In this document: positions 1 through 64,000 of the stretch, one piece after another | Numbering within the stretch: position 1 is the first letter of the stretch | Layout of the letters: each line of letters begins with the position of its first letter | Assembly: GCA_963799775.1 (NCBI GenBank) | Contig: CAWCYD010000003.1 | Span: 1,792,001-1,856,000, forward strand | Reading direction: 5' to 3' | Source: an uncultured archaeon | GTDB taxonomy: Archaea > Thermoproteota > Nitrososphaeria > Nitrososphaerales > Gagatemarchaeaceae | Length of the DNA stretch: 64,000 nucleotides | The notes under the pieces: generated by a model | What the model saw: only the letters and a program-made list of their open reading frames with translations | What the model was told of the DNA's origin: nothing | Databases searched by the model: none | Translations under genes and position numbers: made by a program

Positions 1-397
1 GACCAGCAGCTCGAGGCTCCACGCGAGGAAGGCGCCGAGGACGAATCCGTTGAGGCTGTGCTGGTTGTTGTGTGTCAACCAGGAGACAAGCGAGCCGCTC
101 GTGGCGGGAATGGCCCAAAGGATGTTTGCCGCGAATGTCAGGCCGAACATCCTTCGGAGTGAGATGATCGAGTCGCGGTCAACGGCCTTCATGACGAATG
201 TGACAAGGGCCGAGGTGACGACGATCGCGATGAAGACGAGGACGGCCGCGGCGACGGGCAATCCGTCCAGCGCAATCAGGGGAAAGACGAGGAGAGCGCT
301 CGAGAGCGCCACAAGGCCAGAGAGCGCGGAGAACGACGGGAGGACGAACAGATGCCGGTAGCGGCGTGCTAGCTGTTCAGTTGCAGAGCCATACAGG
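1..397 (-). CDS. DUF2070-like membrane protein, N-terminal part (runs off window; start uncertain)
   Basis: Manual minus-strand translation: GSATEQLARRYRHLFVLPSFSALSGLVALSSALLVFPLIAL..., multiple hydrophobic helices; lies downstream of Sec61beta. Confidence 0.55.
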
Positions 398-403
398 TGA
401 AAT

Positions 404-616
404 CTACCCGAATAATAGAGCGAGGAAGGCCGCTGCCGGCGTCGTGGTGGCCGGAGGAGCGGGGAATATCTGGTTCATGAGTATGGAGGCGATGACGAGC
501 GAGATCGCTGCGATGAGGACGATCTCTGGTTTTATCTTGACCCCCTCGGTCTCATCCTCGAAGAACCTGAGCAACCCTGCGCTGGACGCAGGTAGTTGGT
601 TTCCCTTCTTGCTCAT
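404..616 (-). CDS. secG: Preprotein translocase subunit Sec61beta/SecG
   Basis: MSKKGNQLPASSAGLLRFFEDETEGVKIKPEIVL: archaeal Sec61beta AGL.RFF motif plus one TM helix; ATG at 616. Confidence 0.85.
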   Translation of the reverse strand: MSKKGNQLPASSAGLLRFFEDETEGVKIKPEIVLIAAISLVIASILMNQIFPAPPATTTPAAAFLALLFG

Positions 617-724
617 CGTAATTCGTTCTCCGCCGAGGCGTCGCCCCTTTAAAAGGTGTCGCGAGTGTTTGCGTAACGCGGCCCGCGCAAAACAATAATT
701 ACTGACGAGGGCCGAATAAGCGTC

Positions 725-2020
725 GTGAAGAATCAATACAGCAAGGTGATTGCGCTTGTCAAGCAGCACGAGAAGTGGTTCTCCGAGAGTCTGCCTCTCG
801 TCGCAAGCGAGAACGTCGCTTCGCGCCCTGTAAGGCAGGTTCTCGCCTCTGACCTGGGGCACAGGTATGCGGAAGGTTGGCCTGGTGAGCGCGTCTACGC
901 GGGCTGCAAGTTCATAGACCAGATCGAGCTGGAGGCCATGGGTCTCGCAAAGTCTCTCTTCAACGCGGAGTTCGCAGACGTCCGCCCTGTCTCTGGGGCC
1001 TGCGCGAACCTCGCGGTCTACTCTGCGCTCTCGGACCCTGGAGACACGATGATGGCGCTCTCAATCCCGAACGGTGGGCACATCTCCGCCGGGAAGAAGG
1101 AGTTCTCCGGAACAGCGGGTCTGGTCCACGGGCTGGACATCGAATACTTTGTCTTCGACAAGGAGAACATGAACATAGACGTGGACGAGACCAAGAAGAA
1201 GCTGAAGTCGATCAGCTCGGGAGGAAAGAAGTTGAAGATAGTGATGTTCGGGGGGAGCCTGTTCCTCTTCCCCCATCCCGTCAAGGAGCTCGCGGACGCG
1301 GTGCTCGAGGTCGGCGCTATTCCCTGCTATGATGCCGCCCATGTCGCGGGCCTGATTGCGGGCGGGCAGTTTCAGGCACCTCTCGGCGAAGGGGCCCATG
1401 TGATGACCTTCAGCACGCATAAGACGCTCTTCGGTCCGCAGGGAGGGGTGATTGTCTCGAAGGCTCAATACGGAGACGCCCTGAAGAAGTCCGTTTTCCC
1501 GGGAACTTCGAGCAACCACCATCTCCACAACGTGGCCGCGAAGGCCCTGACTTTCGCAGAGTTCCTGAAGTTCGGGGACGCGTACGCAAAAGCTGTGGTC
1601 TCTAACGCGAAGGTGTTGGCCGAGAGCCTAGCAGCGAAGGGAGAGAACGTGCTTGGGGAGAACCATGGGTATACGAGCTCGCACCAAGTAGCCATGGACG
1701 TGACAAGATATGGGGACGGCGGCAAGGTGGAAAAGAAGCTCGAGGACATGAACATCATCGCGAACCGCCAGCTGCTCCCTGGCGACCTCCAGGCTGGAAG
1801 GCACTACACGAACCCTGGCGGGATAAGGGTGGGAGTCTCCGAGCTAACCAGGTTGGGGATGGGGAAGAGCGAGATGAAGGAGGTGGCCGACATAATGCAC
1901 GTGGCACTGACCACCGACAAGGTCGAACTGGTGAAGAAGCGAGTGCGCTCGTTGCGCAGGCTCCACCAGCACGTGAAGTATTCCTTCGAGACCAACTCGC
2001 CGGCGTACTTTTACCGCTAG
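725..2020 (+). CDS. glyA: Serine hydroxymethyltransferase
   Basis: LVASEN, YAEGWPGERVYAGC, DAAHVAGL and the PLP lysine motif STHKTLFGPQGG. Confidence 0.97.
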   Translation: MKNQYSKVIALVKQHEKWFSESLPLVASENVASRPVRQVLASDLGHRYAEGWPGERVYAGCKFIDQIELEAMGLAKSLFNAEFADVRPVSGACANLAVYSALSDPGDTMMALSIPNGGHISAGKKEFSGTAGLVHGLDIEYFVFDKENMNIDVDETKKKLKSISSGGKKLKIVMFGGSLFLFPHPVKELADAVLEVGAIPCYDAAHVAGLIAGGQFQAPLGEGAHVMTFSTHKTLFGPQGGVIVSKAQYGDALKKSVFPGTSSNHHLHNVAAKALTFAEFLKFGDAYAKAVVSNAKVLAESLAAKGENVLGENHGYTSSHQVAMDVTRYGDGGKVEKKLEDMNIIANRQLLPGDLQAGRHYTNPGGIRVGVSELTRLGMGKSEMKEVADIMHVALTTDKVELVKKRVRSLRRLHQHVKYSFETNSPAYFYR

Positions 2021-5000
2021 GCGTGCGAGTCGAGGACGAGCTTGCCCTCAGGCTCCGCTTCGGAGCCTGCGAAATCAGCGAGCTCTGATTGGGTGCTCTT
2101 CTCGCGGGCGGGGAAGAGCTGGTCCATCTCCCTGACGAGAAGGTCGAGCCTTTCCTTGATGTAGGGGTCGACGTCGTAGTCGTGCGCCAGCCGCCTTGCG
2201 ATTGCGAGATATTTTTCGACGGAGCCTCTCGTCAGCGTCTCCCTGAGTTCTCCTCCGCAGACTTCGCACCGCGCGGAGACGGTGGGCCTGCGCAGCGTCT
2301 TGCCGCAGCCTCTGCACTTGAACGACTGGGTCGAGTACTTCTTCATGTTCCCCATTATGTCTCTGATGAGGTGCGTTTTGATTATCGATTCGACGACCTG
2401 CTTCGCGGAGACGGCCTGAATCTTCTCGGCGACCTCGACCTGCTTTGCTATCTTGTCGGACAAGGTCATCAGCGTGGAGTAGGCGCTCCTCGGCGACCTT
2501 ATCGTGATCGAGCTCGTCGCGTGAGTGTAGCCGTAGTTGTAGAACTGGTTGGGCTTGTTTACCCTGTCGCGGATGGTCTCGATCAGGCCAGAGGCCTTGG
2601 AGGCGTTCGGAGAGGATGTCGTCAACTCGTAGAACGCGAGCGGATAACTCCAGGCCACGTCGAAGTTGTGGGCCTGGTCGTCCACTTCTGCAGGGAGTAT
2701 GATTGGCTGGATGAGCAGCGGCGTGTCCATCAGGCCCCCAATCTGCGTGGGGATGTACTCGACGGAGAAGTTGAGGAATATGTCGAGGAGCAGCAGCACA
2801 GAGTCGCCGTCTCCGTCGCAGTCCCTCCTCTTGGCAGAATGCCAGCATGGGTTCGCGAAGCAGACCTGGGCGTTGGAGAACCCTATGATTCTCCCGACGA
2901 CGCCGACGGAGGTGTGGGGAGCAAGGCCCACGGCGACCCGGCCCCTCAAATCGTCTACCGTCTTGGCGTTGTAGAAGCGTGGGAGCCCGTAGACAGTCTC
3001 CAGCTCGTCGTCCACGAACCCGGCGACCTGGAGGAGGTCGCGCGCCGTGCCCTCGGGGATTACGATGTCCTGAGGTTTCAGCGCCACCGTCTGCTCAGGG
3101 TCAGTGAGGGGCTTGCCTTCATGGTCGGACTCGTATCCCAACCTGCGCAGCGTGTCAAGATCCGTGTGGATGTTGCTCGGCCGGAAGTGTGTGAGCGGGG
3201 CGTTGGTGATGTCCACTCGGGCCGTGCCGTCCTTGTAGACGTAGATTTCGTGCTTGCTGCGGAGGGCCCCTTTCTCGATAGGCTCCGCGTACCTCGAGCT
3301 GCTCGAGAGGCCCCGCACGCCCTTGATGGGAGAGTGCGCAGCCTCGGGCACTTTCCGCTGGACCGCATCCATCACCTCCCTGATGTCGAGGTTGTAGTAG
3401 GAGTGGGTGAGGCCCTCGACCCTGCACCGGGGACAGGTCTGTCCCTCCTCGGCGTTTATGACTTGGCTGCAGCGCGGGCATGAGAGGAAGCGGATGGTCG
3501 CCTCGCCGCATTCGCCGCACCTGCTCGCCAGCTTCCGTTTCCCGCATGACGGGCACAATATGTTGACCATGTCCACTTTCATGCTCCCGTGCTTGGCTGC
3601 TGCGAACAGATCCCGGGTGGCCCCGCCCGCCGCCCCGACCGGGAACAAGACGTGGACGGGCGGCTTCATGTGCCTGAGCATCGCCTTCTCGGGCCTCCCC
3701 ACCCTCATGCCCACCGTGGCCGTGGTCTGTCTACCGACCCGTATGCCGGAGAGACTGTAGACCAACTCGAGCGTCTCGTCAGGGCCTGACTGTGATTCTG
3801 GTAGCGAATCGAGCTTCTTGCCGAGGGGTAGCAGTGCTTTGATGATGGTGGCCCATTCTCCAGAGATTATAGCAAGGTCTTTCCCGCGGTCATAGGGGAT
3901 TAGTAGTTCTTGCAGCATGGATTCGGTGTGATGTGATGTGATATTCACCTCTATGTCACGTTCAGAGATTTTCATCGTTTCCCTCAGCTGCATCACATCC
4001 CCGGCTTCGAGCCTGTCGAACCTTGGCGTGTGGGAGGGATGGAGAGGAATTCCTAGTTGTCTCGAGATGTCGAGGGCTTCAAGAGCGGTTGGGGTGGCCC
4101 CTCCTTGAATTTCCTTCATCCTGGCAGGTTGCATGCCATCGAGAACGTCGTTTTCGCCAGCGGAACGTAGCGCGTTTGGGAGGTCTTCGAGCCACCATTC
4201 CACCACATAAGGTGAGGGTCCCAGGGTCTTATTGTTCTCAAGGAAGTCACCGTAGCTGACGAGCGCGTCCCCCATGTCAAGTATGATCTCCAAGGAGTCG
4301 TGGTATTGTTCGGCTTCCGCCAGAGTGTTGACCCGCCTAACGGACCCGTCTTTCAGACGGATTGTGGGGCCTTCGATGGAGTCGACGAAGGCTATCGTCG
4401 CAGCCTTCCCTGGGACGTCGACCTTGACTTGGGTGCCGACGACCACGCAGTTGTCGAGCAACGCGGGAATCGCAGGATGGATGCCGACCGTGGAGAGGCC
4501 CGTGTTCATGGCCCTTCCATAGCGGATTCTGAGGCCTCCTCTGACGCCAGGAGAGGAGATGACCGGTCGCCCTGAGATCACCTCCTCAAAGTGGGCGCCG
4601 ACCTTCTCGGTCTCGGACGCCGACTGTTGCTTACCGCCCTTCAGCTCGGGCAGCCAGTCCCAGCCGTTCAGTTGGAGCTCCTTGAGGATTTTGCTGAGCT
4701 TGTGCGCCCTGCCGATGACCCCGTCGTTGAGGACCCTGAGCGCGCCTCCTCTGACCCTGTCCGTCGAGACCCTCTTGAGGTTCCTGTGCACCACGACCTC
4801 GAACGGGTCTGTCTCTACCCCGTCAATCTCTACCGGCAGGTTGGAGAGCGCCACCCTGACGTCGGAATCCGAGACCCGGTACTGGAAGTTCCCTACTTCG
4901 CGTTCGTAGACCCTGAGTTCCTCGATGTATCTGGCAATCTCTTCCTCGCGGGCCCGGTATGGAGAGAGCCCTAGCTTCTTCGCGACGACATCCGCAATCA

Positions 5001-5523
5001 GCACGGAAAACGCGGCCTCGGTCCCGCCTGCAGATCGCATCGGTCCCGCGTATGAGATCGAGGCGTACTCGCTGTTGTCGTCGTTCTTCTTGATCACGAC
5101 GGTGGAGATGCCTTGGATTGGAGCCACTGTCACCCCGTCCGTGATGACTGCGAGGCCTGTCCTCACCGCGTATTGGAGGGCCTGGTCCTTGCTCATCGCG
5201 CCGAACTTTCCGAGCGCTATCTCCTCGGCTATGGCTAGGGTCGCCTTCTCCTTCGTCGTGGTGTGGAGAAGGTGGCGAAGCCTCTCGGCAAGGCCTTCGA
5301 ACTGGGAGAGGCCGAGCATCTCGTTGACCCGGTCGGCTAGATCGAAGACGGTCTTGGACTCGACTACGTCGTTGGGATCGAGACCCCTGGACTTCGCCTC
5401 CTCGGCGATGTTGTAGGCGGACTCGTATTGCTTGAGTATGTCGCCGTAGTAGGCGTCAAGGTCGTGCGGGAAGGTGGTCAGGTTCCTGCTGTGGTCCCAA
5501 GCCGAGTCGGCCTTGAAAGGCAA
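2017..5523 (-). CDS. polC: DNA polymerase D large subunit (DP2)
   Basis: YAGPMRSAGGT, KRRDCDGDGD catalytic motif, RVGRPEKA, C-terminal Zn fingers; no intein seen. Confidence 0.97.
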   Translation of the reverse strand: MPFKADSAWDHSRNLTTFPHDLDAYYGDILKQYESAYNIAEEAKSRGLDPNDVVESKTVFDLADRVNEMLGLSQFEGLAERLRHLLHTTTKEKATLAIAEEIALGKFGAMSKDQALQYAVRTGLAVITDGVTVAPIQGISTVVIKKNDDNSEYASISYAGPMRSAGGTEAAFSVLIADVVAKKLGLSPYRAREEEIARYIEELRVYEREVGNFQYRVSDSDVRVALSNLPVEIDGVETDPFEVVVHRNLKRVSTDRVRGGALRVLNDGVIGRAHKLSKILKELQLNGWDWLPELKGGKQQSASETEKVGAHFEEVISGRPVISSPGVRGGLRIRYGRAMNTGLSTVGIHPAIPALLDNCVVVGTQVKVDVPGKAATIAFVDSIEGPTIRLKDGSVRRVNTLAEAEQYHDSLEIILDMGDALVSYGDFLENNKTLGPSPYVVEWWLEDLPNALRSAGENDVLDGMQPARMKEIQGGATPTALEALDISRQLGIPLHPSHTPRFDRLEAGDVMQLRETMKISERDIEVNITSHHTESMLQELLIPYDRGKDLAIISGEWATIIKALLPLGKKLDSLPESQSGPDETLELVYSLSGIRVGRQTTATVGMRVGRPEKAMLRHMKPPVHVLFPVGAAGGATRDLFAAAKHGSMKVDMVNILCPSCGKRKLASRCGECGEATIRFLSCPRCSQVINAEEGQTCPRCRVEGLTHSYYNLDIREVMDAVQRKVPEAAHSPIKGVRGLSSSSRYAEPIEKGALRSKHEIYVYKDGTARVDITNAPLTHFRPSNIHTDLDTLRRLGYESDHEGKPLTDPEQTVALKPQDIVIPEGTARDLLQVAGFVDDELETVYGLPRFYNAKTVDDLRGRVAVGLAPHTSVGVVGRIIGFSNAQVCFANPCWHSAKRRDCDGDGDSVLLLLDIFLNFSVEYIPTQIGGLMDTPLLIQPIILPAEVDDQAHNFDVAWSYPLAFYELTTSSPNASKASGLIETIRDRVNKPNQFYNYGYTHATSSITIRSPRSAYSTLMTLSDKIAKQVEVAEKIQAVSAKQVVESIIKTHLIRDIMGNMKKYSTQSFKCRGCGKTLRRPTVSARCEVCGGELRETLTRGSVEKYLAIARRLAHDYDVDPYIKERLDLLVREMDQLFPAREKSTQSELADFAGSEAEPEGKLVLDSHA

Positions 5524-5541
5524 GGATTATTGGTTTCGGAG

Positions 5542-6315
5542 TCAGCGCTTGACCTTAAGCTTGTCTCTGAGCGCCTTGGCTATCGGCGAGATTTTTGTCT
5601 GGAAGCCCTTTGCTTCCAAGAGGTTCCCTATCACGAGCAGGTCAGCCCCTGCGCGGGAAAGAGTCACCGCAGTCTCGGGACTCGTGATCCCCCCGCCGAC
5701 GATTAAGAGGCCTTTGAATCGCTTCCTCACGGCGGACACGACCTCGGGAGGCATGGAGTGGTTCGATCCACTGCCGGCCTCCAAGTAAAGCACCCTCATG
5801 CCAAGATATTGGGCTGCAAGCGAGTACATGACGGCTATCGCAGGCTTGGAGTACGGGACAGACCTCACCTGACCGATGAAACTCGTCGTGCTCTCGTCCC
5901 CGAAGACGAGATAGCCCATCGGGATGGCCTCGAGGCGGTAGCGATTGACCTGTATAGCGCCTATCGCCTGGGCTCCGATTATGAAATACGTGTTCGTGGA
6001 GTTCAGAAGCGAACTGAAGAGTATCGCATCCGCGTGACGTGATATGCCTGTGACGTTACCTGGAAACAGTATCACCGGACATGTGACGCTACGCTTCACA
6101 GCCTGCACCACGTCATCAAGGTGTGTTTGGTCGCCAAGGGTAGATCCGCCGATGAAGACGCAGTCGAATCCTAGCTTCTCGGTCTTCCTCGCTACCTCCG
6201 CTGCGCGACGCTCGTCGAAATTATCAGGATCGATTAGTGCGGCGAGGCCGGTATGACCGTGCTTCTGTGAGGTGAGACGCCTTTCTATTGGACCTACTAG
6301 GCCCAACTCAGCCAC
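5542..6315 (-). CDS. Geranylgeranylglyceryl phosphate synthase (PcrB family)
   Basis: LIDPD, FIGGS, LFPG, YLEAGSG, VGGGI motifs. Confidence 0.93.
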   Translation of the reverse strand: MAELGLVGPIERRLTSQKHGHTGLAALIDPDNFDERRAAEVARKTEKLGFDCVFIGGSTLGDQTHLDDVVQAVKRSVTCPVILFPGNVTGISRHADAILFSSLLNSTNTYFIIGAQAIGAIQVNRYRLEAIPMGYLVFGDESTTSFIGQVRSVPYSKPAIAVMYSLAAQYLGMRVLYLEAGSGSNHSMPPEVVSAVRKRFKGLLIVGGGITSPETAVTLSRAGADLLVIGNLLEAKGFQTKISPIAKALRDKLKVKR

Positions 6316-6565
6316 CAGATTTTACAAAGTCGTCTACGAACATGTTGTAGACGTCGATGTCTGGTCTTTCGGTGGTGAACCTGTATTCTTTGCGTGTGGG
6401 TGGGTTCGTGCAGTGTCCACAAGCCACGATCGTCACATAATCATGTGATGTCTCATCTAATTGTGATGTGATGCGAACAGCCACCATGCCACAGCGAGGA
6501 CAGCTGAAGACCTTCGGCAGGCTCCTGTGGGTCTGTCTCAATACTTTTCGGCGTCTTCTTCCCAT
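6308..6565 (-). CDS. elf1: Transcription elongation factor Elf1-like Zn-ribbon protein
   Basis: MGRRRRK...LPKVFSCPRCG...CGHC...IDVYNMFVD. Confidence 0.85.
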   Translation of the reverse strand: MGRRRRKVLRQTHRSLPKVFSCPRCGMVAVRITSQLDETSHDYVTIVACGHCTNPPTRKEYRFTTERPDIDVYNMFVDDFVKSGG

Positions 6566-6733
6566 GTCGTCATGAGCCCCCCGACACCTGCATAAATCTT
6601 ATTCTGAACTCGGACGACCTGTTTGGACGGATTCTCGTTCTAAAGGTCAAAATATTACATTTCTTGTGAGATTACCTCTTCGAATATGTGTTTGTTTTGA
6701 AATGTGTACAATAATTCTTAATACAGGATTGTA

Positions 6734-7111
6734 TTGCGTGAGAAGCCATTGAGACATGCGCCTGAAGCTATTTCGGATCTCTCATCCCTGACGCGAGTTC
6801 AGGTAGAGACGATAAAATTACAACGGGCGGTCGCAAACTCTGAAATTAATGTGAAAGATGCACTGAAGAAAAGAAAAGATTCTGGTATCAGCAGGGGTAC
6901 GCATTATAGGATTCTCGCCCAAGCGAAAAACAATGTCCTAAAGTCGCTATTCACGGTCGCTGTGGCCCTTCAACTGGGTTTGGTGCGGCTCGAAGAAGTG
7001 CAGAAGCTCTTCGCGAGCGTCAGCATGATACCTGCCGATGTCGATCCTGAGAAGATGGGTGAGATTCTCGAGCTCGTCCGCGTCATGGCGAATCGCATCG
7101 TGATGATATGA
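6734..7111 (+). CDS. Hypothetical protein, possible HTH
   Basis: SLTRVQ...GISRGTHYRILAQAKNN resembles an HTH recognition helix; AT-rich promoter region upstream. Confidence 0.55.
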   Translation: MREKPLRHAPEAISDLSSLTRVQVETIKLQRAVANSEINVKDALKKRKDSGISRGTHYRILAQAKNNVLKSLFTVAVALQLGLVRLEEVQKLFASVSMIPADVDPEKMGEILELVRVMANRIVMI

Positions 7112-7150
7112 TGTCATATCAAGCTTATATCATGTAGCGTCACACCGGTT

Positions 7151-7714
7151 GTGATACGCATGTCAGAGGATTACCTTCTTGCGATCTCCGCAGCCGTCCT
7201 GGTTGCTTCCGTTGTGATTCTTGCAAGTTTCTTGGTGAGGTATAGGAGCTTGGTCCAGGAGTCAGCCGAGTCGACTACCCTGGCCAAGAATGTGTGGGAC
7301 TCTATGAACTCGAGATTCTCCGTTGTAGACACTCGAATAATAGATTTGATGGCAAAGACGGAGGTGCTTTCAGCCAAATTGGGTATGGGGTCGGTTGCGC
7401 CTAGAGCTAGGCAGGTTCAAGCGTCTCCTACCCAGGCAGAAGCGAGCAGACCTGCAGAAATAGCGAGAAGGGTTGTTGTGCCTCTGGCCGTAATAACGGG
7501 TGAAGGGACTGAGACCGAGTCAAGGGTCTTACAGCTGCTCGCTGGCGGGCCCAAGACCTCTGCCGAGATCAAGGAGCAGGTCGGAAGGTCTCGAGAACAC
7601 ACCGCGCGCCTGATGAAGGCTCTGTTCGATAGGGGCCTTGTGGTCAGGAACGACAGACACAAGCCGTATGTCTATGAGATTACCGACCAGGGCAGGACTT
7701 ACGTAGCCAGCTGA
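7151..7714 (+). CDS. Membrane-anchored winged-helix protein
   Basis: N-terminal TM helix, helical segment, low-complexity linker, C-terminal wHTH (KTSAEIKEQVGRSREHTARLMKALFDRGLV...YEITDQG). Confidence 0.75.
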   Translation: MIRMSEDYLLAISAAVLVASVVILASFLVRYRSLVQESAESTTLAKNVWDSMNSRFSVVDTRIIDLMAKTEVLSAKLGMGSVAPRARQVQASPTQAEASRPAEIARRVVVPLAVITGEGTETESRVLQLLAGGPKTSAEIKEQVGRSREHTARLMKALFDRGLVVRNDRHKPYVYEITDQGRTYVAS

Positions 7715-8100
7715 TCCTTGGGCAGGTGTGACACCCTGTAGACCCAAGAGTTTCCAAACTTCTGACGGTTGAGGACGCCTCTATCGGCGAGTCTTGAGAG
7801 GTAAGTCGAGACTGTGCTAAGAGGTATGGGCGTCGCATTCAGGTCTTCGTAGTCACGTGCGATATCCGCCGAGGAGAACTCCTTGGCGGTGTACGAGGAC
7901 TGGATGAGCTTGAGGATTTTGCCGTATGTGGACGACTCGTTCGGGGACACAGTTTGTTGAGCTCGGTGGTCTGCGGATCCTAAGAGGTCGAGCAGCTCCA
8001 TCATCCGCATGACCTTCTCCTGAGAGAACCTGCCCTGGAGCGCTAATGAGTATGTGGTACCCTCTTCGTCAGTAATCTCGACCTTTACCTTCTTCCGCAA
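7699..8100 (-). CDS. Winged-helix DNA-binding protein adjacent to oriC
   Basis: Likely TTG start at 8100; FSSADIARDY...LSTVSTYLSRLADRGVL wHTH. Confidence 0.7.
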   Translation of the reverse strand: MRKKVKVEITDEEGTTYSLALQGRFSQEKVMRMMELLDLLGSADHRAQQTVSPNESSTYGKILKLIQSSYTAKEFSSADIARDYEDLNATPIPLSTVSTYLSRLADRGVLNRQKFGNSWVYRVSHLPKDQLAT

Positions 8101-8246
8101 GGCCCGAACGGGATGGCGGGCCTCATAAAACGAGTAATGGTGTGAAGTTGTGAACTGGGTGCAAAGAAAGCTTGACAGGTCTGTGAGACGCCGAACCCTC
8201 TTCACAGAACTTCACATAGCCGGCCGAGCATATGTTCGTAATAGTG

Positions 8247-8605
8247 GTTCCAGTGGAAACAAAGGGGTCCAATCAGGCCTTGTTTGTGTGAACGAGGATG
8301 GAGCCAGCTCGTTTGCTATGTCTCGCCATCGTGAGTCCTGGTTGGCAGTCGGGTTCACACGTGATTCACATTCGAGAGGGACCCGTGGGTTTCCAGTGGA
8401 GAAAGAGATCGAGCGTGGGAAGGCGCTCGTTTGACTAGCCGCGCAGTAATTGTCGTTCTTACTAGTCAATCGATGAAATTAATCGGCAAACCGAACCAAG
8501 AGCGAGCATCTTCTTCGCTAAGATAAGACACAACAAGCATCTTCTTCTTGGCTTGCAGTGGAAACGGAGGGGCCTACCGGTTTAATTAAACCAATATTTC
8601 CACTG
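8247..8605. promoter_or_regulatory. Replication origin (oriC) with ORB elements
   Basis: GTTCCAGTGGAAACAAAGGGG (8247-8267), TTCCAGTGGAGAAAG (8391-8405), TTGCAGTGGAAACGGAGGGG (8553-8572) and inverted TTTCCACTG (8597-8605) match the archaeal ORB consensus; directly upstream of cdc6. Confidence 0.9.
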
Positions 8606-8612
8606 ATGCGTC

Positions 8613-9806
8613 GTGCCGGACTCGATCGACGAAATCTTCCAGAGAGCTAAACAAGGCCGCGCCCTCTTCAAGAACCGAGAGGCCCTCTCGACCGAGTTCG
8701 TGCCAGAGAAGCTTCCTTTCCGGGAGAACCAAATCAGACAGATAGCCCAAATCTTGGCGCCCGCTCTGCACGGCTCAAAGCCCTCCAACCTCCTCTTGTA
8801 CGGGAAGACAGGCACGGGGAAGACAGCTGTCGCCAGACTTGTCGTGGACAAACTACAGGCCCAGGATACGTCCAAGCAGATCGTGACCTGCTACATCAAC
8901 ACCAGGATCGCGAGCACGGAGTACAGGACCCTTTCAAAGATAGCCGAGTCCCTCCCCCTCTCTCCGGACAAGAAGATACCTGGGACGGGCCTCTCTATCG
9001 GCACCGTCCTGGACAGAATCTTCACTACAATCAAGGAAAACAAGGCCCACCTCATCATAGTCCTCGACGAGATAGACTACCTCGTCAACACGTACGGGGA
9101 CGACGTCCTCTATCAGCTTACACGGGCAGGAGAGCAGGTGGAACCCGGCTTCTTCACCATAGTGGGAATCTCGAACGACCTGACGTTCAAGGACGACCTC
9201 GACCCCCGCGTCCTCAGCAGCATGGGCGAAGAGGAGCTGGTCTTCCCGCCTTACACCACTGACGAGCTCCGCACAATTCTGGCCGACCGCGCCAGGATAG
9301 CCTTCAGGCCAGGGGTCGTGCCCGACGCGGTCCTCAATCTTTGCGCTGCCATGGCGGGCTCTGAACACGGAGACGCGAGGCGCGCAGTCGACCTCCTGCG
9401 CGTGGCCGGCGAGATCGCGGAGCGCGAAGGCATACTCGAGGTCACGGAGGAATGCATCCGCAAGGCCTCAGAGAGGGTCGAGAGCAACAGGGTCGAGGAC
9501 GCGCTCCGTTCCTTGCCCATCCAGAACAAGCTCATCCTCCTCACCGCCTCAAGGTTCCTGCACGGGACGAACACAGGCGACCTCTACATGGCCTACGAGG
9601 GCCTCGCCCGACGAGCCGGCGTCGACGCTCTGACTCAGAGAAGGGTCAGCGGCATCCTCGCCGAGCTAGACCTGCTGGGCCTGCTCGACGCCGCGGTCGT
9701 CAGCAAAGGGAGGAGAGGAAGGACCAAGAGGATCCGGCTTGTCATACAGAACGAGACCCTCAACAAGGTCATGGCGGAAGACTCGCAGCTCCTAGGCCTG
9801 CTCTGA
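8613..9806 (+). CDS. cdc6: Orc1/Cdc6 replication initiator
   Basis: Walker A GKTGTGKT, Walker B VLDEID, GDARRAVDLL, C-terminal wHTH. Confidence 0.97.
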   Translation: MPDSIDEIFQRAKQGRALFKNREALSTEFVPEKLPFRENQIRQIAQILAPALHGSKPSNLLLYGKTGTGKTAVARLVVDKLQAQDTSKQIVTCYINTRIASTEYRTLSKIAESLPLSPDKKIPGTGLSIGTVLDRIFTTIKENKAHLIIVLDEIDYLVNTYGDDVLYQLTRAGEQVEPGFFTIVGISNDLTFKDDLDPRVLSSMGEEELVFPPYTTDELRTILADRARIAFRPGVVPDAVLNLCAAMAGSEHGDARRAVDLLRVAGEIAEREGILEVTEECIRKASERVESNRVEDALRSLPIQNKLILLTASRFLHGTNTGDLYMAYEGLARRAGVDALTQRRVSGILAELDLLGLLDAAVVSKGRRGRTKRIRLVIQNETLNKVMAEDSQLLGLL

Positions 9807-11277
9807 GGCCCCGAACCCACTTCGAGTGAAGTTCCGCTTCAGGACGCTCAGGTTCGACAGGTCAACGATGGGCACGATCGAAGAGATGGGGTCCAACCCC
9901 ATGTTCATCTGGAACGGCGTCTGGCCCTGAAACGTGCCCGAGTTCACGATGAGCGTCCCCCGGTAACTGGCGACGTCCAGGGTGTGCACATGGCCTGCGT
10001 GGAAGACGTCGGGAACCGGGTCGATAACGAGCATGTCCCTGAGCTCCGGAGAGAGCGCAGTTCTCTTCCCGTACGTCGGAGCCAGATGCCTCGCCTTGAG
10101 CAGCACTTCCATCGCCTCTGCAGGCCTGTCATAGGTAAGGTTGGGCACGGTCGCTATCACATCGTCCAGACTCCTTCCGTGGTAAATCAAGAAATTGACG
10201 CCGTCCAACTTGACGTTCGCAGGCCCGCCCAAATGGACCGCGTTCTCCAGCTCGTACAGAGGCCCTGCGACATCGAGCGCGACCGCAGGCTGCGGGAGGG
10301 CCTGCCTCACCGGGTCGTGGTTCCCCGGCACAATCACAATCTTCATGTGCTTCGGAATCCGCCGCAGGAACTCTTTCGCGAGCGCGTACTGGCTCCTGAC
10401 GTTCCTCTCCGACAACTGCATCTCTTGACCCGGATAGACGCCGACGCCGTCTACCAGGTCGCCCGCGATTATCACGTATCTTATCCGCTCGACGATGTCT
10501 AGGTTCCCCGAAGCTCCCGTTGAGCCACGCCAAGAACCGGCTGAAATCTTCCGCCAAGAACAGCTTGCTCCCTATGTGAAGGTCGGAGAGCAACACCGCG
10601 TAGACCCTCCTTGAGGACCCCGACATCTTCCTCGAAGGGATGTCCGGCAGCAACAGGCTCTTGGCGTAAAGCTGGCCCGTCTTCCCATGCGACACGCTAG
10701 CCACGACGAGGCTGTCGAAGGGGAGTGCTAGCGCCGACGCCGCGACATCCTCTCCGCAATGCAACGTCGCGCTCCCCGTAGGGTCGTCCAGGACCAACTC
10801 GACCCCGCCACCCTTCTTACTCCTCCTCGAGGACACCAGACCCGCAATCTTGTACTCTTTGCCCCCGTTGGTCTTGCCCGACTCTATGGAACTCACGTTC
10901 TTCGAATCAGGCCTCTGTCTGGCTATCTCCAAGAGGTGAGAATACCTGTTCTGGAAGAGTCTCTTGAAACCCTCCTCTGCCTCCGTGGGCTTGATGGCGC
11001 CTGTCGGGTCGCTCACCACGACCAGTTCGGCTGGGAGGTCTTTGCTGTCCACGGATGACAGGCGGATGCCTTCTTTCTTGAAGACGAATTGGTCGATGTC
11101 CGACCTCAAAATCGTCCTGTCCTCTCTTGCAGAAGCCTTCTTCTCGATGACGGATTTCAGGATAGGTTGCACGTCCCCGCTTGCCGAGAGCTCTGACAGA
11201 AAAGAGAAGGCGTCCGGGTCTATCTGGTATCCCTCAGAAAGCGCCCTGGAAACTGCCAGAGCCATCTCTTCGGTCAT
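9792..11277 (-). CDS. polB: DNA polymerase D small subunit (DP1), frameshifted near 10505
   Basis: SDLHIGS in ORF 10129-11277; AGDLVDG, PGNHD, YHG and GHVH phosphoesterase motifs in ORF 9792-10475. Confidence 0.92.
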
Positions 11278-11284
11278 TTCTGAA

Positions 11285-12650
11285 TCAGCGCGTGCTCGTC
11301 AAGGGCCTTCCCAACCTCTCGACTAGCGTCTTTGCGCCCTCGACCAACTCTGCGAGCCTCAACTCATCCTTCGCCTCGCAATAGATTCTCATCTTCGGCT
11401 CGGTGCCAGAGGGCCTGAACATCACCCACGACTTGTCCCTGAAGATGACCTTCAGACCGTCGAGCGTCCGCTTCTCCATGATCCTGTACTTGCCGAAGTA
11501 TTCGTCGACATGCTCTGCTATCCTGGCTAGGTCGACTAATACCGGCATGTTGACCTGCCTGTATAGCCACTCAAGCTCTCCCGTGATGGACCTTCTGCAA
11601 GTCAGGCCTCTTGCCGATGACATCCACTATGAGGGCCGCTCCGTATATCCCGTCCTCCCACATACCCCACTCCGGGTCCACAATCTTCGTAGGCTCCGTG
11701 GCCATGACGGCTTTTTCCCGCTCGATCTCCGCAAACGTCTTCCCGATTTTCGCGCGGACCACCCGCAGTCCCATCCGAATCGCAGTCTCCTCGACAGCAA
11801 ATGACGAGTTCTCGGAGATGACGACGGCGCCCGAGCTTTTGCCGATACCCTCGAGGGCAAGGACGGACGTCATGTAGTCTGGAAGGACGCGTCCAGCGGA
11901 GTTAATCAACACCAACCTGTCCCCGTCCCCGTCGTGCGCAAGGCCCAAATCGGCTTCTACTCCGCCGACGAAAGCCGCCGTCTCTGAAAGAGTGGCTGCG
12001 GTGGGCTCAGGATTCCTCGCAGAGAACCGCCACGACACCTGCGTGTTCAAGGAGAGGACCGTGTTCCCTAGCGCCGTCAAGACCCGCGGGGTCACCAAGG
12101 CTGCTGGACCTGCAGCGCAATCGACCACGAGTCGCAGGGGAGTCTCTGTCTTCGAGAACCTCGAGCTTATCGCGCGCGCGTAGAGGCTGATTATCTCCCT
12201 CGACCATATCGACCCAGAGGTCGCGGAGCTCTTGTTCGAGTCCACCACCATCCCCCGCTCGATCCGTCCCTCCTCTTCCCGCGACAACTCCATCCCCCTC
12301 TTGTTGTAGACCTTGACACCCGAGAACTCCGGAGGGTTGTGCGAGGCGGTCGAAGCGAAGCCCAACTCGCAGCCGTTTTCACGCGTGCCGAACGCAACCA
12401 CTGGCGTCGGCACCAATCCCAGTTGTATGGCCTCGCTACCGCAACCGGCGATCGAGGCAGATATTACGCGCGCAATGACCATCGAACTCTTCCTCCCATC
12501 CCAACCCACAGCATACTTTCCTTTGCCGAAGACGAAGGCTGACGACTCGACCAGCGCGTGGACCTGCTCGAGAGACTGGGTGGAGTTGAACACCCCTCTT
12601 ACGCCAGCAGTGCCGAAAACGCCCAAATCGGTCCGAGAATCCGAGCTCAC
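11285..12650 (-). CDS. Phosphomannomutase/phosphoglucosamine mutase, frameshifted near 11590
   Basis: FGTAGVRG, TASHNPP, DGDGDR, and RPSGTEPKMRIYCE in the second frame. Confidence 0.9.
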
Positions 12651-12817
12651 TCCCCCATATTTAATTTAGAGGAGCCAACTGCGCGAAGAGACCCCTCCCA
12701 AACGCCGTCAGAAAACCAAGTGAAACCACGTTTTCACATGAACCTCCTCAGCATTCCATGGCCGCAGATTAATAGCGACGTGAGTTCGTGGGTTGGGCAA
12801 GAGCCGAAGGCCGAAAA

Positions 12818-13612
12818 ATGGAATTCGTCGAACCCCAGGTGTTCCTCATAGCCGAGTCCAAGGTCGACTTTGACCAAGTGGACGCGATGCTCGAGCAGGT
12901 CGGCGGGGACACCGCCACGAAATGGTTCGCGAGGACGAAGGAAGCCTCAAAGGCCCAGGGAGAGCTGCTCACAGAGGTGGCCGGAAGGATCTGCTACAAG
13001 AGCTTCGGGGTGGGCCTCAACCCCAACGTCACCAAGATAAGGGAGAGCTCGCGGGATTACATCGACAACACACTGTCAAAGGGCGACGGCTCAATCTTCG
13101 AGCACGCCTCGTGCACGTTCGCCTTCCTGAACGTCAGCAGAATCATGACGCACGAGCTGGTCAGGCACAGGGTCGGCATCGCCATCAGCCAAGAGTCGAT
13201 GAGGTACGTCAGGCCCACCGGGATACGCTTCTGGCTCCCACCCGACCTCCAGGACAAGAAGAAGGAGATCAAGACCATAGTCGAGCACATCGAGCAGGAC
13301 TACCACGACCTTGAGGCCTCCTACGGATGGGACAAGATGAACTTCGACGCGAAGAAGAAGATCACGTCGGCGCTCCGCAGGATAATGCCCGACGGGATGG
13401 CGACATCAATCATCTGGACCGCGAACCACAGGACCATCCGTCACGTCATCACGATGAGGACCGCGGAGGCCGCCGAGGTCGAGATAAGGTTCGTCTTCGA
13501 CAAGGTCGCGAGGATAATGAAGGAGAAGTTCCCGCTCATCTACCAAGATTTCGAGTACAAGGAGCTAGACGACAAGACCAGGTCCTGGCGACCCAGGTAC
13601 GTGAAGGCCTGA
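12818..13612 (+). CDS. thyX: FAD-dependent thymidylate synthase
   Basis: SIFEH, THELVRHR...SQESMRY ThyX motif; ATG at 12818. Confidence 0.93.
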   Translation: MEFVEPQVFLIAESKVDFDQVDAMLEQVGGDTATKWFARTKEASKAQGELLTEVAGRICYKSFGVGLNPNVTKIRESSRDYIDNTLSKGDGSIFEHASCTFAFLNVSRIMTHELVRHRVGIAISQESMRYVRPTGIRFWLPPDLQDKKKEIKTIVEHIEQDYHDLEASYGWDKMNFDAKKKITSALRRIMPDGMATSIIWTANHRTIRHVITMRTAEAAEVEIRFVFDKVARIMKEKFPLIYQDFEYKELDDKTRSWRPRYVKA

Positions 13613-13613
13613 G

Positions 13614-13792
13614 CGCCGGGGGTGGGATTTCCACCCATGGAGGAACTTCTCGGTCCTCCTCCACGCGATTTGAACCCACATGACCGTTAGGTCACGGGCT
13701 GTCAAGTCGGATGATCTCGAGATGCGGATTCGCCCACTCTCGCAAGAGCGGAGGGAATTGCCCGCGCGTTAACCAGACTCCGCCACCCCGGC
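13614..13792 (-). tRNA. tRNA-Ser(CGA) with three introns (31/32, 37/38, 59/60)
   Basis: Removing 13759-13722, 13715-13701 and 13668-13628 gives a cloverleaf with GCCGGGG/CCCCGGC acceptor, CGGGC-CTCGAGA-GCCCG anticodon arm and long variable arm; introns 1 and 3 form clear BHB motifs, intron 2 is relaxed. Confidence 0.85.
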
Positions 13793-13830
13793 GGCGCTCG
13801 TTGGGCCTGGAACCCAATATAGGTTTGAGG

Positions 13831-14193
13831 TTACTCTGTCTTGAACGACTCGCCACAGCCGCACGTAGAAACGGCGTTCGGGTTCTTCACCACGAAACCT
13901 CCACCCATGAGCTTGTCCGTTTGGAAGTCGATTACAGATCCGGCGATGAAAGGCATGCTGGACTTGTCCACGATGAGCTTCGCGCCGTGCTCCACTATGA
14001 CGTAGTCGTCCTCTCCCGACTTTTCTTCCGGGACCATCCCATATGAGAGGCCCGAGCAGCCGCCTGCGGAGACGAAGACCCTCAGGCCTGCCATGGGCTT
14101 GCCCTGCTTCGCCAGGTATACCTTCAACTCTGACGCGGCGTTCTCCGTGATGTCAACCACGGGCTTAATCGACTTTGTAGCCTCGGCCGACAT
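13831..14193 (-). CDS. A-type Fe-S cluster carrier (IscA/ErpA/HesB)
   Basis: GGCSGLSY and NPNAVSTCGCGESF. Confidence 0.95.
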   Translation of the reverse strand: MSAEATKSIKPVVDITENAASELKVYLAKQGKPMAGLRVFVSAGGCSGLSYGMVPEEKSGEDDYVIVEHGAKLIVDKSSMPFIAGSVIDFQTDKLMGGGFVVKNPNAVSTCGCGESFKTE

Positions 14194-14251
14194 TTCTTAC
14201 CAAGAATTCAGGTGCCGAGCCCCTATAAAAAGGGCCATGGTCGACTCCTTT

Positions 14252-14737
14252 TCAGATTTTCGCGAGCGCCGCCATTATATCGCCATAAAGCGGCTCGTCT
14301 CCCGGGGCGTCCGTGACCCATCTATACCTGAGGATGCCCTTGCCGTCTATGACGAACGCCGCCCGCTTCGCGACTCCCTTATACCCGTGAGCCACCCACG
14401 TGTCGTGGAGTACCCCATATGCTCTCGAGACCTTCTTGTTAAAGTCGCTTAGGAGCGGGAACTGGAGGTTGTAGGTCTGCGCGAAGACCCTGAGCGTGAA
14501 CAGGCTGTCCACGCTTATCCCCACCGTCTGCGCGTTGAGCGAGTTCATCTTCGCAGCGTCGTCCCTGAAGACGCACATCTCCTTGTCGCACACGCCGGAG
14601 AACGCGAACGGGAAGAAGAGCAGCACCGTCTTGCCCTTCTGCGTGAACTCCGAGAGCTTCCTCTCCTTCTTCTCAGTGTCTGGAAGAGAGAACTCTGGCA
14701 CCCGCTGGCCTATCCTGATTACCAAGTTCAGCACCAA
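14252..14737 (-). CDS. Peroxiredoxin (AhpC/TSA family)
   Basis: FFPFAFSGVCDKEMC, GISVD, LLSDFN. Confidence 0.9.
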   Translation of the reverse strand: MVLNLVIRIGQRVPEFSLPDTEKKERKLSEFTQKGKTVLLFFPFAFSGVCDKEMCVFRDDAAKMNSLNAQTVGISVDSLFTLRVFAQTYNLQFPLLSDFNKKVSRAYGVLHDTWVAHGYKGVAKRAAFVIDGKGILRYRWVTDAPGDEPLYGDIMAALAKI

Positions 14738-14754
14738 CCAAGTGATTTAGTAAT

Positions 14755-15096
14755 TTAAGCTCTCTGGGTCGGTTCGAGCCTCCGAAGGAGCTCCACGTAC
14801 TTCGTCATGAGGGAGACCAACTCGTCCAGCCTCCCCCAATCGCTCTCCTTCTCAAAGAGGGACATGGACTCTTTGAGCTTCACCAGAAGCACGTTCTTGA
14901 GGTCCTCCGCGACATCCGGAAAGAGCAGCTCTTTGGCCTGGAGCGCTGCCGAGAGGTCCTCATGGTTCGTGCAGTACACCCTCCCCATATAGCGAAGCTG
15001 AACTCCGTTGCACACAGGACAGGGCTCCTTGATCATCACTGCGCCTTTTCTCATCAGTTCGACAGTGATCTTCGTCTTCGCAGCCGAGGTGCTCAA
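14755..15096 (-). CDS. UPF0148/SSSCA1-like Zn-finger protein
   Basis: LMRKGAVMIKEPCPVCNG...YCTNH. Confidence 0.75.
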   Translation of the reverse strand: MSTSAAKTKITVELMRKGAVMIKEPCPVCNGVQLRYMGRVYCTNHEDLSAALQAKELLFPDVAEDLKNVLLVKLKESMSLFEKESDWGRLDELVSLMTKYVELLRRLEPTQRA

Positions 15097-15225
15097 CGAG
15101 ATTAAACCTCGAATCCTACCGATGTTTCAGTGAATATAAACATCGAAACCAATCTTGGGAATCATATCCCCGCTTTAAATACGAGATTCCGGTCGAAACC
15201 ACCAGGACGGTGGCGCACTACGAAC

Positions 15226-16125
15226 GTGGACTCGAAGCCTAAGAAGCTCGGCTGGGGAGCTTTAGCCGTAGCGGTGATTGTGGGTTCGCTCTTGGTCTAC
15301 GAGCTGGCGGTCTATGCAGGCGTAATCTCCAGCCCCATAATCGTCGGGACCAACACAGTGACCACAACAGTGTACACCTCCACGACTTCGGTCGTGACCG
15401 CCACCGCGCCCTACTTCACAGAGACGAACACCCAGTTCAACCAACCCGTGATCACCCTGACGACTACAGGCTCGACGAACGTCTCCACCGTCTTCACCAC
15501 CGTGACGACCACACCGACGACGACAACCACAACGACGATTACGGCATCAAGCACTCTACTGACGCCCTTCGCGATGTATTACACAGGCTACACTAGCGGC
15601 GGATATGGGACAGGTCATTTCTTCCGGTCATCGTCTCCCATCGTCGCCACATACGGCGACGCCACACTGGGAGAGGCCTACATCGGGACAGCCCTTAACA
15701 TGTCTGTAACCCAAACGACGAGCAATGGCTACGACCTCGGGTTCTACTACGTGGTCGGCACGCTCGGGACTCTGATGGCGGGAAACGGCCTGACAATAAC
15801 CGGCACGGGCTTCACCGTCAACCTTTGGTTGAACCCGGGCTCTTGGGGGTGGATCCCTAGTAGCGTGGGTGAGCAGTATACCGGGGTGGGGAGCAACGGG
15901 GCCTACGGCCTCGGCTCTGCCAGAGGCACCCAGACGATAAACGGGGCCACGACCTTCTCTAGCTTCGACGGAGCCTGTTCGAGCACATTCACTGTGACGC
16001 AACTAGCGTCAGGAGCTTGCGCTGGGATGAGCGCAAGCACGCCGGTCGCAGTCTGGGTCGGCATAGGGCCCCTCTCGAGTGCCGGGACGACAACCGCGAC
16101 CGTAGACTCAATCTACATCAGTTGA
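15226..16125 (+). CDS. Membrane-anchored or secreted Thr-rich surface protein
   Basis: Probable GTG start at 15226; N-terminal TM helix, poly-Thr linker, beta-rich Gly/Thr C-terminal domain. Confidence 0.7.
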   Translation: MDSKPKKLGWGALAVAVIVGSLLVYELAVYAGVISSPIIVGTNTVTTTVYTSTTSVVTATAPYFTETNTQFNQPVITLTTTGSTNVSTVFTTVTTTPTTTTTTTITASSTLLTPFAMYYTGYTSGGYGTGHFFRSSSPIVATYGDATLGEAYIGTALNMSVTQTTSNGYDLGFYYVVGTLGTLMAGNGLTITGTGFTVNLWLNPGSWGWIPSSVGEQYTGVGSNGAYGLGSARGTQTINGATTFSSFDGACSSTFTVTQLASGACAGMSASTPVAVWVGIGPLSSAGTTTATVDSIYIS

Positions 16126-16235
16126 ACTCGCGTGCCTCGAAACGATTTCTTCTACAGGTCGTTCCAGTATAGAAAGCCAAATATGCAAGGGTGGAAGGCA
16201 CAGGGAACTCCGTCCTTATCCACCGGATCACAAAA

Positions 16236-16526
16236 ATGAGCGCCAAAGCAAACAGGGAGAAGAAACAACTGGAGAACGGCAACAAGCTAGCCAAAGCCAG
16301 CACGAGCCTTCTGCAGATAGCCGACTCGAACATCACGCCCCGCAACATAAGGAAGATCGTGAAGGACTCGATATTCGCGCTCCAGGACCAGAAGGTCAGC
16401 GTGGCCGTCAGGGCCGCCAACGCGATCAGCATGCTCGACGAGGTCGCGCATGACCCGAACATGTCCTCCTTTGCGAGGGTCATCCTGTGGTCCGCCGTCT
16501 CCGAGCTAGAGTCCATCCGCGAGTAG
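16236..16526 (+). CDS. UPF0147 family protein
   Basis: IADSNITPRNIRK...VRAANAISMLDEVAHDPNMSSFARV. Confidence 0.85.
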   Translation: MSAKANREKKQLENGNKLAKASTSLLQIADSNITPRNIRKIVKDSIFALQDQKVSVAVRAANAISMLDEVAHDPNMSSFARVILWSAVSELESIRE

Positions 16527-16568
16527 CGCAAACATTTAACATCACAGATTCCATCCTGACGCTAGCGC

Positions 16569-16994
16569 TTGGCAACGTGCCCCAACTGCGGGACTTCGAT
16601 ACCGGCTCCTGCAAAACTCTTCACCGTCATAGTCGAGCCGAAGGAGGGCGAGCGCGGCCTCACCCAGAGGAAGGTGGGGATGTATAGCTGCGAGAAGTGC
16701 GGGACCAAGTTCCCGACCGTCGTCAGCAGGCAGCACTACCTCGTGGTGGCGGAGGACCAGCTCGGCCAGATTCAGACGGACATCAAGAGCCTGAAGAGGA
16801 CGAACCAGGACCTGGAGAAACGGATACAACACATGGACAAGGAGTACTCGGAGCTCCAGAAGAGGCTCGAGAGCAGCAAGAGGGACGCGGAGACGAGGGG
16901 CCTAGAGGCGAAGCTCGAGACCCTTGAGAAGCACGTCGCCTACCTCAGAAAAGAGAAGGGAGAGCTAGAGGAAAAGGCGACCAGGCTTCGCTAG
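16569..16994 (+). CDS. Zn-ribbon (Cren7-like) domain fused to coiled coil
   Basis: CPNCG...KVGMYSCEKCGTKF followed by about 80 aa of heptad coiled coil. Confidence 0.6.
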   Translation: MATCPNCGTSIPAPAKLFTVIVEPKEGERGLTQRKVGMYSCEKCGTKFPTVVSRQHYLVVAEDQLGQIQTDIKSLKRTNQDLEKRIQHMDKEYSELQKRLESSKRDAETRGLEAKLETLEKHVAYLRKEKGELEEKATRLR

Positions 16995-16997
16995 AAG

Positions 16998-17252
16998 CTA
17001 GACCTGGTAACTTTCGGTGGCGGCTATCGGGCTGGAGTACGTCGCTATCTTCTCTTCCAGGACGGTCTTCTCCGTCTTCAAGGCCTCCACTTCGGTGGAG
17101 AGAGAAGTCGCATGCCTCTCGAGTTCCAAAGTCGTGAGTCTATCCTTCAGACTTGAGATCTCTGCCAGCAGCGTCGTCTGCTCAGATTCCAGCGAGCGAA
17201 TCCGCTCCTCTAGTTCTGCTCTGCGGTCTACGTATTCGGTGACTACTTCCAT
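16998..17252 (-). CDS. Small coiled-coil protein
   Basis: Continuous heptad pattern, host-like codon usage. Confidence 0.6.
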   Translation of the reverse strand: MEVVTEYVDRRAELEERIRSLESEQTTLLAEISSLKDRLTTLELERHATSLSTEVEALKTEKTVLEEKIATYSSPIAATESYQV

Positions 17253-17379
17253 AATCGTCGGTCACACAACCTCGTAATTCCTTTTCTCCGGCCGGACGAA
17301 AAACAGTTGATTTAATCGTGAAACCTATTCAATCGCCGGCCCGTCTGCCTTATCAAGCCCGCCCGGTCGGCCTGACACC

Positions 17380-17685
17380 ATGAAGGGGATCTGGGCGTGG
17401 CCCTCCGAGCCCAAGGAGCAGGACAAGGTCTTGCGGAAGATAGCGCAAGAAGACGAGCTCGTCCCCATACTCTTGGCGTTGGCGAAGACCCCGGAGGGGC
17501 TCTCCAACGCGAAAATCGACAAGCTCGTCTCGAACAACTCCCAGTGGAGGACGCTCTGGCACATGAGGGAGCTCATCGCGTTGGGGTTCGTGAAGTACGA
17601 CGTCCAGTTCTTCGGGAACCCTGGGGAGTACACGCTCACCGAGCTAGGGAAGACGGTGGTGTCGAAGCTGCAGACCCTGGCGTGA
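17380..17685 (+). CDS. Winged-helix protein
   Basis: GLSNAKIDKLV...MRELIALGFV...YTLTELG. Confidence 0.65.
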   Translation: MKGIWAWPSEPKEQDKVLRKIAQEDELVPILLALAKTPEGLSNAKIDKLVSNNSQWRTLWHMRELIALGFVKYDVQFFGNPGEYTLTELGKTVVSKLQTLA

Positions 17686-17689
17686 GCGC

Positions 17690-18239
17690 CTAGCTCTCGT
17701 TCCGCTTCTTCTTCGTTCGGAGCTGGGCGTCGACCCACTCGATGTTCGACTCGAGCATAGCCCTCGTCTCGCGCAGCATCGTCTCACGCTGAGGATGCGG
17801 GATCTGGGAGATTTTCTCCTGAAAGACATCGAAGACCTCTCTGCCCCGGTTCACGAACGCAGACGCCCACACGTCCGCGGGCAGGAGGTCGGCAAACAGA
17901 CGAATCATGACACGCTCCCTCTTCCCTGCCGAGGCCAGAGTCCTCTGCATCTCCTCGAGCTCCTGCTTCCCCTTCTTGGTGACGGAATACTTCACTGTGG
18001 TCCCAGCCGCCGACGGACCGGTCTTCTCCAAGAGGTTCCTCCTTGACAAGGCTTCTCAGCAAGGGATAGACTGTGCCTGGCCCCGGCCTCCAGGCGCCTT
18101 CCGTCTTATCCTCAATCATCTTCATGATGGAGTAACCGGTCTCATGGTGCTTCGAGAGCATAGAGAGGAGGTATAATCGAAGGATGCCCCGAGGGACGGC
18201 CTGCGGGTGAATCCAACGCTTTGCTCTGGGATCCTCCAC
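17690..18239 (-). CDS. PadR family regulator, frameshifted near 18045
   Basis: VPRGILRLYLL...GYSIMK...WRPGPGTVYPLL, continuing as YSVTKKGKQEL in another frame. Confidence 0.85.
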
Positions 18240-18280
18240 GTTAGAGCAAGGCAAGCGGTGGCTCTATTTAACGATTGAAA

Positions 18281-18332
18281 TACGACATCGTAATATGATA
18301 GATACCAGTATCGTATTCGATATTCTTATAAA
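18281..18332. promoter_or_regulatory. Putative PadR operator and TATA box of the divergent promoter
   Basis: Palindromes TACGA-CA-TCGTA (18281-18292) and GATAC-CA-GTATC (18301-18312), followed by TTATAAA upstream of the ABC operon. Confidence 0.55.
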
Positions 18333-18360
18333 ACCTCCAAAGGTGGCCTTGTGAACGCTC

Positions 18361-19380
18361 TTGTCCGAGATTATCACGGTCAACGACCTCGTCGAGGTCT
18401 ATGCCGACGGGACCAAGGCCGTGGACGGGATATCCTTCGTCGTCAAGGAGGGAGAGTTCTTCGGCTTTCTGGGGCCGAACGGCGCCGGCAAGAGCACCAC
18501 AATCAAGATCCTGACGACCTTGCTGAGGAAGACCTCAGGGACCGTTTCAGTTGCGGGCTTCGACTTGGACAAGGACCCCAAGCAGATCAGGAAGCTCATC
18601 GGCGTCCAGAGCCAGGAAACCTCTGTGGACCCCGAACTGACCGGCAGGGAGAACATGACTCTGGAGGGAAACCTGCAACAGATGCACGGCAAGGAACTTG
18701 AGGAAAGGGTCGACTATCTTCTAGAGGTCGTCGGGCTGAAGGATGCAGCCGACAAGCGCGCCGGCCGCTATTCCGGCGGAATGAAGAAGAGACTGGACCT
18801 CGCCTCCACCCTGGTCCACAAGCCCAAAGTGCTCTTCCTAGACGAGCCGACCACTGGCCTCGACCCGCAGTCGCGCGCGACGGTGTGGGACTATCTCGAG
18901 AAGCTCAACAAGGAGGAAGGCATCACGATTTTCCTTACTACGCAATACCTGGAGGAGGCGGACAGGCTGTGCCAGCGTCTGTGCATCGTGGACGCGGGCA
19001 AGATTGTGGCCGAAGGGTCGCCGCTCGGCCTCAAGAAGGAGATAGGCGCCGACGCGATCACCATCACCATGGAGAACACGACCGGTGCCGGCGACAGGGC
19101 CGCTACCAAGGCCGCGGCCAAGGCGCTCCTCTCGAAGATACCCGAAGTGATGAACGTGGTCGACTCGGAGGAGGGCCTCACCCTCTACGTGAAAAACGGC
19201 GGGCTCTTCGTCCCCGAACTTGTCAGGGCCTTCGACAAGACCGACATCCAGCTCGTGTCCATCAACATCTCCACCCCCAGCCTGGACGACGTCTTCCTGA
19301 AGCACACCGGCAAGAGGATACGGACAGAAGAGCTTGTGAAAGAGGTCAGCAGCGGAAGGTTCGGGGGCAGAAGGAGATAG
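18361..19380 (+). CDS. ABC exporter ATP-binding protein (DrrA-like)
   Basis: GPNGAGKST, YSGGMKKR, LDEPTTGLD. Confidence 0.95.
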   Translation: MSEIITVNDLVEVYADGTKAVDGISFVVKEGEFFGFLGPNGAGKSTTIKILTTLLRKTSGTVSVAGFDLDKDPKQIRKLIGVQSQETSVDPELTGRENMTLEGNLQQMHGKELEERVDYLLEVVGLKDAADKRAGRYSGGMKKRLDLASTLVHKPKVLFLDEPTTGLDPQSRATVWDYLEKLNKEEGITIFLTTQYLEEADRLCQRLCIVDAGKIVAEGSPLGLKKEIGADAITITMENTTGAGDRAATKAAAKALLSKIPEVMNVVDSEEGLTLYVKNGGLFVPELVRAFDKTDIQLVSINISTPSLDDVFLKHTGKRIRTEELVKEVSSGRFGGRRR

Positions 19381-19386
19381 AGCGAC

Positions 19387-20161
19387 ATGACAATCCTCTT
19401 CGACACGAGAAACCTCTTCGTGAGAGCGCTGAAGAAGCTCGTGCGCAACCCCATACTCATATTCTTCTCCCTATTCCAACCAATCATCTTCCTCGTCCTC
19501 TTCACGCAGCTGTTCCACTCGCTCAACCTGCTCCCCGGTTTCCCCAAGGGCGTCAGCTACCTCGAGTACGCGTCAGCCGGGATACTGATGCAGAACGCGT
19601 TCAGCAGCGCTCTCCAATCAGGCACGTCCATCGTAGATGGACCTCAACTCAGGATTCCTGCAGAAGATGCTGGTCACCCAGGTGAGCCGGCCGGCGATAC
19701 TGCTCGGGAGGCTCGCGACGGACGCGTTTCGTGTCACTGTCCAGTCGGTCATCATACTCGCGCTCGCATACATCCTCGGGTTCAGGCTGGCTTCGGGAGT
19801 CCCCGGCGTGCTGCTCATCCTCTTCATCATCGCATTCTTCGGGCTGGCGTGGTCGGGCATCTCGCTCGCCCTCGGCCTGAGGACCAAGAGCGCGGAGACC
19901 GTGTTCGGGATAGGGGCCTTCATGACCTTCCCCCTGCTCTTCATGAGCACTGCGCTGGTCCCCTTGGGCTTCATGCCGTCGTGGATGCAGGACGTCTCCC
20001 AGGTCAACCCGATCAGCTACGCGGTCAACGCGGTCAGGGACCTTTCAATCCCAGGCTTCTTCTCTCTGAGCGCAGAGCTCGGCGCCCTGGCATTCATCGC
20101 GGGTATAGCCGTGGTGACCATCGGCATAACCCTCTACCTCTTCAGAAAGGTAGTTAGCTAA
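19387..20161 (+). CDS. ABC-2 permease, frameshifted near 19640
   Basis: QPIIFLVLF; second frame has FPLLFMST and VNPISYAVNAVR. Confidence 0.88.
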
Positions 20162-20183
20162 GGGGAATGGAGCCAACCGAACC

Positions 20184-21131
20184 TTGACGAACCCCTCGAT
20201 TGAGGCAGTGAACCTCTCAAAGGTGTACGGCTCGTTCACAGCCCTGTCGAACCTCAACCTCAAGATCGAGGGCGCGAAGTGCGTGGGATTCCTGGGCCCG
20301 AACGGCGCCGGCAAGACGACCACGCTCAAGATATTCACCGACCTCATCAGAGCCTCTTCCGGGGAGGCACTGATCAACGGCTTCAACGTCCACTCGCACA
20401 AGAAGGCCGCCCTGGCGTCAGTGGGCACAGTGATCGAGACCCCCGAGATATACCCATCTCTGACACCGAGAGAAGCCCTCGGAATGGTGGCGGAGCTGCG
20501 AGGGGTACCGCACGCGGAGCGAAGAAAACGGATAGAGGAGGTCGTCACGGAGGTAGCAATGGAGGAATGGATCGACAAAAGGGTCGGCAAGTTCTCGAAA
20601 GGAATGAAGCAGAGGATTGACGTCGCCTCCGCGCTCTTGAACGACCCGAAGATAGTATTGCTGGACGAGCCCACCACAGGCCTGGACCCGAGAGGGATGA
20701 GCGAAGTCAGGGGCATAGTGAAGTCCTTGAAGAACAAGGACCGGCTGATTTTCATGAGCTCCCACATCCTCAGCGAAGTCTCGGACGTGTGCGACGAGGT
20801 CGCCATGATAGACCACGGGAAGCTGCTGGTCTACGACACAATCCAGAATGTCACAGCGAAGTTCTCCGGCGGAGAGAACATAGTCGATGTAGGGCTCACG
20901 CGCCCGTTGCAAGCCGGCGTGATCGACGGGTCGGTGGCCAAACTCCCTGGCGTGGTCTCGGTAGAGAGGCTGGACGACAAGCGAATGAGGATCCATTGCA
21001 GCGGCGGCCTTGACGTCCAGGAGAAAATCCTCGCTGAACTCGTCGCAATCAACATCGGAGTATCCAGCTTCACGCCCACCTCTTCCGCGCTCGAGGAATC
21101 GTATCTCAATCTAATCAAGGACACACTGTGA
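20184..21131 (+). CDS. ABC exporter ATP-binding protein
   Basis: GPNGAGKTT, FSKGMKQR, LDEPTTGLD, SSHILSEV. Confidence 0.95.
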   Translation: MTNPSIEAVNLSKVYGSFTALSNLNLKIEGAKCVGFLGPNGAGKTTTLKIFTDLIRASSGEALINGFNVHSHKKAALASVGTVIETPEIYPSLTPREALGMVAELRGVPHAERRKRIEEVVTEVAMEEWIDKRVGKFSKGMKQRIDVASALLNDPKIVLLDEPTTGLDPRGMSEVRGIVKSLKNKDRLIFMSSHILSEVSDVCDEVAMIDHGKLLVYDTIQNVTAKFSGGENIVDVGLTRPLQAGVIDGSVAKLPGVVSVERLDDKRMRIHCSGGLDVQEKILAELVAINIGVSSFTPTSSALEESYLNLIKDTL

Positions 21132-22003
21132 GAACCATGGCCCAATCTACTACCTCCGGGAACAAGGTCCCGAACAGCATAACTCAGGTGAGAATCACCA
21201 TGCGGTACACCCTCCTGGATTACTTCAGGTCTCGAAGGTTCGCGATACTCCTCGGCATCATGCTTCTCATAAGCCTAATCCTCACCGTAGTCGTGGCTCA
21301 CTACAGGCCGGCAAGCTTCGTCAGCGACGGGGTGCTCTCGTTCTACTCGGGATGGTGGGGGATGTCGGCGACGTTCGTCGTGATCCTCTCTGGAATCTTC
21401 TTCGGCGGGGACGCCATCTCTGGCGAGTTCCAGAACAAGACCGGGTACTTCACACTGCCGAACCCCATACGAAGGTCTAGCGTATACATCGGGAAATGGA
21501 TCTCCGCGTTCTTAGCCGCCTCGATAGTCCTCTTCATCTTCGCGGGGATAACAGTGGTTAACGAAGCCTACTACTTCGGGCTGAACATCCCCTGGCAGTT
21601 CGCCGAGTCGTTCCTGTTCGCATGGTTCTACCTTATCGCCGTCCTTGGGTTCACCTTCTTCTTCAGTTCTCTTTTCAAAAGCACCTCCTACTCAATCCTA
21701 GTGACCGCAATACTCTTCCTCTTCGCGTTCACGCTCATAGAGACCCTCGTCGCCGCCCTCGCCCAAATCGAGCCGTGGTTCATCCTGACCTACGGGTCCG
21801 AAATAATCGGTAACGTGCTCGCTTCGCCCTACCCCGCACACATCACGACAATATCGGGCGCGTTCGGACGCGGCGGCGCTGCTGCACCAAAATTCACCAC
21901 CTTCAACGTCACCGTCCCGGAAGGCCTCGTGATAATCGCCGCCTATTTCATAGTCACCGCCATCTTGGGCCTAGTCCTCTTTGAAAGGAAAGAGTTCAAC
22001 TGA
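21128..22003 (+). CDS. ABC-2 type permease
   Basis: GGDAISGEFQNKTGY...PIRRSSVYIGK, multiple TM helices. Confidence 0.9.
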   Translation: MRTMAQSTTSGNKVPNSITQVRITMRYTLLDYFRSRRFAILLGIMLLISLILTVVVAHYRPASFVSDGVLSFYSGWWGMSATFVVILSGIFFGGDAISGEFQNKTGYFTLPNPIRRSSVYIGKWISAFLAASIVLFIFAGITVVNEAYYFGLNIPWQFAESFLFAWFYLIAVLGFTFFFSSLFKSTSYSILVTAILFLFAFTLIETLVAALAQIEPWFILTYGSEIIGNVLASPYPAHITTISGAFGRGGAAAPKFTTFNVTVPEGLVIIAAYFIVTAILGLVLFERKEFN

Positions 22004-22066
22004 AGACAGCGCGAATCAGGCCTTAGGCGGTTCGCCCGATTTTTCCAGCGCGAGCTTCCGCCGCTT

Positions 22067-22288
22067 CTAACCTTGTTGCATTGCAGCGGGGCTCTTGGCC
22101 TTCTTCGAGACTGCCCCGAAAGCGACCATCGCGATTCCTACCACCGCCAGGAGGGCGCCCAAGTAGATGAATGTCGAGTTGTTGTCCATCAGGCTACTCC
22201 CACCCATGATTCCGGCCCCTTGTGACGCCCACCCAATCCCGATGAGCAAGAGTATCACTCCGATGACGATTGGAATCGCCCTTCTCAT
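22067..22288 (-). CDS. Small two-TM membrane protein
   Basis: MRRAIPIVIGVILLLIGIGWASQGAG...; two hydrophobic helices. Confidence 0.65.
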   Translation of the reverse strand: MRRAIPIVIGVILLLIGIGWASQGAGIMGGSSLMDNNSTFIYLGALLAVVGIAMVAFGAVSKKAKSPAAMQQG

Positions 22289-22396
22289 TTCGCCATCATC
22301 TCTTGGTCCACGCGCAGATATTTTAGGGGTTGCTCGGGAGCTGAACGTCTCAACAGGCCTGCTTGGTAGCACCACCCCCCCGGCCGGTCGAATGAA

Positions 22397-22484
22397 TGGT
22401 GCGGGAGGTGGGATTCGAACCCACGAACCCCTAAGGGACGAGGTCCTGAGCCTCGCGCCGTTGACCAGGCTGGGCGACTCCCGC
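22397..22484 (-). tRNA. tRNA-Leu(CAG), no intron, CCA encoded
   Basis: GCGGGAG acceptor, CGAGG-CTCAGGA-CCTCG anticodon arm, variable arm, GTGGGTTCGAATCCCAC. Confidence 0.96.
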
Positions 22485-22556
22485 GCAGAGAGAGGCGCCG
22501 CGCGAACAACGACTTAACCTAATCGGAGCGAACCAGACAAAATACGGGGATGGGCC

Positions 22557-22952
22557 TCAAAGCCCCCAGCTCACTATCTTGGTCGGGGTCACGACAAGGA
22601 TCGGAGACTCTCCCTCTCCCCAAGGATTCTTCCTGTAGGTCTCGAACCTGTCGAAGAGAATCTTGAGCAGTCGAAGATACTCCGGCCCCTTCTCATACGT
22701 CCGACACGTGCCTTCCACCACCACCGCCTTGTTAGGATGGAATTGATCTACGACCAACCCCACTTGCGGATTCTCCTTCACGTTCTTGAGCTTCTTCGTC
22801 CCATAATCCGTCGCTATCACGAAGCTCGTCTTGTCCATCGCATAGATGACGGGTGTAACCTGGGGCCTTGCGTCCTTGGAGGCCGTCGCAAACCGGCAGA
22901 CCTCGTTGGCCCGCAAGAACTTCTCTTCTTTGGCGGTGAACTTTCTGACCAT
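22557..22952 (-). CDS. Pyridoxamine 5'-phosphate oxidase-like (PPOX) protein
   Basis: CRFATASKDARPQVTPV...KLKNVKENPQVGLVVD. Confidence 0.85.
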   Translation of the reverse strand: MVRKFTAKEEKFLRANEVCRFATASKDARPQVTPVIYAMDKTSFVIATDYGTKKLKNVKENPQVGLVVDQFHPNKAVVVEGTCRTYEKGPEYLRLLKILFDRFETYRKNPWGEGESPILVVTPTKIVSWGL

Positions 22953-23069
22953 AATATCCTCGGACCGAGCTCAGGTCTCCTTTACGCGTTTCCAAGATGG
23001 AAATCCGAGCAAGACGGCCTCCAGCGCTTCAGAACGGATAAAATGCTGTGGCTTGGGTGGTGCGCTGGC

Positions 23070-23146
23070 GCCGCGATAGCTCAGCCTGGTAGAGCGTTAC
23101 CTTGGTAAGGTAAAGGTCGCGTGTTCAATTCCCGCTCGCGGCTCCA
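23070..23146 (+). tRNA. tRNA-Thr(GGT), no intron, CCA encoded
   Basis: GCCGCGA/TCGCGGC acceptor, TTACC-TTGGTAA-GGTAA anticodon arm; one T-stem mismatch (GCGTG/CCCGC). Confidence 0.9.
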
Positions 23147-23152
23147 ATCCTA

Positions 23153-24136
23153 TCAAGACGCCATCGAAGATTTTCGGATTTTTCTCTTGATTGTTTGAAT
23201 CTTGACGTAGACGTCGAAATCCTCGAGAACCCTGTTTCGAATCTCAGGAGCGGGTAACCCTTTCGCAATCAAGGCTTGTACCACTTCTTCAAGCCAATCG
23301 GGCCAAGTCGGCCCTTGAAACGTTCTCGCGCCCACCATTTTCTCCAACAACTTTCTTCGGTAGGTAAGGACAGCCGGACTGAAGATTTGAATTTTCGCGG
23401 CCGTCGGTGCATCTACGGCTACATAGCCGTAGCCACGGGAGAACCTGATTACGCTCTTGACGCCCAAGGACACGAAAATTCTATGAAAGAAATGCGTATT
23501 CGGAGAGCTTGTTATCTCGATTAACTTGTTCCTCAGATTCACACTCCCATCCGAATCTGCGATTCCCCTCAAGAACCAGAGGCGGAACACTACTGGCGCG
23601 TCAAGCAACCAGTCCATCTTCACTGGATGCAACGTCGTCCTCTCATCCCAGTTCATGCCAAGAGCTGCCACATGTAGCCAACCTACAACAGGAGAGAAGG
23701 TAGACTTCCAAAAGAAGGACCCGTTAGGATTGCTTTTCAAAACAGGTCTGTCTTTGTAGCGCTTGAACCATATACCAATCATCCTAACGCACTCTGCTAC
23801 GTGCTCTCCGAGGTCCAGATTTTCGGGATGCTTCTTGGTGAGTTGCATAGCAATCCTCGCGGAGAGTCTTCGCTCATTCCCGTAGTCCTTGCCAAAATCA
23901 CCCACGCACCAACCCAGCAAGTAATACATTGAGGCAAGGAATCGATCACGGTCGACAACCGCGACTCCAGTGAGGCACTCGACTACCTTTAGCATTACGG
24001 AATCGAATTGCTTATGCGAGGCGGCACGCCCGGGAACAATTACCGACTTTGTGCGCTTCCGGTCGAGGTATAGACGGAAAAACTCGATTTCAGCGGACGA
24101 TTCCGCCGTAGGCTCTTCTTGAACAGAAACGAGCAC
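23153..24136 (-). CDS. Free-standing double-motif LAGLIDADG endonuclease-like protein
   Basis: YLLGWCVGDFG and WFLRGIADSDGSV motifs; no intein splicing motifs or host gene; lower GC. Confidence 0.75.
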   Translation of the reverse strand: MLVSVQEEPTAESSAEIEFFRLYLDRKRTKSVIVPGRAASHKQFDSVMLKVVECLTGVAVVDRDRFLASMYYLLGWCVGDFGKDYGNERRLSARIAMQLTKKHPENLDLGEHVAECVRMIGIWFKRYKDRPVLKSNPNGSFFWKSTFSPVVGWLHVAALGMNWDERTTLHPVKMDWLLDAPVVFRLWFLRGIADSDGSVNLRNKLIEITSSPNTHFFHRIFVSLGVKSVIRFSRGYGYVAVDAPTAAKIQIFSPAVLTYRRKLLEKMVGARTFQGPTWPDWLEEVVQALIAKGLPAPEIRNRVLEDFDVYVKIQTIKRKIRKSSMAS

Positions 24137-24446
24137 AAGCTAGTATACTCATTTTACATTTAAGCGCCACCCGACTTGAAGAAAAAAGTACCGGGGGCGG
24201 ATTTAACGCTTCAGATTAGGTTACCTATCAGAAACGGATGGTCGTGATAATTATGCTATCGGCAGGAGATCAGAATACAAAGACCGGGCACAAGAATTCC
24301 TAGTGAGAATCTCAGCACTAATGCTGCTCGGAATAACACTTCGGATAGACTTTCGTCGATTCTCAAGGTTAGTAGTATGAACGCCAACTACGTAGAGTGA
24401 GTTCATCCCGGATATATTGACCGCAATGGACACCCAGGATTAGACG

Positions 24447-25643
24447 ATGCAGTTCTCAAATCTGCGAGGTATCAGCTCAAGGCCAAAGAGCGTCCGGTTA
24501 GGTTCTGCTCTCATGTTGGGCTTACTATTCTTTATGGCTTTCTCCAGAATTTCACCCGTCCTCGGGTCAACCATTTCGACCTCTTGCTCAACTAGGATTT
24601 TGCACGCCGGTGTTCTCAGCGCGACCGCCAACGTGAATCAAGCACTCGCCAACCAGACTGCCGCGCCAGTTGTTGCAACCTACACCACCTCTGAGAGTCT
24701 CACTTTTGACAGTGTGTTTTACTACCTGCACTGGAGTCCTAACTGTTCTGTCTCCATACAGAACGTCATCGTAGCCTATTACATGAAGACATCAAATGGC
24801 ACGATAAGTGTGCTTGAAATGTTCGAGAATCCGTCCCTAACAACTGTCATTCAAACGTCGATTCTACCTTGGATTGTTCATTCAGCCCCCGATTATGTAG
24901 GTTACGAGTACTACGAGGCACATGGGTTCCTGTTCAATCTTGCTGATTGGGCCGTGCCCTCTCTTGCCGGTCCGGGATATTCCAATGACAGTACTAATCT
25001 TTGTAACGATTCGTATTATAACAGTGAATGTGATTTCAGCTTCTGGGTGGGGCAAACGGCCAGCCATGCAGATAGTTACATTGCCCAGGCCGGAGCAGAT
25101 TCTTACTGCACAGGCACTTGCAGTTCCTCCTCCTACTCCTATGACGACTGGTGGGAATTCTACATTCAGAGTGACGCTCCTTACTATGGGACTTTTGGGT
25201 CTTGTAGTGCTGGTTCAGGCAATAGTGTCAGCGCGGAAGTCGATGACCTGTCGATGCAAAAATACAGCGCATCGATATACAATTACGCCGACTCAACGAT
25301 TTGCGACAATAACTCTCCTTCCAACTTCAGCATGGGCACAGCACACTATTCCGATTTTGTCGGAGAGACACCGCCTGGGACCGCAGGATATGATGCCTTG
25401 CCTGACTTCAACACGCTTTCAGTGTCCGGTGCCGAGTATGAGGATACGTCTAGCAACCTCTACTATGCCAGCAGTAGTTGGAGCTACCTCGATCTCTTGA
25501 CGTTCCCGTATACACCATCCACTACTTGTCAAGGAAGCAGCTACGACTGGAATGTTTGCCCAAGCGTGCCAAATAGCTCAACCGGCGACTTCACAGAGAA
25601 CTGGGTGACAGACTATGGCTATTCGGATTACGATGAGCGATGA
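24447..25643 (+). CDS. Secreted glutamic peptidase (G1/eqolisin-like), paralog 1
   Basis: Signal peptide and pro-region; YVGY, ADWAVP, SFWVG, IAQAG (catalytic Gln), WWEF, FVGETP (catalytic Glu), LPDF. Confidence 0.7.
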   Translation: MQFSNLRGISSRPKSVRLGSALMLGLLFFMAFSRISPVLGSTISTSCSTRILHAGVLSATANVNQALANQTAAPVVATYTTSESLTFDSVFYYLHWSPNCSVSIQNVIVAYYMKTSNGTISVLEMFENPSLTTVIQTSILPWIVHSAPDYVGYEYYEAHGFLFNLADWAVPSLAGPGYSNDSTNLCNDSYYNSECDFSFWVGQTASHADSYIAQAGADSYCTGTCSSSSYSYDDWWEFYIQSDAPYYGTFGSCSAGSGNSVSAEVDDLSMQKYSASIYNYADSTICDNNSPSNFSMGTAHYSDFVGETPPGTAGYDALPDFNTLSVSGAEYEDTSSNLYYASSSWSYLDLLTFPYTPSTTCQGSSYDWNVCPSVPNSSTGDFTENWVTDYGYSDYDER

Positions 25644-25708
25644 GTGGCCGAGCCAAGCATTATAGCAAAATCTCAAAGACCTTAGAGCCCCTTTGTCGTG
25701 GTATTGCG

Positions 25709-26618
25709 ATGTCACGTGACATCCGATGGATTTCATTGAGCGCGATTGCCGTGACTGTTATCTTGTTGCTAGCTGCGTTTGTGATTATTCACCCAATCAC
25801 AAATGACACGTCTACACGGTCTGCTAACTCATCTGTCGTCTCGGATGGGACAACCAGCGGCATCGTCGCCGCGGCTAGCACTGTCACAACAACCGCAACT
25901 AGGTTTAGCAACTTCACAACCACAGTGACTACGACAAGTACTTTTAGAACAACGAGGGTGGTCACGCCTCCTGGGGGAAACGGTACTCTCGTCTCAACTC
26001 TGAGTCCGAATGGAATCATGCTCTTAGCTGCTGTGAATGCTAGCAGTCTGACAGTTGGGCAATCTCTACAGTTCAATGTCTCCCTATTCAACACCCTCTC
26101 AACGGTGAACAGCACCCCCGTTTCTCACAATTGGCTGTTTCAGGGTATCCCAATTGCTCTGTGGGGTAACTGTGCCGTGAATGCCGGAGCGCCGGCTCCG
26201 GTTGAGGTCGATGTCTTCCAGGGGTACTATGCCCTACAGAACCTGTCCTCCGCGACGAAGAATGTCTTCGTTCCATCCAGCCAAGGCTGCCATGAATCGA
26301 CGAGCGTTAGCCAGGTAACATTCTGGCCCGCAAGCTCACTTGCAAACCTAACCTTGGTCGTCAACCAGAAAAACGTAACCTCGGGGCCACGTGAAATCAC
26401 AGATCAGTACACCACTCGAGGCTATTGGAACCTCACTTACAATATGACTCCCAACGACAGGAATCCCGAGGTTCACTGCTTTCATAACCTATGGAAGCGA
26501 AGCTGAAGGATTCGCGCCCACGCCGATTGCCTTTGTTCCTGGGACCTACACTTTGGCGGTTTCAGACGAGTGGGGCCTGGGGGTGTTACTGCATTTCTAC
26601 GTGGAACCTGATGGTTGA
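25709..26618 (+). CDS. Membrane-anchored Thr-rich partner protein, paralog 1 (frameshift near 26470)
   Basis: TM helix, Thr linker, SPNGIMLL...VSLFN; alternate frame ends PGTYTLAVSDEWG, matching the C-terminus of 33648-34514. Confidence 0.7.
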
Positions 26619-26773
26619 CGCGCCTAGAATTGGAAACTGCCCGCTATATAGATCTGTGGGATTCCAGCAAAAATCCACTCCTAGTAGATGTCTTCTCCTG
26701 CTCCTCCATTGTTGGACATTACCCCACTTGTCATTCCATCCTTAAAATGGTCGGCAGCTATGATAATAAAAAG

Positions 26774-26925
26774 TACCGGGGGCGGGATTCTCATGCCAGT
26801 GCATTTCGAGCCCGCGACCTTCGGGGATATCGCTATCCTCTCCGGATTTCACATCTTGGCCGATTATGAGTCTCGCCCACGCATGGGCGTAGCCGGCGCA
26901 ATGGGCCAAGCTATGCTACCCCGGC
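26774..26925 (-). tRNA. tRNA-Met(CAT), elongator type, with four introns (30/31, 37/38, 45/46, 59/60)
   Basis: Removing 26892-26872, 26864-26848, 26839-26819 and 26804-26788 gives a 76-nt cloverleaf (CCGGA-CTCATAA-TCCGG); each intron forms a BHB-type structure. Confidence 0.85.
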
Positions 26926-27051
26926 GACTTTCACGGTCCGAAGTAAGTATGTAATCTTTCCGTGGCGCTGCGAGATTTCTATGCGACTCTCCGTTCTCGG
27001 TCGCCACCCAGAATGCTTTTCTACACCAGCCCCGCGCGGCAGGTTCGGACA

Positions 27052-27183
27052 ATGCAGATTCCGGTGCTGGACGTCACCAGCTACTATGGCTTCCTGAGCG
27101 GGCTGATGATCACGCTCTTCATAGTCAGCCTGATAATCATCTTCGTCTACGAGTACGAAGTGCTCCGCCGACCAAAGACCTGA
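27052..27183 (+). CDS. Small single-TM protein
   Basis: MQIPVLDVTSYYGFLSGLMITLFIVSLIIIFVYEYEVLRRPKT; host-like codons. Confidence 0.5.
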   Translation: MQIPVLDVTSYYGFLSGLMITLFIVSLIIIFVYEYEVLRRPKT

Positions 27184-27202
27184 GCTTTCCGCGATAACCC
27201 TT

Positions 27203-28378
27203 CTACGGCAGCCGCTCTATCTTTGTGGAGCGCCCGAGCTCAAGCGTCTCCGCTCCCATCTTCGAGAGTTGGACAGAAGCCCCATGGACCCGGAGCTTCT
27301 CCCCCGCCTTGATGTCGGCGATGATCTTCGACGTCTCGTCCCAAGCGACCGCCGTGATCTCTCCCGTGTCATCACCAAACACGACCTCACCCTTCTTGGC
27401 AAGCGACCCGTCCTTCAAGTTGACCTCTCGCACGCTCCCCTTTGAGAGGGCCATCACCTCGAGGTCGACGCTGCCCGAGGGGTGTTTCTCCACCTCCGCT
27501 ATCTTGACGAGCCGAGGCTTCTGCTCGGTGGCACCTTCGATTGTGTGGATCACCGTCGCACTGTCCCCGTGCAGCTCCGCCTGGTCCTGCCTCCCCTTCT
27601 TCTGCCTCAGGTTCGTCACCCGGATTTTGGCCCCAGGCTTCACGTCAGGCAGGTCGACGGCGTCCCAGACGACCACCCTCGTCGTCTTGTCGCGAGGGCC
27701 CTTTAGCTCGAACTGGGTGAGAGACCCCTGCGAGCCGTCGTCACGACGGACGAAAGTCGACCGCCTGGTCTCCATGACGACCAGCCCGTCCACTGCGAGG
27801 ACGATTTCTCCGTCCTCGATGTCATCCGGGTTCTTAGCCAACGAAGAGAGCGAGACCATCTTCGACGAGATGGCCGAGTCTGTGATGAGCTCAATCCTGC
27901 CCCGTTTCCCTAGGTTGAGGGCGGGCTTGCCGTCCAGACCCTGCTTGACGTACGCGCTCACAATCCGCACCGGCATGTCGACCGTCATCCCCGAGAGCTT
28001 GATCGCCTCCTCGTTGTCTTCCCAGATTGTGAGCCTGGCGATTCCGTTGGCGTCGAAGAGGTTCACCCTTCTGTAGTGCCCCACGCCGCTGCCATCCTTC
28101 TTCTTGAACTCCGCGACAGGGTAGATCGCCAGGATTCGAGCAATCACCGTGGTGTCGTTTGCGCCGACGTGAAGGTCCTTCAGTGTCAGGTCGGAGCTCA
28201 CCATGTGCTGGAGCTTCACCCCGAGCTCTCCGGCCACCAGGAAGAGGGCGCCCTGGTCCGTCAGGTACCCCGAGCCCACAGTCCGCTTCTTCTCCTGGAT
28301 CTGTTGCATCAACGAATCCCTGTCGATGTCAGGCCTGCTCCGCAGCACCTCGGCAATCAGACCTTCGAAATCGAGCAT
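27203..28378 (-). CDS. rpa: Replication protein A / multi-OB-fold ssDNA-binding protein
   Basis: GYLTDQGALFLVA N-terminus and three OB folds (ARLTIW, TRVVVW, GDDTGEITAVAW). Confidence 0.85.
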   Translation of the reverse strand: MLDFEGLIAEVLRSRPDIDRDSLMQQIQEKKRTVGSGYLTDQGALFLVAGELGVKLQHMVSSDLTLKDLHVGANDTTVIARILAIYPVAEFKKKDGSGVGHYRRVNLFDANGIARLTIWEDNEEAIKLSGMTVDMPVRIVSAYVKQGLDGKPALNLGKRGRIELITDSAISSKMVSLSSLAKNPDDIEDGEIVLAVDGLVVMETRRSTFVRRDDGSQGSLTQFELKGPRDKTTRVVVWDAVDLPDVKPGAKIRVTNLRQKKGRQDQAELHGDSATVIHTIEGATEQKPRLVKIAEVEKHPSGSVDLEVMALSKGSVREVNLKDGSLAKKGEVVFGDDTGEITAVAWDETSKIIADIKAGEKLRVHGASVQLSKMGAETLELGRSTKIERLP

Positions 28379-28388
28379 CCCTGGGCAC

Positions 28389-29737
28389 TCACTTCTCCGC
28401 GTCCACTTTGGCTATCGCGCTCTCCATCACGTCAAGACCCTCTTCGAGCTCGTCTTCCGCGACGTTGAGCGGCGGGATCACCCTGAGGGTGTTCACTCCT
28501 GCCATGATCAGAATCAGCCCATCCTCGAAGCAGGCTTTCGTGATCGCCTGCGCCTCCTTCACCCCGCGCTCCTTCCCTTTCTTGCTCTTGACTATCTCCA
28601 GGCCGATGAACAGCCCCCTGCCTCTCACATCCCCGACTATCTCGTGCTCCTCCTTCATCTCCTCGAGCCTCCTCATTGCGATCCTCCCCATCTTCGTCGC
28701 GTTCTCCATCAATCTCTCCGAGTTAATTACCTCCAATGTCGCGAGCGCGGCCTCCACGGCGACGGGGTTGGCTCCGAACGTGGAGGCGTGCTGCCCCGCC
28801 ACCCACGAGCGCATGACGTCCGCCTCAGCTATCATCCCTCCCAGGGGCAGCCCAGAGGCCAGCCCTTTGGCGACCGTGATGATGTCTGGCGTCAGGTGGA
28901 AGTGCTCTACGGCGAAGAACTTGCCTGACCTCCCGATCCCCGTCTGCACCTCGTCCGCGACGAAGATGCACCCTCCTTCCGCATGAAGCCCATCTTCTTG
29001 AAGTACTCCGGAGGCGGGAGGACGTACCCGCCCTCCCCCTGGAAGGGCTCGAAGAAGTACGCCGCCACATCCCCAAGAGGGACGAACTTGTCGACGTATT
29101 GCTCCTTGAAGTAGTCGACGCAGTAGTAGTCGCACTCTGGGAAGGTCTGCTTCCACGGGCACCGGTAGCAGTAGGGGAACGGGAAGTGGACGACCTCCGG
29201 AAGGAGCGGAAATGCACCCTTCCTCTGGACTGGCTTGCTCGCCGTCAGGCTGAGGGCTCCCATGGTCCTCCCGTGGAACCCGCCCGAATGAGCCAAGAAC
29301 AGCGGCCTCTTCGTGTAGTTCCTCGCGAGCTTCATCGCGGCTTCGTTGGCCTCGGCCCCGCTGTTGCCCCAGTAGACCATCTTCTCGGAGCTACCGGGGA
29401 CGAGGGCGCAGAGCTTCTCCGCCAAGGTAACGAGGTTCTCGTAGTAAAAGTCGGTATAGGAGAAGTGAAGGAACTTGTCGAGCTGCTTCTTCGCGGCCGC
29501 GACCACCTTCGGGTGGGTCGAGCCTGTGCTCAGGACCGCTATCCCCGATGAGAAGTCGATGAACTTGTTCCCGTCCACGTCGGTGACAATCGAGCCGTGC
29601 GCAGACTCGACGACCAGCGGCGCGTCCCTCGCAATCGAAGGCGAGATCACCTTGGAGGTCCTGGCGATCACCGCTCTGGCCTTTGGGCCGGGGACTCCGC
29701 CCTTTACCATCCTCAGACTCTTCTTGCTAGATGGCAA
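28389..29737 (-). CDS. Class III aminotransferase (4-aminobutyrate/acetylornithine type), frameshifted near 28985
   Basis: NSGAEANEAAMK, FHGRT, EPFQGEGG, then DEVQTGIGRSG and AKGLASG in the second frame. Confidence 0.9.
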
Positions 29738-29788
29738 TCGACGACCTCTTCAAGCGAATACCTTCCCCCGGCTCTGAAGTTAGGGGGA

Positions 29789-30103
29789 CTAGGCGGGAGG
29801 AGCAGGCACGTGCGTCTTCTGCTTGGGCACGGACAGCTCGATCTCCAAGACAGGGAGGCTGAGCTGCCTTCCGTCCCTAGAGACCACGTTCTCTCCGTCT
29901 ATCCGGATGTGCGAGATCTCCACCTTGCTCATGAACCGCTTCTTGAGGAGCTGGACGACGTCGACCGCCTTGTTGATGGCCTCGCCCCTAGACCTGAGGA
30001 CCACGCACTCTGCCCCGCTGTTGAACATGGTTATGCAGGCTGTGATGTATGCAAGAGGCTCTTTGTACTGACCCACGATTACTGTTTTCGTCTCTCCGGA
30101 CAT
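29789..30103 (-). CDS. albA: Alba chromatin protein
   Basis: VVLRSRGEAINKAVDVV...LEIEL; ATG at 30103. Confidence 0.85.
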   Translation of the reverse strand: MSGETKTVIVGQYKEPLAYITACITMFNSGAECVVLRSRGEAINKAVDVVQLLKKRFMSKVEISHIRIDGENVVSRDGRQLSLPVLEIELSVPKQKTHVPAPPA

Positions 30104-30230
30104 GCTCGGGGCATTCGCCTTCCGCCTTATAACAACTCTGGCGGGAGCCATCAGTGACGGGTCTCCTTTGCTGACGGAACGGCGAAACAGGGAATATAAG
30201 CGGAGGCTCAGGAGGGGAGGCCCGTGCAGA

Positions 30231-30393
30231 GGGGTCGTCGGCTAGGCCAATCCGAATCACTTCGGCTTGGGGCTAGTCTGGTCTAGGCTTCAATCACAAA
30301 TCGGAAGATGCCTCGGGAAGAGAGCAGATTTGCAGTGCGAATCTGTCTCGAGAACGCTTGAGACCCCCGGTTCAAATCCGGGCGACCCCACCA
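30231..30393 (+). tRNA. tRNA-Pro(CGG) with three introns (15/16, 29/30, 37/38), CCA encoded
   Basis: Removing 30246-30276, 30294-30309 and 30318-30354 gives GGGGTCG/CGACCCC acceptor and CAAGC-CTCGGGC-GCTTG anticodon arm; central BHB helices GGCT/GGCT, CTTC/GAAG, CTCG/CGAG. Confidence 0.88.
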
Positions 30394-30481
30394 CGTCAAG
30401 GAATTCGAGCCTCGCATCCGGATGGCCCGGGCACGAACAAAGGCTATTACGACGCGCTCGAAGAACGGTGCTCACCTTATT

Positions 30482-31571
30482 TTGAGCCGCATCGTCGGTC
30501 ACCTCGACCTAGACTATTTCTTCGCCCAAGTCGAAGAGGTAGAGAACCCCTCGCTCAAGGCCCGGCCTGTCTTGGTGTGTGTCTTCTCGGGGAGGACGGA
30601 GGAGAGCGGCGTGATAAGCACAGCCAACTACAGGGCCAGAGAGCACGGCGTCAAGTCAGGGATGCCAATCGCCCTGGCGAAGCGCCGGCTCCAGGGAGTC
30701 GAGGCCACCTTCATCAGGATGGACCACGCAAAGTACGAGGCCTACTCCGCCCGGGTGATGGAGATCCTCCGCAGCGAGGTGGACAAGCTGGAGCAGACAG
30801 GGATAGACGAGGCCTTCTTCGACATCACCAAGAGGACTGGAGGCGACTACACAGCCGCATCTTCTCTCGCGAAAGAAATCAAGGCAAGGATACTCAGCGA
30901 GGAGAAGCTCACTTGCTCGATTGGGATATGACCCAACAAGGTGGTCGCGAAGATTGCCTCCGATTTCAAGAAGCCGGATGGTCTCACCATCGTCAAGGAT
31001 GCGGACGTCAGCAGCTTCCTCGCCACCATGACGGTGGACAGAATCTATGGGGTCGGACCTAAGACAGCGAAACTGCTCGAAGAGAAAGGCATCGCAACGA
31101 TACCCGACCTTGCTAAGACACCGATGCAATCTCTCGAGGATGCTCTCGGCAGGAAACTCGCAGTCTACCTGCACAACACCTCCAACGGGATCGACGACGA
31201 GCCGGTGAACCACAGCGGCGGGATCACGCAGCTGAGCAGGATAATCACCCTGAAGCGCGACACCCACGACGTAGGGGAGGTCATGGATGAGCTTCGCCCG
31301 GCGCTACGAGACGTCCATGAGAGATTGGTCTCGAAGAACCTTTTCTTCAAGAACCTCTCGGCACTTGGGATAAGCAAGAACCTCTCGCTCCACACAAGGA
31401 GCAAGACCCTCGAGACGCCCACGAACGACTACTCGCTCGTCGAGAAGGAGACCGAGCAGCTCTTCGCGACGCTCCTCCGAGAGGTCGGAGACCTTCGCCG
31501 GGCCGGCCTTCGAATCGGTGAACCTCCAGGACATGGTCGACCAGCACTCCCTGACGGAGTTCACCCGCTAG
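30482..31571 (+). pseudogene. dinB: Y-family DNA polymerase IV (DinB/Dpo4) with in-frame TGA at 30929 and a late frameshift
   Basis: HLDLDYFFAQVE, TANYRAREHGVKSGMP, GIDEAF, SIGI*PNK; may be intact if the lesions are sequencing errors. Confidence 0.8.
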
Positions 31572-31587
31572 GTAGAGGTCTAGAGAG

Positions 31588-32013
31588 GTGTCCAAGACAA
31601 TCGCATCAAAGGACGACCTAGCCTCGCGATTCGCCCGCTACTCGAAGGACCAGGCCCAGTTCGCGAAGGCCGTAGACGCCGTGTTCGGAGGCTCGGTGAA
31701 GAAGCACGTCTTCACGCCGAGCGGCAGGGCCATCTTCTCTGTGGTCGGGAGCAACGCCGACGAGTTCATCGACCCTGACAAGTCGTTCTGCTCGTGCGAG
31801 TCCTACTTCTACAGCGTCCTGAGCGCCAAGACCAGGCAATGCTATCATCTCCTCGCCTACAAAATCGCCTCCGAGTCGGGCCTGATTCACGAGGTCGAGT
31901 TCGACGACGAAGAGTACGACCTCTTCATGAGGCTCCTCGCGTCAGATGTCCTGCACTCGCGAGAGATAGGGAAGACGCCCAAGAAGAGGCAAGACTTCAC
32001 TTGGGAAAGCTAA
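31588..32013 (+). CDS. SWIM Zn-finger protein
   Basis: FCSCESY...CYHLLA. Confidence 0.8.
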   Translation: MSKTIASKDDLASRFARYSKDQAQFAKAVDAVFGGSVKKHVFTPSGRAIFSVVGSNADEFIDPDKSFCSCESYFYSVLSAKTRQCYHLLAYKIASESGLIHEVEFDDEEYDLFMRLLASDVLHSREIGKTPKKRQDFTWES

Positions 32014-32324
32014 AGCGTCCCTGCAACCCCTCACGCGAAAAGGGAAATCGACCCTTCATGCCGCGTTGGAAAAATTCCATGCAAGACTTATCAACAAAAC
32101 GTGAGAAGATAGCAATAGTGGATTCATGACCAAACTATGAATAAATAGATGCAAAGTCTAGTTGATTGAGTAAGGCCGTGACCTCTGAAACCCCAAAAGG
32201 CGGAATCGCTATGATATTGTCGCCGCAATCCTCATTGTGTTAGCATCCATGACCATAGGTCCGTGACCTTAGTTTCTTCTGATATTATTAGCCCCAAGTT
32301 ACTTCATGTTGGGACGATGTTCGA

Positions 32325-33530
32325 ATGATCCTCTCGAATCAGAATTCGTTCTTCAAGTCAAGGGGTCTCAATATCGGAATTATGATGGTGATTCTCACTC
32401 TTCTGCTGCTTTCTAGAGCATTGCCAGTAGGTGCCGTTGCATCTCCCACTTCTTTCTGCTCTCCTGCTGCGATAAACAGCGCCACCGAGGCCCTTGATGC
32501 TAATATCAACCAAGCAACAATCAAAGAGCATGCCACATCGACAGCTGCTCTGTACTCTTCCGTCTACAACGTCCAATACGAAGGCGTATTCTTCAACACA
32601 ACATGGAATTCTAGTTGTATCGTTTCTATGGATTACGTGGGGGCGGCCTATGCAATGACGGACAAGAACGGTGCTAACTTCGTCCTAGAAATCATCGAGA
32701 GCCCGTCCCTATCGTCTGTTCTTAATGTGACAATCTCTCCCTCAGTCTCGCACAGCATTTACAATGACAGCAGTGGGAACGGGGCCAAGTGGGCCGGATA
32801 CGAATACAATTCGGGAAACGGACTCGAGGAGACTGAAGCGGATTGGTCTGTCCCCGCAATCAGTGGCCCTGGCTACGATGGGTCTGGTACGAACACGTGT
32901 GATAATGGCCAAGACCAAACATACTCGAAATGCATTTACTCTTTCTGGGTTGGCGAGACCGAAGGCCCGGGAGGTTATAACAGCTCTTCAATCACAGGGC
33001 TTGCGCAGGGCGGTACCGATTCTGATTGCAGCAATAGCTGCGATGGCACCAGCAACGGCCCTGACACATACAACATGTGGATTGAATTCGTAAACAGCAC
33101 AAGGGATGACCGGCTACCTGACACCACAGATGTCGTAGGTTCTGGCGATTCCATACAGGCTTACGTAACCGTATTCCCAACCAACGACTACTACGTGAAT
33201 GTCCTTGACGAGCACTCGGGCAAGGCATGGTCTAGTTACATGCCTAACGGCTTCGGCATGGGCAAAGCACATTATGCCCAATTCATGGGCGAAACACCTG
33301 GTGGTTATTCTCTCCCTGACTTTTCAAGCTTCAGCGTTTCGGGAGCCGGATACTACGACGATAGCAGTAACTGGCACACCATCGGAAGCGGGTGGACGAC
33401 CGAGTACGTTCAAAACTATCCATCAGCCTATCAAACATGCAACAGTCAGTCTCACAAGTGGAACGTGTGCTCTGGTTCGGTCTCTAGTGGGGACTTCGGC
33501 CAGAGCTACCTTACAACTTCTGGCTATTGA
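32325..33530 (+). CDS. Secreted glutamic peptidase (G1/eqolisin-like), paralog 2
   Basis: WAGY, ADWSVP, SFWVG, LAQGG (Gln), WIEF, VGSGDSI, FMGETP (Glu), LPDF; colinear with 24447-25643. Confidence 0.72.
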   Translation: MILSNQNSFFKSRGLNIGIMMVILTLLLLSRALPVGAVASPTSFCSPAAINSATEALDANINQATIKEHATSTAALYSSVYNVQYEGVFFNTTWNSSCIVSMDYVGAAYAMTDKNGANFVLEIIESPSLSSVLNVTISPSVSHSIYNDSSGNGAKWAGYEYNSGNGLEETEADWSVPAISGPGYDGSGTNTCDNGQDQTYSKCIYSFWVGETEGPGGYNSSSITGLAQGGTDSDCSNSCDGTSNGPDTYNMWIEFVNSTRDDRLPDTTDVVGSGDSIQAYVTVFPTNDYYVNVLDEHSGKAWSSYMPNGFGMGKAHYAQFMGETPGGYSLPDFSSFSVSGAGYYDDSSNWHTIGSGWTTEYVQNYPSAYQTCNSQSHKWNVCSGSVSSGDFGQSYLTTSGY

Positions 33531-33647
33531 TATGTCAAACAAATCTGCCAAACCTGGATAATCAGAAAGTTGCCGTGATAGAGCAATCCATCTCAATCCT
33601 TTTCTAGACCATCCCCAATAAAATTCTAACACTGAAGCTGGTGGCCT

Positions 33648-34514
33648 TTGAACAGTCGAACCGGAATCGCCCTGCTCGTGATCGGGTGCCTAATTCTTGG
33701 TTCGATTGCAACATATCAACAGATTCTCATCACCAAATCACCAGAGATAGCGAAAACAGTCACGGCTACAATCTCTCAAACTCAGACGACGACAATCACG
33801 TTGTCCACTACCACTTCAGTAAACAACACAGTGATTGTTTCGGCGGCGAATCAAACCATAGCCTCGACCTTGGGGCCGAACGGGATAATGTTACTGACTT
33901 CTATCAATGCCACAACTCTTATTGTCGGGCAACAATTGGAGATTAGCGTTTCGCTCTTCAATTCACTCCCTAGAGTAAACAGCGTACCAACCGCGGCTGA
34001 CTGGCAATTTAGAGGCGTCCCACTTTCCTTGTGGCAGGATTGCGATGTAACTCCTGCCAAACCCAATGGGCAAATGGAAACATATGCTACCGAGGTAGTC
34101 GTGCTGCCGGGATACTATACAATCAGCAACATATCGACGGTCGCCAGTGTCTTACTTCCCACTCAAGCTTGTCATGGCTTATCGAGTATGATAGACCACG
34201 TTATTTTCCAGCCGACCAGCTCAACGGCAAATATTACCGGAATCGGTGGAGTGTCAGCGAGTGGACCGATTAACATGACCGCCGGTCCATTCCACACATC
34301 GAACAGCTTCACTACTCGCGGAAGTTGGGATCTTTCAAGTGCTTTGTCTCAGCTTTTGAACGGAAGTCAGCCAGCTATCATCACTAACAACAAACCCGAG
34401 CAAGCAGCTAATATTCCTCCCACAACGTCATTCTCTCCTGGGATATACACGATAGGAATCTCAGATGAATGGGGGCAGAATATCATTTTTCACTTCGACG
34501 TTTTGTCAGAGTAA
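33648..34514 (+). CDS. Membrane-anchored Thr-rich partner protein, paralog 2
   Basis: TM helix, Thr linker, GPNGIMLL...VSLFN...PGIYTIGISDEWG. Confidence 0.72.
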   Translation: MNSRTGIALLVIGCLILGSIATYQQILITKSPEIAKTVTATISQTQTTTITLSTTTSVNNTVIVSAANQTIASTLGPNGIMLLTSINATTLIVGQQLEISVSLFNSLPRVNSVPTAADWQFRGVPLSLWQDCDVTPAKPNGQMETYATEVVVLPGYYTISNISTVASVLLPTQACHGLSSMIDHVIFQPTSSTANITGIGGVSASGPINMTAGPFHTSNSFTTRGSWDLSSALSQLLNGSQPAIITNNKPEQAANIPPTTSFSPGIYTIGISDEWGQNIIFHFDVLSE

Positions 34515-34691
34515 TACAGACAGAAAGGAGGAAGTACGAGCACTTGTTTAATATTGTGTAAACAGAAGCTTGCTATCCCTGATTGGTTTCATTCGTGTCC
34601 AAAATATCACCATGACCTCTCAATCCCTAGGGGGAAGCTTCAACACGACGAGTTACAATAGGGCACCGAACCCGTAAATTTTGAAGATACG

Positions 34692-34792
34692 AGCCACAGA
34701 AGGGATTTGAACCCTCGACCTTCTGCTTACAAGGCAGTTGAGCCGAGAAGCATTCATTCTCGTATGCTCTAGCCAGGCTGAGCTACTGTGGC
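34692..34792 (-). tRNA. tRNA-Thr(TGT) with a 26-nt intron at 27/28
   Basis: GCCACAG/CTGTGGC acceptor; removing 34763-34738 gives TCTGC-CTTGTAA-GCAGA; BHB central helix GAGC/GCTC and intron hairpin CGAGAA/TTCTCG. Confidence 0.9.
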
Positions 34793-36244
34793 CCGAGCAC
34801 CCCCGCTTCTGATTCGGCTTAATCTCCTTTCCGTCAGTGACCTAGCAAAAAGGGCTCGGCAATCGACCGAAATCGCTTGCTTCGTATTCGGATAAGCAAG
34901 AGCAGCTGCCTTGTGACATCCTCCCGCGTTCTCGGAACGTGGGCTTTCAGCGGTTTGGTTTCCGCCTCTAGTTCCTGCTTCAACGACCGAGCTTGCAGCC
35001 CCAGTTGACCAGGGCCGTAGAGATCCGGTCTCCACAGGCTTGAGTTCGGGCGCGACCCGCCCAGGGTGCTCCTGAACGCGTCGAGGACCGCCACGGTCCT
35101 TGTCCCGCCCTACCTGAAGTATTCCTCTCTTCAGCACGACTCGACTAGCATTTCTGTCGCGGTCTAGAATCTTCTGGCAGCCCTTGCAAGGGAACTCGCG
35201 CACGTCCAACGACACTTCAGTGCGGGTTCCACATGACCAGCACTCTTGGGAGCTGAACGCCGGGGGCACTTTCACAAATATCTTCGCCGCCCGCGCTGCC
35301 TTGTATTCAACGAACTCCATGAGCTGGGCCCACGATGCATCCTTGATTGACTTGGCCAGGCTGTGGTTCCTTACCATGTTCCCGATACGCAAATCCTCGA
35401 AAGCCAGCAGGTCATGGTCTCTGACTAGTCTCGCGCTGAGCTTGTGGTTGAAATTCCGCCTCCTTCCGGATACCCTCGAGTACCGAGTTGCAAGTTCGAG
35501 CCGTGCCTTGTCTCGGTTCTTCGAGCTGGGTCTCTTGTTCGCCAGGCTCTTGTGAAGGCGGGCTAATCGCCTCTCAGATTTCCTAAAGAACCTCTGGGGC
35601 TCAACTCTCTCTCCATCGCTGGTGGTTATCAATGATTTCAGCCCCAAGTCAACACCTAGAGGCGATGTCCACGCTCTGGGGAGGGACACATCACATAATG
35701 GCATCCTGCTTTCGTACACCAGGCAAGCGAACCACTTGCCGTCCGGCTCGCGTTTGACTGTGCAAGTCTTGAGCTTCGCGCCCACCGGAACCGACCTGTG
35801 AATGACGACCTTGACATTGCCAATCTTAGAAAGATGTAGCCGATTCTTTTCGGTCTCGAGTTTGGCTCCGCCATTGTACGCCTGAGGATAGGTGAATGAA
35901 CCCCATCCACTGTGTTTCTTGAGTCCCGGGAACTTACCTTTGCCTCCGAAGAATTTCTTGAACGCCCTATCCACCCTCCTCAGCACGTCCTGGAGCGTCT
36001 GCATGTATAACGACCTCATCTCAGAGTTCTCTCTTACTTCGGTCGTAAGCATGAGACATTGCTGCCAGTAGGTTGTGGAATGTCTCTCTCCCTGCCACCT
36101 CGCCTTCCTGTCTTCAATGGCCATATTCCATAGACGGCGACAAACATCGACCGTCTCAATCATGCTCTTCTCTTGTCTTCTGTTCGGGTAGAGCCTAAAC
36201 TTGAAGACACTCCGAGCATTCAACTGGGAACTAACCCAAACCAA
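34769..36244 (-). CDS. tnpB: IS200/IS605-family TnpB RNA-guided nuclease, no TnpA in window
   Basis: FKFRLYPN, RuvC-I GVDLG, RuvC-II AFEDL, Zn finger CWSCG...CKGC, RuvC-III DRDRNA; ORF reads through the right end into the tRNA. Confidence 0.93.
   Translation of the reverse strand: MVWVSSQLNARSVFKFRLYPNRRQEKSMIETVDVCRRLWNMAIEDRKARWQGERHSTTYWQQCLMLTTEVRENSEMRSLYMQTLQDVLRRVDRAFKKFFGGKGKFPGLKKHSGWGSFTYPQAYNGGAKLETEKNRLHLSKIGNVKVVIHRSVPVGAKLKTCTVKREPDGKWFACLVYESRMPLCDVSLPRAWTSPLGVDLGLKSLITTSDGERVEPQRFFRKSERRLARLHKSLANKRPSSKNRDKARLELATRYSRVSGRRRNFNHKLSARLVRDHDLLAFEDLRIGNMVRNHSLAKSIKDASWAQLMEFVEYKAARAAKIFVKVPPAFSSQECWSCGTRTEVSLDVREFPCKGCQKILDRDRNASRVVLKRGILQVGRDKDRGGPRRVQEHPGRVAPELKPVETGSLRPWSTGAASSVVEAGTRGGNQTAESPRSENAGGCHKAAALAYPNTKQAISVDCRALFARSLTERRLSRIRSGGARATVAQPG
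34899..35115 (-). ncRNA. Predicted TnpB omegaRNA (scaffold plus about 14-nt guide); 5' boundary approximate
   Basis: Right-end hairpin GCCCACGTTCCGAGAACGCGGG followed by AGGATGTCAC (ends 34913); downstream flank AAGGCAGCTGCTCT is the predicted guide. Confidence 0.65.
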
Positions 36245-36247
36245 GCA

Positions 36248-36665
36248 TTAAGCACCCATGGAACGCCGAAGTTCGGCGAGAACTTTCCGAAGTTCCCCGC
36301 CCGACTGGGCAAGGAAATCTGCGTCCTTTAGGATCAGAGACAGAGTCGCAAGCTTATCCCGATTCTCATTGGGTGCCTCGATGAAGGCCCCGCAGACCAA
36401 CTTCGGCAGCGTGGCTTTTAGCAGCCCAAATCTGAGATTCATGTATGCAGCGCGTCGCCGTAGCTCCGAGAGAGCTGTTCCATTCCGCCTGCTGCAAGAA
36501 GTGCACTCGAGCACAATCCCACTTCCAAGAAACACCAGGAAATCCACAGAGATGCCCCTCTACGGGGTCGGAGGCCGAAGCTCGAACACATGGTGAGACG
36601 AAAGACAGCCGTTCCTCAATCAGGAGATTCCTGACCGACTCCTCTTGGAAGGTCAGGGGCATCAT
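36248..36665 (-). pseudogene. Small PD-(D/E)XK-like nuclease, disrupted by a frameshift and a stop
   Basis: Joined frames read QEESVRNLLIEERLSF..HHVFEL....*RGISVDFLVFLGSGIVLECTS; ends 4 nt before the tnpB start. Confidence 0.4.
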
Positions 36666-36877
36666 TGCATGAGTCCTCCTCATCCATGCGATTGACGTGA
36701 CAGTTTACACCTATGCTATACCTCCTAGGGCTATTTAACCACCCATAGAACAAGACATTATTCTGCCTCTGATTGATAAACGGGGCTAGATTCGAGCTTC
36801 TATCATTGGGACAAACAGGATGACATTGCCGCTTAATTGTGGCCTACCACATGGTGTAACGCGCAGGCGGTCTATCG

Positions 36878-37576
36878 ATGAAAGGGCTCATTGTTCTTGC
36901 GGAGGGAACAAGACAAGACTTTCTGACTGTCTTGATTGACCAATCGTCCTTTGGGCTGCAACTCAATCGAGTCCTTTGCGTCTCTGACAAAGAGGAACAA
37001 AACTCGGCGATTGAGAAGCGCTTCGAGGAGTTCGGATACAGGCCAGAATTCCTCTCCTATTCCGACTTGCGGAAAACCAATGCAATGACCGCGAGAGGCA
37101 AGTCAGTCCTCCTCATCTCACCAGCAGAGGCAATCAACGAGTCTGATGCAAGGGGCATGATCGATGGCGGACTGGTCAAACTGCTCACCAGCAAGATTTG
37201 GAGGAATGTTCTCGCGTTCCATGAGACAGACGCTCCTCTTGGCATCACCCAGGTCAGGGCCCTTGACCACCTGTCTGAGTGGATCTCCAGAGGAATCAAT
37301 GAACGGCCGAAAGCTTGGTTCTACGAAATCTTGCTAACGCTGTTGTATAGGAGGCACGAGAGTGTCAGAGGCCTTCAGCGACTACTTGCAAAATCAGTCT
37401 GGAGCCAGCTCGTCCGTACTGATACAGCATCCGCAATCAGACAAGCGCGCGCAGAATTTCTGCGAGAGAATCTCATCTCTGAACGAAAAGGCAGCCTCAC
37501 TTGCAGCGAATCCGGGCGGCGGGCAGTAGAAGATTACACCCCGTTTGACAAGATTGAGTGTCCCGGACACCCGTAA
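36878..37576 (+). CDS. Hypothetical protein with C-terminal Hel308/Ski2-like winged-helix domain
   Basis: EILLTLL...AEFLRENLISERKGSLTCSESGRRAVEDY resembles the Hel308 WH motif (L...g.I.......T..G...s..Y); no Walker motifs. Confidence 0.5.
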   Translation: MKGLIVLAEGTRQDFLTVLIDQSSFGLQLNRVLCVSDKEEQNSAIEKRFEEFGYRPEFLSYSDLRKTNAMTARGKSVLLISPAEAINESDARGMIDGGLVKLLTSKIWRNVLAFHETDAPLGITQVRALDHLSEWISRGINERPKAWFYEILLTLLYRRHESVRGLQRLLAKSVWSQLVRTDTASAIRQARAEFLRENLISERKGSLTCSESGRRAVEDYTPFDKIECPGHP

Positions 37577-39431
37577 GCCACGTGATATCGATGAGAACGG
37601 TCCACGTCCGGGTTGGGAGCCTGATGACGACTCTCGTGAGCGTTCTGACTATCTCGAGGAACTGGTTTCCGAGAGCATAGAGAGACATGGATGGGTGACT
37701 GTCAACGAGGTCGCCACAGCAGCAGTCGACAGTCGAGTGATGCCGACCCGATCGAATGCAAAGTCGCGGAGGATCCTGAAGAAGCTCGTCGCCAAGGGAA
37801 GGCTCGTGGAGTCTGTCTACAGGACTGGCGTGGGCAGGCCACGTCTGGTCTACAGGAGGCGAAACTCCACAGATGCGGCAGAAATCTTCGATAATTCTTG
37901 CGGTGATTGCGCGCTCTACTCTCCTGTCGTGAGGAGATGCAGGTTGTGGTTGGCACTTTCTAGATTCAATGCTCAGCAAGTCTACGAGAGGCAAGAAGAA
38001 CTATCGGCCATCGCACGAGACAAGCTGCGCAACTCCAACAGAAGGGTAGGGCCTACTGCCACGGCCTGCGAGATATTCACTCCCAAGAAAAAGGATTATC
38101 CCCTGTCACAAGCCCGGGACAAATGTGCATCCTGCGGGCAGGAGATTGATACTCCCGTGGCGAAGACCGTCAAGTGTCCCAAATGCCTGACCACGTACAA
38201 GCCCCTCGCAACGAAGATCCTGGTCCACTACGACTACGAACAGTTGTTCAAGGCGCGTTATACTAAGCTAGCAGGAGTGCCACCCCCAAGGCAGGCTCTC
38301 GTGCTTACGGAGCAGGAAGTTCGCGCAGGAAAGACTGACTGGCGCGACATCATCGTTCTCTACCCTGGCGAGAAAGTTAGGCTGGAGGCAGAGGGCATCC
38401 ATGTGGAGCGAAGAAAAGGACGCTTGGCGTTCGAGCCTTACAATCGCATTTACCAGATCATCGATTATGGGGCGCTTACTGACAGGATGATTTGCTCCCT
38501 GAAGGCCGAAGGACTCTCCGTATTGCAGGGGCGTCTCCAAGAGGGTCCCAAAGGGAGAACGTCGTTCCCACTTTACCCGTCGCTTGGATTCGTCGAGAAG
38601 CTGCGCTGGCTCGAGCAGAATTCTCCCCTCCGCAGAGAACTCCTCAAATCGATGATGCTCAGCACGATAGTCGCCACCAAGAGGATAGCGAGCCGCGGCG
38701 GGCCAGGATTGAAGGTCCTTGTGAACCGGCAACTCCTCGAATTCGCCCGGATGAACACGGATGCCGAAATCTCTGTAAGCAGAGCTCTCGCCTACGAAGC
38801 TCGGGCCAACCGCCTATACTGGAGTGCCTACAAGACGATGCTCAGGGTCTCAGGGCTGGGGTTCGAAAGCAGAGTGAGGGACAGATTCGTCAGGGAGATA
38901 GTGCAGAGCATTAGGGCAAGGGCTAGAGGATATTCTCCCGCGAACGCTGCGATAAACTATCTCCACCAGAGGAGACTGCTCTTGTGTCGTCTCGCTAACG
39001 CGAGGACCGCCATCGGTTGGGTCGGATGCGAGGGAATACTCCACGTCGCGAAGAGGGAGCCAAGCATAGGCCTCTTGCTAGACCTCAGCGACTCTTTCAA
39101 GCTGGCTGATAGGGAGAGCTTCCTGAACGCGACGCTTCACATCGAGGTGACAAGGGACGATTTTGTTGCCCGTCTAGGAAGGCAGAGGACCTGGTTCTAC
39201 TATCCGACCCAGGAGGCAGTCGGCAAACTCGATTTGTATGGCTCACACGCCGACCAGTTTCACGTCGTCTATCGAGGTAAGAACATGACCTTGACTGGAG
39301 CTTATGATGAGCTACTAACCTCATTCATCGAGGCCGTAGAGAATTCTGACCTGACTCGTTTCTACCCATTTGTCTATGGCGGCGAAGAAGACGCAATGTG
39401 GCTCGAGAGTATGGATTCTGAGAGAGAATGA
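37545..39431 (+). CDS. cas1: Solo Cas1-family integrase with N-terminal wHTH and Cys/Zn domains
   Basis: Cas1 beta domain (IIVLYPGEKVRLEAEGIHVE...PYNRIYQII) and catalytic domain YEARANRLYW, FESR, PANAAINY, GILH, LLLDLSDSFK; N-terminal wHTH, CGDC...C, CASC...CPKC. Confidence 0.8.
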   Translation: MTRLSVPDTRKPRDIDENGPRPGWEPDDDSRERSDYLEELVSESIERHGWVTVNEVATAAVDSRVMPTRSNAKSRRILKKLVAKGRLVESVYRTGVGRPRLVYRRRNSTDAAEIFDNSCGDCALYSPVVRRCRLWLALSRFNAQQVYERQEELSAIARDKLRNSNRRVGPTATACEIFTPKKKDYPLSQARDKCASCGQEIDTPVAKTVKCPKCLTTYKPLATKILVHYDYEQLFKARYTKLAGVPPPRQALVLTEQEVRAGKTDWRDIIVLYPGEKVRLEAEGIHVERRKGRLAFEPYNRIYQIIDYGALTDRMICSLKAEGLSVLQGRLQEGPKGRTSFPLYPSLGFVEKLRWLEQNSPLRRELLKSMMLSTIVATKRIASRGGPGLKVLVNRQLLEFARMNTDAEISVSRALAYEARANRLYWSAYKTMLRVSGLGFESRVRDRFVREIVQSIRARARGYSPANAAINYLHQRRLLLCRLANARTAIGWVGCEGILHVAKREPSIGLLLDLSDSFKLADRESFLNATLHIEVTRDDFVARLGRQRTWFYYPTQEAVGKLDLYGSHADQFHVVYRGKNMTLTGAYDELLTSFIEAVENSDLTRFYPFVYGGEEDAMWLESMDSERE

Positions 39432-39930
39432 CAGGCGTTGAAAACTCATTCTGCCAAAATGATATCATCGCGACCAGTGGCGGCACCAGCGAACGCACTT
39501 GCAATTAGTCAGGGCGCGGCTGTTGCTCTCGCCGAGGCCTCTACAATATTCGTACAACATACTGCAAACTCGAAAGTCAGCTTCAGTCCCTATTTCTCCA
39601 AAGTCGTCGGGCTCGGATGCTCGGTCCGTTCACAATCACAGTCGACGCGCAGATAACCTACCAACTCGTGAGCAATACCTGGCTAATGCACCAAGAGGTC
39701 TGGAATTTTGTCAGCTTCCATAGCCAGAACACGGGCGGCTGGCCCACTTTTCCCCCCAATGGCAAATCGTCGGCCCTCCGCTTCCGCAGCACTATTCTGA
39801 GAGCCCATTCAAGAACTGGGTCTACTTCGATGGGGGCGCTGCCGCAGCAACGCTTCTGGCAGGATACCTCGCGACGATCCCCATCTTCGTCTACATCAAG
39901 AAGCGAAAACGCGTTTAGTCGCCAATATGG

Positions 39931-40371
39931 TTACTTTAGTGACTTCAGTGTCTTGAGGGCTTCGTAAGCCGAGGTAACCACCGCCGCGGAAATGACAGCA
40001 AGTGCGAAGACGAACAGCGGGGAAATCGTCGCTGGTCGTAAGAAAATCAACATAACTAAGAGGGATGTGAGGAAGAACGCAATATAGGCTACCTGGGTAG
40101 GAATCGCGAGTCGTTTGAATCGGATTACGTTATCAAACACAACCCTGTCGATGATGTAACCTTCTTGCACCTCCTTAACCAGTCCGAGTTGGAGCAATTT
40201 CTTTACATGATACTGAGCAACCGAAATCGAACTCAAACCTAGGTCTCGTTGGATTTCCCCAGTCCGGATAGGCTCGCCCGCCTTGAATATGTAGCGATAT
40301 ACTCTAAGAGTCGTTCCCTTTAATGATTCGCGAGAATCCTCTGACTGAGACTCGAACTCCGTCATACTCAC
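39931..40371 (-). CDS. HTH regulator with two C-terminal TM helices
   Basis: LKGTTLRVYRYI...EIQRDLGLSSISVAQYHVKKLLQLGLV plus two TM helices. Confidence 0.8.
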   Translation of the reverse strand: MSMTEFESQSEDSRESLKGTTLRVYRYIFKAGEPIRTGEIQRDLGLSSISVAQYHVKKLLQLGLVKEVQEGYIIDRVVFDNVIRFKRLAIPTQVAYIAFFLTSLLVMLIFLRPATISPLFVFALAVISAAVVTSAYEALKTLKSLK

Positions 40372-40480
40372 GCAATTATCATTTGTCTTATATGCCTAAA
40401 CATTAGGTATGAGTTCGATTTACAACCTAAACAATAGGTAGATGCACTGGCCTTCGTCATACCACAACGGCGAGGACCAA

Positions 40481-41089
40481 ATGTCAGAATTTAGAAAGGA
40501 AATCGCGATAGGTGTCACGGTTGCGGTCGTAGTTGCCACAGCATTGGCCATTGCTTCAATCTCATCATTTTCTGGCCCATTAGGAGCCGCTTCCAGTAAT
40601 CCGAGTCAAACGTTGGTCGAGTCGCAGACTACGACATACATTTCACAATCACAATCATCCGTAACCATTTTCTCTAGTCAATCACTTTCCGGACCGCAAT
40701 ATCACCTGACATTCCAAGTTCTGGGAACATGCAATTCGAGCACAATATACTTGCCATGGGGCGTGACCATCTGGAATTCAACGATGAATAATCAGACCGA
40801 AAGCGTCCCAACAGGCACGCCTCTCGCAGAACTAGAGCAAGTTTCGGGGCTTCCGCCAGCGGCGGTCAATGGTTCAACGCAATCCACTACTACAATCACT
40901 GCGAGTTTCACCGGAAGCTCAGTAAGCAAACCGACCACCTTGCAAGACATGATAAACTTCACGCTCCCCGTAGGCACCTACTATTATCAGACGTATGGTC
41001 TGTCGATGGCGGAACACGGGACTGTGATTGTGAATGGAACATCGCAAGTCATTCAAATCCAACCACTCATACCGTGTTATAGCAAGTGA
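40481..41089 (+). CDS. Membrane-anchored Ser/Thr-rich protein
   Basis: N-terminal TM; LTF...PWGVT...INFTLPVGTYYY...GTVIVNG resembles thermopsin C-terminal-type repeats. Confidence 0.65.
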   Translation: MSEFRKEIAIGVTVAVVVATALAIASISSFSGPLGAASSNPSQTLVESQTTTYISQSQSSVTIFSSQSLSGPQYHLTFQVLGTCNSSTIYLPWGVTIWNSTMNNQTESVPTGTPLAELEQVSGLPPAAVNGSTQSTTTITASFTGSSVSKPTTLQDMINFTLPVGTYYYQTYGLSMAEHGTVIVNGTSQVIQIQPLIPCYSK

Positions 41090-41218
41090 TATTTTCAGGC
41101 TGCTTTGGCTTACTATGTAATTGAATTCTGTCTTCTAGACCTGTAATTTTTCCTTATAGTTGAAGCATGAACCGAAGTCCGCATAGAAATATATCATTAC
41201 AAACGCAAAAAGCTGCTG

Positions 41219-42430
41219 TTGCATCGCCCCATCGCAGCATCAATTCTTCTCGCTCTTTTCCTAACATTGCCATTAGGATTTGTGGCATCTGCTTCGACGG
41301 GGTCTTGGAACGGCCTGCCTACTTGGGCAAGGCTGCCTACGGTTCCACCTCCGATTGATGGTAAGCCGACTTGCTGGATTTTGAGTAACGGAGCATGGGT
41401 GGTTAATCCAGACGATTGCGTTCCCGTACCGCAAAATCTTATCCCCACTGAGGGAGGATTGCACCATCCCATTTACGGAGTCGACGATAATTTCATCGAA
41501 AGAGCCGCAACCTCAGTAGATGTGTCTCAATATAGCGGAGAATATGACAACCGTACAAATACGGCCGGAACCTACAGTGTTCAACTCAACACAAATATCT
41601 TTGTTGGCAATCTTTATGGGAGCAATGGGGATGAAGACTGGGACCAATTTGTTTTTCAAAATCAGCCCAATGTCCTCACTGACGAGTGTATAGTTCAGTG
41701 GGACTTATCGCAAAGCACATCACAACCTTTAGCTTATCCTGATAGCTACTGTCAGACGATTTCCCAGCAACTTCCGCTTGAAACTGCCTTCCAGGTGGTC
41801 GTGCAGGGATCTGCTACTAGTGGTTATCTTAGTGTCACTGTTTCTGCGCCGAGCTATACCCCGACTGCACTCTCGTTGACCGATGTTCTCGGTTTGGAGT
41901 ACGACAATTGGGGAACCACTTCAGGTACCATACTTGGCGCCGGGCTTTCGTCAACGGCTGATTTCTATTCTCCAGCCACGGTGTACACCGATGTTGGCAC
42001 TTATTCGAGCAACGAATACTATTCGCAACAGTCCGATACCAACACCGGTGAGATGAACAACCTGTATTACACATCTACGGGCCCTGCTGGTTGTGACACC
42101 AATTACGTCTGCTGGGAAGACACAGTGTCAAGCACTAGTTCGGGTGGTGGTTCGTTAAACCTGAATGTGAACTCGGTAAACTATAACACACAGTCTCCGA
42201 TTACTGGGTACTACACGCAACTTGACGATTCCAGCTATAATGAGCTTAGTTATGGTTATACGCCGACCACATACAGCGTGACCTACGGGAGTAACTATCT
42301 TGTTTATGCTGATGGCTATGGAAACTGCAACTTCTACCAGTGGTCTGATGGAAGCACATCGATGCCCCATCCTGTCACCCCGTATGGGGATACTACTCTC
42401 ACTGCGGAGTACACTGGCAGCAGTTGCTGA
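41219..42430 (+). CDS. Secreted protein, possibly protease-like, with C-terminal beta repeat domain
   Basis: Signal peptide; YSVQLNTN...WDQFVFQN; C-terminal YGNCNFYQWSDG...LTAEY. Confidence 0.65.
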   Translation: MHRPIAASILLALFLTLPLGFVASASTGSWNGLPTWARLPTVPPPIDGKPTCWILSNGAWVVNPDDCVPVPQNLIPTEGGLHHPIYGVDDNFIERAATSVDVSQYSGEYDNRTNTAGTYSVQLNTNIFVGNLYGSNGDEDWDQFVFQNQPNVLTDECIVQWDLSQSTSQPLAYPDSYCQTISQQLPLETAFQVVVQGSATSGYLSVTVSAPSYTPTALSLTDVLGLEYDNWGTTSGTILGAGLSSTADFYSPATVYTDVGTYSSNEYYSQQSDTNTGEMNNLYYTSTGPAGCDTNYVCWEDTVSSTSSGGGSLNLNVNSVNYNTQSPITGYYTQLDDSSYNELSYGYTPTTYSVTYGSNYLVYADGYGNCNFYQWSDGSTSMPHPVTPYGDTTLTAEYTGSSC

Positions 42431-42601
42431 GTATCCTCGCGGCTCCGCCCAAGACTCACTGGTAGGGTCAAGAAGAGACGGACTGTCTCCTCGGACTCTA
42501 TTCTCGAGGCTCAGAATCGGCTTGCAAATCGCACTATCCACAGATTCCCTGTTGGCCCAAAGATAATATCAATCCAATCTCGCAAGGTCCTCGTCACCGC
42601 C

Positions 42602-43408
42602 TTGGAGAAGCGCGAACTGGGCAAGACAAGGGAGAAGGTGCCCGTGATCGGCATGGGGACATGGGAGGTGGGCGACTCACGAGGTGAGGGACGCGCACTC
42701 GAAATCCAGGCCGTCAGGAGAGGAATCGAACTCGGGATGGGGCTCATAGACACCGCCGAGATGTACGGCTATGGGAATGCAGAGAAGCTGGTGGGAGAAG
42801 CAATCAAGGACGTCAGAGACGAGGTCTTCATCGCGACGAAGATATCAGCCGACCACTTCCAGTATGAGGCCGTCCTGAAGGCCTGTGACGCGAGCCTAGC
42901 GCGACTGGGCGTGAAGCAGATTGACCTCTACATGCTGCATTGGCCCAACAGTCGCATCCCAATCAGCGAGACCATGAAGGCGATGGAGGAGCTGGTGTCG
43001 CGGGGAAAGATTCGCTATATCGGGGTGAGCAATTTCTCTGTGGCGCAGGTCGAGCAAGCGAGGGAGGCGCTTCCAAGGTCGGAGCTGGTCTCAAACGAGG
43101 TGCGATACAGCATAACGCACCGCTCAATAGAGTCCGAACTTCTTCCCTTCTGCGAGAAGGAGAAAATTACGGTCATCGCCTACAGCCCGCTGGACACTGG
43201 AAGGATGAGCAGCAAGATTCCGAAGGCCCTCCTCGAAAAGTACGGGATGACGCCTGCCCAATTGATGCTGAACTGGGTAACCTACGGGGAGGATGTGATC
43301 GCGATACCCAAAGCCTCGAACATCAAGCACATCGAGGAGAACGCAGCAGCGCTCGAGCCGAGGCTCTCGCCCGACGATTACAAGACCCTGTCCAGGATAT
43401 TCGACTAA
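42602..43408 (+). CDS. Aldo/keto reductase
   Basis: IGMGTW, IDTAEMYG, DLYMLHWP, IGVSNF, AYSPL, IPKAS. Confidence 0.95.
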   Translation: MEKRELGKTREKVPVIGMGTWEVGDSRGEGRALEIQAVRRGIELGMGLIDTAEMYGYGNAEKLVGEAIKDVRDEVFIATKISADHFQYEAVLKACDASLARLGVKQIDLYMLHWPNSRIPISETMKAMEELVSRGKIRYIGVSNFSVAQVEQAREALPRSELVSNEVRYSITHRSIESELLPFCEKEKITVIAYSPLDTGRMSSKIPKALLEKYGMTPAQLMLNWVTYGEDVIAIPKASNIKHIEENAAALEPRLSPDDYKTLSRIFD

Positions 43409-43411
43409 TCT

Positions 43412-45836
43412 CTAGTTTTTGGAGGCCCGGACCGCCTTGTGCGGCTTTTGGATGTGGTGCATCCTCTCCAGGTCGGGGAGATAGGGCCTCAGCTTGGTGG
43501 GCACCTTGGCTTCGATCGGTTCCCTGAGGCTCACTCCCTTGTCCCGCTTGGCCTTCCAGATCTTCTCGTCGAACTCGATGATCGCTGGCCCGATGCCCTT
43601 CGCTGCCTTACGTTTGTCGGGCTTGGGGAACGTCTCGAGGTGAATCGTGTGCTGCCCGTACAGCCTCCTCCAGATGTGGTCTGTGATGTGCGGCGTGATC
43701 GGGGCTACCAACAGCAAGACGGATTTCATCACGTGGTGGAGCGTGAACCTCGCCGCGTCGCGGTCATCCTTGGAGACCCCGTCCCCGTAGGCCCGCCCCT
43801 TGACCATCTCGATGTAGTGCGCCGCGAAGACGTTCCAGACGAACTCCCGTATCTTCGTCGCCGGCACGAACCCGTTTCCATCCTCGTAACCCGCAACACA
43901 CTCTCGTATCAACACGTTCAGTTCCGAGATGATCCAGACGTCGGTCGGCGTCAGCTTCGCCCTCTTCGGCTCCTGGAACGTCGCGATGAAGCGGCCCGTG
44001 TTCCAGAGCTTGGTGAGGAACTTGCCCGCCCCGGCCACCCTGTCCTCTGACAGCCTAAAGTCGTAACCGAGGTTCGCCTCGGCCGCGCCCCAGAATCGGA
44101 AGGTGTCCGTCCCGTACTTCTGCAGGAGCGGCTCCGGGTCCATGAAGTTCCCGAGGCTCTTGCGCATGGCCCTCCCCTGGGCGTCCTGCCCGAGGCCTCC
44201 GACCCACGCGTCGCTGAAGGGAGCCTTTCCCGTCAATAGGTAGCACCTGAGCAGCGAGTAATACAGCCAGGTCCTGACGATGTCCTTGCCTTGGAGCCTG
44301 AGCGTCGTGGGATAGGTCAGTTTGTGGAACTTTGGGTTCTTCGTGATTTTGGTAATGTAGAGCGCGGAGATGCTCGAGTCCATCCAGGTGTCGAACGTGC
44401 GGGCCTCTCCCACGAACCTCGTGTTGGCACACTTCACGCACTTTTTGAACGGGGCGGGGTCCCTTCCACGGCCTGTAATACTTCCCGGGCTTTGGCAGGT
44501 GCGGCGTCCCACATTTCCCGCAATACCAGATCGGAATCTCCGTGGCATAGTAGCGCCGCCGTGAGATGGGATAGTCCGTGGTGAGCGAGTTCATCCAGTC
44601 GAGTAGGATCTGCCTGTGCATCGGCGGGTGGAACTTGATCTGCTTCGCGAGCTTCTTCAGCGTGGGCACGAACTGGAGCTGCTTGAGGTAGAACTCCTCC
44701 ATCGGGATTATCTCGATGGGGGTGTGGCTCCTCTCGCACAGCGGCGTGCGGTGCTGCACCTGCTCGACCTTGACCGCTATCTTGGAGTCCTGGAGGTGCC
44801 TGAATTATCTGGGAGCGGGCGTCCTTCACCGCCATGGCGACATACTTCCCTGTCACGGCTGTCATCTTCCCCTCTATGTCGATTGCCTGGACCTCCTTGA
44901 GGCCGAACTGCCTGAATAGCTGGACGTCGTTGTAGTCGCCGTAGCTGCAGACCATCAGGACGCCGGTCCCGAAGGTCGGGTCGACGCTCTTGTGCGTCTT
45001 TATCGGGCACCTCGATGCCGTATACTGGGACCACGGCGGTCTTCCCCACGACGTCCTTGTATCGCTCGTCAGCCGGGTTCACCACTACGAGTTGGCACGC
45101 CGCGAGCAGCTCGGGCCTCGTGGTCGCGACCTCGATCTCGGCCCCGGTCTCCTTGACCTTGAACCTGTTCGTGACCAGGTATGTCGGGAGGTTCATCGTA
45201 TTCTATCTCGGCGTCGGCTATCGTGGTCCCGCAGTCCGTGCAGTAGTTGTTGGGCCTCGTCGCGATGTGGACCAGGCCTTTGTTCCAGAGCTCGATGAAC
45301 GACCACTGGGTGAGCGTCCTGTACTCCTCAGAGTCGGTCCTGTACTTTTCCTTGAAGTCGCCCGATATCCCGAGCCTCTTCATGAGGTCCACCATGTATT
45401 GCTCGATGTCGTCGAGCGCGTGCTTGCACAGGCCGATGAACTCGTCCCTGGGAGTCTTCCGCATCTGGATCCTGTACTTGCGCTCGGTGGCGATCTCCAC
45501 CGGCAGCCCGTTCCTGTCGATCCCCACGGGATAGAGGACGCTCAGCCCCCTCATCCTCGCCGCCCTCGCGACCATGTCTATCTGCGCGTACTGGGTGAGC
45601 GCCCCGGGGTGCCACGGTCTCCCTGAGGGGTAGGGAGGCGGCGTGTCCATCACAAAGTTGCGTTTCTTGTTGCTATTCGGTCTGAATATGAAGATATCTT
45701 GAAGGCTCCAGATTCTGCGAATCTCTTCTTCGAGCAGAGGGTTCCAACTGGTCGACTCTAGCTTGTTGGGTAGGGCTGCTGTCGCGGGAGCTGCTTCCCG
45801 CCTCGGCTCCCCCTGGGTCTCCAAAACTCCGTTCAC
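43412..45836 (-). CDS. valS: Valyl-tRNA synthetase, split by about four frameshifts
   Basis: DTPPPYPSGRPWHPG, ATTRPELL, MVCSYGD, ISRRRYYATEIP, FDTWMDSS, QGKDIVRTW, MRKSLGN across five ORFs. Confidence 0.9.
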
Positions 45837-45919
45837 TCCACACCCAGAGGGTATTTAGGTTGAACAAACGTCCACTCCAGACACAGCGCACTATCTACGC
45901 GAGATGCGAGGGTTTCCCT

Positions 45920-46723
45920 CTATCGCTTTTGGGTGTAGACCCCGTTGGTCTTCACGTATCTCACATCTGAAAGGGGCGGCTTTGAGTAGAAGCTCTCGTC
46001 GACCACACCCGCCGTCTTGAACGCCAAGGCCCTCCTTCGGCAATTTGAGCACCAGCCGCAATGGACCGGGTATTTCTTCCCGGCGATCGTCTTGAAGCTG
46101 TGGCCGGTGTAGCAGGAGTAGGTGTAGCGCCATGGGACGCCGAGCTCGTCTCCCAGCTTCACGAGCTTGTCCTTGTCGTAGGTGATCAGCGGCGCCAGAA
46201 GCTTGTAGCCCCCATGATGGGTCGCCTGCTCGCCTAGCCTGTTGATCTCCTCGAGGAACTCCGGAGTGTTGTCCTTCATGGCCACAGGCGTCTCCCTCCT
46301 TATCCCGATGTAGACGTCGAACCTCTCCTTCGTCGAGATGAAGAAAGACTCTGCGTGCGCGAGGCCTGTGAGGAGGAGCAGGGCGTTCCTGCATGGGCCC
46401 CACCACTTTAGAATCCTGTCGCGGGCCTTCTTCGAGTCCCAGAGGTCCTCGGGCCTGGTCTCGGGAACCGGCTTCTCCGCGTGAGTGAGCAGCGAGGTGC
46501 TAATCCCGCCGAGCCACCTCATCTCGATGAGCTTGAGAGGGACGCCCAGGTCCTTTGCGACGTGTTTGATGCAGAACTCCTCGTAGGTGTATGCCCTCTG
46601 CCCATAGTCGCAGAATATCAGGACCTGGTGCTCCGGTTTGATGACCTTCTTGACGTAGTACGCGAGGGGGACCGAGTCTGCTCCCCCCGAGATCATGCAG
46701 ATAGCGCTCCTGTTCTTGCCCAA
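45920..46723 (-). CDS. queC: 7-cyano-7-deazaguanine (preQ0) synthase
   Basis: SGGADS, DYGQR, RN, TYSCY...CGWCSNCRRR. Confidence 0.88.
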   Translation of the reverse strand: MGKNRSAICMISGGADSVPLAYYVKKVIKPEHQVLIFCDYGQRAYTYEEFCIKHVAKDLGVPLKLIEMRWLGGISTSLLTHAEKPVPETRPEDLWDSKKARDRILKWWGPCRNALLLLTGLAHAESFFISTKERFDVYIGIRRETPVAMKDNTPEFLEEINRLGEQATHHGGYKLLAPLITYDKDKLVKLGDELGVPWRYTYSCYTGHSFKTIAGKKYPVHCGWCSNCRRRALAFKTAGVVDESFYSKPPLSDVRYVKTNGVYTQKR

Positions 46724-46755
46724 ACTTTCAGCTCCCTCTTCGAACGAAGTTCATA

Positions 46756-47262
46756 TCAGTTCGGGAACCTTCTTTGCAGCACGCCGAGCCTCTTGACTGC
46801 CTTGTAGAAGACGTAGCCCAGGACCGCCGTCGCTATGAAGACCCCGAGAGTCACTTGCGGTATCTCCACTGACAGTGGGAGCTTGAACGCGTAATTGAGC
46901 GCGTAGCTCACCGTTATCCCAAGTGCGATGGAGTAGAGCGCCAGCCCGAGGAAGACGCTCTTGCTGCGAAGTTTCCACAACACCAAGGAGAACACGAAGG
47001 ACGGAATCACGTTGAGCAGGTCGATAGGCCCTAGCGGGTCGCCTAGCGCCGGCTGGTTGGCGATGAAGACGCCGAGCGCCTGCCCGATCACCGCGGGCCA
47101 CCCTATGAGGGGGACCAGGCCGATGAGGATGTTCGCCACGCGCAAGTTGATGACGCCGTAGCTGATCGGGTTGAAGAGAAGCGCGAGCACGACATAGAGC
47201 GCCGCATAGACGGCTGCCGTCGCTATCAGGACGCTCCTTCTGGGGCTTCTCGTTGTATTCGT
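46756..47262 (-). CDS. queT: QueT family transporter (start uncertain, possibly non-canonical)
   Basis: SVLIATAAVYAALYVVLALLFNPISYGVINLRVAN...GVFIAN...LGPIDL; conserved N-terminus lies upstream of the first GTG (47190). Confidence 0.8.
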   Translation of the reverse strand, partial: TNTTRSPRRSVLIATAAVYAALYVVLALLFNPISYGVINLRVANILIGLVPLIGWPAVIGQALGVFIANQPALGDPLGPIDLLNVIPSFVFSLVLWKLRSKSVFLGLALYSIALGITVSYALNYAFKLPLSVEIPQVTLGVFIATAVLGYVFYKAVKRLGVLQRRFPN

Positions 47263-47442
47263 TGTTTCTCTCTCCTCCGACCCGGGGTTTCTAGAGGCGG
47301 AACGGGGGGAGGCCCACTCACCCGCCTACCGCGGCCTGAAGTCGTGATTGTTATAACGCTTCTCAGGAATGTCTCGGGTTCATCCTCTCCTGGCTGCGAG
47401 CAAATCAGAATGATTTTATGGTACCCAAGTACCAGAGTACCC

Positions 47443-47694
47443 ATGCCCCAGCTGAAGTTCGTGGTAGAGGATCAGCTTCTCAAGAAGTTCAAGCAGATAG
47501 TGATCAAGAAGCACGGCAAGATTGACCTTGCCCCAGAGGGCGAGGAAGCAATCAGATTATACATCAAGAAGTATGAAGACTTGGAACAAGCTCAAGAAGA
47601 AAACGACACGCTCCTCGCTGCCATAGGCGCGTTGCGCACGGGCAAGACCAGGAGCGCGCTTAGAGATCTGAGGGAGCTGGAGTCGAATCCTTGA
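47443..47694 (+). CDS. Putative antitoxin (VapB-like)
   Basis: Small RHH-like protein overlapping the start of the PIN gene. Confidence 0.6.
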   Translation: MPQLKFVVEDQLLKKFKQIVIKKHGKIDLAPEGEEAIRLYIKKYEDLEQAQEENDTLLAAIGALRTGKTRSALRDLRELESNP

Positions 47695-48098
47695 TCTTCG
47701 TGGACACGACAATCTGGGCATCCGCAATCGATGCCTCCGACTCGCTCCACGAGGATGGCGCTGCTGTGCTGAAGGCATTGGCCGAGGGCCAGCTCGGTGC
47801 CGCTTTGACCACCGACTTTGTCCTAGATGAAACCTTGACACTTCTAAAGGCAAGAGGCGGACGAGCGGGCACAATCGTCAAAGCAATCTCCAACATTATC
47901 TCGTCCCCAAGCCTCAACATTTCGTATGTAGACGAAGTCCTCTTCAACACAGCACTCTCAACGTATGAGAAGTATGAGCGGCTTAGCTTCACTGACGCAG
48001 TCACACTCACGATCATGCAACGAAAGAAGGTCAAAGAGATATTTTCTCATGATGACCACTTTGACATCAAAGGAATCATCAGGAAGGAAAGACCCTGA
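47691..48098 (+). CDS. vapC: PIN-domain toxin (VapC)
   Basis: MIFVDTT, VLDETL, LSFTDA, IFSHDDHF. Confidence 0.9.
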   Translation: MIFVDTTIWASAIDASDSLHEDGAAVLKALAEGQLGAALTTDFVLDETLTLLKARGGRAGTIVKAISNIISSPSLNISYVDEVLFNTALSTYEKYERLSFTDAVTLTIMQRKKVKEIFSHDDHFDIKGIIRKERP

Positions 48099-48273
48099 AG
48101 AGTCTCTCGAGACAGGCAATCATTTAGTCGTTCGACCGCTAATCACAGACGATGTGTTTCCTTCAAGGACGGGGCCTGCCAGAAGCATTCTGTCGAAGTG
48201 ACGCACTACCAAGTGTGCGATGACTGGCAGAGGAATGCGAGCCTACCGACCGAGATAGTCTAGGGAGCCGCGA

Positions 48274-48588
48274 CTAGGATCCGGCTGCATTGCCTGCGGA
48301 GCTCGAGCTGCTCCCACCCTTCCCAGTCAACTGAGGCAGGGCTGAAGCGCCCAACAGGATAGCCACCACGCCGCTCCAATCCAAGAAGATGCCGCCTAGG
48401 TCCGAAGACTTCCAACTAATCGAAGGGACGAAGAATGGGACGGCAATGATCAGAAGCAACCCCCCGACCGCATATGCCAAGAGCACGCCCACCTCCTGTA
48501 GCGAGAGGCTAAACGACAAGCCCTGGGTTATGGGCAAGCTCTTCTGAAGGGCGGCTGCGCTCGCTAGAACCATGCCATAGGCGGCCAT
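48274..48588 (-). CDS. Small membrane protein
   Basis: Hydrophobic helices; may be joined to 48509-48730 by a frameshift. Confidence 0.45.
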   Translation of the reverse strand: MAAYGMVLASAAALQKSLPITQGLSFSLSLQEVGVLLAYAVGGLLLIIAVPFFVPSISWKSSDLGGIFLDWSGVVAILLGASALPQLTGKGGSSSSSAGNAAGS

Positions 48589-49657
48589 GGACCTTGTCGT
48601 TGGCTTGGTCCCCCTTCAGAGCCTCTGCCTTCAGGGCAGTGCTGACAGACTCCACTATGGCGTCTAACTCGTCTTGTGACTTGACGACGATCTTCGTGGT
48701 TTGCTTGACGCTCTGCATCCGGAATGGCAATTGCTTCCCGACTCTTCTCGGCGACTTCGAACCGGGTTGGAAAAGAAAAAGTTCGGGGAGCGAGGTTTCC
48801 GCTTACCCCGCGCCCGCGCCGCCGGCTACTTCGGCGAGGGGCGACAAGTGGATGCCGAATGCCGCAGCCACAGCCGCCGCGCCCGCCATTGCCATCATTC
48901 CGTACCGAATCTTCTGATCGAGGGTCATTGTAGGTCACTGGGATGCATAGCTGTTCTCAAAGTCTTCAAGCTACTGCGAAAGAGAGGATTCGACCCTTTC
49001 ATCTGGCAACTTGCGCTTTCGCACAGGAATAGCGGGCACATTCACATAGCGATTGTAACCGACTGGAACGACTACCGATACATTTGTGGATGCTGTAAGG
49101 AGGCACAGAAGCCAATTCGCAACAAGAGAGGAGGCGGGTCGATGTTTAGGGTTTGCAATTGCAGAGATTGTGTCGCTTGCGACCCAGACATTCGGATAGA
49201 CATGGAACAAATCACGCGGGCACGATAAGCCACCCACGCTGAAACACCTCGAGAGAACAGGCCTTACCACCCAGAGACGAGATAATGTCTGAGGCAGAAG
49301 CTAAAGGACTAAGTAGTTCTTGACGATGAAACCATCAGGATGAGTCTAGCCGACCGCATGAGTGAAGAATTCATCAATAGGGTTCAATCCCTTGTGGTGG
49401 ACAATATCGCCCAAGCCGTCCTGACTCTCATCATGGGATGTCTAGCGGTATCGCTATTCATAATCGCTGGCCTTCTCCAGTTCGCATCAGACCTCGATAG
49501 AATTGGAAGGGCTCGAAGCCCGACAGGTTTCGCCTTATCATCCTTGGACTCGTTCCTAGATTACCTCGGACTCAGGTAGCTCTGTCGCTTCGCACAACGA
49601 AGTTAACATAATCCAGGGCGCGCGTCGTTTATTATTCGGGCCGGGGTCTGGGCCTGA

Positions 49658-49924
49658 TTGGCGAAGAGGAGAGAAGAGCTCATCATCTACGTCGATATCC
49701 TCACCGCCGTCCTCGATGGTCCAAAGCTGCGGACCAGGCTGGCGCAGACATGCAACCTGAGCTACGACAACTTCGTCAAGTACGCCAGCAAGCTCGAGTC
49801 GAGCAAGCTGGTCGAGAGGAAGCAGGAGGAGGGGCACGACCTCTATGCCATCACGCCGGAGGGGTTGAAGTTCCAGGATGAGTTCAGGAAGAACCTGCTG
49901 AGGCTGAAACTGAGCGAGCTCTAG
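49658..49924 (+). CDS. Archaeal winged-helix regulator
   Basis: RREELIIYVDIL...TRLAQTCNLSY...YAITPEG. Confidence 0.85.
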   Translation: MAKRREELIIYVDILTAVLDGPKLRTRLAQTCNLSYDNFVKYASKLESSKLVERKQEEGHDLYAITPEGLKFQDEFRKNLLRLKLSEL

Positions 49925-49972
49925 GCGGGACTCATCTCTGATGAGCAACGGTTTTATCCCTCAGAAGCAATT

Positions 49973-50371
49973 TTGTTGCAATCTTCTCTCATGGCCGCCT
50001 CTGCCTCGCCGAACGAGGACAAGTCTCTGGGCGTGATGGTAATCGACGCGCACGAGGAGCTCATCCAGCAACTCGAGGCCGGTCAGGCGAAGATAAGGCT
50101 CCTCTCGATGATAACCCTCATCGTGGCATCGCTGCTCCTGGCGTCTTACGCATACCAGATTGTCCTGCCGCTCTCCTCTCCCGCGAGCAGGTACCAGACG
50201 GTGGACCTGCTAAGCCCCACCCTGATAGCCACGGAGGTCGTCCTGATAGTGCTCGGCGGGGCATGGTTCTTTGTGGGCGTCGTCAACTACCTCTTCTCCG
50301 CGCGTCTGAACAAGCGGATTCGCGAGATCAGATCGTTCGAGAAGGAGCTCCTTGAGAGGGTGAAAGGCTGA
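49973..50371 (+). CDS. Two-TM membrane protein
   Basis: Two hydrophobic helices, host-like codons. Confidence 0.65.
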   Translation: MLQSSLMAASASPNEDKSLGVMVIDAHEELIQQLEAGQAKIRLLSMITLIVASLLLASYAYQIVLPLSSPASRYQTVDLLSPTLIATEVVLIVLGGAWFFVGVVNYLFSARLNKRIREIRSFEKELLERVKG

Positions 50372-50413
50372 GGGCTCAGAGAGTCAGAATTCAGCCAGTC
50401 CTCTGAATCATTC

Positions 50414-50854
50414 TTACCATCCACTCTCGCATTCGAACCGCTCGCCAAGATCCCAATCGAACACCTTCGCAAAGGGCTGGCCCGAGTATTTCTCATCCGA
50501 GTTCATCCACAAAGACATGACCCCCACGGCCACTATCCTCTTCTTTCTGAATGGTCTCGCCTCGTGTCCTCTGCCCTTCATGAAGGGGAAGTAAATCTTC
50601 AGCTTGATGTCATGCAGTTCGCTAATTATGATCACATCGTAGAGAAGCGACTTGGTCTCGCTCCGAAGCATGAATTCAGCGGCCTCGATCACAGCACGCC
50701 TAAAGTCTGGAAGAGCCTTGGCAATGGCCTCGAAGTCGACCGCCTTCTTGAGAGCCGGGTGGCGCTTCCACACCATGAGACCGAAATCAGGGTATTCCAA
50801 GGCGCGAAAGCCGAGCTTGTCATAGACCGCGCTGTCGTCTTCTGGGTCTCCCAA
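50414..50854 (-). CDS. Hypothetical protein
   Basis: 146-aa ORF with globular composition; no motif recognised. Confidence 0.45.
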   Translation of the reverse strand: MGDPEDDSAVYDKLGFRALEYPDFGLMVWKRHPALKKAVDFEAIAKALPDFRRAVIEAAEFMLRSETKSLLYDVIIISELHDIKLKIYFPFMKGRGHEARPFRKKRIVAVGVMSLWMNSDEKYSGQPFAKVFDWDLGERFECESGW

Positions 50855-51020
50855 GCCAGTCTACTGTCAGGCCGCCGAGGATACCAATCAAACGCTATCT
50901 TTTGAGTATCGTCGTTCTTCTTCCTGAACCCTTCAGTGCGTGCGTGTTGCCCAATATGGGAATGAGATCCCCCGGCGGAGGCGCAGCGAGCCTCAATTCT
51001 GTCGTTTCGGGCAAGACAGC

Positions 51021-51368
51021 TTAGCGTGTGAACACTAGCCCCGTAGCATCGACCTGGAACTTGAGCTCCTTTTCGGCGAAGTTCCTGAACAACCATTCTA
51101 TCCATGAGCCGGTCATTTGCTCTTCGTCCGTACCACTAATGTTAATCTTCACTTGGTTCTTCTTGTCTCCGTCTCTTACGCGAACCTTCACTTTCCAATC
51201 ACCACCTTTGGTTTCCCTGCGAATCACGTAATTCCCGCCTTTCAACTTCTGACTAACGTAAAGGGGAGATTTCCCGCCTCCGGTTCTCTTCGACATACCC
51301 TTTACGGTAGCGACCAACAAATCTGTGGTTAGTGTCTTGCCAGATTCAATGGTAATCTTCACGACCAT
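51021..51368 (-). CDS. Hypothetical basic protein
   Basis: 115-aa ORF with ATG start and AT-rich upstream region. Confidence 0.5.
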   Translation of the reverse strand: MVVKITIESGKTLTTDLLVATVKGMSKRTGGGKSPLYVSQKLKGGNYVIRRETKGGDWKVKVRVRDGDKKNQVKINISGTDEEQMTGSWIEWLFRNFAEKELKFQVDATGLVFTR

Positions 51369-51505
51369 AACGCCAATAGCCTCGCGAACGTGAATTAAAG
51401 GATTAGCTTGATCTCAGCTTGGGCCAAGGGACATCCGTGTTATGTTGAGTGCAGGAGCCTGAGCGGCTGATTCAGTCGGTCAACCAATAGCTCAACGTAA
51501 GTAAA

Positions 51506-52220
51506 ATGCCCCGGCGCAGGGGCGATGAACCCTTACGCATGTCGACAGGCCCAATCTTGAATTACACGACACCTGCGATTATCGTCGTGAAGCCAGATAG
51601 GGTCGTCGAAAGCGGGTACGACGAGATTCATCAACTCTATCATGAACGAAGGGTCAAGAACTTCTGGTCCGTTAGACCTGACATCAACGCCCTCGTCAAG
51701 CGCCTGTCCAAAGGAGATTCCATTTTGGATGTTGGATGTGGAAGCGGATACATAGCGTCGATTCTCGAAAAGCAGGGCTTCAAAGTCACTGGAATCGACG
51801 TTTCGAGAAAGATGTTGGAGCTCGCCAAGAAGAACGCGCCATCGTCGAGATTCCTCAAGATGGACATGAGGACGCTGGGATTCCCGCCTCGGTCTTTCGA
51901 CGGCGTGATCTGCCTCTATTCGATAATACACGTCCCAAGACGGTTTCACCAAGGTATACTGAAGGGCTTCCACAGAGTCCTGAAGCCCGGGGGATTGCTC
52001 GCGACTCACATGGGCTGGACCGACTACGTCGGGACGGAAGAGGATTGGCTGGGAGGTGGAGCAACGATGTACTGGAGCCACGATGTACTGGAGCCACTAC
52101 GGCAAGGAAAGAAACATGGAGATGTTGCGAGAGGCGGGTTTCGACATCATATCATCAAGGGCCTCGAAGCAGAAGGACGGCACGCACCTGTTCGCTCTGG
52201 CCCAGAAAGCCCCAGACTGA
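51506..52220 (+). pseudogene. Class I SAM methyltransferase frameshifted by a 16-bp tandem duplication
   Basis: ILDVGCGSG, GIDVS, FDGV, LKPGG; removing one ACGATGTACTGGAGCC copy (52064-52095) restores MYWSHYGKERNMEMLREAGF...APD*. Confidence 0.8.
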
Positions 52221-52239
52221 TTCTTTCTTCCAAGGAGGC

Positions 52240-53362
52240 TTACCGTTTCACGGGGACCTGTCCGAGAAAACTATTGTCGACCTGCCCCACCATGACCTGG
52301 CCTCCATCCTGATTGGGAACGACTTTGAGGTTGGTCGCCGATTCCCCCGTGTCGCCAAACGTGTAGAGCGACGGATACGGCTCAAGCTGGTTCGCGGAAT
52401 CCAAGTAGAGCAGTGCCAGAGTCGAGTTCATCTTGACGAAATTGGTCGTCTGACCGCAGCAGTAAGCCGCCCACACAAAGTCCGAATCATACGATTCGAG
52501 GTCTCCGATGACCCCTCCCCACGGCCAAAGCGAAGGCTTCACCACAATGGACGCAGACGTGACGTTTCCGATGGGGATGTGCACGATGCCGAAGGTGTCG
52601 TTGCCGCTCGCGAAGTTCGCCGTTGCCGAACGGGCTGTCGGACATCCTGATCTCGATTCCGCCGTTGTAGGGTTCGACGGACATGGCCAGCCTTAGATGC
52701 AATGGGAGCGAGTAACTTGACGTCGAGTTCAGCAACGAGCCGAAGGCGTACGTCGCCTTTCCGCCCAGTTCTCCATGGCGACCGTTGCCGTAAGAGTCTG
52801 CCTCGACGTTGGCGCTGCTCCCGGTCTCGTTGAAGATGAGGCCGTAGAAGTTCCTGACCTGTTGTGAGGTGGTGTTCGCGAAATCCACGACGTTTTGCAC
52901 CCAGAACATCTCGTCCCCGTGGGCCGTGGTCGCGATCACATTGACGTTCATATGCAAGCTCGCGCATTCCACACAGGCGAGTGACGAGAACGACGGGGCT
53001 ATGGAGTTGTCCCAGTTAGTCGAGGCCGAGAGCGCGCTGATGTCGGCCTCCCCTACGACCTCGGTAGTGTTGATCGAATAGGCTCGCAGCGAACCTGAGT
53101 AGTTGTAGATTCCGTAGGAGGCGATTCCCACTGGAGACGCTTGGGCCGGTCGAGCGAGCAAGTATTCGAGATGAGAATCGTCCAGAAATTGGGTCGAATT
53201 GAAACCCTGAGATGATGTCGAGGAGGTGTGGGATGACGCAGCGCCGGTCAAGAAACCTGATTCCAAAGCGACGCCGATGAGCAGAACGACCAAGAACGCA
53301 ACGATGGCAGTCATGACTCGGAAGCGAGAAAAGCCCCGTCTTCGCTTCATCGACTCTCTCAA
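52240..53362 (-). CDS. Thermopsin-like (peptidase A5) membrane-anchored protease, frameshifted near 52610
   Basis: PVGIASYG, ASLHMNV, FWVQNV; second frame YDSDFVW...YPSLYTFG.DTGESATNL. Confidence 0.75.
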
Positions 53363-53544
53363 GCTTCGTTCAGCTCTGACAAATTAGCATTTCTCCATTT
53401 TATCTGGATGTCGATTCGGAATCATGCTTAATTGAAACCATCAGCCGTGATGGGGTCTGCCTAGGCATTGTTATCGTTCGTTAGATGCCCCGTTCCCTGG
53501 TTCCCCTTCTAACCTTCATCTAGGGGTCAGCGTTCCCTCAGCTG

Positions 53545-54330
53545 ATGAATGACTCGGGCTCGCTGCACTGGCGAAAGTTGGGGCCATCAAGGGCTTCGCC
53601 TCGGAAGGCGAAGAGCGGCTGGGACGTGGCAGCCCGCGACTGGAACTACGTAGAGTCAGGTGCTGACTACCACAGGTGGGAAGTCCATGGCCGCTCGCTC
53701 GTGCGCACTGTAGGCGAGGTTCGCGGGCTAAAGGTCCTAGACATAGGATGCGGTCAGGGCTGGTTCTCCCGGCAGTTGGCGAGCAAAGGGGCGAGGGTCG
53801 TAGGATTGGATTGGTCGTCGGAGATGGTGGCGATTGCCGAGGAGCACGAGCGACGGGACAAGCTGGGCATCAAATATCTCCAAGTAGATGCGACGAAGAT
53901 CGGTAAGTTTTGGCCTCGGGGCAGCTTCGACCTCATCGCTTCATGCATGGCGTTCATGGACATGCCCCGGCTTGACAGGGTCATGGCCGGCATCGCACGC
54001 CTGCTACGACGGAACGGGCGCTTGGTCTTCTCGGTTTCGCACCCCGTGACCACCGCGCCGGTGTCACGCTGGCTCCGAAAGCAAGTCGGGCACCATGGCC
54101 CTAGACTCATCGACGGCTATTTCGACGTTGGACCCGTCGATGTCCTCTGGAAGCTTCGGGGGACCGGGCGGATAATGGATGTCCCCCAGTGGCACCGAAC
54201 TTTCGCTGGCTGGTTTGAGCTTCTACGCAAGAGCAACCTCGTTGTCACACGAATCTGGGAGCCAAGACCCACCGCGCTCCAGGTTCGCGGTAATCCCGGT
54301 TTCGAGGGCGTCAGCAGAATCCCCTTCTAA
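53545..54330 (+). CDS. Class I SAM methyltransferase (stop may be premature)
   Basis: VLDIGCGQG, GLDWS, FDLI, LVFSVSHP, WHRT; frame continues LIVEARP after the TAA. Confidence 0.85.
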   Translation: MNDSGSLHWRKLGPSRASPRKAKSGWDVAARDWNYVESGADYHRWEVHGRSLVRTVGEVRGLKVLDIGCGQGWFSRQLASKGARVVGLDWSSEMVAIAEEHERRDKLGIKYLQVDATKIGKFWPRGSFDLIASCMAFMDMPRLDRVMAGIARLLRRNGRLVFSVSHPVTTAPVSRWLRKQVGHHGPRLIDGYFDVGPVDVLWKLRGTGRIMDVPQWHRTFAGWFELLRKSNLVVTRIWEPRPTALQVRGNPGFEGVSRIPF

Positions 54331-54418
54331 CTCATTGTAGAAGCCAGACCAAGGCCACACCGATGGATTTGAGGAGTCACCGGAAATGGCTGAGCCTGCC
54401 GGGTTTATTTCTGCCCCT

Positions 54419-54558
54419 GGAATTGCAAGATTATTGCAATTCCTGCATTTTTCGGCGTCAGGTCCGGACCTGACACCCGGACGTCAAAATGTCAGGCCCG
54501 GGCCTGACACCACGAGACGCTCGGATGTAAGGGTGGAACCTTACATTGCGTCAGGCCC
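54419..54558. repeat. Cluster of perfect palindromes
   Basis: GGAATTGCAA-N5-TTGCAATTCC (54419-54443), GTCAGGTCCGGACCTGAC (54457-54474), TGTCAGGCCCGGGCCTGACA (54490-54509), half-site GTCAGGCCC near 54550. Confidence 0.85.
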
Positions 54559-55022
54559 AAACCAGTCATGCGTGGTGTTATATTCGAAAGAAACTCACCA
54601 TCTCACGTTCTTTTTCTTCGTCCGTTCCGGCATGCCTGCTGCATTAAGCTATCATACTCTCTAGTTCGTCTTTTCCTGTCATTCTTCCTTCCTCTTTCTC
54701 TCCCGTCTCGCTCCCACTGTCTCCCTCTTTCATCTCCGTCCGTTTCGATCTGATGTTTCCGTAGTTCCCCTTTCCTCTCCGTCTCCTCATCGCTCCTCTG
54801 TCCCCCCACGTCTTGTTTCCGTTACTCCGTTACCCTGTTACGATGGCCGATGTTATCGCGTCCATAACTGCGACTCCTAACTTGGGAATACGAGTCTCAG
54901 ATGCTGTGCTGTCTCCGGTCCCTCCTGTCGAACCCTCGATTTCTTCGGTTCGTCTCGATACTGGATCCCTCTCTGTCGCAACGAAGGTTGGTGCAGAAAT
55001 ATCGAAAGAAACGCATCATATC

Positions 55023-56528
55023 ATGGAATCTGGTTCTGAAGCCCGGCCCGAAAGGACACCTAGCTTTGACCGACCCGTGATTCTCATGAATGCACAGCGT
55101 AGCTTCAGAGGCGAAATTCGTCTAGCGATAAAGAAATCGAGGTTTAGAGAAGCAACAAAGACAGAACTTCAGAAAGGGAAAATGTATGTATTTTCGGTGT
55201 CTTTGAAAGGAATAGGTAGCTTCAGCGTGAGCCATCTAGAAGGTCCCGCAGACAACTTCTACCTTCACATTCCAAAGAGGCTCAATGCAAATCTTCAGGC
55301 TGGCAAGAAGTATTGGGTCGAAATTCATTCGGTCGAGGTCAAACGACTTCGGTATAATGTCCACAAGAGTTCCCACGGGGCTGAACTCACCGTGCATAGG
55401 ACGAATCTAGAATTGCTTGGGCTGAGACGAACCGGCAGTCTGAAACAGCAAAAGGTAGTTCTTCAGTTTACCGGCACAAATGTAACGAGAAGCAATCCCA
55501 CGTCTCGGAATCACCTCTTCAGGAGCTACGAGTTAGGCTCTGCGAGTATTGATCTCCGGGTCGGCAGGCTAGGAGCGAAATACGGCGACATGTTCGAGTT
55601 CAACGAAATCACGCCTTTCGAGGTGGCCGACCTTGTAAGAGCATTCAACGAGCACAAACCCGATTATCTCGAGAACACCTCGTTGATTCTTCGTCCCAAA
55701 GCCCTGGTGCTTCTCGTGGACGCGAAAGAGATTGTCCTCGCCAGGCCACACCTGACGACGAACAAACTTGAGGTCGCCTTGAGGGCAGAAATCGCTAGCA
55801 CGAGCAAGCCAATCAAGTTCCAGTTCGACGGTGAAAAGATTACCCCGAGGTTCTTGCAGGACTGGCCCATCCACCGCATGAACGCGACACCCTACGGATT
55901 AGAAATCGCCTACTCTCTAAGCAAGAACAATGCGAGGGTATTCAGGCTGAACTTTGAGAAGTTCGATGCCGGAGTCATACGCGGTAAGCTGAAAGTGATA
56001 TCAAGACCGGAAAACGGCGAAGGAGTCTATCTAGTAGAAGTCGCGGATGATTTTCGCAGAAGCGTGGAGTTCCGGATTGCTGCGGCCCGAGGTCGCTCCT
56101 ATTATGAATGTCGATACGAAAAAGGCGATATCTCTGAAGAGATTCAGCGATACCTGGTCGAAACGACCGGGTTGTGGGATGAGGTCGCCTACCATCCTCT
56201 TGACAAGACGTGGAGGGCCCATGAATCGAGAAAGCTAGGGCCCGACAGCCTGCAAAGGCACAAGGTTTCCCACAAACTCCATTATTTCGAGTTCAAATGG
56301 GACTGGAACTGGGAGTTGACTCACCACGCCGCCGAATTTCAAGCGATAAAGTATGTTTTAGCACAGCCGACTTACAAAGGTGAAAAAGTCGCGGGTGCCC
56401 ACATAGGAATTCTTCGATGGGATATCGAGAAGACCCGATTCGATTTCCACCTGAGTAGAGCCTGGCCGCCGAGTCAAGCGTCCACGATCCAGTCAGATAG
56501 TTTGTTGGAGGGCTCAACCTCTGTGTGA
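55023..56528 (+). CDS. Large basic protein with C-terminal PD-(D/E)XK nuclease-like domain (start uncertain)
   Basis: KGDISEEI...GPDSL...YFEFKW...QAIKY fits the E..PD..(D/E)xK pattern; lower GC. Confidence 0.6.
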   Translation: MESGSEARPERTPSFDRPVILMNAQRSFRGEIRLAIKKSRFREATKTELQKGKMYVFSVSLKGIGSFSVSHLEGPADNFYLHIPKRLNANLQAGKKYWVEIHSVEVKRLRYNVHKSSHGAELTVHRTNLELLGLRRTGSLKQQKVVLQFTGTNVTRSNPTSRNHLFRSYELGSASIDLRVGRLGAKYGDMFEFNEITPFEVADLVRAFNEHKPDYLENTSLILRPKALVLLVDAKEIVLARPHLTTNKLEVALRAEIASTSKPIKFQFDGEKITPRFLQDWPIHRMNATPYGLEIAYSLSKNNARVFRLNFEKFDAGVIRGKLKVISRPENGEGVYLVEVADDFRRSVEFRIAAARGRSYYECRYEKGDISEEIQRYLVETTGLWDEVAYHPLDKTWRAHESRKLGPDSLQRHKVSHKLHYFEFKWDWNWELTHHAAEFQAIKYVLAQPTYKGEKVAGAHIGILRWDIEKTRFDFHLSRAWPPSQASTIQSDSLLEGSTSV

Positions 56529-57731
56529 AGTCGAAACCAGAGACAACACATCCCTGTCTCTCACGACGTAGTCAACTGGGAGATGCAGTCCAGTCCTTGC
56601 ATCGACAGCGTATAGCAAACCCTTGGCCAAGTCATTGTGGATGTGATTGGCGACGTCCCTTACCGTTGAGCCGTCTGGCAGAAGATACACATCAGGTAGG
56701 ACATTCCCATGGTTGTCCGTAAGAGTCTGCGCATTGGCTACTCCATAAACAGAATTCATCTTCAGCAGCTTGAATATCGCGATGTTGAGGGCGAACTGGA
56801 CCCCCGTCCTCAGGTACTCACCAAAGACCTTCCTCCTGATGTACGCGAGTGCGTTCTTCTGCGCGTCGCTCAGTTCCTGCGGCTTGACGACGTCGAAGCG
56901 CTCTTCGCCGGGGACGTATTTTATCAGCCCTTTGACCTCCGCTCTCCTTAGCGAGAGCTCGGCCTCGCCGCTCGTCGGGACGACCATCAGGTCCTTGTAC
57001 TTCTCACGGAGGGCCTTGAAGTTCTCGGCGGAGTTGGGCAGGTCCATCTTGTTCGCGATGATGAGCGTCGGCTTGGAGACGTCGCGGAGGATCCAGCAAA
57101 AGTTCTGGACCTCCTTCTCGTTCCAGCTGTCGACGTCTCGCTCTTGGAGCATCGCCTCGTTTATCGCGTAGATCACATGGTCCCGCTTGACCCCTATCCC
57201 CTGCATGACCTCGGCGATTGCGTCGGGCAGGCCCATCCCGGGCACCTTCGCGGTCTTCGAGATCTTCACGAGGTTGCTAGAGAAGAGCTTGGTATACCAC
57301 AGGACGAGCTCCAGCTCGACGTCCGCCAGGTCTGCGAGGGGGTCGCCCGTCCCCGGCTCCGCGATCTTCCCGTCCTTGTCGACGCTCCCCGATGCGTCGA
57401 CTACGTGCAGGAGCGCGTCGGACTGCGCTGCCACGGCGAGGAACTGGTTCCCGAGTCCCTTGCCCATCCAAGCGCCCTTGATCAGTCCGGGGAGGTCGGT
57501 CACCTCGATGGGGATGAACCTCCATCCCTCCTCGCACTTGGAGTTCTTCGGGTTGTCTTGGACTTTGAACTCCCTGTGGACGCACAAGGTGACCGCCTGG
57601 CCGATGCCTTGGTCTGGCGACTTTGTGGTGAAAGGGTAGTTGGAGATCTCCCCCGTCTTCAGCGTCATCGAGTTGAAGAGCGTGGTCTTCCCCGCGTTCG
57701 TCTTCCCGATCAAGCCTATCTGGATGACCAT
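56514..57731 (-). CDS. ychF: YchF/Obg-like ATPase
   Basis: GKTNAGKTT, NYPFTT, DLPGL, GLGNQFL, ANKMD, C-terminal TGS domain. Confidence 0.95.
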   Translation of the reverse strand: MVIQIGLIGKTNAGKTTLFNSMTLKTGEISNYPFTTKSPDQGIGQAVTLCVHREFKVQDNPKNSKCEEGWRFIPIEVTDLPGLIKGAWMGKGLGNQFLAVAAQSDALLHVVDASGSVDKDGKIAEPGTGDPLADLADVELELVLWYTKLFSSNLVKISKTAKVPGMGLPDAIAEVMQGIGVKRDHVIYAINEAMLQERDVDSWNEKEVQNFCWILRDVSKPTLIIANKMDLPNSAENFKALREKYKDLMVVPTSGEAELSLRRAEVKGLIKYVPGEERFDVVKPQELSDAQKNALAYIRRKVFGEYLRTGVQFALNIAIFKLLKMNSVYGVANAQTLTDNHGNVLPDVYLLPDGSTVRDVANHIHNDLAKGLLYAVDARTGLHLPVDYVVRDRDVLSLVSTSHRG

Positions 57732-57801
57732 GCAAGTTCTCTCCTGAACGAATTAGGAATCTCGAAGAGGGCTCTTCCGGTAGTTAAGAGTATGCCGGTC
57801 T

Positions 57802-59061
57802 CTAGGAGCCCGTCATCCTGTATCTGAGGAAGGCTGCCACTCCGCCGAAGGACTTTAGCATCGCACCCTCTTCCGTCCCTGACGATATCACCTCGACCTT
57901 CGCACCCACCTGCACCGCCCTCTCCTCGAGCAGGTCCACGATGTCCGTCTCGTCGACGACATACTCCTTGGAGCCGCAGTTGCTGCAGGGTTCCGAGGTG
58001 AGCTCCTGCAACCCCTGGGTCTTCTTCGAGTTGGCGACGAACTTCTCCTTCACCGTCTGGCAGTTCTTGCAGGTCGCAGTTATCCTCGTCATGTCGACGT
58101 CATCGGAGACGATGATCGTCTCCACGTTGCTCTTATCGAGGGCCTGGATGATCCTCGGGAGGCCGTATACCGCGAGGCCGTTCGGCTTGTTGACTTCGCC
58201 CAAGAACCGCTGGACGAGCTTCTTCTCCTCGAACAGGCGCACGTCCTGGAGCTTGTCCGCCGCCTTGTCGACGAGCTCCCTCACGCCCTCCCTCCCCGAG
58301 TACGCCGTGTCGATGGTCGCGATGATGTTCTTCCGCAGGTTGTAGTTCAGGTACTCCGTCTTCATGAACTCCTCCTTCGTGAATCCGGGGCCGCCCACGA
58401 TCAGGCCGTTGACCTTGTACTCGTCGACGAGGATCCGATTCACGTGGTCGGCTACTCTGTGGTAGAAGTAGGTGAGCTCCATCTCCCTGCCTCGCTCGTA
58501 TCTCCTGGCGCTCTGCCCTCCCTTCCTCGTCTTACCAGAGATGCCGGATGTCATCGCGTTGACGACCTCGAAGCTCTCTCCCGAGAGGATCCCTATGCCC
58601 ACCTCGTTCGCGTCAATCGAGAGGAGGCCGTAGACCTTCTCCTCGCGGAGCATGTCCTTCAGGTACTCTATGTGGAAATGGTCGTCGCACATGTAGAGGA
58701 AGCTCTTGACGGGCTTTGGCGGGACTATCTCGCGGAGGACTATGACCTCGCTCCCCGGGCCGTTGGTCGGGAGCGCTCCGCAGAAGATGACTAGCCCGTC
58801 GTCGGGCGTCTCGCGGTAGAGCTTGAGCTTCTGCATGGTCTTTGTGAGCGCGTCCTGGACATGGTTGCGCGTCGTGTCCGATTTTATGTTCCCGGCTGTC
58901 CCCCACTCGTTCCTCAGGTACGCGATGACCTCGTGCATGGGCTTCTTCGGCGGGATGTAGAGGGAGACGAGTTCGGTCCCACGGCCCTCCTTACCCGAGA
59001 GCTCGGAGATGACCTTTCGAATCTTGTATAATCTTACAGAGTCTACCTTTGCGCTTAACAA
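57802..59061 (-). CDS. prf1: Peptide chain release factor aRF1
   Basis: GTELVSLYIP, NIKS, YMCD, GGQSARRY. Confidence 0.97.
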   Translation of the reverse strand: MLSAKVDSVRLYKIRKVISELSGKEGRGTELVSLYIPPKKPMHEVIAYLRNEWGTAGNIKSDTTRNHVQDALTKTMQKLKLYRETPDDGLVIFCGALPTNGPGSEVIVLREIVPPKPVKSFLYMCDDHFHIEYLKDMLREEKVYGLLSIDANEVGIGILSGESFEVVNAMTSGISGKTRKGGQSARRYERGREMELTYFYHRVADHVNRILVDEYKVNGLIVGGPGFTKEEFMKTEYLNYNLRKNIIATIDTAYSGREGVRELVDKAADKLQDVRLFEEKKLVQRFLGEVNKPNGLAVYGLPRIIQALDKSNVETIIVSDDVDMTRITATCKNCQTVKEKFVANSKKTQGLQELTSEPCSNCGSKEYVVDETDIVDLLEERAVQVGAKVEVISSGTEEGAMLKSFGGVAAFLRYRMTGS

Positions 59062-59187
59062 GCGAATATGACCTCCGGTGAGTCAGCTGATGGATCCGCT
59101 GGGAACTACTGTGTTTCTGACTCGAGACTGCAACTGATGGGTAGTTTAGGGCATTCACCTTTATAAAAACAATTTCGGGCACGATGC

Positions 59188-59886
59188 ATGGTTTCTATGA
59201 GCTCGCCTTCTGGGAGCGGGAAGAGGATCGTGCTTCGGATAGGCGGGTCGGTGCTGGGCGCTCCTCCAAAGGCGAAGCTGCTCAAGGCCTACGTTGATGT
59301 CATCGCCGAAGCGAGGAAGGCCGGGAACTCCGTCGGGGTCATCGTCGGCGGGGGCTCTGTAGCCCGGACCTACATCGGCATCGCGAAGGAGCTTGGGCTC
59401 CCCCGCGAATCGCAGGACATGATAGCCATAGAGGCCTCTCGCCTCAACGCGAGGCTCGTGGCGATGAAGCTTGGGGTCAAGCGAGTGTCCACGACTATCC
59501 AGGGGATGATAGTCGAGCTGGACAAGAGCGGGGTGGGTGTGATGGGAGGCCTGCGGCCAGGGATCACGACAGACACCGTAGCCGCGATACTCGGCGATGC
59601 GTGGCACTCGGAGCTCATAGTCAAGGCCTCCGACCAGGACGGGGTCTACACCGCAGACCCGAGGATTGACAAGGAGGCCAAACTGCTGCACAACCTCTCC
59701 CATCAGGAACTCGCTAGGATACTCGGCGGGTCTCAACACAGGCCCGGGATTCACAGCATAGTGGACCCGGTGGCCGCCAAGTTCATCGCCAAGCACAAAC
59801 TGAACCTCGTCGTGACAAACGGCTTCTCTCCTGGGAACGTGCGCAAGGCCCTGTTGGGCGAGCGCGTCGGGACGCTCGTGTCCTGA
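59188..59886 (+). CDS. pyrH: UMP kinase
   Basis: IGGSV, VGGGSVAR, GGLRPGITTD, DGVYTADP. Confidence 0.93.
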   Translation: MVSMSSPSGSGKRIVLRIGGSVLGAPPKAKLLKAYVDVIAEARKAGNSVGVIVGGGSVARTYIGIAKELGLPRESQDMIAIEASRLNARLVAMKLGVKRVSTTIQGMIVELDKSGVGVMGGLRPGITTDTVAAILGDAWHSELIVKASDQDGVYTADPRIDKEAKLLHNLSHQELARILGGSQHRPGIHSIVDPVAAKFIAKHKLNLVVTNGFSPGNVRKALLGERVGTLVS

Positions 59887-59895
59887 ATCACGTTT

Positions 59896-60225
59896 CTATC
59901 TGCTGGAAATCTTCTTGCTGGCGAGGAGGCCCTTGATCAGGGCCTCGACCGCCTGCTTGGTGTACTGGACCCCGCGCGGGTTTCCAGTCAGGACATGGGA
60001 AACCTTCCCGTCGTCTGACTCGATGAAGACCTGTGGTATGAGATAGTCAGGCGTCCAGTCCCCGTACTTCTTCACCATCTCGTCCGCCACATCAACATCT
60101 TTGGTGTCTATGTCGTGCAGAATCACCGGCACGCCCAGCTCTTCACCTGCGCGCTGCAGCGGCTCAACGGTGGTGGGGACGCAATGAGGGCACCAGTCCG
60201 CATAGACAATGTGGATGGCCTTCAA
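59896..60225 (-). CDS. Thioredoxin/glutaredoxin-like protein
   Basis: YADWCPHC and IPQV cis-Pro motif. Confidence 0.8.
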   Translation of the reverse strand: MKAIHIVYADWCPHCVPTTVEPLQRAGEELGVPVILHDIDTKDVDVADEMVKKYGDWTPDYLIPQVFIESDDGKVSHVLTGNPRGVQYTKQAVEALIKGLLASKKISSR

Positions 60226-60271
60226 ACGGTCTCTGTCGGGCCTATGGGTGCGTATAAACCGTGACCAGAAA

Positions 60272-61579
60272 CTACTCTTCTTCGATTTTCATCGTGGAAA
60301 CGAAGCGCAGGAACTCGTCTTCAGTCACCCAGTCGACCCTCAGGTATTCCACGATGTCCTTGCTTTCCATCCCTATCCTGCGTGCCTCCTCGACAGCCAC
60401 CTTGTACGCCTCTATCTCCGTGGGCCTCTCGAAGTAGGCGTAACGCCTGTCGTAGAGCTCCTTCCCCTCCATGAACTGCTTCACATGGGTAAGCTCGTGC
60501 AGGACGTCGAGGTAGAGGTGCTTCTCGTCGCCCGTCCTGAGGTACTCGGGGTTGATGATTATGTCCCCGGTGTCGCCGTCCACACGAAGATATCCGACGG
60601 GGGAGTCCATCAGGACCTTGAGCTTGGAGATGACTCTCTTCGTCTCCTGACCGAAGAGCCGCTTCACCGCCTCTAGCTCTTCGAAGCCAGAGAAAATCTC
60701 GGCGAAGGGGGTCACTGGAAGGGCCATCGCTTCTCTCTTGATCGAGATCCCGAAGCCCTCTCCAGAGGGCATGGCCTTCTTCGCAGCCAGCGTCTTTCGG
60801 TCCCGGCGCTCGAGGAGGCTCTTGACGTAGGCCTGCTTGAACCCCTGCCTCAAGTAGAAGCGCTCCACGTGGTCGCTGAGCATGGTCTGAAGGATCAGCC
60901 TCCTCTTCTCGCCCTTGGCCACCTCCTGCATCCGCCTCACGACCGCGGCAGCCACACCCTTGCCTCTGAAACTGGGGACCGTCCCGATGCAGTAGGCCCC
61001 GGCGACGCCTCCCGCGCTCCTATACATCGCAGCGCAGCCTACGGGCTCGTCCCCGATCCTCGCCAGGAGGACGCTCGCTTTCTTGTCCTTGACTACCTTC
61101 CGCATGATCTGGCTCACCTTGGCGTTCAGCTTCTGGTCTCCGTAGAACGCCTCGAGGTAAGTCCGAGTCCACTGCTGAAGCTCGCCCCTCCTCGAGCCGG
61201 CGCTAACCTGATTGACCAAGACCTCAGGATTGGGAGCCGAGTCCGCCTTCGAAGAGCTCTCCATTACGAGCATCCTGTCGGCCACGCCGTACCCCTTCGA
61301 GGCGAGGAGCGCGTGCATCTTGTCCCACTGACGGCCGTCCTCGACCATGATTGAGGGCACCTTCCTCCCTCTCTTCGCGAACTCCTTCTCAATCGCCTCG
61401 ACCGCGTCCCGCGGGCCATTCTCTACTCCCAAGAAGCCGCCACGGTTGAAGAACTCCTCGTCCTTGAACGCGTTCGAGAAGATGGCGTAGCTGTTCTTCG
61501 AGACCCAAGCGACCTCATCGACCCACTTGCCCCACCAGCTCACCTCGTTGAGCTCATAGTCCCCCGTCTCACTGGGCAA
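60272..61579 (-). CDS. GNAT acetyltransferase fused to an HExxH metallopeptidase-like domain
   Basis: IGTVPSFRGKGVA...FYLRQGF; C-terminal VLHELTHVKQ...EIEAY. Confidence 0.75.
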   Translation of the reverse strand: MPSETGDYELNEVSWWGKWVDEVAWVSKNSYAIFSNAFKDEEFFNRGGFLGVENGPRDAVEAIEKEFAKRGRKVPSIMVEDGRQWDKMHALLASKGYGVADRMLVMESSSKADSAPNPEVLVNQVSAGSRRGELQQWTRTYLEAFYGDQKLNAKVSQIMRKVVKDKKASVLLARIGDEPVGCAAMYRSAGGVAGAYCIGTVPSFRGKGVAAAVVRRMQEVAKGEKRRLILQTMLSDHVERFYLRQGFKQAYVKSLLERRDRKTLAAKKAMPSGEGFGISIKREAMALPVTPFAEIFSGFEELEAVKRLFGQETKRVISKLKVLMDSPVGYLRVDGDTGDIIINPEYLRTGDEKHLYLDVLHELTHVKQFMEGKELYDRRYAYFERPTEIEAYKVAVEEARRIGMESKDIVEYLRVDWVTEDEFLRFVSTMKIEEE

Positions 61580-62783
61580 GGAAGTCCACTCCCAGAATAT
61601 CGGAGACCAGTCGGAGGGCCGCGTAGCGGACCGCGGGGTCGGCCATGCTCTTGCCTATCAGCTCGCTCTCGACCCACTTCATGGCCTTCGGGGTATCGAG
61701 GTCGTCGTCCATCGCAGCGTAGAATGGGGAAAGCAATTCCCTCACCTCCTCGGGTCGGGGTTCCTCCTTGCTCGCGGCCTTCTTCGCGGAGGCCTTCAGG
61801 CCCCGTGTCTTGGATACCAGTCTAGCGTACGCCTTGCTGGCTCTCGTCAGGCCCGCAAAGGTGAACTCGACGTCGTCTCTGTAGTGCCAGGAGAGGAGGT
61901 AGTATCTCAGCGCTTCTGCCTTGTATTCTCTGAGTATCTCTCTGACCAAGGCCGTGTTCCCCACAGACTTTGACATCTTCCGTCCGGACACATTGAGCAG
62001 GCCTGTGTGGACCCAGAACCTCACCAGAGGCCGAATCCCCGTAAGAGATTCTCCTTGGGCGAGCTCTGCCTCATGATGGGGGTAGATCAGCTCGTACGCC
62101 CCGCCATGGATATCATACTGCGGCCCGAAGTTAGTCAGAGTGACCGCGGTGTCCTCGATATGCCAGCCGGGCGACCCCCTTCCCCAGGGGCTGTCCCACT
62201 TACCCTCCTCGAGGATTATCGGCCGCCACAAGGAAAAATCGAGGAGGTTCCTCTTGTTCGGCGTGAGTTCGAGCGGCCTCAGAGAGAGGCCGTCCTTCGA
62301 CTGGTGCGAGAGCTCGCCGTAGTAGGGATACTTCGAGGTGTCGAAGTAGATTACACCATCGGCCAGGTAAGCATAGCCGTTCTTCAGCAGGACAGAGATT
62401 TGGTCTATCATCACAGACGTGTACTTGGACACGCGCTCGAAGCTCGTGACGGACTTGACGTCCAGGTTTCTCAGGTCCTGGAAGAAGGCCGCCGTGTACT
62501 TCTCCACGATTTTGCTCGTGGTCGTCCGCCCCTCCATTGCCGCCTCTGTTATCCTGTCGTCGATATCGGTGATGTTGACGAGGAAGGTGACGCGAAGGCC
62601 TAGGTGGGTCAGGTATCTGGCGAGCATGTCGTAGAAGACATAGGTGCGCGCGTTCCCCACATGGATGAAGCTCTGGACCGTGGGGCCGCAGACGAACATG
62701 CGGACGGTCTCGCCGGGGACGACCTTGTAGGGCTCTTTCTCCTGGCTCTTTGAGTTGAAGAGCGCGAGCCTGCTTCTAGTCAA
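61569..62783 (-). CDS. cysS: Cysteinyl-tRNA synthetase
   Basis: CGPTV, HVGNAR, NITDIDD, PGWHIE, PHHEAE, KMSKS. Confidence 0.95.
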   Translation of the reverse strand: MTRSRLALFNSKSQEKEPYKVVPGETVRMFVCGPTVQSFIHVGNARTYVFYDMLARYLTHLGLRVTFLVNITDIDDRITEAAMEGRTTTSKIVEKYTAAFFQDLRNLDVKSVTSFERVSKYTSVMIDQISVLLKNGYAYLADGVIYFDTSKYPYYGELSHQSKDGLSLRPLELTPNKRNLLDFSLWRPIILEEGKWDSPWGRGSPGWHIEDTAVTLTNFGPQYDIHGGAYELIYPHHEAELAQGESLTGIRPLVRFWVHTGLLNVSGRKMSKSVGNTALVREILREYKAEALRYYLLSWHYRDDVEFTFAGLTRASKAYARLVSKTRGLKASAKKAASKEEPRPEEVRELLSPFYAAMDDDLDTPKAMKWVESELIGKSMADPAVRYAALRLVSDILGVDFLAQ

Positions 62784-62876
62784 GCTTCGACCTCACGGCG
62801 AACCCGGCTTGTATGTTAGCCTTTTTCGGAGGCACAAGTCTCATATCCCCTGTGCCGGACTGTCGAGCGGTTCTCC

Positions 62877-63183
62877 ATGGGGAAGCTTTTCTTCGAGAAG
62901 GGCGTCAACTCCTTTCCCAAGCTCGTGGACGAGATAAACTGGCTCGACCTAGACAGCGGCATAAGGAACCTTCGCTGAGTACGACGGAAAGAAGAAGCAA
63001 CTGGTCTTCGTGACGAGGTCGCCGCATGACACCTACACCCTGATGGTCTACGAGAACAATTCCAAGACGAGCCATCCCATCGTGGGCAAGAGGCTGCTCG
63101 TAAAGGAATTCAAGAAGAGCGAAGACCTGACGGATTTCATGCGGACTCTGCTCTCAAAACCTGTCAGAGCGTTCGTGTATTAG
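62877..63183 (+). CDS. Hypothetical protein, frameshifted near 62970; not in the ORF track
   Basis: MGKLFFEKGVNSFPKLVDEINWLDLDSGIR / FAEYDGKKKQLVFVTRSPHDTYTLMVYE...RAFVY*; host-like codons. Confidence 0.45.
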
Positions 63184-63185
63184 AT

Positions 63186-63331
63186 TGGTGCGAGAGGTGG
63201 GATTCGAACCCACGAACGCCTAAACGAGCGGATTTCTCCTTGCGTCGCCGTAGGCCCTGGAGCGACATCTGATCTTGAGTATCGGCGCCGAATCGGCCCC
63301 GCCGCCGTTGACCAGGCTTAGCTACTCTCGC
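63186..63331 (-). tRNA. tRNA-Leu(CAA) with two introns (30/31, 37/38), CCA encoded
   Basis: Removing 63298-63281 and 63273-63234 gives GCGGA-CTCAAGA-TCCGC; BHB helices CGGC/GCCG and CTCA/GGAG. Confidence 0.9.
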
Positions 63332-63480
63332 AAGAATTCGAGGCCCGCATGCAGTCAAAAAGCCTTTCGTCTCGTCGGGCCTCGACCACCCGTCCTGGAC
63401 ATGCGATTCCATATTCTACGTGCCATAGCCTTATAGCACTCGTCACGTCCTAATCACACAATTGCATGGAGGCGTTACCG

Positions 63481-64000
63481 ATGAAAAGAGACGATTTTTC
63501 ATGGATGATCGGCGGAGCACAGGGGAGCGGAGTGGACACCCCCGCGAGCATCTTCGCAAAGGCGGTCGCACGAGCGGGTTACTACGTCTACGGCACACGA
63601 GAGTATTACTCTAACATAAAGGGCGAGCACAGCTACTTCCAGGTAAGGTTCGGCAGGAAGTTCCTCAGGTCGCACCTCAACACCGTAGACATGCTCGCGA
63701 CGTTCGACGACGAGACGGTCGCGCGGCACGCGTTCGAGGTCCGCGAGGGCGGGGCCATAATATTCGACCAGGGCGTGGTCGACAACAAGGTACAGGACAT
63801 CCCTACCATCGAGCCCAACGTCATGAAGTTCCTGAAGGCGGACCTAGACAAGAGCGGCCAGCCCTACACCATCAACGGAGTCCTCGAGCTCGCGCGGAGG
63901 AGGGGCGTCCACCTCTACCCTATTCCATACATGGACATCCTGAAGCGGTTGGCCACCAAGTTCGGGGCACCCGCCGTTGAGCTCGCTGACGCGGATGACG
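63481..64000 (+). CDS. 2-oxoacid:ferredoxin oxidoreductase alpha subunit (partial, runs off window)
   Basis: Manual translation: MKRDDFSWMIGGAQGSGVDT...REYYSNIKGEHSYFQVR. Confidence 0.9.
   Translation, partial: MKRDDFSWMIGGAQGSGVDTPASIFAKAVARAGYYVYGTREYYSNIKGEHSYFQVRFGRKFLRSHLNTVDMLATFDDETVARHAFEVREGGAIIFDQGVVDNKVQDIPTIEPNVMKFLKADLDKSGQPYTINGVLELARRRGVHLYPIPYMDILKRLATKFGAPAVELADADD

Follow-up and report, generated by a model that had tools for sequence, protein, structure and literature searches.

Half of a 152-nt locus in the genome of a soil archaeon of the family Gagatemarchaeaceae was read in a preliminary description as intron, divided over four places of a single tRNA-Met gene. Is such a locus a working gene, and if so, how could its precursor be spliced? 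The question also bears on how many introns one archaeal tRNA gene can carry. The preliminary description gave up to three for the multi-intron tRNAs of Thermoproteales, and the relevant passages of Fujishima and Kanai 2014 (PMC4033280; at most three introns per archaeal tRNA gene) and of the tRNAscan-SE 2.0 paper (PMC8450103; up to three) agree with it. The figure does not extend to Asgard archaea, for which the relevant passage of a 2026 bioRxiv preprint (10.64898/2026.10.13.758758) gives "up to five in a single gene". Going by these passages, four introns exceed the figure of PMC4033280 and PMC8450103 but are not unprecedented; such genes are known, and four is rare. Full-text literature searches on four introns together with tRNA or pre-tRNA returned no archaeal four-intron case.

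We examined the locus within a 64,000-nt stretch of DNA (hereafter the window), in the remainder of its genome, and in related genomes. We read it as a functional elongator tRNA-Met(CAU) gene of a soil archaeon, probably the only one in its genome, with a precursor that would be spliced by EndA and RtcB and would lose intron 2 last. We place the probability of this joint reading at roughly 0.88.

Anatomy of the gene and its spliced product

The preliminary description did not name a strand. The gene is on the minus strand, reading from 26925 at the 5' end down to 26774 at the 3' end (Table 1). We sliced the 152 nt into consecutive pieces of 33, 21, 7, 17, 8, 21, 14, 17 and 14 nt and joined the odd-numbered ones; slicing and ARAGORN reproduced exactly the five exons (33, 7, 8, 14 and 14 nt) and four introns (21, 17, 21 and 17 nt) that had been claimed. 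Introns make up 76 of the 152 nt, which is the half that had been proposed, and the spliced product is 76 nt long. ARAGORN called this product tRNA-Met(cat) and found no gene in the unspliced 152 nt. The locus was likewise missed when the window was scanned with ARAGORN or with Rfam at the gathering score, and when positions 26600-27100 were searched with Rfam at E ≤ 10. Open reading frames overlapping the locus are short (55-88 aa); of the longer flanking frames, one ends at 26745 and one starts at 27203.

The spliced product has a 7-bp acceptor stem that includes a wobble pair, G1-U72, a D-stem of 3 bp with an additional U13-U22 mismatch, and anticodon and T stems of 5 bp each. The anticodon stem is CCGGA/TCCGG. 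Exon 2 (ACTCATA) places CAT in a 7-nt anticodon loop with U33 and a purine at 37, and CCA is not encoded at the 3' end of the gene. Sliding the boundaries by 1-2 nt leaves the product unchanged, at 29/30 or 30/31 for intron 1, 36/37-38/39 for intron 2, 43/44-45/46 for intron 3, and 57/58-59/60 for intron 4. Among these equivalent boundaries we chose 30/31, 37/38, 45/46 and 59/60 because bulge-helix-bulge (BHB) geometry selects them. These are the sites originally given, and the template-free search described below agrees with them.

Two residues are unusual for an elongator tRNA-Met, namely G1-U72 and C54. G1-U72 (window 26774-26775 and 26925) is found in this genome and its six closest relatives (L002-L007), with G1-C72 in all other orthologs; counted over distinct four-intron orthologs, the two forms occur in 5/11 and 6/11. 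C54, correctly pointed out before as standing in place of T and pairing within the BHB of intron 4, is located in the central helix of that motif and is kept throughout the family even in genes without the T-loop intron. One ortholog has A54, and forms from Bathyarchaeia have T54.

Table 1. Features of the tRNA-Met locus in window coordinates. Two-number sites and residue numbers follow tRNA positions unless stated otherwise.
Feature	Window position	Strand	Evidence
Exon 1, 33 nt: acceptor 5' strand, D-arm (11-nt D-loop), position 26, anticodon-stem 27-30	26893..26925	-	100% 33-nt match of spliced product; conserved in all orthologs
Intron 1, 21 nt, at 30/31	26872..26892	-	BHB; found in all 50 family genomes with the gene
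Exon 2, 7 nt: position 31 and anticodon-loop 32-37, anticodon CAT	26865..26871	-	Invariant in 11/11 four-intron orthologs
Intron 2, 17 nt, at the canonical 37/38 site	26848..26864	-	BHB
Exon 3, 8 nt: positions 38-45 (anticodon stem 3' strand, start of variable loop)	26840..26847	-	Spliced product; 27-43 covariation
Intron 3, 21 nt, at 45/46	26819..26839	-	BHB; missing in 25 family genomes, junction there as predicted
Exon 4, 14 nt: positions 46-59 (remainder of variable loop, T-stem 5' strand, T-loop to 59, C54)	26805..26818	-	Spliced product, orthologs
Intron 4, 17 nt, at 59/60 in the T-loop	26788..26804	-	BHB; missing in 7 three-intron and 5 two-intron family genomes, junction there as predicted
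Exon 5, 14 nt: positions 60-73 (end of T-loop, T-stem 3' strand, acceptor 3' strand, discriminator A73)	26774..26787	-	Spliced product
A/T-rich box AAAGATTACATA, candidate archaeal BRE/TATA promoter	26948..26959 (23-34 nt upstream of 5' end)	-	Identical in the five closest orthologs displayed (L002, L003, L006, L007 and this gene)
T5 run, candidate terminator, starting 2 nt past A73	26768..26772	-	Similar T-run in L002, L003 and L006
7-nt stretch in the intron 2 hairpin loop, perfect Watson-Crick complement of the D-loop	26855..26861	-	Orthologs, covariation
D-loop nucleotides (pre-tRNA 16-22) complementary to the intron 2 stretch	26904..26910	-	Orthologs, covariation

Bulge-helix-bulge motifs of the four introns

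Each of the four introns has a central helix between two 3-nt bulges and at least one flanking helix of at least two pairs. The central helices are those listed in the preliminary description: CGCC/GGCG (4/4 pairs), CTCA/TGTG (3/4), CCGG/CCGA (3/4) and CTCG/TGAG (4/4, including one G-U) for introns 1-4. The internal hairpins that it had assigned to every intron are also present, with 5, 2, 5 and 3 bp in the same order. The outer helices range from none in intron 3 and 1 bp in intron 1 to a 5-bp helix in intron 4, where the T-stem completes a full hBHBh' motif. For intron 2 the outer helix is the anticodon stem, which offers 2 bp before removal of intron 1 and 5 bp after it. Across 11 distinct four-intron orthologs, the fraction of central-helix cells that are paired is 100%, 77.3%, 88.6% and 97.7% for introns 1, 2, 3 and 4, respectively, and the central helix of intron 3 reaches 4/4 in 6 of the 11. 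Intron 3 follows the layout of the other three introns, with 1 bulge nucleotide, a hairpin, 4 helix nucleotides and 2 bulge nucleotides.

Relatives carry two, three or four introns at fixed sites

We searched for orthologs by DNA similarity (cut-off E ≤ 1e-6) in 60 related genomes and then in all 97 genomes of the family. The tRNA-Met ortholog was found in 50 of the 97, spread over 10 genera. Four introns are present in 13 of the 50 genomes, 8 of them in the same genus and 5 across three other genera. Another 32 carry three introns, of which 25 lack only the one at 45/46 and 7 only the one at 59/60, and the remaining 5 have the two-intron form with introns at 30/31 and 37/38. The introns at these latter two sites are present in 50/50. 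Three of the 50 parses (G029, G031 and G095) were made by eye. Where relatives have no intron at 45/46 or 59/60, their junctions equal the predicted spliced junctions, and this match supports the predicted intron parse.

Six other genomes, assembled independently, carry near-identical genes of 151-152 nt, and six further ones carry more distant four-intron forms. The gene in the Candidatus Gagatemarchaeum stordalenia record is identical to that of three genomes of the same genus. An uninterrupted ortholog of 75 nt also exists, in a Bathyarchaeota MAG (L052); it matches the spliced product at 67/76 positions and scores 71.4 bits as an Rfam tRNA. A scan of species representatives with a 20-nt pattern yielded 76 loci, of which 55 were full genes under our extraction rule, the other 21 being left out for having no matching 3' end within 260 nt. 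The MAGs of the relatives come from soil, peat and groundwater.

Two atypical cases appeared among the orthologs. Locus L030 (positions 1461-1538, minus strand, genome G023; L093 is identical) holds a truncated 78-nt form without the anticodon, in which a 5' part that breaks off inside intron 1 runs straight on into the end of exon 4, followed by intron 4 and exon 5. This form, in a genome that is 87% complete, could have arisen by deletion or mis-assembly or could be a pseudogene. We also considered a split gene, and discarded the idea upon finding that the 14-nt match to the missing part elsewhere in G023 has no tRNA context. Genome G067 contains two slightly different three-intron copies (L115 and L117) on short contigs (C211 and C191), which may mean that the bin mixes strains or that the gene is truly duplicated.

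Covariation supports the helices of exons and introns

To quantify the conservation of pairing, we aligned the 11 distinct four-intron sequences (alignment A1) and scored a structure in which the acceptor stem, the T-stem and two D-stem pairs were combined with the motifs of introns 1, 3 and 4. In this alignment, 95.0% of 417 cells were paired and 9 of 39 pairs showed compensatory changes. The covariation score was reached by 0 of 500 shuffles, and slid controls paired in 35-50% of cells. Three pairs with compensatory changes belong to the hairpin of intron 1, and the pair between position 57 and intron 4 occurs as G-C, A-U and G-U. The anticodon stem pairs across two introns, with pair 27-43 changing from C-G to U-A in 2/11 orthologs. 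A further covariation links position 43 to its intron 3 partner (alignment columns 86-104) and probably reflects one event, the two sequences being close relatives.

These data bear on whether the 21-nt insert at 45/46 is an intron at all. The gene could instead have only three introns and retain this insert as a long, class II-like variable arm formed by its 5-bp hairpin. The variable region is the one place that tolerates a hairpin insert, and covariation within the inner hairpin is expected for an arm as well. However, an arm has no need of a central helix between positions 40-43 and the 3' part of the insert, and this helix is complete in 6/11 orthologs. The insert's pair with position 43 changes from G-C to A-U together with the anticodon-stem partner of that position, and in 25 family genomes the variable loop has the normal 5 nt and the junction lies exactly where it was predicted. 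The layout shared with the other three introns also argues against an arm. We consider retention of the insert very unlikely and favor removal of all four introns.

Probably the only elongator tRNA-Met gene of the genome

A conserved structure leaves the question of whether this is the gene that the organism uses. The genome assembly totals 2.47 Mb over 3 contigs, and marker genes put its completeness at 81.67%; its G+C content of 58.8% fits the 54-62% given for Gagatemarchaeaceae in the relevant passage of PMC10640624. Rfam found 27 tRNAs at the gathering score and ARAGORN 32 with introns allowed. In our own census, a gene was taken as credible if it had 7/7 acceptor pairs and an agreeing ARAGORN call. 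By number of introns, 4 credible genes have none, 17 have one, 7 have two, 2 have three, and 1, the tRNA-Met gene, has four; a further three-intron gene, for tRNA-Tyr, has 6/7 acceptor pairs. The census requires perfect 5-bp stems and no more than one intron in the T-arm, misses several tRNAs that ARAGORN or Rfam report, and skipped six seeds at two places.

Three credible genes with a CAT anticodon emerged from this incomplete census. Two marks distinguish archaeal initiator tRNAs: the first acceptor pair is A1-U72, and the anticodon stem has consecutive G-C pairs at its foot. One CAT gene (C3:1588583-1588697, two introns) has A1-U72 and a GGG/CCC anticodon stem and is initiator-like, whereas the four-intron gene is without those marks, having G1-U72 and CCGGA/TCCGG. 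The third (C3:158033-158145, also two introns) shares its acceptor and D-arm with the genome's own tRNA-Ile(GAT) and, going by this likeness, is Ile2-like, which would leave Met as the identity of the four-intron gene. A blastn-short search of the same genome with the mature tRNA-Met found no second locus resembling it. The proposed check of whether another elongator gene exists was favorable within the limits of the census, and the four-intron gene is probably the only elongator tRNA-Met gene of the genome.

Some candidates were set aside along the way. ARAGORN's only other "tRNA-Met" in the genome (C3:1416884-1416977, minus strand) is read by the census as tRNA-Gly(GCC) with a 19-nt intron at 29/30. 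The further Met-like loci from blastn-short are a tRNA-Ser(TGA) according to the census and, by eye, a probable tRNA-Glu(TTC).

The locus might also be a decaying or silent copy, with a working elongator tRNA-Met gene elsewhere that is unassembled or invisible to the census. A genome of 81.67% completeness in 3 contigs, an incomplete census, and the unusual G1-U72 and C54 all leave room for such a copy. They are outweighed, in our judgment, by the conservation of the gene in 50 genomes of 10 genera with intact helices and compensatory changes. G1-U72 itself is common to seven genomes of the closest clade. Among the orthologs displayed, the promoter-like box is found in the five closest and a T-run in four, and no other locus resembles the mature sequence. 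A silent copy is highly improbable on this evidence, and a functional gene is the reading that we retain. As for the flanking elements, in other genera a TTTAAT/TTAAAT box stands as far from the gene as the AAAGATTACATA box does here, and no clear T-run is seen in L007 or in the more distant orthologs displayed.

A template-free search places the locus above the chance background

Relaxed BHB motifs by themselves are no evidence of introns. They are commonplace, at about 0.7 candidates per base in a permissive scan of this genome, and the 2026 preprint (10.64898/2026.10.13.758758) expresses the same caution in its passages on relaxed motifs. The genome-wide search behind the census was seeded on T-arms, was given cloverleaf rules and BHB candidates as its only inputs, and allowed up to 5 excisions. 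It produced 539 raw cloverleaf-like clusters, most of them noise. At the tRNA-Met locus it returned the identical four introns, and this was the sole four-excision solution in the genome with 7/7 acceptor pairs and an ARAGORN call matching the anticodon. Seven five-intron solutions that passed the filter were rejected as junk-like, having introns of up to 91 nt and products unlike tRNA.

Three independent lines, namely the template-free search, the relatives and covariation, put the locus above the chance background. Common as relaxed motifs are, a chance arrangement or assembly artefact has a negligible claim given near-identical genes in six independent assemblies, distant four-intron forms in six more, covarying helices and an uninterrupted ortholog. 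A search of sequencing runs for this DNA returned no RNA run and three DNA runs from soil, all of one study, the best matching 0.26 of its sequence words.

A predicted splicing pathway with intron 2 last

We asked next how the four introns could be removed. Two EndA paralogs (C3:491964-492206, minus strand, and C3:1241691-1241945, plus strand) are encoded in the genome along with one RtcB, and both Pfam EndA domains are present in each of the paralogs. The 187-aa EndA matches solved EndA chains at 2.9e-42 (2cv8_A), and the 201-aa EndA does so more weakly (5x89_A, 5.9e-22). The relevant passage of PMC4090602 assigns Thaumarchaeota an alpha2beta2, or (alpha-beta)2, EndA, from which, together with the unequal paralogs, we infer that the two proteins form an (alpha-beta)2 enzyme. 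This form is, according to PMC5829648, one of two types able to cut non-canonical introns.

The precursor would be about 152 nt, transcribed from the A/T-rich box near -28 to the T-run just past A73, because the upstream box, the downstream T-run and the unencoded CCA all point to that extent. The two-subunit EndA would then cut in each 3-nt bulge, RtcB would join the exons, and CCA would be added afterwards. The preliminary description held that overlapping BHB motifs imply ordered splicing, and structural logic supports it. The central helix of motif 1 takes up nucleotides 25-28 and the bulge 29-30, and motif 3 takes up 40-43, while the outer helix of motif 2 consists of 27-31 paired with 39-43. 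Motifs 1, 3 and 4 can therefore all form together, but motifs 1 and 3 exclude the full motif 2, with which they share nucleotides. We would expect introns 1, 3 and 4 to leave first, in any sequence, and the canonical intron 2 to leave last, since motifs 1 and 3 occupy the anticodon-stem strands that motif 2 needs.

Predicted folds gave a mixed picture of this pathway. The minimum-free-energy fold of the precursor (-64.6 kcal/mol) contains motif 3 and part of motif 4, and motif 1 is absent from it; requiring motifs 1, 3 and 4 in one fold raises the energy by 4 kcal/mol. In the intermediate that retains only intron 2, the anticodon stem is predicted to form. The absence of motif 1 from the energy minimum counts against our main reading, as do the 3/4 central helices of introns 2 and 3 and the outer helices of introns 3 (0 bp) and 1 (1 bp).

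Intron 2 carries a conserved complement of the D-loop

Beyond the splicing motifs, intron 2 contains a 7-nt complement to the D-loop (Table 1). In alignment A1, 97.4% of the cells of this pairing were paired across the 11 orthologs, with compensatory changes in 2 pairs, and slid controls paired in 2-55%. At least six contiguous Watson-Crick pairs between intron 2 and the D-arm are found in 34 of the 43 distinct orthologs that have introns at 30/31 and 37/38; the run is 7 pairs in 27 of them, 8 in 4 and 6 in 3. The other introns of the same genes reach 2-6 contiguous pairs with the D-arm. The pairing occurs in two registers. No intron of the 26 other intron-bearing tRNAs in the census of this genome reached 7 contiguous pairs, and the D-loop complement is specific to the tRNA-Met gene. 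Helices of the energy minimum that would extend the duplex (11-14/73-76 and 24-27/60-63) showed no covariation, so we kept the 7-bp core alone. This core is compatible with motifs 1, 3 and 4 in a single fold.

One idea is that the complement serves as a built-in folding lock, the intron acting as an intramolecular chaperone that fixes the order of the four splicing steps. The duplex would hold the D-loop and the adjacent 3' strand of motif 2 while introns 1, 3 and 4 meet EndA, and only once these three were gone would the anticodon stem form and expose intron 2. We find this role doubtful, and we know of no chaperone-like ordering role described for archaeal tRNA introns. Pairing between intron and exon beyond the splicing motif does have a precedent in the box C/D guide inside the intron of Haloferax pre-tRNA-Trp. 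In both cases, part of an intron is complementary to the tRNA body away from the splice sites. Unlike the Haloferax intron, intron 2 is only 17 nt long, which we judge too short for a box C/D guide, and its target is the D-loop rather than the anticodon arm. The covarying pairing offers a small lead on how multi-intron precursors fold.

Relation to known multi-intron tRNA genes

The host belongs to the non-ammonia-oxidising Thaumarchaeota (Nitrososphaerota). Among the closest archaeal parallels, as far as the passages of the cited sources go, are the multi-intron tRNA genes of Thermoproteales, which resemble the tRNA-Met gene in combining strict and relaxed BHB motifs, in relying on a two-subunit EndA, in escaping standard gene finders, and in having neighboring motifs that can form only in sequence. 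They differ in having at most three introns and in belonging to hyperthermophiles, whereas the gene described here has four and its host is a mesophilic soil thaumarchaeon. Transposition has been described for the tRNA introns of Thermoproteales.

Asgard archaea provide a second comparison. In the relevant passages, Valentin-Alvarado et al. 2024 (PMC11291895) count 228 introns across three Asgard genomes, where over half of the genes have several. From such passages, most Asgard tRNAs are interrupted, many by several introns at non-canonical sites, and intron boundaries are of the BHB type, as in the tRNA-Met gene. Also similar are the failure of tRNAscan-SE to find some of them and the gain and loss of introns among close relatives. 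Asgard archaea are, however, of a different phylum and reach five introns, while most credible tRNAs in the present genome have 0-2 introns and the tRNA-Met gene is an outlier.

The predicted order has an experimental counterpart in a eukaryotic alga. For the three-intron tRNA-Ile of Cyanidioschyzon merolae, the passage in PMC3728597 reports RT-PCR showing that the outer introns are removed before the one at 37/38. Both genes combine introns in the body arms with one at 37/38, and the same removal order is predicted here; unlike the three-intron algal gene, for which the order is experimental, the order of the tRNA-Met introns is deduced from the overlap of their motifs.

Nearer to the host, the passage of PMC8450103 on the second intron model of tRNAscan-SE 2.0 counts 107 non-canonical introns in the Thaumarchaeota genomes studied. 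These are introns of the same kind in the same phylum, and the Thaumarchaeota passages of that paper mention no four-intron gene and do not name Gagatemarchaeaceae. The paper describing Gagatemarchaeaceae (PMC10640624) used tRNAscan-SE, and the word "intron" is absent from it. Judged from its sequence and that of its relatives, the locus is real and conserved, and very probably a functional four-intron elongator tRNA-Met gene, of which we found no report in its lineage.

These results extend heavily interrupted tRNA genes to common archaea of acid soils. They also imply that default tRNA finders can miss an essential tRNA, with consequences for tRNA counts and for the estimated completeness of such genomes. 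The family constitutes a natural series of two, three and four introns at fixed sites in 50 genomes, useful for studying intron gain and loss and the action of EndA on overlapping motifs.

Other tRNA genes in the window and genome

Introns at 29/30 were also observed in tRNA-Arg(GCG) (19 nt) and in two tRNA-Pro genes (13 and 16 nt). The window contains a tRNA-Pro(CGG) gene of 160 nt at 30231-30390 on the plus strand, with three introns: one of 31 nt lies in the D-loop, one of 16 nt at 29/30 and one of 37 nt at 37/38. This gene was missed by Rfam, and ARAGORN with introns allowed mis-parsed it as tRNA-Pro(tgg) with one 64-nt intron. Its paralog, tRNA-Pro(TGG) at C3:1568022-1568171, has introns at the same three sites. 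Also in the window are intron-free genes for tRNA-Leu(CAG) (22397-22484, minus strand) and tRNA-Thr(GGT) (23070-23146, plus strand), as well as a tRNA-Thr(TGT) gene with a 26-nt intron at 27/28 (34692-34792, minus strand). Finally, a 143-nt Rfam tRNA match of 32.2 bits at 63189-63331 on the minus strand was called by ARAGORN as tRNA-Ser(CGA) with a 58-nt intron.

Follow-up and report, generated by a model that had tools for sequence, protein, structure and literature searches.

A tnpB gene was found to carry, directly beyond its right end, a conserved guide that matches the uninterrupted form of the neighbouring tRNA-Thr(UGU) gene, which is itself split by an intron, so that the pair resembles a natural RNA-guided selfish homing unit. 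Both genes lie in the window, a 64,000-nt stretch of the genome of an uncultured archaeon of the Gagatemarchaeaceae (GCA_963799775.1, contig CAWCYD010000003.1; here G000). Guide positions 1-14 are the antisense of positions 34-21 of the intron-less tRNA-Thr(UGU), directly after TTAC. In our judgement it is an evenly balanced proposition that TnpB has here been domesticated into a free-standing, RNA-guided nuclease for homing or allele exclusion, to which the intron confers immunity. The coordinates given in an earlier sequence-only reading for TTAC, the two exon pieces, the 26-nt intron and the guide were all correct when both strands were read again (Table 1), and each computational check proposed there turned out in favour of that reading.

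Table 1. Features of the tnpB and tRNA-Thr locus (positions in the window)
Feature	Position	Strand	Description and basis
Stretch specific to the G000 genome, 10.6 kb	31966..42601	.	blastn synteny against the G018, G019 and G022 loci; Pfam
tRNA-Thr(UGU) gene	34692..34792	-	exon 1 34792-34764; intron 34763-34738 (26 nt, between 27 and 28); exon 2 34737-34692
Split candidate target in the resident gene	34727..34770	+	TTAC 34727-34730, AAGGCAG 34731-34737, intron 34738-34763, ATGCTCT 34764-34770; guide comparison by eye
Conserved block CTGACGGAAAGGAGATTAAGCC...	34793..34838	-	upstream of the tRNA; in 5/5 orthologs, resembles the block before native alleles; likely tRNA promoter
Variable spacer	34839..34889	-	unalignable between orthologs, where it is 43-100 nt long
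Conserved guide AAGGCAGCTGCTCTTGCTTATCC	34890..34912	-	positions 1-15 (34912-34898) invariant in 5 orthologs; conservation and match to native alleles
omegaRNA scaffold (predicted)	34913..35072	-	overlaps the tnpB 3' end, terminates in GGGAGGATGTCAC; shared by own-genome copies and family members
tnpB coding region to the right-end boundary	34913..36244	-	444 codons; ORF, Pfam, ISDra2 alignment and dN/dS
Small gene upstream of tnpB	36248..36683	-	split over two frames in the G000 assembly; full-length homologs about 150 aa

The encoded protein contains the Pfam domains HTH_OrfB_IS605 (PF12323, 39 bits), OrfB_IS605 (PF01385, 65.8 bits) and Cas12f1-like_TNB (PF07282, 65.2 bits), and was aligned with ISDra2 TnpB (structures 8h1j and 8bf8) at E about 4e-44. 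The RuvC residues D, E and D were found in the motifs GVDLG, FEDL and DRDRN, matching the ISDra2 motifs, and the CxxC...CxxC cysteines of the zinc finger were also present. The three RuvC acidic residues claimed earlier are thus recovered by the alignment. RuvC and zinc-ribbon domains, the D-E-D triad and a structured predicted omegaRNA at the 3' end of the gene place the protein within TnpB. The start codon is uncertain, with protein conservation setting in near FKFRLYP, and the open frame, 491 aa in all, continues across the guide and stops at 34769. The dN/dS of tnpB against four orthologs was 0.08-0.17, indicating purifying selection, and the D/E/D triad and zinc finger were intact in 5/5 orthologous loci; on these two grounds the predicted TnpB is likely a working nuclease.

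On the minus strand, ...GGAGGATGTCAC ends at 34913 and is followed by AAGGCAGCTGCTCT at 34912-34899. All ten omegaRNA-like copies in the same genome terminate in G(A/T)TG(T/C)CAC and diverge directly beyond it, and all 22 aligned family members share a scaffold of about 150 nt with a common end, after which they diverge; the right end had been placed at 34913, and the same stop in both sets bears this out. Compensatory changes were seen in 4 of the 23 predicted scaffold base pairs across the 22 family members, and a RAGATH-18 match at 35038-34972 was sub-threshold (27.5 bits against a gathering score of 44.9).

Neither Y1 transposase (PF01797) nor serine recombinase (PF00239) was detected in the whole 2.47-Mb assembly (controls positive), which extends to the entire assembly the earlier statement that no tnpA is in the window. 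The DNA upstream of tnpB is not conserved between orthologs and the left end is decayed; what stays constant is the stretch between the tnpB start and the tRNA 3' end, with neighbours that differ between orthologs. TnpA and a conserved left end, both expected of a mobile IS200/IS605 or IS607 element, were not found. Since there is no conserved left end and no TnpA in the genome, the tnpB unit is, as judged from its sequence, no longer a transposon. The left-end flanks of related elements read TTAT, TTAA or TTTA, then C, giving exact TTAC only when the shared C is counted as flank, and the TAM reported for ISDge10 is TTAT (PMC13507860). The candidate target has CTTAC, and the left end of the G000 enzyme itself is gone. 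TTAC is compatible with the T/A-rich left-end motifs of relatives and, by extension from them, may be compatible with the TAM of the G000 TnpB, a point raised earlier; the former label 'IS608-type' for TTAC is an analogy only.

The resident tRNA gene (34792-34692, minus strand) was recognised by Rfam RF00005 at 45.4 bits (E 1.1e-07; gathering score 29), in an alignment that is complete on either side of a long insertion; the gene was missed by default ARAGORN. In the predicted fold, a 4-bp helix (GAGC:GCUC) is followed by a bulge of 3 nt (AUA) and then by a helix of 6 bp (CGAGAA:UUCUCG); the other bulge (AA|C) and a short outer helix were read by eye. By this predicted fold the intron is of the bulge-helix-bulge type, with each splice site after the second bulge base, which places it at 27/28 and leaves a U27-A43 pair. 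It separates guide positions 7 and 8, agreeing with the earlier claim that the target is split after 7 nt. The spliced resident tRNA matches the guide at 13/14 positions, with the mismatch at guide position 8 (tRNA position 27), and 13/14 was obtained in all five orthologous loci. For a spliced stretch of ~62 nt on both strands, about 2e-5 sites with at most one mismatch to the 14-mer are expected by chance, and about 1e-7 with TTAC; the whole genome has two such sites besides itself, neither after TTAC, and hence no second guide site with TTAC. The tRNA-Thr(UGU) gene next to tnpB is the sole copy found in the G000 assembly and stands at the native locus, and the guide starts 107 nt upstream of it.

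Orthologous loci (69-77% identical) are present in G000, G019 (contig C126), L044, L045 and L046. In 5/5 of them tnpB, guide and an unalignable spacer are followed by a tRNA-Thr that is interrupted at 27/28 by the same 26-nt bulge-helix-bulge intron; tnpB and this intron, whose co-occurrence the earlier reading had proposed to test, are thus found together in all five. The loci are related by descent, so their number exaggerates how independent the evidence is. Across the five loci 20 of 23 guide columns are invariant, including all of the first 15, and the last 10 scaffold bases and the guide form an invariant run of 25 nt, the longest run in the 400 nt upstream being 19. Third-codon positions within the guide do not vary, although the tnpB frame reads through it, and pS in the tnpB core is 0.38-0.71 between orthologs. 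Family members at no more than 55% identity have unrelated flanks, and in two other sets of related contigs with shared flanks (L047/L051; L058/L060/L064) the flank similarity lasts at least 40 nt with no abrupt stop. Orthologs with unrelated flanks, which the sequence-only reading had asked about, were not seen: 5/5 loci have the same guide, and the flank beyond it is unalignable. From this pattern of conservation the guide appears to be under selection.

Of the 21-23 nt of conserved guide, no more than 14 match any tRNA-Thr allele seen; positions 15-23 are conserved with no tRNA match, and no conserved hairpin 3' of the guide was found by eye in the five orthologs. A search of 185,579 species genomes for a longer target gave no 21-nt match besides the G019 locus itself, and a scan of 401 genomes of the order for the junction pattern, allowing up to 3 mismatches, matched only G000 and G019, plus one 3-mismatch match in G385.

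The syntenic intron-less alleles of four congeneric assemblies (G018, G019 contig C3, G020 and G022) read GAGCAGCTGCCTTGTAA, with TTAC and a 14/14 guide match (16/16 when the last two scaffold bases are counted). The guide therefore fits the rival allele better than the intron-less form of its own gene. A remnant of the native tRNA 3' end, 15-20 nt long, stands beside the conserved downstream block in G019 contig C126 and in G011, an indirect sign that a native gene was replaced; on contig C3 of G019 the native allele is intact, and its flank is 93% identical to that of C126. In the G019 MAG (59% complete) the module and a perfect target thus lie on two contigs, and efficient cutting would be contradicted if both contigs share one cell. 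G037, from another family, has a 27/28 intron with no nuclease within 1.5 kb, indicating that the intron can exist alone. At 12 other tRNA-Thr(UGU) loci no adjoining TnpB, LAGLIDADG or small-gene match was found (two of them with only about 300 nt of flank).

The conserved blocks that bound the 10.6-kb G000-specific stretch, on the Y-family polymerase side to 31965 and on the aldo-keto reductase/class I tRNA ligase side from 42602, border the tRNA-Thr locus of relatives. Upstream of the unit, the small gene and a Cas1-like gene are present in G000 and L045, and the aldo-keto reductase follows directly in L046. Homologs of the small gene, which has no Pfam match, lie upstream of tnpB in G019, L044, L045 and L061 and upstream of a LAGLIDADG gene in G011. 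The AlphaFold model of the G011 homolog (pLDDT 89) gave Foldseek matches to the R2 endonuclease domain, AF1548, Can2, PspGI and XisH (TM 0.4-0.56), which suggest a restriction-endonuclease-like fold. A type V CRISPR-Cas system (Cas12f-like with Cas1) was considered and rejected: no CRISPR repeat array was found in 31000-43500, and the Cas1-like gene, 1.3 kb from the module in G000, is missing from the L046 module.

In G011 the tRNA-Thr has a homologous 27/28 intron and a 37/38 intron, and the tnpB slot is taken by a 310-aa ORF. A sequence search of this ORF against solved structures was empty, a profile search reached only E 0.52, and Pfam LAGLIDADG_3 stayed below its cut-off; the assignment was settled by fold search, in which the model (pLDDT 95.4) matched I-DmoI, I-SceI and I-Tsp061I. 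The ORF is thus modelled as a double-motif LAGLIDADG homing endonuclease. Its best matches in 41 related genomes adjoin tRNA genes in 5/5 cases (35-100% identity, G011's own included).

In the proposed mechanism, the fixed guide would specify, on the antisense strand, a segment of an uninterrupted tRNA-Thr(UGU) gene that lies directly after the TTAC of the anticodon loop and extends from the anticodon arm to the D arm. The linked tRNA-Thr(UGU) would be immune, with the 26-nt intron between guide positions 7 and 8 and U27 where the guide expects G, and given this immunity the unit of tnpB, omegaRNA, guide and intron-bearing tRNA would constitute a pair of nuclease and protective intron. A TnpB that meets a chromosome with an intron-less G27 allele would break the single-copy, presumably essential tRNA gene, and the survivors would be chromosomes in which the module-bearing allele has replaced the cut allele. 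This presupposes that the omegaRNA is transcribed and has the predicted 3' end, that TTAC serves as the TAM, that a 14-bp match allows cleavage, and that the break is repaired by copying. For ISDra2, a guide of 16 nt and a seed of about 12 bp are described (PMC13639567); for ISFba1, cutting is lost or weakened by single mismatches within positions 1-13, and the protein does not contact base pairs 15-20 (PMC11061315); and for ISDge10, a 10-nt guide binds with no cutting (PMC13507860). A nuclease beside an intron-bearing gene and a predicted recognition sequence spanning the insertion site, the marks of homing with a protective intron, are both present at the locus. Such a system would be an RNA-guided form of collaborative homing.

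Identical anatomy would be seen if the guide destroyed incoming virus or plasmid DNA carrying the tRNA-Thr(UGU) anticodon-arm sequence or an attP across it, with the intron only preventing autoimmunity and nothing being copied. Such defence or exclusion is unlikely in our view. tRNA genes are integration sites, which introns have been proposed to disrupt (Randau and Soll 2008, via PMC4090602); att-like direct repeats of the tRNA 3' end occur in G019 and G011, a Cas1-like gene is close by, and the 17-mer with which viral contigs were searched is present in phage tRNA-Thr genes. However, the repeats at the locus span the last 15-20 nt of the tRNA only, not the guide-matched positions 21-38, and the exact guide match is to a chromosomal allele, that of congeners. 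Among the viral contigs, none from an archaeal virus was found to carry the target: the 13 matches to the 17-mer in viral contigs include 6 in tRNA-like genes and 7 elsewhere, which look like chance by a rough estimate, and none matched past 17 nt. PADLOC on six neighbourhood proteins (five window ORFs and the G011 small ORF) also returned nothing beyond Cas1 and Cas12-like matches. It is very unlikely that the unit acts by cleave-and-rescue addiction, with TnpB killing any cell or chromosome in which the module is lost and the native tRNA is restored or reacquired, so that the surrounding island is stabilised with no homing. Such a role would suit a nuclease aimed at a single-copy, presumably essential tRNA gene with the resistant copy adjoining it (G000 has one tRNA-Thr(UGU)) and a module lying within the genome-specific 10.6-kb stretch, but L046 carries the module without the island genes, and the tRNA by itself is enough to keep the module in place, since a cell that simply lost the module would have no tRNA-Thr(UGU) left.

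The guide could also be a relic of an IS whose past insertion site was TTAC within the anticodon loop of some tRNA-Thr copy; the flank would then be a scar kept for other constraints, such as those on the C-terminal tail of TnpB (KAAALAY) or on omegaRNA 3' processing, and the intron position would be a coincidence. TnpB guides arise solely from insertion flanks, TTAC-like sites are the targets of the family, the frame reads through the guide in 5/5 orthologs, and positions 15-23 are conserved in the absence of a tRNA match. We nevertheless give this account little credence: the 14-nt piece lies in the opposite orientation to the tRNA, with no other trace of a second tRNA; synonymous positions of the guide are invariant against the pS of 0.38-0.71 elsewhere; the tail diverges directly beyond the guide, with stops 66-141 nt downstream in differing places; and tnpB is under strong purifying selection although TnpA is absent. 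Quite improbable, too, is binding without cutting, in which the 14-bp match seats TnpB on tRNA-Thr DNA as a repressor or roadblock, or an action at the RNA level, in which the guide pairs with tRNA-Thr transcripts. Short matches bind without cleavage in ISDge10 (PMC13507860), the domesticated TnpB relatives TldR are RNA-guided repressors (PMC13565253), and the guide is complementary to mature tRNA positions 21-34. Unlike in TldR, however, the RuvC triad is intact, being conserved in 5/5 loci; the resident gene gives only 7 contiguous bp, and no other genomic site matches with TTAC. To our knowledge, there is no RNA-targeting TnpB.

Taken as an RNA-guided homing nuclease with a protective intron, the G000 system can be set beside several known systems. 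It shares with the retention homing of IS200/IS605 TnpB-omegaRNA (OMEGA) systems (PMC13565253) the protein family, an omegaRNA over the gene 3' end, a guide beyond the right end and an 'empty' allele that is expected to be cut beside a TAM. In contrast, it is without TnpA or a conserved left end, its locus is fixed with a guide conserved across species at dS 0.5-2, and the 'empty' allele is a neighbour gene without the tRNA intron rather than a transposon-free cut site. In phage collaborative homing by a free-standing endonuclease and a neighbouring intron (PMC13565253), too, the nuclease gene adjoins a gene that carries an intron. That intron is inserted within the sequence recognised by the nuclease and so confers immunity, and the two would be inherited jointly as they spread; here, however, the nuclease is RNA-guided, the intron is a bulge-helix-bulge tRNA intron spliced by host enzymes and not a self-splicing group I intron, and the host is a cellular chromosome. 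SegB of phage T4 is a GIY-YIG enzyme. It is a free-standing homing endonuclease that cleaves tRNA genes (PMC13565253) and, comparably, favours inheritance of its own tRNA gene region, but it is protein-guided, acts in phage co-infection and involves no intron.

TldR (PMC13565253) resembles the unit as a domesticated TnpB with an adjoining guide RNA and a fixed chromosomal target, but it has lost RuvC activity and targets promoters of its own genome, whereas here the triad is intact and the own-genome target is absent; the dead RuvC and own-genome promoter target of TldR were therefore not found. The hypothesis of introns as shields of archaeal tRNA genes (Randau and Soll 2008, via PMC4090602) has in common an intron that interrupts tRNA-gene sequence recognised by a selfish element, but concerns integrase att sites, whereas here the interrupted sequence would be an RNA-guide target, and nuclease and protected gene are linked. 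As to the archaeal intron-encoded LAGLIDADG enzymes (I-DmoI, I-Tsp061I), the G011 slot holds a predicted double-motif LAGLIDADG protein by an intron-bearing tRNA; unlike them, the G011 gene is free-standing outside the intron, and in G000 TnpB would take that role.

TnpB is known as the transposon's own retention nuclease, and its nuclease-dead forms are known as repressors. A nuclease-competent TnpB held at one locus long-term (dS 0.5-2), with a guide against the rival allele of its neighbour, would, if true, be a third way of life for TnpB, that of a free-standing RNA-guided homing endonuclease. More broadly, and with slightly more doubt than confidence, we propose a natural archaeal RNA-guided gene drive, in which an immobilised TnpB with a hard-wired guide would cut the uninterrupted single-copy (presumably essential) tRNA allele and drive the linked intron-protected allele, together with its intron, into new chromosomes, and non-canonical bulge-helix-bulge tRNA introns in the lineage would persist or spread as immunity against TnpB or LAGLIDADG nucleases. 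If true, this would supply the missing mechanism for intron gain in archaeal tRNA genes, and the one defined sequence pair would make the old question of introns at odd positions in these genes testable. A full-text literature search, judged by titles and the starts of abstracts, returned no paper reporting a case of TnpB-tRNA-intron homing.

Contigs from three soil-metagenome DNA runs contained no joints and no intron-less forms, and the other pieces were mostly generic tRNA T-arm matches from other organisms. Over 34875-35025, a short-read contig of run X1 shows 0 differences, and it may derive from the source sample itself.

In the window, which spans 1792001-1856000 of contig C3 in the source genome, the tnpB gene and its omegaRNA scaffold lie on the minus strand between a small gene and tRNA-Thr(UGU). 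The sequence-only reading had proposed that the guide, taken from the bases after the right end at 34913, matches the antisense strand of an intron-less tRNA-Thr(UGU) directly past TTAC; every one of its coordinates was correct and the observation was confirmed.

Features of the tnpB locus and positions of related genes (window positions, unless a genome, contig or locus is named)
Feature	Position	Strand	Remark
Small gene	36683-36248	minus	two frames in the source genome
Small gene, locus L040	4723-5181	minus	
tnpB	36244 onward	minus	
omegaRNA scaffold	about 35072-34913	minus	
Conserved bases after scaffold	34912-34890	minus	23 bases
Spacer	between 34890 and 34838	minus	51 nt
Promoter-like block	34838-34793	minus	conserved
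tRNA-Thr(UGU)	34792-34692	minus	26-nt insertion 34763-34738
TnpB paralogs, source genome	C3:21085, 294751, 840551, 1063799, 1558652, 2033953; C2:10697; others		
G011 ORF, own gene	G011		adjoins tRNA-Thr(UGU)
G011-ORF match, source genome	23180-24073	minus	beside tRNA-Thr(GGU) 23070-23146 (+)
G011-ORF match	G011		adjoins tRNA-Thr(GGU)
G011-ORF match	G018		adjoins intron-bearing tRNA-Thr(CGU)
G011-ORF match	G019:C90		adjoins intron-bearing tRNA

The right-end boundary of the scaffold is firm from sequence comparison. The source genome contains ten omegaRNA-like copies, 70-75% identical, every one of which stops at G(A/T)TG(T/C)CAC and is unrelated to the others beyond that motif; the same end motif and divergence were observed in 22 aligned family members, where 4 of 23 predicted pairs had changes on both sides. 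A sub-threshold Rfam match to RAGATH-18, described as the guide RNA scaffold of IS607-type TnpBs (PMC11061315), lies inside the scaffold. The protein has three TnpB domains by Pfam, matches ISDra2 TnpB structures (E 4e-44), and contains the D, E, D motifs and both CxxC pairs. In the five orthologs and in several paralogs alike (34769-36244 is one case), the TnpB frame is open across the whole scaffold, past the right end and into the flank, giving each copy a different C-terminal tail. About ten TnpB paralogs (34-55% identical, some frame-split) were found in the source genome, and omegaRNA-like scaffolds at C3:444813 and C3:356785 had no TnpB match alongside.

The syntenic locus lies between a block with an aldo-keto reductase and a tRNA ligase and a Y-family polymerase block. 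In the related genomes G018 and G022 it carries an intron-less tRNA-Thr(UGU) with the sequence GAGCAGCTGCCTTGTAA, where 14/14 guide bases match on the antisense strand directly after TTAC, rising to 16/16 with the last two scaffold bases; the same allele adjoins one syntenic block in G020 and G019:C3. Among further congeners, position 27 is A in G001, G005, G009, G010 and G014 and C in G004 and G012 (G004 also has a D-loop intron), and all of these A27 and C27 alleles mismatch the guide at position 8. The spliced linked tRNA matches 13/14 in 5/5 loci, and no further guide site adjoining TTAC was found in the source genome.

TTAC is a plausible TAM of this enzyme, judging from the left-end flanks of related loci. 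Where a left end could be recognised (12 distinct loci), the preceding bases were TTAT (4), TTAA (3), CTAT, TTTA, ATTA, GATA and one incomplete, mostly with C next; one element, present in the three copies L048, L053 and L054, gave TTTAC, TTAC and TTAAC when the shared C was counted as flank. By analogy with the published ISDra2 and ISFba1 enzymes, the 14-bp TAM-proximal match would be a credible substrate: the ISDra2 guide is given as 16 nt, about 12 bp of it seed (PMC13639567), and ISFba1 is described with disabling mismatches at positions 1-13 and no protein contact to base pairs 15-20 (PMC11061315). For ISDge10, a 10-nt match is reported to bind without cutting (PMC13507860).

The tRNA-Thr(UGU) gene scored 45.4 bits with the Rfam tRNA model, spanning the long insertion, and was missed by ARAGORN without introns; no second tRNA-Thr(UGU) was found in the source genome. 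The pre-tRNA fold has a 4-bp GAGC:GCUC helix, a 3-nt AUA bulge and then CGAGAA:UUCUCG, which, with AA|C on the other strand, we read by eye as a bulge-helix-bulge motif placing the intron at 27/28; on our reading, its removal restores the U27-A43 pair. The module tRNA is a distinct allele, with GGCTA vs native GGTA in the D-loop, GGTTCAAATCC vs native GGATCAAATCC in the T-loop, and U27-A43 vs native G27-C43. Genome-wide, ARAGORN with introns predicted many intron-bearing tRNAs, several with the intron in an unusual place and some with a very long one; such calls are unreliable, since the Thr gene here was mislabelled as Ser.

Among 41 related genomes, the omegaRNA-flank-tRNA stretch matched G019:C126 only (79% over 418 nt), the whole unit from tnpB start to tRNA end being 76.8% identical. 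The junction pattern occurred without mismatch in 2/401 genomes of the order, the source genome and G019, and with 3 mismatches in one more (G385). A metagenome scan yielded 48 relatives, four at 69-73% identity (L044, L045, L046 and partial L061) and the others at <=55%, with unrelated flanks. In all five loci with a right end, which are kin, the first 15 flank bases were identical and 20/23 columns invariant, the next 43-100 nt were unalignable, and the conserved promoter-like block, tRNA-Thr(UGU), same 26-nt intron and U27 followed. The guide and last 10 scaffold bases form a 25-nt invariant run, the longest in the upstream 400 nt being 19; in two other related contig sets with shared flanks, similarity continued for at least 40 nt with no stop near 23. 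The catalytic motifs are intact in 5/5 orthologs, and over 362 codons pS was 0.38-0.71 and dN/dS 0.08-0.17. The frame stays open across the scaffold and the guide (KAAALAY) as far as a stop codon 66-141 nt beyond the boundary, whose position differs per ortholog; protein coding does not explain the guide conservation, because the synonymous positions of the guide are invariant and those elsewhere near saturation.

DNA similarity between the source genome and G019 begins only inside the first tnpB codons, the left-end hairpin of the paralogs is absent from this locus, and no Y1 transposase or serine recombinase was found in the source genome (controls positive). The module thus appears to be a transposon no longer. 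Directly before the conserved downstream block, native tRNA 3' ends persist as remnants of 15 nt in G019:C126 and 20 nt in G011, lying 345 nt and 2.1 kb past the intron-bearing tRNA. Together with the distinct module allele, these may be read as signs of allele replacement.

For an immobile, nuclease-competent TnpB whose guide is under selection, homing or allele exclusion would be the simplest account. The guide is an exact match to the rival allele of the neighbouring tRNA gene, which is itself interrupted by an intron inside the match. The module would parallel the collaborative homing of free-standing endonucleases and introns (PMC13565253), and, to the extent that sequence alone allows, this interpretation, as earlier proposed, is supported. 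Several points speak against homing. Guide positions 15-23 are conserved without a match to any allele found, the compared loci are kin, and the G019 bin (59% complete) holds both the module and a perfect target. Its contig C3, with 93% identity to C126 over 105 nt, starts 91 nt downstream of an intact native allele, and the bin contained no further copy of the downstream block. The bin may combine a strain that has the module with one that lacks it, or a single genome may carry the module and the native allele together. Single-base assembly errors also count against it and are possible in the source assembly (three contigs, 2.47 Mb, 59% G+C, estimated completeness 81.67%), since the small gene, a class I tRNA ligase (43412-45836, minus) and the Y-family polymerase (30358-32013, plus) are split, the latter two over two or three overlapping frames each, which suggests indel errors or pseudogenes. 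The stretch 34875-35025 was confirmed exactly by a short-read contig.

In the related genome G011, the homologous 27/28 intron is accompanied by a second at 37/38, with the same small upstream gene and neighbour; tnpB is absent from this locus, and its place is taken by a 310-aa ORF with two LAGLIDADG-like motifs. One of its 72 database homologs is named LAGLIDADG homing endonuclease by its source, and its AlphaFold model (pLDDT 95.4) best matched I-DmoI, I-SceI, PI-SceI and I-Tsp061I. In 41 related genomes, each of its five best matches (35-100% identity, counting its own gene) has a tRNA gene no more than about 100 nt away, a neighbour lacking from all 15 weaker matches whose loci were examined. 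Free-standing LAGLIDADG genes beside tRNA genes seem to be a theme of the genus. The homolog in the source genome is 45% identical to the G011 protein; 34 nt separate its end from the 3' end of the neighbouring tRNA-Thr(GGU), which has no intron. Twelve other tRNA-Thr(UGU) loci, two with only about 300 nt of flank, had no TnpB, LAGLIDADG or small-gene match in the flanks examined. One of the twelve, the tRNA-Thr(UGU) of G037 from another family of the order, has an 18-nt 27/28 intron also ending GCTCAA; a nuclease gene was looked for within 1.5 kb of it and not found.

The small gene that precedes the nuclease slot is conserved, with 18 database homologs and no Pfam family; its G011 homolog is predicted to have a restriction-endonuclease-like fold (R2 endonuclease domain, AF1548, Can2, XisH). 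A 628-aa protein encoded at 37545-39431 (plus) carries a Cas1 domain, scoring 29.7 bits with Pfam and E 2.4e-10 with PADLOC Cas1; its N-terminal extension of 270 aa contains CxxC pairs. The interval 31000-43500 yielded no CRISPR array, and a 37% identical homolog of the protein lies near the module in L045. On the metagenome contig L057, which carries another family member, a tRNA-like gene lies antisense about 100-170 nt before the start of tnpB, a short way upstream of the left end.

Follow-up and report, generated by a model that had tools for sequence, protein, structure and literature searches.

A conserved TnpB with a putative guide against uninterrupted tRNA-Thr(UGU), lodged beside a CRISPR-less Cas1 module in an archaeal genome

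Here we present an analysis of a locus within a 64,000-nucleotide stretch of archaeal DNA (the window) in which a tnpB gene, an intron-bearing tRNA-Thr(UGU) gene and a Cas1 gene lie side by side. The four listed "genes" are three genes in two units: Unit A, a little-known CRISPR-less two-gene Cas1 module made up of a Cas1-fusion gene and its partner c2, and Unit B, tnpB with its omegaRNA. On balance we favor an explanation in which the locus is a mosaic of the two units sharing a slot beside tRNA-Thr(UGU), with tnpB as an old, immobilized gene lodged directly behind c2, and in which the omegaRNA guide would direct TnpB to tRNA-Thr(UGU) alleles lacking the intron. TnpB and Cas1 are neighbors at this locus, without evidence of a functional tie.

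Results

Layout of the locus

The features are listed below in window coordinates.

34692..34792, minus strand: tRNA-Thr(UGU) gene (RF00005, 45.4 bits; anticodon loop CTTGTAA)
about 34792-34767, minus strand: exon 1 of this tRNA (predicted splice sites, ±1 nt)
about 34766-34741, minus strand: intron (predicted likewise)
about 34740-34692, minus strand: exon 2 (predicted likewise)
34793..34891, minus strand: guide-tRNA spacer, about 55 nt weakly conserved, then about 45 nt of conserved sequence upstream of the tRNA (alignment of the window with locus L072)
34892..34912 (approximate), minus strand: putative omegaRNA guide segment, 21 nt, from conservation in L072 and genome G323
34913..35070, minus strand: omegaRNA scaffold, ending in GGATGTCAC, overlapping the tnpB 3' end and conserved among tnpB copies
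34769..36244, minus strand: tnpB ORF, 491 aa as listed (NF040570, Pfam, motifs)
36248..36683, minus strand: c2, the Cas1 partner gene of PD-(D/E)XK fold, frameshifted near 36594-36601
36684..36877: intergenic region separating the divergent c2 and Cas1-fusion genes, with a mosaic breakpoint at about 36731-36747
36878..39431, plus strand: single Cas1-fusion gene, listed as ORFs of 232 aa and 628 aa because of a frameshift near 37555-37565
30231-30393: tRNA-Pro (ARAGORN intron mode)
63186-63331: tRNA-Ser (ARAGORN intron mode)

Alignment of the window assigns 34691-36747 to one relative (72.4% identity to L072) and 36731-39393 to another (72.6% to G332). The tRNA-tnpB-c2 block is collinear in the window, L072 and G323 at 72-77% identity, yet the window and L072, which share it, carry Cas1 genes of different subfamilies. 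The preliminary description had placed two divergent gene pairs around about 36690-36877; the shared intergenic region stands, but the rightward "pair" is one frameshifted gene. The 3-nt gap reported between the small gene and tnpB is confirmed: the former ends at 36248 and the listed start of tnpB follows 3 nt on. This c2-stop/tnpB-start junction is conserved in L072. An intron-bearing tRNA does lie beside the block, but tnpB does not physically abut it: the scaffold ends at 34913, the guide runs from about 34912 to 34892 and the tRNA starts at 34792. The guide does not lie inside the tRNA.

Unit A, a Cas1-fusion gene and its partner c2

The Cas1-domain ORF (37545..39431, plus strand; PF01867, 29.7 bits against a Pfam cut-off of 22.3) overlaps the 232-aa ORF at 36878..37576. 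These had been described as a WH protein and a separate cas1, a division that is ruled out: in homologues the two parts form one protein of 776-870 aa, residues 16-241 of one of them (P0002) are 67% identical to the 232-aa ORF, and in this assembly one gene of about 860 aa is split where the frame switches. The fusion comprises a Hel308-like RecA2 and WH remnant, a wHTH, two Cys4 clusters (zinc ribbons) and the Cas1 domain. The Hel308-like character previously proposed holds weakly for the N-terminal part, at scores below the tool's threshold. The Cas1 fold occupies the C-terminal 370 aa or so (4n06, E 1.6e-11; casposase 6opm, 2.5e-9), and E650, H732, D745 and eight cysteines are invariant.

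Neither the 99-aa nor the 105-aa ORF listed for the small gene is the whole of c2, which spans about 145 aa across its frameshift. Its predicted structure (pLDDT 90.8) matches restriction-endonuclease-like folds, and Q25, E26, D57, E69 and E112 are invariant; the earlier reading of a PD-(D/E)XK nuclease-like gene is thus upheld by the structure model, and c2 is co-conserved with Cas1. Among loci with a Cas1 N-terminus and at least 500 bp of upstream sequence, c2 lies within 2 kb of Cas1 in 48 of 49, and genome G000 has exactly three copies, each adjoining a Cas1 paralogue. The Cas1 fusion and c2 would presumably act on DNA as a nuclease/integrase pair.

Searches at the Cas1-c2 module found no CRISPR array, no Cas2 and no terminal inverted repeats (TIR), and no repeats or duplications were seen flanking the tRNA intron or the module. 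The module occurs in 20 of 97 family genomes and 2 of 301 in the class sample, and a single genome can hold it at as many as three old chromosomal loci. It is accessory, being patchy and often decayed; the second Cas1 paralogue in G000 is in pieces. In the window assembly, Cas1 and c2 are frameshifted, whether genuinely or through assembly error, and tnpB is intact; reads from one public sequencing run covered neither frameshift site.

The gene immediately following c2 differs from locus to locus: L127, L025 and L063 have a LAGLIDADG-like 310-aa gene, L016, L021, L036, L043, L022 and L068 have c20, the rpl10e locus has c1, and the window, L072 and G323 have tnpB. The 310-aa gene also adjoins tRNA-Thr(GGU) at window 23180-24073, 13 kb from any Cas1, and tRNA-Thr(UGU) lies antisense to c2 in L063 and L025. 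In 6 of 26 loci, ARAGORN detects a tRNA (tRNA-Thr or tRNA-His) no more than 1.6 kb past c2, against about 1 expected from the tRNA density of these loci, although they are related by synteny.

Unit B, a conserved and immobile tnpB

The tnpB product scores 275 bits against NF040570 (cut-off 100), matches the Pfam families OrfB_IS605, Cas12f1-like_TNB and HTH_OrfB, and retains GVDLG, FEDL, CxxC...CxxC and RDRNAS (RuvC-type GxDLG, FEDL and RDxNAS). Its paralogues are 422-438 aa long against the 491 aa listed, and translation likely starts at a TTG some 21 nt into the listed ORF. Relative to these paralogues the left end of the element is truncated, and a search of the G000 assembly, which holds 19 tnpB matches, found no Y1 TnpA. 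With dN/dS of 0.10-0.16 at dS 0.54-1.6 against L072 and G323, tnpB is, by this sequence measure, under purifying selection. Of the 91 Cas1 loci, just 4 have tnpB nearby, a count at odds with the idea of four genes forming one co-conserved system.

Five G000 tnpB copies share the scaffold as far as 34913 and diverge beyond it; a RAGATH-18-like match at 34972-35038 scores 27.5 bits, short of the 44.9 set as gathering score. The guide is identical to that of L072 (21/21) and nearly so to that of G323 (19/21, the first 15 bases identical), whereas the adjoining 55 nt or so past it have decayed to about 45% identity. The guide is unique in G000, and scaffold and guide occur together in 2 of 97 family genomes, G000 and G323 only.

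The guide matches an uninterrupted tRNA-Thr(UGU)

Three window tRNAs were found by ARAGORN without intron mode and by Rfam. In the RF00005 alignment, tRNA-Thr(UGU) has an insertion of 42 nt at a point where the model allots 13, from which a non-canonical 26-nt intron is predicted between tRNA positions 26 and 27 (±1 nt). The same intron site occurs in L072 and G323, and also in G332, which has the intron without tnpB; the intron is therefore independent of tnpB. Exon 1 and the anticodon arm are single-copy in G000.

Guide bases 1-14 equal the antisense exon 1-exon 2 junction of the spliced tRNA in L072 and G323 (14/14) and, but for a mismatch at base 8, in the window (13/14). The matching stretch is preceded by TTAC, a TAM of IS200/IS605 elements; in the tnpB paralogues, the left boundary shows a motif resembling TTAT. 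None of 200,000 guide shuffles reached 13 on the spliced allele. The match involves only 14 of about 21 guide bases, and when the search is loosened as far as any strand and any deletion of 8-60 nt, 1 of 400 shuffles equals it. G000 has six other exact-scaffold copies, and the four of them listed reach only 0-10 on any of 32 tRNAs.

Target alleles exist among relatives. The uninterrupted motif, TTAC followed by AAGGCAG-N-TGCTCT, is present once each in 40 of 97 family genomes (reversed control, 0), with N being G in 30, C in 5 and T in 5, and 35 of the 40 mismatch guide base 8. A search of G000 did not find it. G323 carries the guide together with a perfectly matching target on another contig, which implies either that self-targeting is tolerated, that the bin mixes strains or that cleavage does not occur.

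Discussion

A putative guide-intron cassette

In the explanation we favor, the guide RNA would read a tRNA-Thr(UGU) gene without the intron on its antisense strand, starting in the anticodon loop, with TTAC as the presumed TAM, and covering tRNA positions 34 to 21. The resident intron would fall inside the target, after guide base 7-8, and because it splits the target the resident tRNA gene would not be recognized. Most likely, TnpB would cut uninterrupted tRNA-Thr(UGU) alleles entering or arising in the cell, the break would be repaired from the linked intron-bearing copy, and the cassette of tnpB, omegaRNA and intron-bearing tRNA would thereby be retained and spread. The analogy is a free-standing homing endonuclease cooperating with an intron that splits the endonuclease's site. 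The preliminary description had TnpB removing uninterrupted tRNA alleles; the junction match, the TTAC and the alleles in relatives support such targeting in silico, and the removal itself we infer.

Alternative explanations

By the logic of IS200/IS605 elements, a guide is the flank at the element's right end, and the match could thus be historical. A possible alternative, which we rate well short of even, is that an intron-less tRNA-Thr(UGU) copy antisense to c2 received an element just past the TTAC of its anticodon loop, and that deletions later took away the element's left end along with most of the disrupted tRNA; what looks like a guide would be only the surviving flank, TnpB would cut nothing relevant today and the present intron would be unrelated. 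The antisense tRNA-Thr(UGU) in L063 and L025, the truncated left end, the intron of G332 and the matching target tolerated in G323 all suit this account, as does the sequence immediately preceding tnpB (TGCTTAA in the window, GCTTAA in G323), which resembles the expected TGCTTAC. That resemblance, however, amounts to 5-6 bases within c2 coding sequence. A neutral flank should be scrambled at dS 1.2-1.6, yet the guide is kept while its surroundings have decayed, and purifying selection with retained motifs is seen in an element unable to transpose.

It is rather unlikely that TnpB replaced the LAGLIDADG-like or c20 gene behind c2 and serves c2-Cas1 as a site-specific RNA-guided cutter, such that three of the four listed genes form one system. 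The variable gene behind c2, the conserved 3-nt junction and the constraint on an immobile TnpB speak for this reading, but the 310-aa gene follows tRNA-Thr rather than Cas1, the same tRNA-tnpB-c2 block accompanies different Cas1 subfamilies, and tnpB is intact where Cas1 and c2 are frameshifted.

The full earlier model has Cas1 placing short DNA (introns), or the element itself, in tRNA genes while TnpB eliminates uninterrupted alleles, which would explain the intron density. Its TnpB half draws support from the guide-junction match, and the tRNAs near c2 also speak for the model. It is nonetheless very improbable, its Cas1-intron part being largely refuted by distribution. With full-model tRNA matches of at least 90 nt ("long") as an intron proxy, Cas1-bearing genomes (G000, 14/23; G332, with three Cas1 copies, 11/22) are no richer than genomes without this Cas1 (congener G326, 14/24; G164, 10/26), and the tRNA-Thr(UGU) junction is uninterrupted in 8 of 10 Cas1-bearing congeners. 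Intron-rich relatives lacking this Cas1 were part of what the preliminary description named as refuting its model, and they count against the Cas1 half of it. Long matches also occur in G004, the one AOA genome checked, despite the rarity of this Cas1 family in the class sample, and the flanks show none of the repeats or duplications noted above as sought. Least probable of all is chance accretion of an ordinary IS near a tRNA hotspot with a coincidental guide match, for although tnpB is numerous in G000 and seldom near Cas1, the shuffles (none reaching 13, against 14 observed), the low scores of the four other scaffold copies listed and the conservation of arrangement and guide in three lineages speak against it.

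Comparison with known systems

Diverged Cas1 homologues of Asgard archaea were reportedly treated by Makarova et al. in the CRISPR J in 2020. The distant relatives closest to the present Cas1 are Asgard proteins 843-1600 aa long; among them, P0106 fuses an SF2 helicase to Cas1 and P0164 fuses PDDEXK to Cas1. As in these and in Cas1-solo proteins and casposases (parts of PMC4046053 offer the comparison), Unit A combines a Cas1 fold, E-H-D residues and an associated extra nuclease with the lack of a CRISPR array. It differs in its domain order (Hel308-like remnant, wHTH, two Zn ribbons), in c2 as obligatory partner, in its fixed syntenic chromosomal loci in Nitrososphaerota and in that no PolB, TIR or target duplication was seen; from Cas1-solo group 1 it differs in retaining the catalytic residues.

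The TldR proteins, TnpB-like nuclease-dead repressors (PMC10705468), are likewise immobile tnpB derivatives with a conserved guide RNA at a fixed locus, but there the target is a promoter and here it would lie inside a tRNA gene. Nuclease death is not indicated for the window TnpB, because GxDLG, FEDL and RDxNAS are retained.

For TnpB/omegaRNA of IS200/IS605, sections of PMC13565253 describe 'restorative' and 'non-restorative' transposon homing, and also mention LAGLIDADG homing of archaeal BHB introns. Unit B shares with IS200/IS605 the protein family NF040570, a scaffold overlapping the tnpB 3' end, a guide just past the right end and apparent recognition of the allele without the interruption. 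Here, however, the left end is truncated, no TnpA was found in the assembly, one location and its guide have been kept over dS > 1, and the target is split by an intron in a same-strand tRNA gene about 150 nt away rather than by the transposon.

In 'collaborative homing', known from the phage psbA and nrdB cases, a free-standing homing endonuclease acts with an endonuclease-less intron. As there and in LAGLIDADG homing, the nuclease gene lies beside, not inside, the intron-bearing gene, relatives hold intron-less alleles, and the recognition site would span the intron insertion site, so that the intron would confer immunity. The differences are that TnpB is RNA-guided, that the intron is short, protein-spliced and non-canonical in position, and that cleavage and co-conversion are here predicted from sequence.

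[quoted passage not shown] Here too an intron interrupts a tRNA sequence recognized by a machine derived from a mobile element; in that outline the sites are integrase att sites, whereas here the recognizer would be an omegaRNA guide. With nuclease and intron-bearing allele linked, the arrangement would constitute a selfish cassette and not host protection only.

Two neighbouring units at the locus

In the best-supported account, the locus consists of two neighbouring units, a c2-Cas1 module and a stranded tnpB-omegaRNA. Its features are the following:

34692-34792, minus strand: intron-bearing tRNA-Thr(UGU) (RF00005, 45.4 bits)
34769..36244, minus strand: tnpB ORF (NF040570, 275 bits; cut-off 100)
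between 36248 and 36683, minus strand: c2, two short overlapping ORFs that are halves of one ~145-aa gene
upstream of the Cas1 ORF, plus strand: 232-aa ORF overlapping the 628-aa ORF, 67% identical (151/226) to residues 16-241 of the homologue P0002
37545..39431, plus strand: Cas1 ORF, 628 aa (PF01867, 29.7 bits; cut-off 22.3)

Analysis of the Cas1 fusion gene

In the preliminary description, a winged-helix protein and cas1 were listed as two genes. The Cas1 identity stands; the division into separate genes does not, since the homologues are fused. The near-full-length proteins among the 39 homologues found are single polypeptides, 776-870 aa long, with 93-99% coverage of the 628-aa ORF. In the window, as assembled, the reading frame changes near 37555-37565 between the 232-aa and 628-aa ORFs. 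In the AlphaFold model of a full-length relative (pLDDT 81), the C-terminal ~370 aa form a Cas1 fold, for which the top Foldseek matches were the A. fulgidus Cas1 (E 1.6e-11), RT-Cas1 and a casposase, with E-values ranging to 1e-8. Across 24 sequences, eight cysteines and the residues E650, H732 and D745 (P0002 numbering) do not vary; by position in the Cas1 domain, not by superposition, these three residues would be equivalent to E141/H208/D221.

For the N-terminal 250 aa, the likeness to Hel308 (its second RecA-like domain and winged helix) is weak, with TM values of 0.37-0.44 that fall short of the tool's bar; this part gave no Pfam helicase match and does not qualify as a Hel308/Ski2-like helicase. 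An exhaustive profile search of 1.84 billion representatives returned only 166 clusters at E <= 0.001, and the named distant relatives are Asgard proteins, including an SF2-helicase-Cas1 fusion (P0106, 1356 aa) with a full DEAD plus Helicase_C helicase upstream of the wHTH-Zn-Cas1 part, and a PDDEXK-Cas1 fusion (P0164, 1599 aa) with a PDDEXK_1 nuclease in that place. P0078, P0097 and P0079 are further Asgard MAG proteins distantly related to the wHTH-Zn-Cas1 part. Because the Asgard relatives carry a helicase or a nuclease upstream of the Cas1 part, this comparison suggests that the N-terminus of the window fusion is a helicase remnant and c2 a split-off nuclease. These relatives also point to the diverged Cas1 homologues of Makarova et al. 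2020, which were reportedly from Asgard archaea, and the Cas1-c2 family may be an already described Asgard or Cas1-solo group. A limited literature search found no paper describing the family in Nitrososphaerota.

c2 is the constant partner of Cas1

We collected 91 Cas1 loci: the window copy, two more copies in the source genome (G000), 16 loci from species-representative genomes and 72 from metagenomes. The pairing of Cas1 with a small nuclease-like gene, as originally proposed, was borne out: c2 lies within 2 kb in 48 of the 49 loci that reach from the Cas1 N-terminus to 500 bp or more upstream, the exception being L032. The two genes are divergent in most loci and co-directional in the clade L050-L058. 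Furthermore, the c2 profile matched G000 in exactly three places, each adjoining a Cas1 paralogue. The window copy of c2, as assembled, carries a frameshift near 36594-36601.

The c2 model (pLDDT 90.8) has a restriction-endonuclease-like fold, with structural matches to the R2 RLE domain, Cdn1/Card1, AF1548, MUS81, XisH, Bax1 and EndoMS (best E 2.7e-4, TM <=0.57). E26, D57 and E69 are invariant, and the canonical Lys position is occupied by T or W (ECT/ECW). No Pfam, NCBIfam or PADLOC match was obtained for c2, and its profile found nothing significant among PDB sequences.

The c2-Cas1 pair is distinguished from a CRISPR adaptation module by the lack of both Cas2 and a CRISPR array: TRF on the window and a crude k-mer scan across G000 (81.7% complete) detected no array, and PF09827 (Cas2) had no match in that genome. 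A PF01867 family search there hit the window copy alone, so no canonical Cas1 was found. Nor does the pair fit a casposon: no terminal inverted repeat (TIR) of at least 12 nt turned up in the window or, across 29 loci, within 400 nt of the module, there was no target duplication around c2-Cas1, and the flanking ORFs scanned gave no PolB match. Cas1 was the sole PADLOC match.

Distribution and chromosomal contexts of the module

The Cas1 module was found in 2 of 301 genomes sampled across the class and in 20 of 97 family genomes: 3 of 26 of high quality, 10 of 22 congeners and 3 of 55 from the largest genus. Internal stop codons are frequent among the copies. Up to three copies occur within about 100 kb in G000, in a second family genome, G332, and in the genome holding L021, L028 and L034 (79-83 kb in the latter two). 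The G000 paralogues lie at C3:1731878-1733718 (L016), at C3:1761978-1763666 (L017) and in the window; the L016 Cas1 copy is spread over three or more frames and contains a stop codon. Three contexts recur.

Chromosomal contexts of the c2-Cas1 module
Context 1: beside tRNA-His, with the ~400-aa gene c20
Context 2: beside rpl10e, with the two-domain gene c1
Context 3: between the neighbour genes c17 and c19, beside tRNA-Thr(UGU); the window type

The slot behind c2 holds different genes. In three loci the place of tnpB is taken by a 310-aa LAGLIDADG-like gene (PF14528, E 0.021, below the cut-off), which lies within 15-214 nt of a tRNA-Thr in four of the six places found by tblastn. The LAGLIDADG-like, c1 and c20 genes, with the ORFs of the surrounding low-G+C stretch, are as follows:

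window 23180-24073, minus strand: 310-aa LAGLIDADG-like gene, beside tRNA-Thr(GGU) at 23070-23146, plus strand
L127 8794-9726, L025 8219-9115 and L063 8057-8941: 310-aa LAGLIDADG-like gene
L027 7117-8358, minus strand: c1, between rpl10e and c2
L017 11422-13035, plus strand: c1, between rpl10e and c2; also 16 other loci
L021 8151-9290, minus strand, and L016 5336-6580, minus strand: c20, 379-414 aa; also L036, L043, L022 and L068
window 32325-33530, 33648-34514, 40442-41089 and 41219-42430: ORFs with no Pfam match

In c1, an N-terminal HTH is accompanied by two repeats that carry WVAGLxQGEG; by eye, this motif looks LAGLIDADG-like, and c1 had no Pfam or PDB sequence match. In the tRNA-His-linked locus, c20 lies directly behind c2; it had no family match and nothing among PDB sequences, and its conserved C-terminal ~140 aa stand alone in L022. 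Window positions 32000-42500 are lower in G+C (0.45-0.58) than the flanks (~0.60), and paralogues of a 288-aa ORF of this stretch lie directly downstream of the third Cas1 copy.

tnpB is an old, immobile resident

The tnpB product scored over the Pfam cut-offs for PF01385, PF07282 and PF12323. GVDLG, FEDL, CxxC..CxxC and RDRNAS motifs are present in TnpB of the window, of the Cas1 locus L072 and of the congener G323; GVDLG, FEDL and RDRNAS we take to be the RuvC-type D-E-D triad and CxxC..CxxC a zinc finger. Compared with the four full paralogues in G000, the window copy has lost the ~100-nt left end (LE), where c2 coding sequence stands instead, and the Y1 transposase TnpA (PF01797) had no match in the 81.7%-complete G000 assembly. 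The window element is not a complete, mobile IS200/IS605 element, its LE being lost and no TnpA having been found in G000. There are 19 tnpB-like matches in G000, and with no Y1 TnpA match the copies found therefore appear non-autonomous.

The tnpB gene is nevertheless under purifying selection, with dN/dS of 0.10, 0.11 and 0.16 at dS of 1.6, 1.2 and 0.54, respectively. Window positions 34691-36747 are collinear with L072 4408-6471 at 72.4% identity, over the tRNA, tnpB and c2; the L072 TnpB is 72% identical in amino acid sequence, and in both the tnpB start follows the c2 stop after 3 nt. The same tRNA-tnpB-c2 block occurs in G323 at 77% identity, up to a contig end inside c2. The ORF overshoots the ends of its paralogues by ~50 codons (window 34769-34930), running through the guide into the tRNA because there is no intervening stop codon; the ORFs in L072 (474 aa) and G323 (476 aa) are also long.

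The four genes had been tentatively proposed to form one composite system, a view that the tblastn survey contradicts: tnpB is near Cas1 in only 4 of 91 loci (the window, L027, L050 and L072), and the copies in L027 and L050 are unrelated (38-41% identity), kilobases off or beyond Cas1. The window Cas1 belongs to subfamily A, like that of G332 (72.6% nucleotide identity), and the L072 Cas1 to a different subfamily. Because its tnpB block is like L072 and its Cas1 like G332, the window locus is a mosaic, with a breakpoint near 36731-36747. The window tnpB is old and fixed here, though not a general member of the Cas1 module.

The guide is conserved and spans a tRNA intron site

Five G000 tnpB copies are alike through GGATGTCAC, which ends at 34913, and are copy-specific thereafter; the scaffold contains a RAGATH-18-like match under the gathering score. 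From the window to L072, identity is ~90% in the scaffold and 21/21 over the 21 nt that follow it; the ~55 nt beyond have decayed to ~45% with an indel, after which the tRNA and the region upstream of it are conserved again. The G323 guide is identical at 19/21 positions, with bases 1-15 unchanged. Because the guide is kept and the next ~55 nt are decayed at such synonymous distances, the pattern across these three loci shows constraint on the guide.

Read antisense, tRNA-Thr(UGU) presents TTAC (anticodon loop) followed by AAGGCAG (positions 34-28); when the 26-nt intron between positions 26/27, its splice sites inferred from sequence, is removed in silico, one base and TGCTCT (positions 26-21) come next. 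The guide starts with AAGGCAGCTGCTCT and matches the intron-removed allele at 14/14 positions in L072 and G323 and at 13/14 in the window. Bases 1-7/8 of the guide match exon 2 and bases 8/9-14 exon 1, both antisense, so that the guide spans the intron site. In the intact gene the match is too short, because the intron interrupts it after guide base 7-8. None of 200,000 shuffled guides reached 13 on the spliced allele (best 12), and in the loosest search (either strand, any single 8-60-nt deletion) 1 of 400 shuffles was equally good. In minimum free-energy (MFE) folds of the intron-bearing tRNA, the intron forms a hairpin, and the D-stem strand is also engaged in pairing.

Uninterrupted alleles are common in relatives. 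TTAC plus AAGGCAG-N-TGCTCT occurs once each in 40 of 97 family genomes (reversed control, 0), including 15 of 22 congeners, N being G in 30 genomes and C and T in 5 each. It is absent from G000, in which there is no second copy of the tRNA-Thr(UGU) exon 1 or anticodon arm. The suggestion that TnpB is aimed at uninterrupted tRNA alleles is thus supported in silico.

Outside its own position, the guide has only chance-level 14-16-mer matches in G000, no locus searched other than the window and L072 had the guide with <=4 mismatches, and scaffold plus guide were found in G000 and G323 only (2/97 family genomes). A virus or plasmid target is not indicated by the guide searches, in which the guide 20-mer had no exact match in viral contigs, exact-match searches being a weak probe. 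The guide lies 100 nt from the tRNA, but its conservation in L072 and G323 and the spliced-junction match speak against a reading in which the two are unrelated.

Several observations complicate the targeting reading or count against it. Only 5 of the 40 uninterrupted alleles carry the exact base at guide position 8, and 35 mismatch. In G323, the guide (contig C3:127-144) and a perfectly matching uninterrupted TTAC target (contig C126) lie in one 59%-complete bin, which could be a strain mixture or a tolerated self-match. G332 has an intron at the same tRNA site with a LAGLIDADG-like gene in place of tnpB; its orthologous tRNA-Thr(UGU) (L127 8461-8580, 120 nt) appears to have two introns, at the 26/27 site and in the anticodon loop, the latter also breaking TTAC. 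TTAC, a TAM in IS200/IS605 elements, would be the presumed TAM here, and the G000 tnpB paralogues have TTAT at the left boundary.

Cas1 does not track tRNA introns

Full-model tRNA matches of at least 90 nt were used as a proxy for tRNA introns.

Cas1 of this family and long tRNA matches in four genomes
G000: Cas1 present; 14/23 long
G332: three Cas1 copies; 11/22 long
G326, same genus, one contig, 95% complete: no Cas1 found; 14/24 long
G164, 100% complete: no Cas1 found; 10/26 long

By this proxy, Cas1-less G326 and G164 are as rich in long matches as the Cas1-bearing genomes, and the idea of Cas1 as the maker of tRNA introns fails. Likewise, the Thr(UGU) junction is uninterrupted in 8 of 10 congeners with this Cas1 and 7 of 12 without. 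In 6 of 26 loci, ARAGORN placed a tRNA no more than 1.6 kb past c2; these are not independent events, because they fall into two syntenic groups, tRNA-His and tRNA-Thr.

Discussion

On the two-unit account, c2-Cas1 would be an accessory module free of CRISPR, in which a Cas1-family integrase/nuclease is paired with a PD-(D/E)XK-fold protein. The stranded tnpB-omegaRNA would be retained for its guide against uninterrupted tRNA-Thr(UGU) genes, and the linked intron-bearing tRNA-Thr(UGU) would be its immune allele. The main rival, less likely but plausible, holds that the guide is a mere fossil flank of an old insertion into the tRNA anticodon loop, a view against which both the conservation of the guide and purifying selection on an immobile tnpB argue.

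It is improbable, in our judgement, that TnpB, the Cas12 ancestor, and a Cas1 relative cooperate here without CRISPR, the cutter in the slot breaking a tRNA allele at which c2-Cas1 then act. Were this so, the slot behind c2 would hold an interchangeable site-specific cutter (LAGLIDADG-like, c20 or TnpB), and c2-Cas1 would process or integrate DNA at its break. In that case, the tnpB-omegaRNA would act as the natural, RNA-guided arm of a homing/integration system built on Cas1, with tRNA introns at such sites as its footprints or immunity marks.

If TnpB here truly cuts intron-less tRNA-Thr(UGU), a natural RNA-guided nuclease would serve as a free-standing homing enzyme with a short archaeal tRNA intron as its immunity mark. 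The long-standing view that tRNA introns last by breaking the recognition sites of selfish elements could then be put to a direct test, with one guide, one TAM and two alleles. Retention of an immobilised tnpB for the sake of its guide would be a further route, distinct from TldR-type repressors. The c2-Cas1 pair, for its part, brings the highly diverged and little-studied Asgard-type Cas1 fusions into soil Nitrososphaerota, adds a nuclease-fold protein as their obligatory partner along with three conserved locations in the chromosome, and is useful for asking what Cas1 does outside CRISPR and casposons.

A limited literature search found no earlier account in which a TnpB guide matches the exon junction of a tRNA. 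The proposed arrangement is alike in concept to a free-standing homing nuclease with a site-splitting intron, homing types being described in PMC13565253; here the predicted guide spans the intron site, and intron-less alleles are present in relatives. In the idea of Randau and Soll, as set out in PMC4390854, disruption of tRNA genes blocks recognition by mobile elements, and the tnpB guide and tRNA-Thr(UGU) intron would be, on the best-supported account, a concrete instance of it.

Follow-up and report, generated by a model that had tools for sequence, protein, structure and literature searches.

A Cas1-like fusion protein and its predicted nuclease-fold partner, away from CRISPR arrays and casposons, in soil and peat Nitrososphaerales

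Cas1 enzymes work in two contexts, the capture of spacers together with Cas2 and the integration of casposons, and an inactive 'solo' group is also on record. The open reading frame (ORF) at 37545-39431 on the forward strand of the window, the 64,000-nucleotide stretch of archaeal DNA analysed here, raises the question of what role a Cas1 domain might have where neither context is apparent. The original prediction saw in this ORF a solo Cas1 with built-in DNA-targeting domains, and proposed a distinct, possibly site-specific, integrase lineage.

The extent of the gene has to be settled before its function. The 628-aa ORF (P0001, TTG start) aligns with residues 255-859 of an 861-aa homologue, P0003, at 78% identity in one single frame, while the 232-aa ORF before it (P0040, 36878-37576, forward strand) aligns with residues 1-241 of the same protein at 65% identity and represents the N-terminal part of the family, whose members are mostly 776-926 aa long. 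By these alignments, the ORF at 37545-39431 covers the last three quarters of a single gene for a protein of about 860 aa, at 36878-39431. Comparison with two intact relatives locates a frame break of one extra base at 37557-37575, where there are two CCC runs, and the true coding part of the second piece probably starts near 37558. The original reading of this ORF as a whole protein therefore fell about 230 residues short, the gene being split in the assembly, and since the upstream ORF corresponds to the N-terminus of the homologues, what had been described as the 'N-terminal ~265 aa' is its middle section. As a practical point, where a long-contig MAG contains indel errors, an odd 'short' protein may be a fragment of a longer one.

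The Cas1 domain (38352-39173, forward strand) matches Pfam Cas_Cas1 (PF01867) at 29.7 bits, against a cut-off of 22.3 (E 4.7e-7), over residues 270-543 of P0001 and positions 2-263 of the 283 in the model; the score with NCBIfam TIGR00287, 22.2 bits, is under the equivalog cut-off of 71.7. Several homologues, P0003 and P0036 among them, have no Pfam match at E ≤ 0.1, yet are matched by PADLOC Cas1 models (E 1.2e-7 for P0003), and a profile search against the PDB retrieves A. fulgidus Cas1 (4n06, E 0.0011) with the E/H/D/E positions aligned. The motifs of P0001 follow one another in Cas1 order: AYEARA (E418, codon at 38796-38798), EGILHVA (H500, 39042-39044) and LLDLSDSF (D513, 39081-39083, and D516, 39090-39092), all on the forward strand. 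In P0003 numbering, E650, H732 and D745 are invariant in an alignment of 32 homologues, with D748 present in at least 90%, and each of the 16 family rows lines up, at its catalytic columns, with the E/H/D/(D or E) found in 24 canonical Cas1 and in four casposase-like proteins. The corresponding residues in E. coli numbering are E141, H208, D218 and D221, as given in a section of PMC4046053. Judged by sequence, the domain is complete with an intact E/H/D/D tetrad, and the extent of the HMM match is what suggests a two-domain Cas1 fold, in which a beta domain precedes an alpha-helical catalytic domain. The claim of a C-terminal Cas1 domain with its motifs in order is thus upheld by the PF01867 search that had been proposed as a check on it, and by the conservation of the tetrad.

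From the N-terminus, the predicted order of modules is an N-terminal domain, a probable wHTH, a four-Cys cluster, a zinc-ribbon-like CxxC...CxxC, Cas1 and a C-terminal tail. The first of these is a putative alpha/beta-type domain with a helical region; P82, G93 and D96 are invariant within it (alignment A3), and the P0040 region has neither a Pfam nor a PDB sequence match. A weak structural lead from the ESM Atlas, towards helicase RecA/WH domains (TM 0.37-0.44), finds no support with hhalign. The putative wHTH (residues ~36-103 of P0001; 37650-37853, forward strand) was assigned by sequence pattern and conservation, W282, T284, P331 and Y335 of P0003 being the conserved residues. No HTH domain is matched by Pfam on P0001 or P0003; in the distant relatives P0075 and P0109, Pfam wHTH matches precede the Cas1-like part, and a wHTH is probably present in the protein. 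The first Cys cluster, CxxC-x9-C...C (C119, C122, C132 and C175; 37899-38069, forward strand), corresponds to C351, C354, C364 and C407 of P0003, which are invariant in the 32 homologues and kept in Asgard relatives. The zinc-ribbon-like CxxC-x13-CxxC (C194, C197, C211 and C214; 38124-38186, forward strand) corresponds to C426, C429, C443 and C446, equally invariant, and has weak PDB profile matches to the ribbon of RNA polymerase subunit P (E 0.22). Both clusters presumably bind metal. Beyond the Cas1 domain, a conserved extension (FYYP...ADQ...PFVY; 39174-39428, forward strand) contains P786, L794, A801, D802 and Y819 of P0003 as invariant residues, with P840 and F841 nearly so, and the Asgard relatives align with it. 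Of the domains originally described, the Cys clusters are confirmed, whereas the wHTH is a pattern-based assignment without a Pfam match, and both belong to a region that is really mid-protein.

The family is restricted in its hosts to one family of soil and peat Nitrososphaerales: it is present in 14 of 36 sister genomes of that family and in none of the 24 from the rest of the order. Of 1.84 billion searched, 76 representatives reached E ≤ 1e-3, with no ordinary Cas1 in the listed rows that were checked. The wHTH-Cys-Cas1 core aligns with large Asgard proteins (hhalign probability 99.2% to P0094 and 99.7% to P0090), which carry the names of Promethearchaeota, Helarchaeota or Heimdallarchaeota MAG proteins; Makarova et al. 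(CRISPR J, 2020), cited in PMC8730458 among others, reportedly described diverged Cas1 homologues from Asgard archaea. A tree was constructed with 24 Thermoproteota CRISPR Cas1 and four casposase-like proteins of family-1 type, ~340 aa long and from Nitrosopumilaceae, as the reference set; two of these four have a PolB_2 gene 4-5 kb away. The family and its Asgard relatives (26 rows) split from all these references with an SH-aLRT of 100, and the family itself forms a clade with an SH-aLRT of 89, sharing with the Asgard relatives a long branch of their own. The gene hence appears to be a member of a small, deep-branching Cas1 lineage, and the expectation of a distinct lineage, apart from CRISPR Cas1 and the casposase-like proteins, is borne out by the phylogeny.

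The description 'solo' holds as regards cas genes, but not as regards c2, a gene encoding about 145 aa which an HMM search finds directly upstream of, and divergent from, the Cas1-like gene at 20 of 23 loci. In the window, c2 is at 36248-36695 on the reverse strand, detected by tblastn in two frames and broken near 36600-36616. The identities of c2 and Cas1-like proteins co-vary (r 0.70, Mantel 1 of 2000). A Pfam family is found in none of the 205 c2 homologues. An AlphaFold2 model of one of them, P0171 (pLDDT 94.7, pTM 0.88), has eight Foldseek matches in the PDB at E ≤ 1e-3, R2 RLE, Can2 and NucS among them, which we take to be restriction-endonuclease-like nuclease domains. Its fold relatives also include XisH, Mus81/XPF/Hef and Bax1, with TM values of 0.58/0.64-0.65 against the XisH-family structures 2inb and 2okf. 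According to the model, c2 has a PD-(D/E)xK nuclease fold with an alpha-beta-beta-beta-alpha-beta core. E19, D50 and E62 are invariant, and the ExK is replaced by ECT or ECW, with T or W instead of K; without the motif Lys, c2 may be a non-catalytic DNA binder. No sequence similarity was detected to Cas4, to Pfam PD-(D/E)xK families or to the PD-(D/E)xK domain fused in the Asgard protein P0097 (hhalign probability 0.5%), and PADLOC Cas4 models do not match c2.

The gene after c2 is variable and of selfish-nuclease type: LAGLIDADG-like, HNH-like, of an unassigned family or, in the window, TnpB. LAGLIDADG, HNH and TnpB proteins are typical selfish nucleases. The LAGLIDADG_3 profile (PF14528) exceeds its cut-off of 22.5 bits solely in the 517-aa protein of L015 (24.8 bits). 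Cluster c57 is slightly under it at 21.6 bits, cluster c1 matches PHROG 5046 (E 6.7e-21), which likewise covers that region, and clusters c24 and c18 were assigned by a motif seen by eye. The tnpB gene of the window (34769-36244, reverse strand) is of IS605 OrfB type (Pfam OrfB_IS605, Cas12f1-like_TNB and HTH_OrfB_IS605), begins 3 nt past the c2 stop, is matched by PADLOC Cas12f models and is a single diverged copy without a close DNA paralogue. Its end overlaps a tRNA gene (34692-34792, reverse strand) with UGU (Thr) in the anticodon region and an insert of ~30 nt, which scores 45.4 bits with Rfam RF00005 (gathering score 29), agrees with the tRNA-Thr(TGT) of the relative L033 and was missed by ARAGORN. 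The neighbourhood survey suggested with the original prediction therefore places the Cas1 not alone but in company: the Cas1-like gene, the PD-(D/E)xK-fold c2 and a variable, homing-endonuclease-like third gene constitute a conserved module.

By blastn against L033, this module is held in a variable island (31976-42600) with a GC content of 0.47-0.55, compared to ~0.58 in the flanks, which in L033 is replaced by 843 bp. At another site, for which the window shows 106 bp, L033 carries an island of 7.8 kb that contains a c2 and a Cas1-like gene of its own. Variable islands without a Cas1-like gene also adjoin at 46.7-56.5 kb.

The explanation that we favour, with moderate confidence, is that the ~860-aa fusion, c2 and the variable nuclease together represent an accessory Cas1-lineage module that serves neither CRISPR adaptation nor a casposon. 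The links of the Asgard core to nucleases and helicases speak for it: this core is fused to a DEAD helicase in P0094 and to a Cas4-like PD-(D/E)xK domain in P0097, and is found in an operon with helicase and Metallophos genes. The accessory character is backed by the patchy distribution (14 of 36 genomes), the three paralogues and the 843 bp that replace the island in L033.

It is unlikely that they instead form the recombinase core of a mobile element that has escaped recognition and is not self-synthesising, in effect a casposon-like island lacking PolB. The Cas1-like protein would insert this island at specific chromosomal sites, with the homing-endonuclease-like gene product and c2 helping to cut or prepare the target. 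Such an element would account for each paralogue type having its own site, with presence and absence among relatives as in the 843-bp and 106-bp cases, for the lower GC of the island, for a multi-copy, patchy and often decayed family, for the selfish nucleases and for the tRNA gene within the island; casposons too carry HNH nucleases, according to a portion of PMC4046053. However, none of the 15 loci has terminal inverted repeats (TIRs) within 500 bp of c2 and the Cas1-like gene, the scores being equal to those of shuffles, and none that convince are present in 30-46 kb. The junctions of the L033 island have no repeat of at least 9 nt, and those of the window island only chance-level 9-mers, with no TSD or TIR. 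The Cas1-like copies in the source genome, three paralogues of which one is fragmented, have protein identities of 30-78% and DNA similarity confined to their coding parts, giving no sign of recent movement. Furthermore, the type-B locus has unchanged neighbours (L10e ... c3-c6-c7) in several genomes, and no relatives were found in 2.9 million viral contigs. As the neighbouring islands vary while carrying no Cas1-like gene, residence in an island says little by itself. The proposal of a site-specific integrase hence finds no integration scars, TIRs or TSDs to sustain it.

We also doubt that the copy in the window is a dead gene, with real frame breaks in the Cas1-like gene and c2, and TnpB displacing the third gene. 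Both genes are indeed frame-broken here, a second type-A copy in the source genome is in four pieces, and the slot occupied by TnpB holds a LAGLIDADG-like gene in the closest relatives; relatives in many-contig assemblies, such as G412 and G423, are clearly fragmented, hence decay of copies does occur. Against this, frame breaks, or a need for at least two frames, affect 10 of 34 comparable orthologous gene regions of the source assembly, including an essential class I aaRS gene that is split into five HSPs, and the break is for this reason probably an assembly error. It is the only one within the 2.55 kb of the Cas1-like gene, the rest of the reading frame is uninterrupted, with 78% identity to an intact homologue, and the site lies at CCC runs. 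The one-base break at 37557-37575, a site that no public contig was found to span, is most likely an assembly indel.

A function in DNA repair or the processing of replication forks, in which Cas1 would cut branched DNA with the help of the PD-(D/E)xK protein, and a helicase and an Mre11-like phosphoesterase would join in among the Asgard relatives, is rather improbable. It draws on the DEAD helicase fusion of P0094 and on the Asgard operon in which the core accompanies a DEAD/Helicase_C/MrfA-Zn-binding-domain (DEAD/MZB) helicase and a Metallophos protein. It would also suit the repair nucleases among the fold relatives of c2 (NucS/EndoMS, Mus81/XPF/Hef and Bax1), the synteny of the type-B locus and the action of Cas1 nuclease on branched substrates, as cited in part of PMC4046053. 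By contrast, a family that 22 of 36 sister genomes lack, as do all 24 genomes searched from other families of the order, present in multiple copies with pseudogene-like fragments, and accompanied by homing-endonuclease-like genes in lower-GC islands, has accessory traits rather than those of core repair.

Finally, the source genome (2.47 Mb, 81.7% complete) was searched for the partners of a conventional Cas1. It has no match to Cas2 (PF09827, E ≤ 1), and among 40 sister genomes a single one has Cas2, while the ten family-positive ones sampled have none. No CRISPR array was detected, either genome-wide by k-mer scan or in 30-46 kb. Protein-primed PolB (PF03175) has no match in the genome, the only PolB matches (PF00136) are at C3:450-454 kb, 1.38 Mb from the Cas1-like gene, and no polymerase was found in the proteins scanned from the neighbour clusters of the 23 loci. 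The reported lack of cas2, array, PolB and TIRs in the window is thus confirmed, and for Cas2 and arrays applies genome-wide. An ordinary CRISPR Cas1 or casposase with its partners at other loci or within the 18% of the genome left unassembled, a reading helped by this incompleteness and by two JGI records that label relatives 'CRISPR/Cas system-associated endonuclease Cas1', is largely refuted and very improbable, given these absences, a position in the tree outside the 24 CRISPR Cas1 and four casposase-like proteins, and a protein ~2.5 times as long as those.

Under the favoured explanation of an accessory Cas1-lineage module, the Cas1 domain would be an active DNA transesterase, which nicks and joins DNA or cleaves branched DNA, and would be delivered to its sites by the DNA-binding modules of the same protein. 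By analogy with Cas4 and Cas1, c2 might prepare or resolve the DNA ends. The whole would be a defence-like or selfish DNA-manipulating system, a self-targeting cut-and-join operating in variable islands. PADLOC recognises nothing in the module other than the Cas1 domain and, through its Cas12f models, the TnpB of the window, and thus gives no direct support to a defence role. With a nuclease-fold neighbour, and without a CRISPR array, Cas2 or transposon features, the fusion appears to put Cas1 to a third, uncharacterised use.

A bolder possibility, which we put forward tentatively, is a third functional branch of Cas1: an array-less, polymerase-less chromosomal system of three genes, with a core common to Nitrososphaerales and Asgard archaea. 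Its parts would be a self-targeting Cas1 integrase/nuclease with a wHTH and two Zn modules, a dedicated PD-(D/E)xK partner, and a 'targeting nuclease' slot whose occupant can be exchanged (LAGLIDADG, HNH or, in the window, TnpB), such that DNA would be cut and joined at sites chosen by protein, or by RNA in the case of TnpB. It could serve for homing or integration, or as an array-less defence that records or destroys invading DNA.

What is new here is the c2 partner, its predicted PD-(D/E)xK fold and the variable homing-endonuclease-like third gene. In its full active site, its own predicted DNA-binding modules, its PD-(D/E)xK partner and its links to nucleases, the lineage differs from CRISPR, casposon and solo Cas1, and it is a testable candidate for the past or present activities of Cas1 enzymes outside CRISPR. 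Through the core that it has in common with Asgard proteins fused to helicases and nucleases, the lineage bears on how the adaptation machinery arose and diversified, and it may provide a scaffold for a protein-targeted DNA integrase.

Among known systems, CRISPR Cas1 (PF01867, e.g. 4n06) belongs to the same domain family by HMM and PDB profile and has the same four catalytic positions. By contrast, the present family has ~500 extra N-terminal residues with Cys clusters, a C-terminal tail, and no Cas2, array or other cas genes, and a long branch separates it from the 24 Thermoproteota Cas1. The Cas1-solo group 1 of Methanomicrobiales reportedly goes back to Makarova 2013 and Krupovic 2014. In the part of PMC4046053 that deals with it, this group consists of stand-alone cas1 genes, apparently inherited vertically and without a CRISPR link, with incomplete active-site residues, and is reported from Methanomicrobiales only. 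On that description the present family is set apart from it, as it keeps all four residues and is hosted by Nitrososphaerales. Casposases, of families 1-4, are likewise Cas1-family enzymes outside arrays and without Cas2; an HTH is present in some, and HNH nucleases are found in casposons, as stated in sections of PMC4046053 and PMC8464041. The family differs from them in having no nearby PolB, TIRs or TSDs, and in that its predicted DNA-binding modules are N-terminal and include two Cys clusters; in a tree with casposase-like sequences of family-1 type, it does not group with these four ~340-aa proteins of Nitrosopumilaceae. The Asgard relatives differ in their N-termini (a DEAD helicase, a PD-(D/E)xK domain and others) and in their neighbours, a helicase and a Metallophos protein. 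The pairing with c2 has its closest parallels in Cas4-Cas1, where a PD-(D/E)xK-fold protein is likewise tied to a Cas1-family enzyme, and in the XisH-type accessory proteins of site-specific excision, whose structures the c2 model matches; from both kinds of PD-(D/E)xK accessory protein, c2 is distinguished by the replacement of the motif Lys.

The open reading frame at 37545-39431 on the plus strand (TTG start, 628 codons), originally predicted to encode a Cas1 protein, is present as described, and is shown to be part of a gene that is split but in other respects intact, from a separate Cas1 lineage that carries Cys modules of its own. Its product (P0001) matches the Pfam family Cas_Cas1 (PF01867) at 29.7 bits against a curated cut-off of 22.3 (E = 4.7 × 10-7), across residues 270-543 of the protein and positions 2-263 of the 283 in the model; the match to the NCBIfam equivalog TIGR00287 is weak, at 22.2 bits, below the cut-off of 71.7. 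The predicted motifs occur in the same order as in Cas1, namely AYEARA (E418), EGILHVA (H500) and LLDLSDSF (D513, D516), and the eight predicted cysteines are found at residues 119, 122, 132 and 175, followed by 194, 197, 211 and 214. The catalytic E, H and first D, as well as all eight cysteines, are invariant in 32 aligned full-length homologues, while the second catalytic D is present in at least 90% of them. A comparison of the family profile with the PDB aligns the catalytic positions with those of Archaeoglobus fulgidus Cas1 (4n06, E = 0.0011), and the same columns match those of 24 canonical Cas1 and four casposase-like proteins in an alignment. Judged by sequence, this resemblance to Cas1 in profile, motifs and conserved residues is far beyond what could be expected by chance.

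The description of this Cas1 as 'solo' holds with respect to Cas2 and CRISPR arrays, but not with respect to other partners, as the survey of gene neighbourhoods reveals an accompanying gene, c2, in 20 of 23 loci. Clustering of the neighbouring genes places c2, which encodes approximately 145 amino acids, immediately upstream of the Cas1-like gene in divergent orientation, and the three loci not matched by the c2 HMM contain fragments or a contig edge. The copy in the window (36248-36695, minus strand) is frame-broken. The c2 family numbers 205 proteins, with E19, D50 and E62 as invariant residues; sequence searches detected no Pfam family, no match in the PDB and no resemblance to the domain of nuclease type in P0097, a large Asgard-type relative of the Cas1-like proteins. 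ESM-Atlas provides a lead to PDDEXK_11 (0.89), and a confident AlphaFold2 model of a c2 homologue (pLDDT 94.7, pTM 0.88) has as its best PDB matches the R2 retrotransposon endonuclease, Can2, NucS/EndoMS, Mus81/Hef and XisH-family structures, eight of them at E ≤ 10-3. We take all of these matched entries to be restriction-endonuclease-fold domains. The structural model shows c2 to be a PD-(D/E)xK-fold protein; it lacks the lysine of the motif, which leaves its catalysis uncertain. When ten loci are compared in pairs, the identity of c2 varies together with that of the Cas1-like protein (r = 0.70; Mantel test, 1 of 2000), which fits the inheritance of the pair as a unit, with the exception of one locus (L016).

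The third gene of the module is variable, co-directional with c2 and tightly spaced from it. At seven loci it belongs to an HTH and LAGLIDADG-like family (PHROG 5046, E = 6.7 × 10-21); other LAGLIDADG-like proteins match PF14528 at 24.8 bits, above the cut-off, in one case and at 21.6, just below it, in another, and a further LAGLIDADG-like family is recognised from its motif alone. In three loci this position is occupied by an HNH-like family, identified by its motif and a weak match to NinG, a family lacking an assignment in three more, and another unassigned gene in one. The equivalent position in the window is held by a solo tnpB (34769-36244, minus strand; OrfB_IS605 and TNB zinc ribbon), which starts 3 nt past the c2 stop codon, leaving no space for the left end of an IS element. 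It is a single diverged copy; the genome contains about eight further diverged regions resembling tnpB, none of them a close paralogue at the DNA level, and the closest relative compared at that level has a LAGLIDADG-like gene in its place. TnpB may have been co-opted into the module. The lineage as a whole is shown to have a conserved partner with the PD-(D/E)xK fold and a third gene that varies but is of nuclease type, and to lack the partners typical of CRISPR systems and casposons.

The module lies within an island of 10.6 kb (31976-42600) with lower GC content, in place of which a relative, L033, has 843 bp; L033 has a module of its own within an island of 7.8 kb, the counterpart of which in the window is 106 bp. 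No terminal inverted repeats surround the c2/Cas1-like pair in any of 15 loci, and no duplications are found at the island junctions. Furthermore, DNA similarity between family copies is confined to their coding parts, one paralogue type has constant neighbours across genomes, and an adjacent variable island of approximately 9.8 kb (46716-56530), corresponding to about 107 bp in L033 and about 1.1 kb in another relative, L027, holds some twelve small ORFs but lacks a gene of Cas1 type. Considered together, these features mean that recent mobility of the module is not supported. Ancient mobility is a rival account, under which the module would be a fossil mobile element. A second alternative is that the Cas1-like protein is a repair factor. 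The reading preferred here is that it would be an enzymatically active DNA transesterase whose own domains take it to its sites on DNA, and that together with c2 it would manipulate DNA in an accessory capacity, either defence-like or selfish.

A tRNA gene with the anticodon region UGU (Thr), at 34692-34792 on the minus strand, scores 45.4 bits with Rfam and is missed by ARAGORN; it has an insert of approximately 30 nt outside the anticodon-loop position, and its 5' part is overlapped by the 3' end of the tnpB ORF. Integration targeted to tRNA genes was rejected, as the window copy is the sole family member abutting one. Pairs of Ser/Thr-rich, Cys-containing secreted proteins with no Pfam family (approximately 400 and 288 amino acids) are encoded at 24447-26506, 32325-34514 and 40442-42430, and recur near Cas1-like modules at several loci. 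The two neighbour families concerned (c25 and c15) have 7 and 12 genomic loci, most of them lying away from the module, and their recurrence near the module is therefore taken as a coincidence of island residence. Downstream of the Cas1-like gene, at 39931-40371 on the minus strand, is a gene for a 146-amino acid HTH_20 protein, not kept in other loci, whose PADLOC matches, to Csa3 in its wHTH portion, are weak (E = 3 × 10-4). A 19-nt inverted repeat (39625-39643/41020-41038, 95% complementary) encloses this gene and most of that for a 215-amino acid secreted protein; an invertible segment was discounted, as 12 other loci have no comparable repeats on the downstream side of this Cas1-like gene's counterparts.

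While the predicted ORF exists, it is not a complete gene: the homologues are longer, and the missing N-terminal part is encoded by an upstream ORF. Among 5.8 billion clustered proteins, 38 relatives were found, mostly of 776-926 amino acids. The upstream ORF (36878-37576, 232 amino acids) shares 65% identity with residues 1-241 of an intact 861-amino acid homologue, P0003, and 37545-39431 aligns in one frame with its residues 255-859 (78% identity). Near 37557-37575, where there are two CCC runs, the window has one extra base relative to two intact relatives. Ten of 34 gene regions in this genome with orthologues in related loci need at least two frames with every query, and tblastn recovers the gene for a class I aminoacyl-tRNA synthetase (43448-45776, minus strand), which is present in single copy, as five pieces in three frames, a sign of assembly indel errors. 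On these two grounds, the break in the Cas1-like gene is probably an assembly error. The rival explanation is a real mutation, which would make the window copy a dead gene; one public soil run, which carries 19% of the sampled words, provides five short contigs that miss position 37557, and no RNA runs carrying the sampled words are listed. For the restored N-terminal domain, no sequence match was found in Pfam, NCBIfam or the PDB. ESM-Atlas structural neighbours, based on a low-confidence Atlas model, are helicase RecA/WH domains (TM 0.37-0.44); hhalign against P0094, a helicase-bearing Asgard-type relative, yields no support for such a domain.

The original prediction that cas2, an array, PolB and terminal inverted repeats are absent from the window is upheld by searches of the genome and compared loci. 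The window occupies G000:C3:1792001-1856000. In the 2.47 Mb of this genome (three contigs, 81.7% complete), neither Cas2 nor a protein-primed PolB was detected, the sole PolB is located at 450 kb, and a k-mer scan identified no CRISPR-like array genome-wide; between 30 and 46 kb of the window there are neither arrays nor convincing inverted repeats. Two further family copies are present, and both are accompanied by a c2. One is an intact paralogue of 916-920 amino acids 30 kb upstream of the window (G000:C3:1761963-1764713, minus strand); the other, 60 kb upstream, is in four pieces (G000:C3:1731214-1733742, plus strand). Among 40 sister genomes Cas2 was found in one, which lacks the family, and in none of the 10 that are family-positive. 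A quick IQ-TREE phylogeny (54 rows, 346 columns), sampled without Cas1-solo group 1 or casposase families 2-4 and with long branches that make deep placement unsafe, separates 16 family and 10 Asgard rows from 24 Thermoproteota Cas1 and four Nitrosopumilaceae proteins with an SH-aLRT of 100. The latter four are approximately 340 amino acids long, and two of them have a gene for protein-primed PolB 4-5 kb away. The family clade itself (SH-aLRT 89) has three subclades, and its predicted distinctness holds relative to the 24 CRISPR-type and four casposase-like rows. That the protein is simply a Cas1 of the usual CRISPR or casposon kind is very unlikely.

The distribution of the lineage is narrow. 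All named relatives belong to MAGs of Nitrososphaerales or Thaumarchaeota, recovered from soil, peat and comparable sources; among 36 other genomes of the window's taxonomic family the profile is positive in 14, and it is positive in none of 24 from other families of Nitrososphaerales, and, weakly, in 3 of 400 sampled across the phylum. HMMER, run exhaustively over 1.84 billion representatives, yielded 76 matches at E ≤ 10-3, and a viral contig collection contained no relative.

No description of this architecture in Nitrososphaerales was found in the literature searched, outside which lies Makarova et al. 2020 on Asgard Cas1, and the accessible part of Krupovic et al. 2019 (PMC6563490) mentions Cas1 in casposons and CRISPR-Cas only. 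Diverged Asgard Cas1 homologues are attributed to Makarova et al. 2020 in the accessible part of PMC8730458. The core of putative wHTH, Cys clusters and Cas1 domain, excluding the N-terminal domain, aligns by hhalign with two large Asgard-type proteins, P0094 (99.2% probability) and P0090 (99.7%), and such relatives originate from Promethearchaeota, Helarchaeota and Heimdallarchaeota MAGs. Their gene context is represented by one locus from the closer relative set, on a metagenome contig (P0099, another such relative, yielded none), where three co-directional genes form an operon-like run (L074:2196-8825): a 760-amino acid helicase with DEAD, Helicase_C and MrfA Zn-binding domains comes first, followed by a calcineurin-like phosphoesterase (288 amino acids), with the Cas1-like gene (1155 amino acids) last. 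The Asgard proteins differ from the family in their N-termini, which comprise a DEAD-box helicase in P0094 and a PD-(D/E)xK, Cas4-like domain in P0097.
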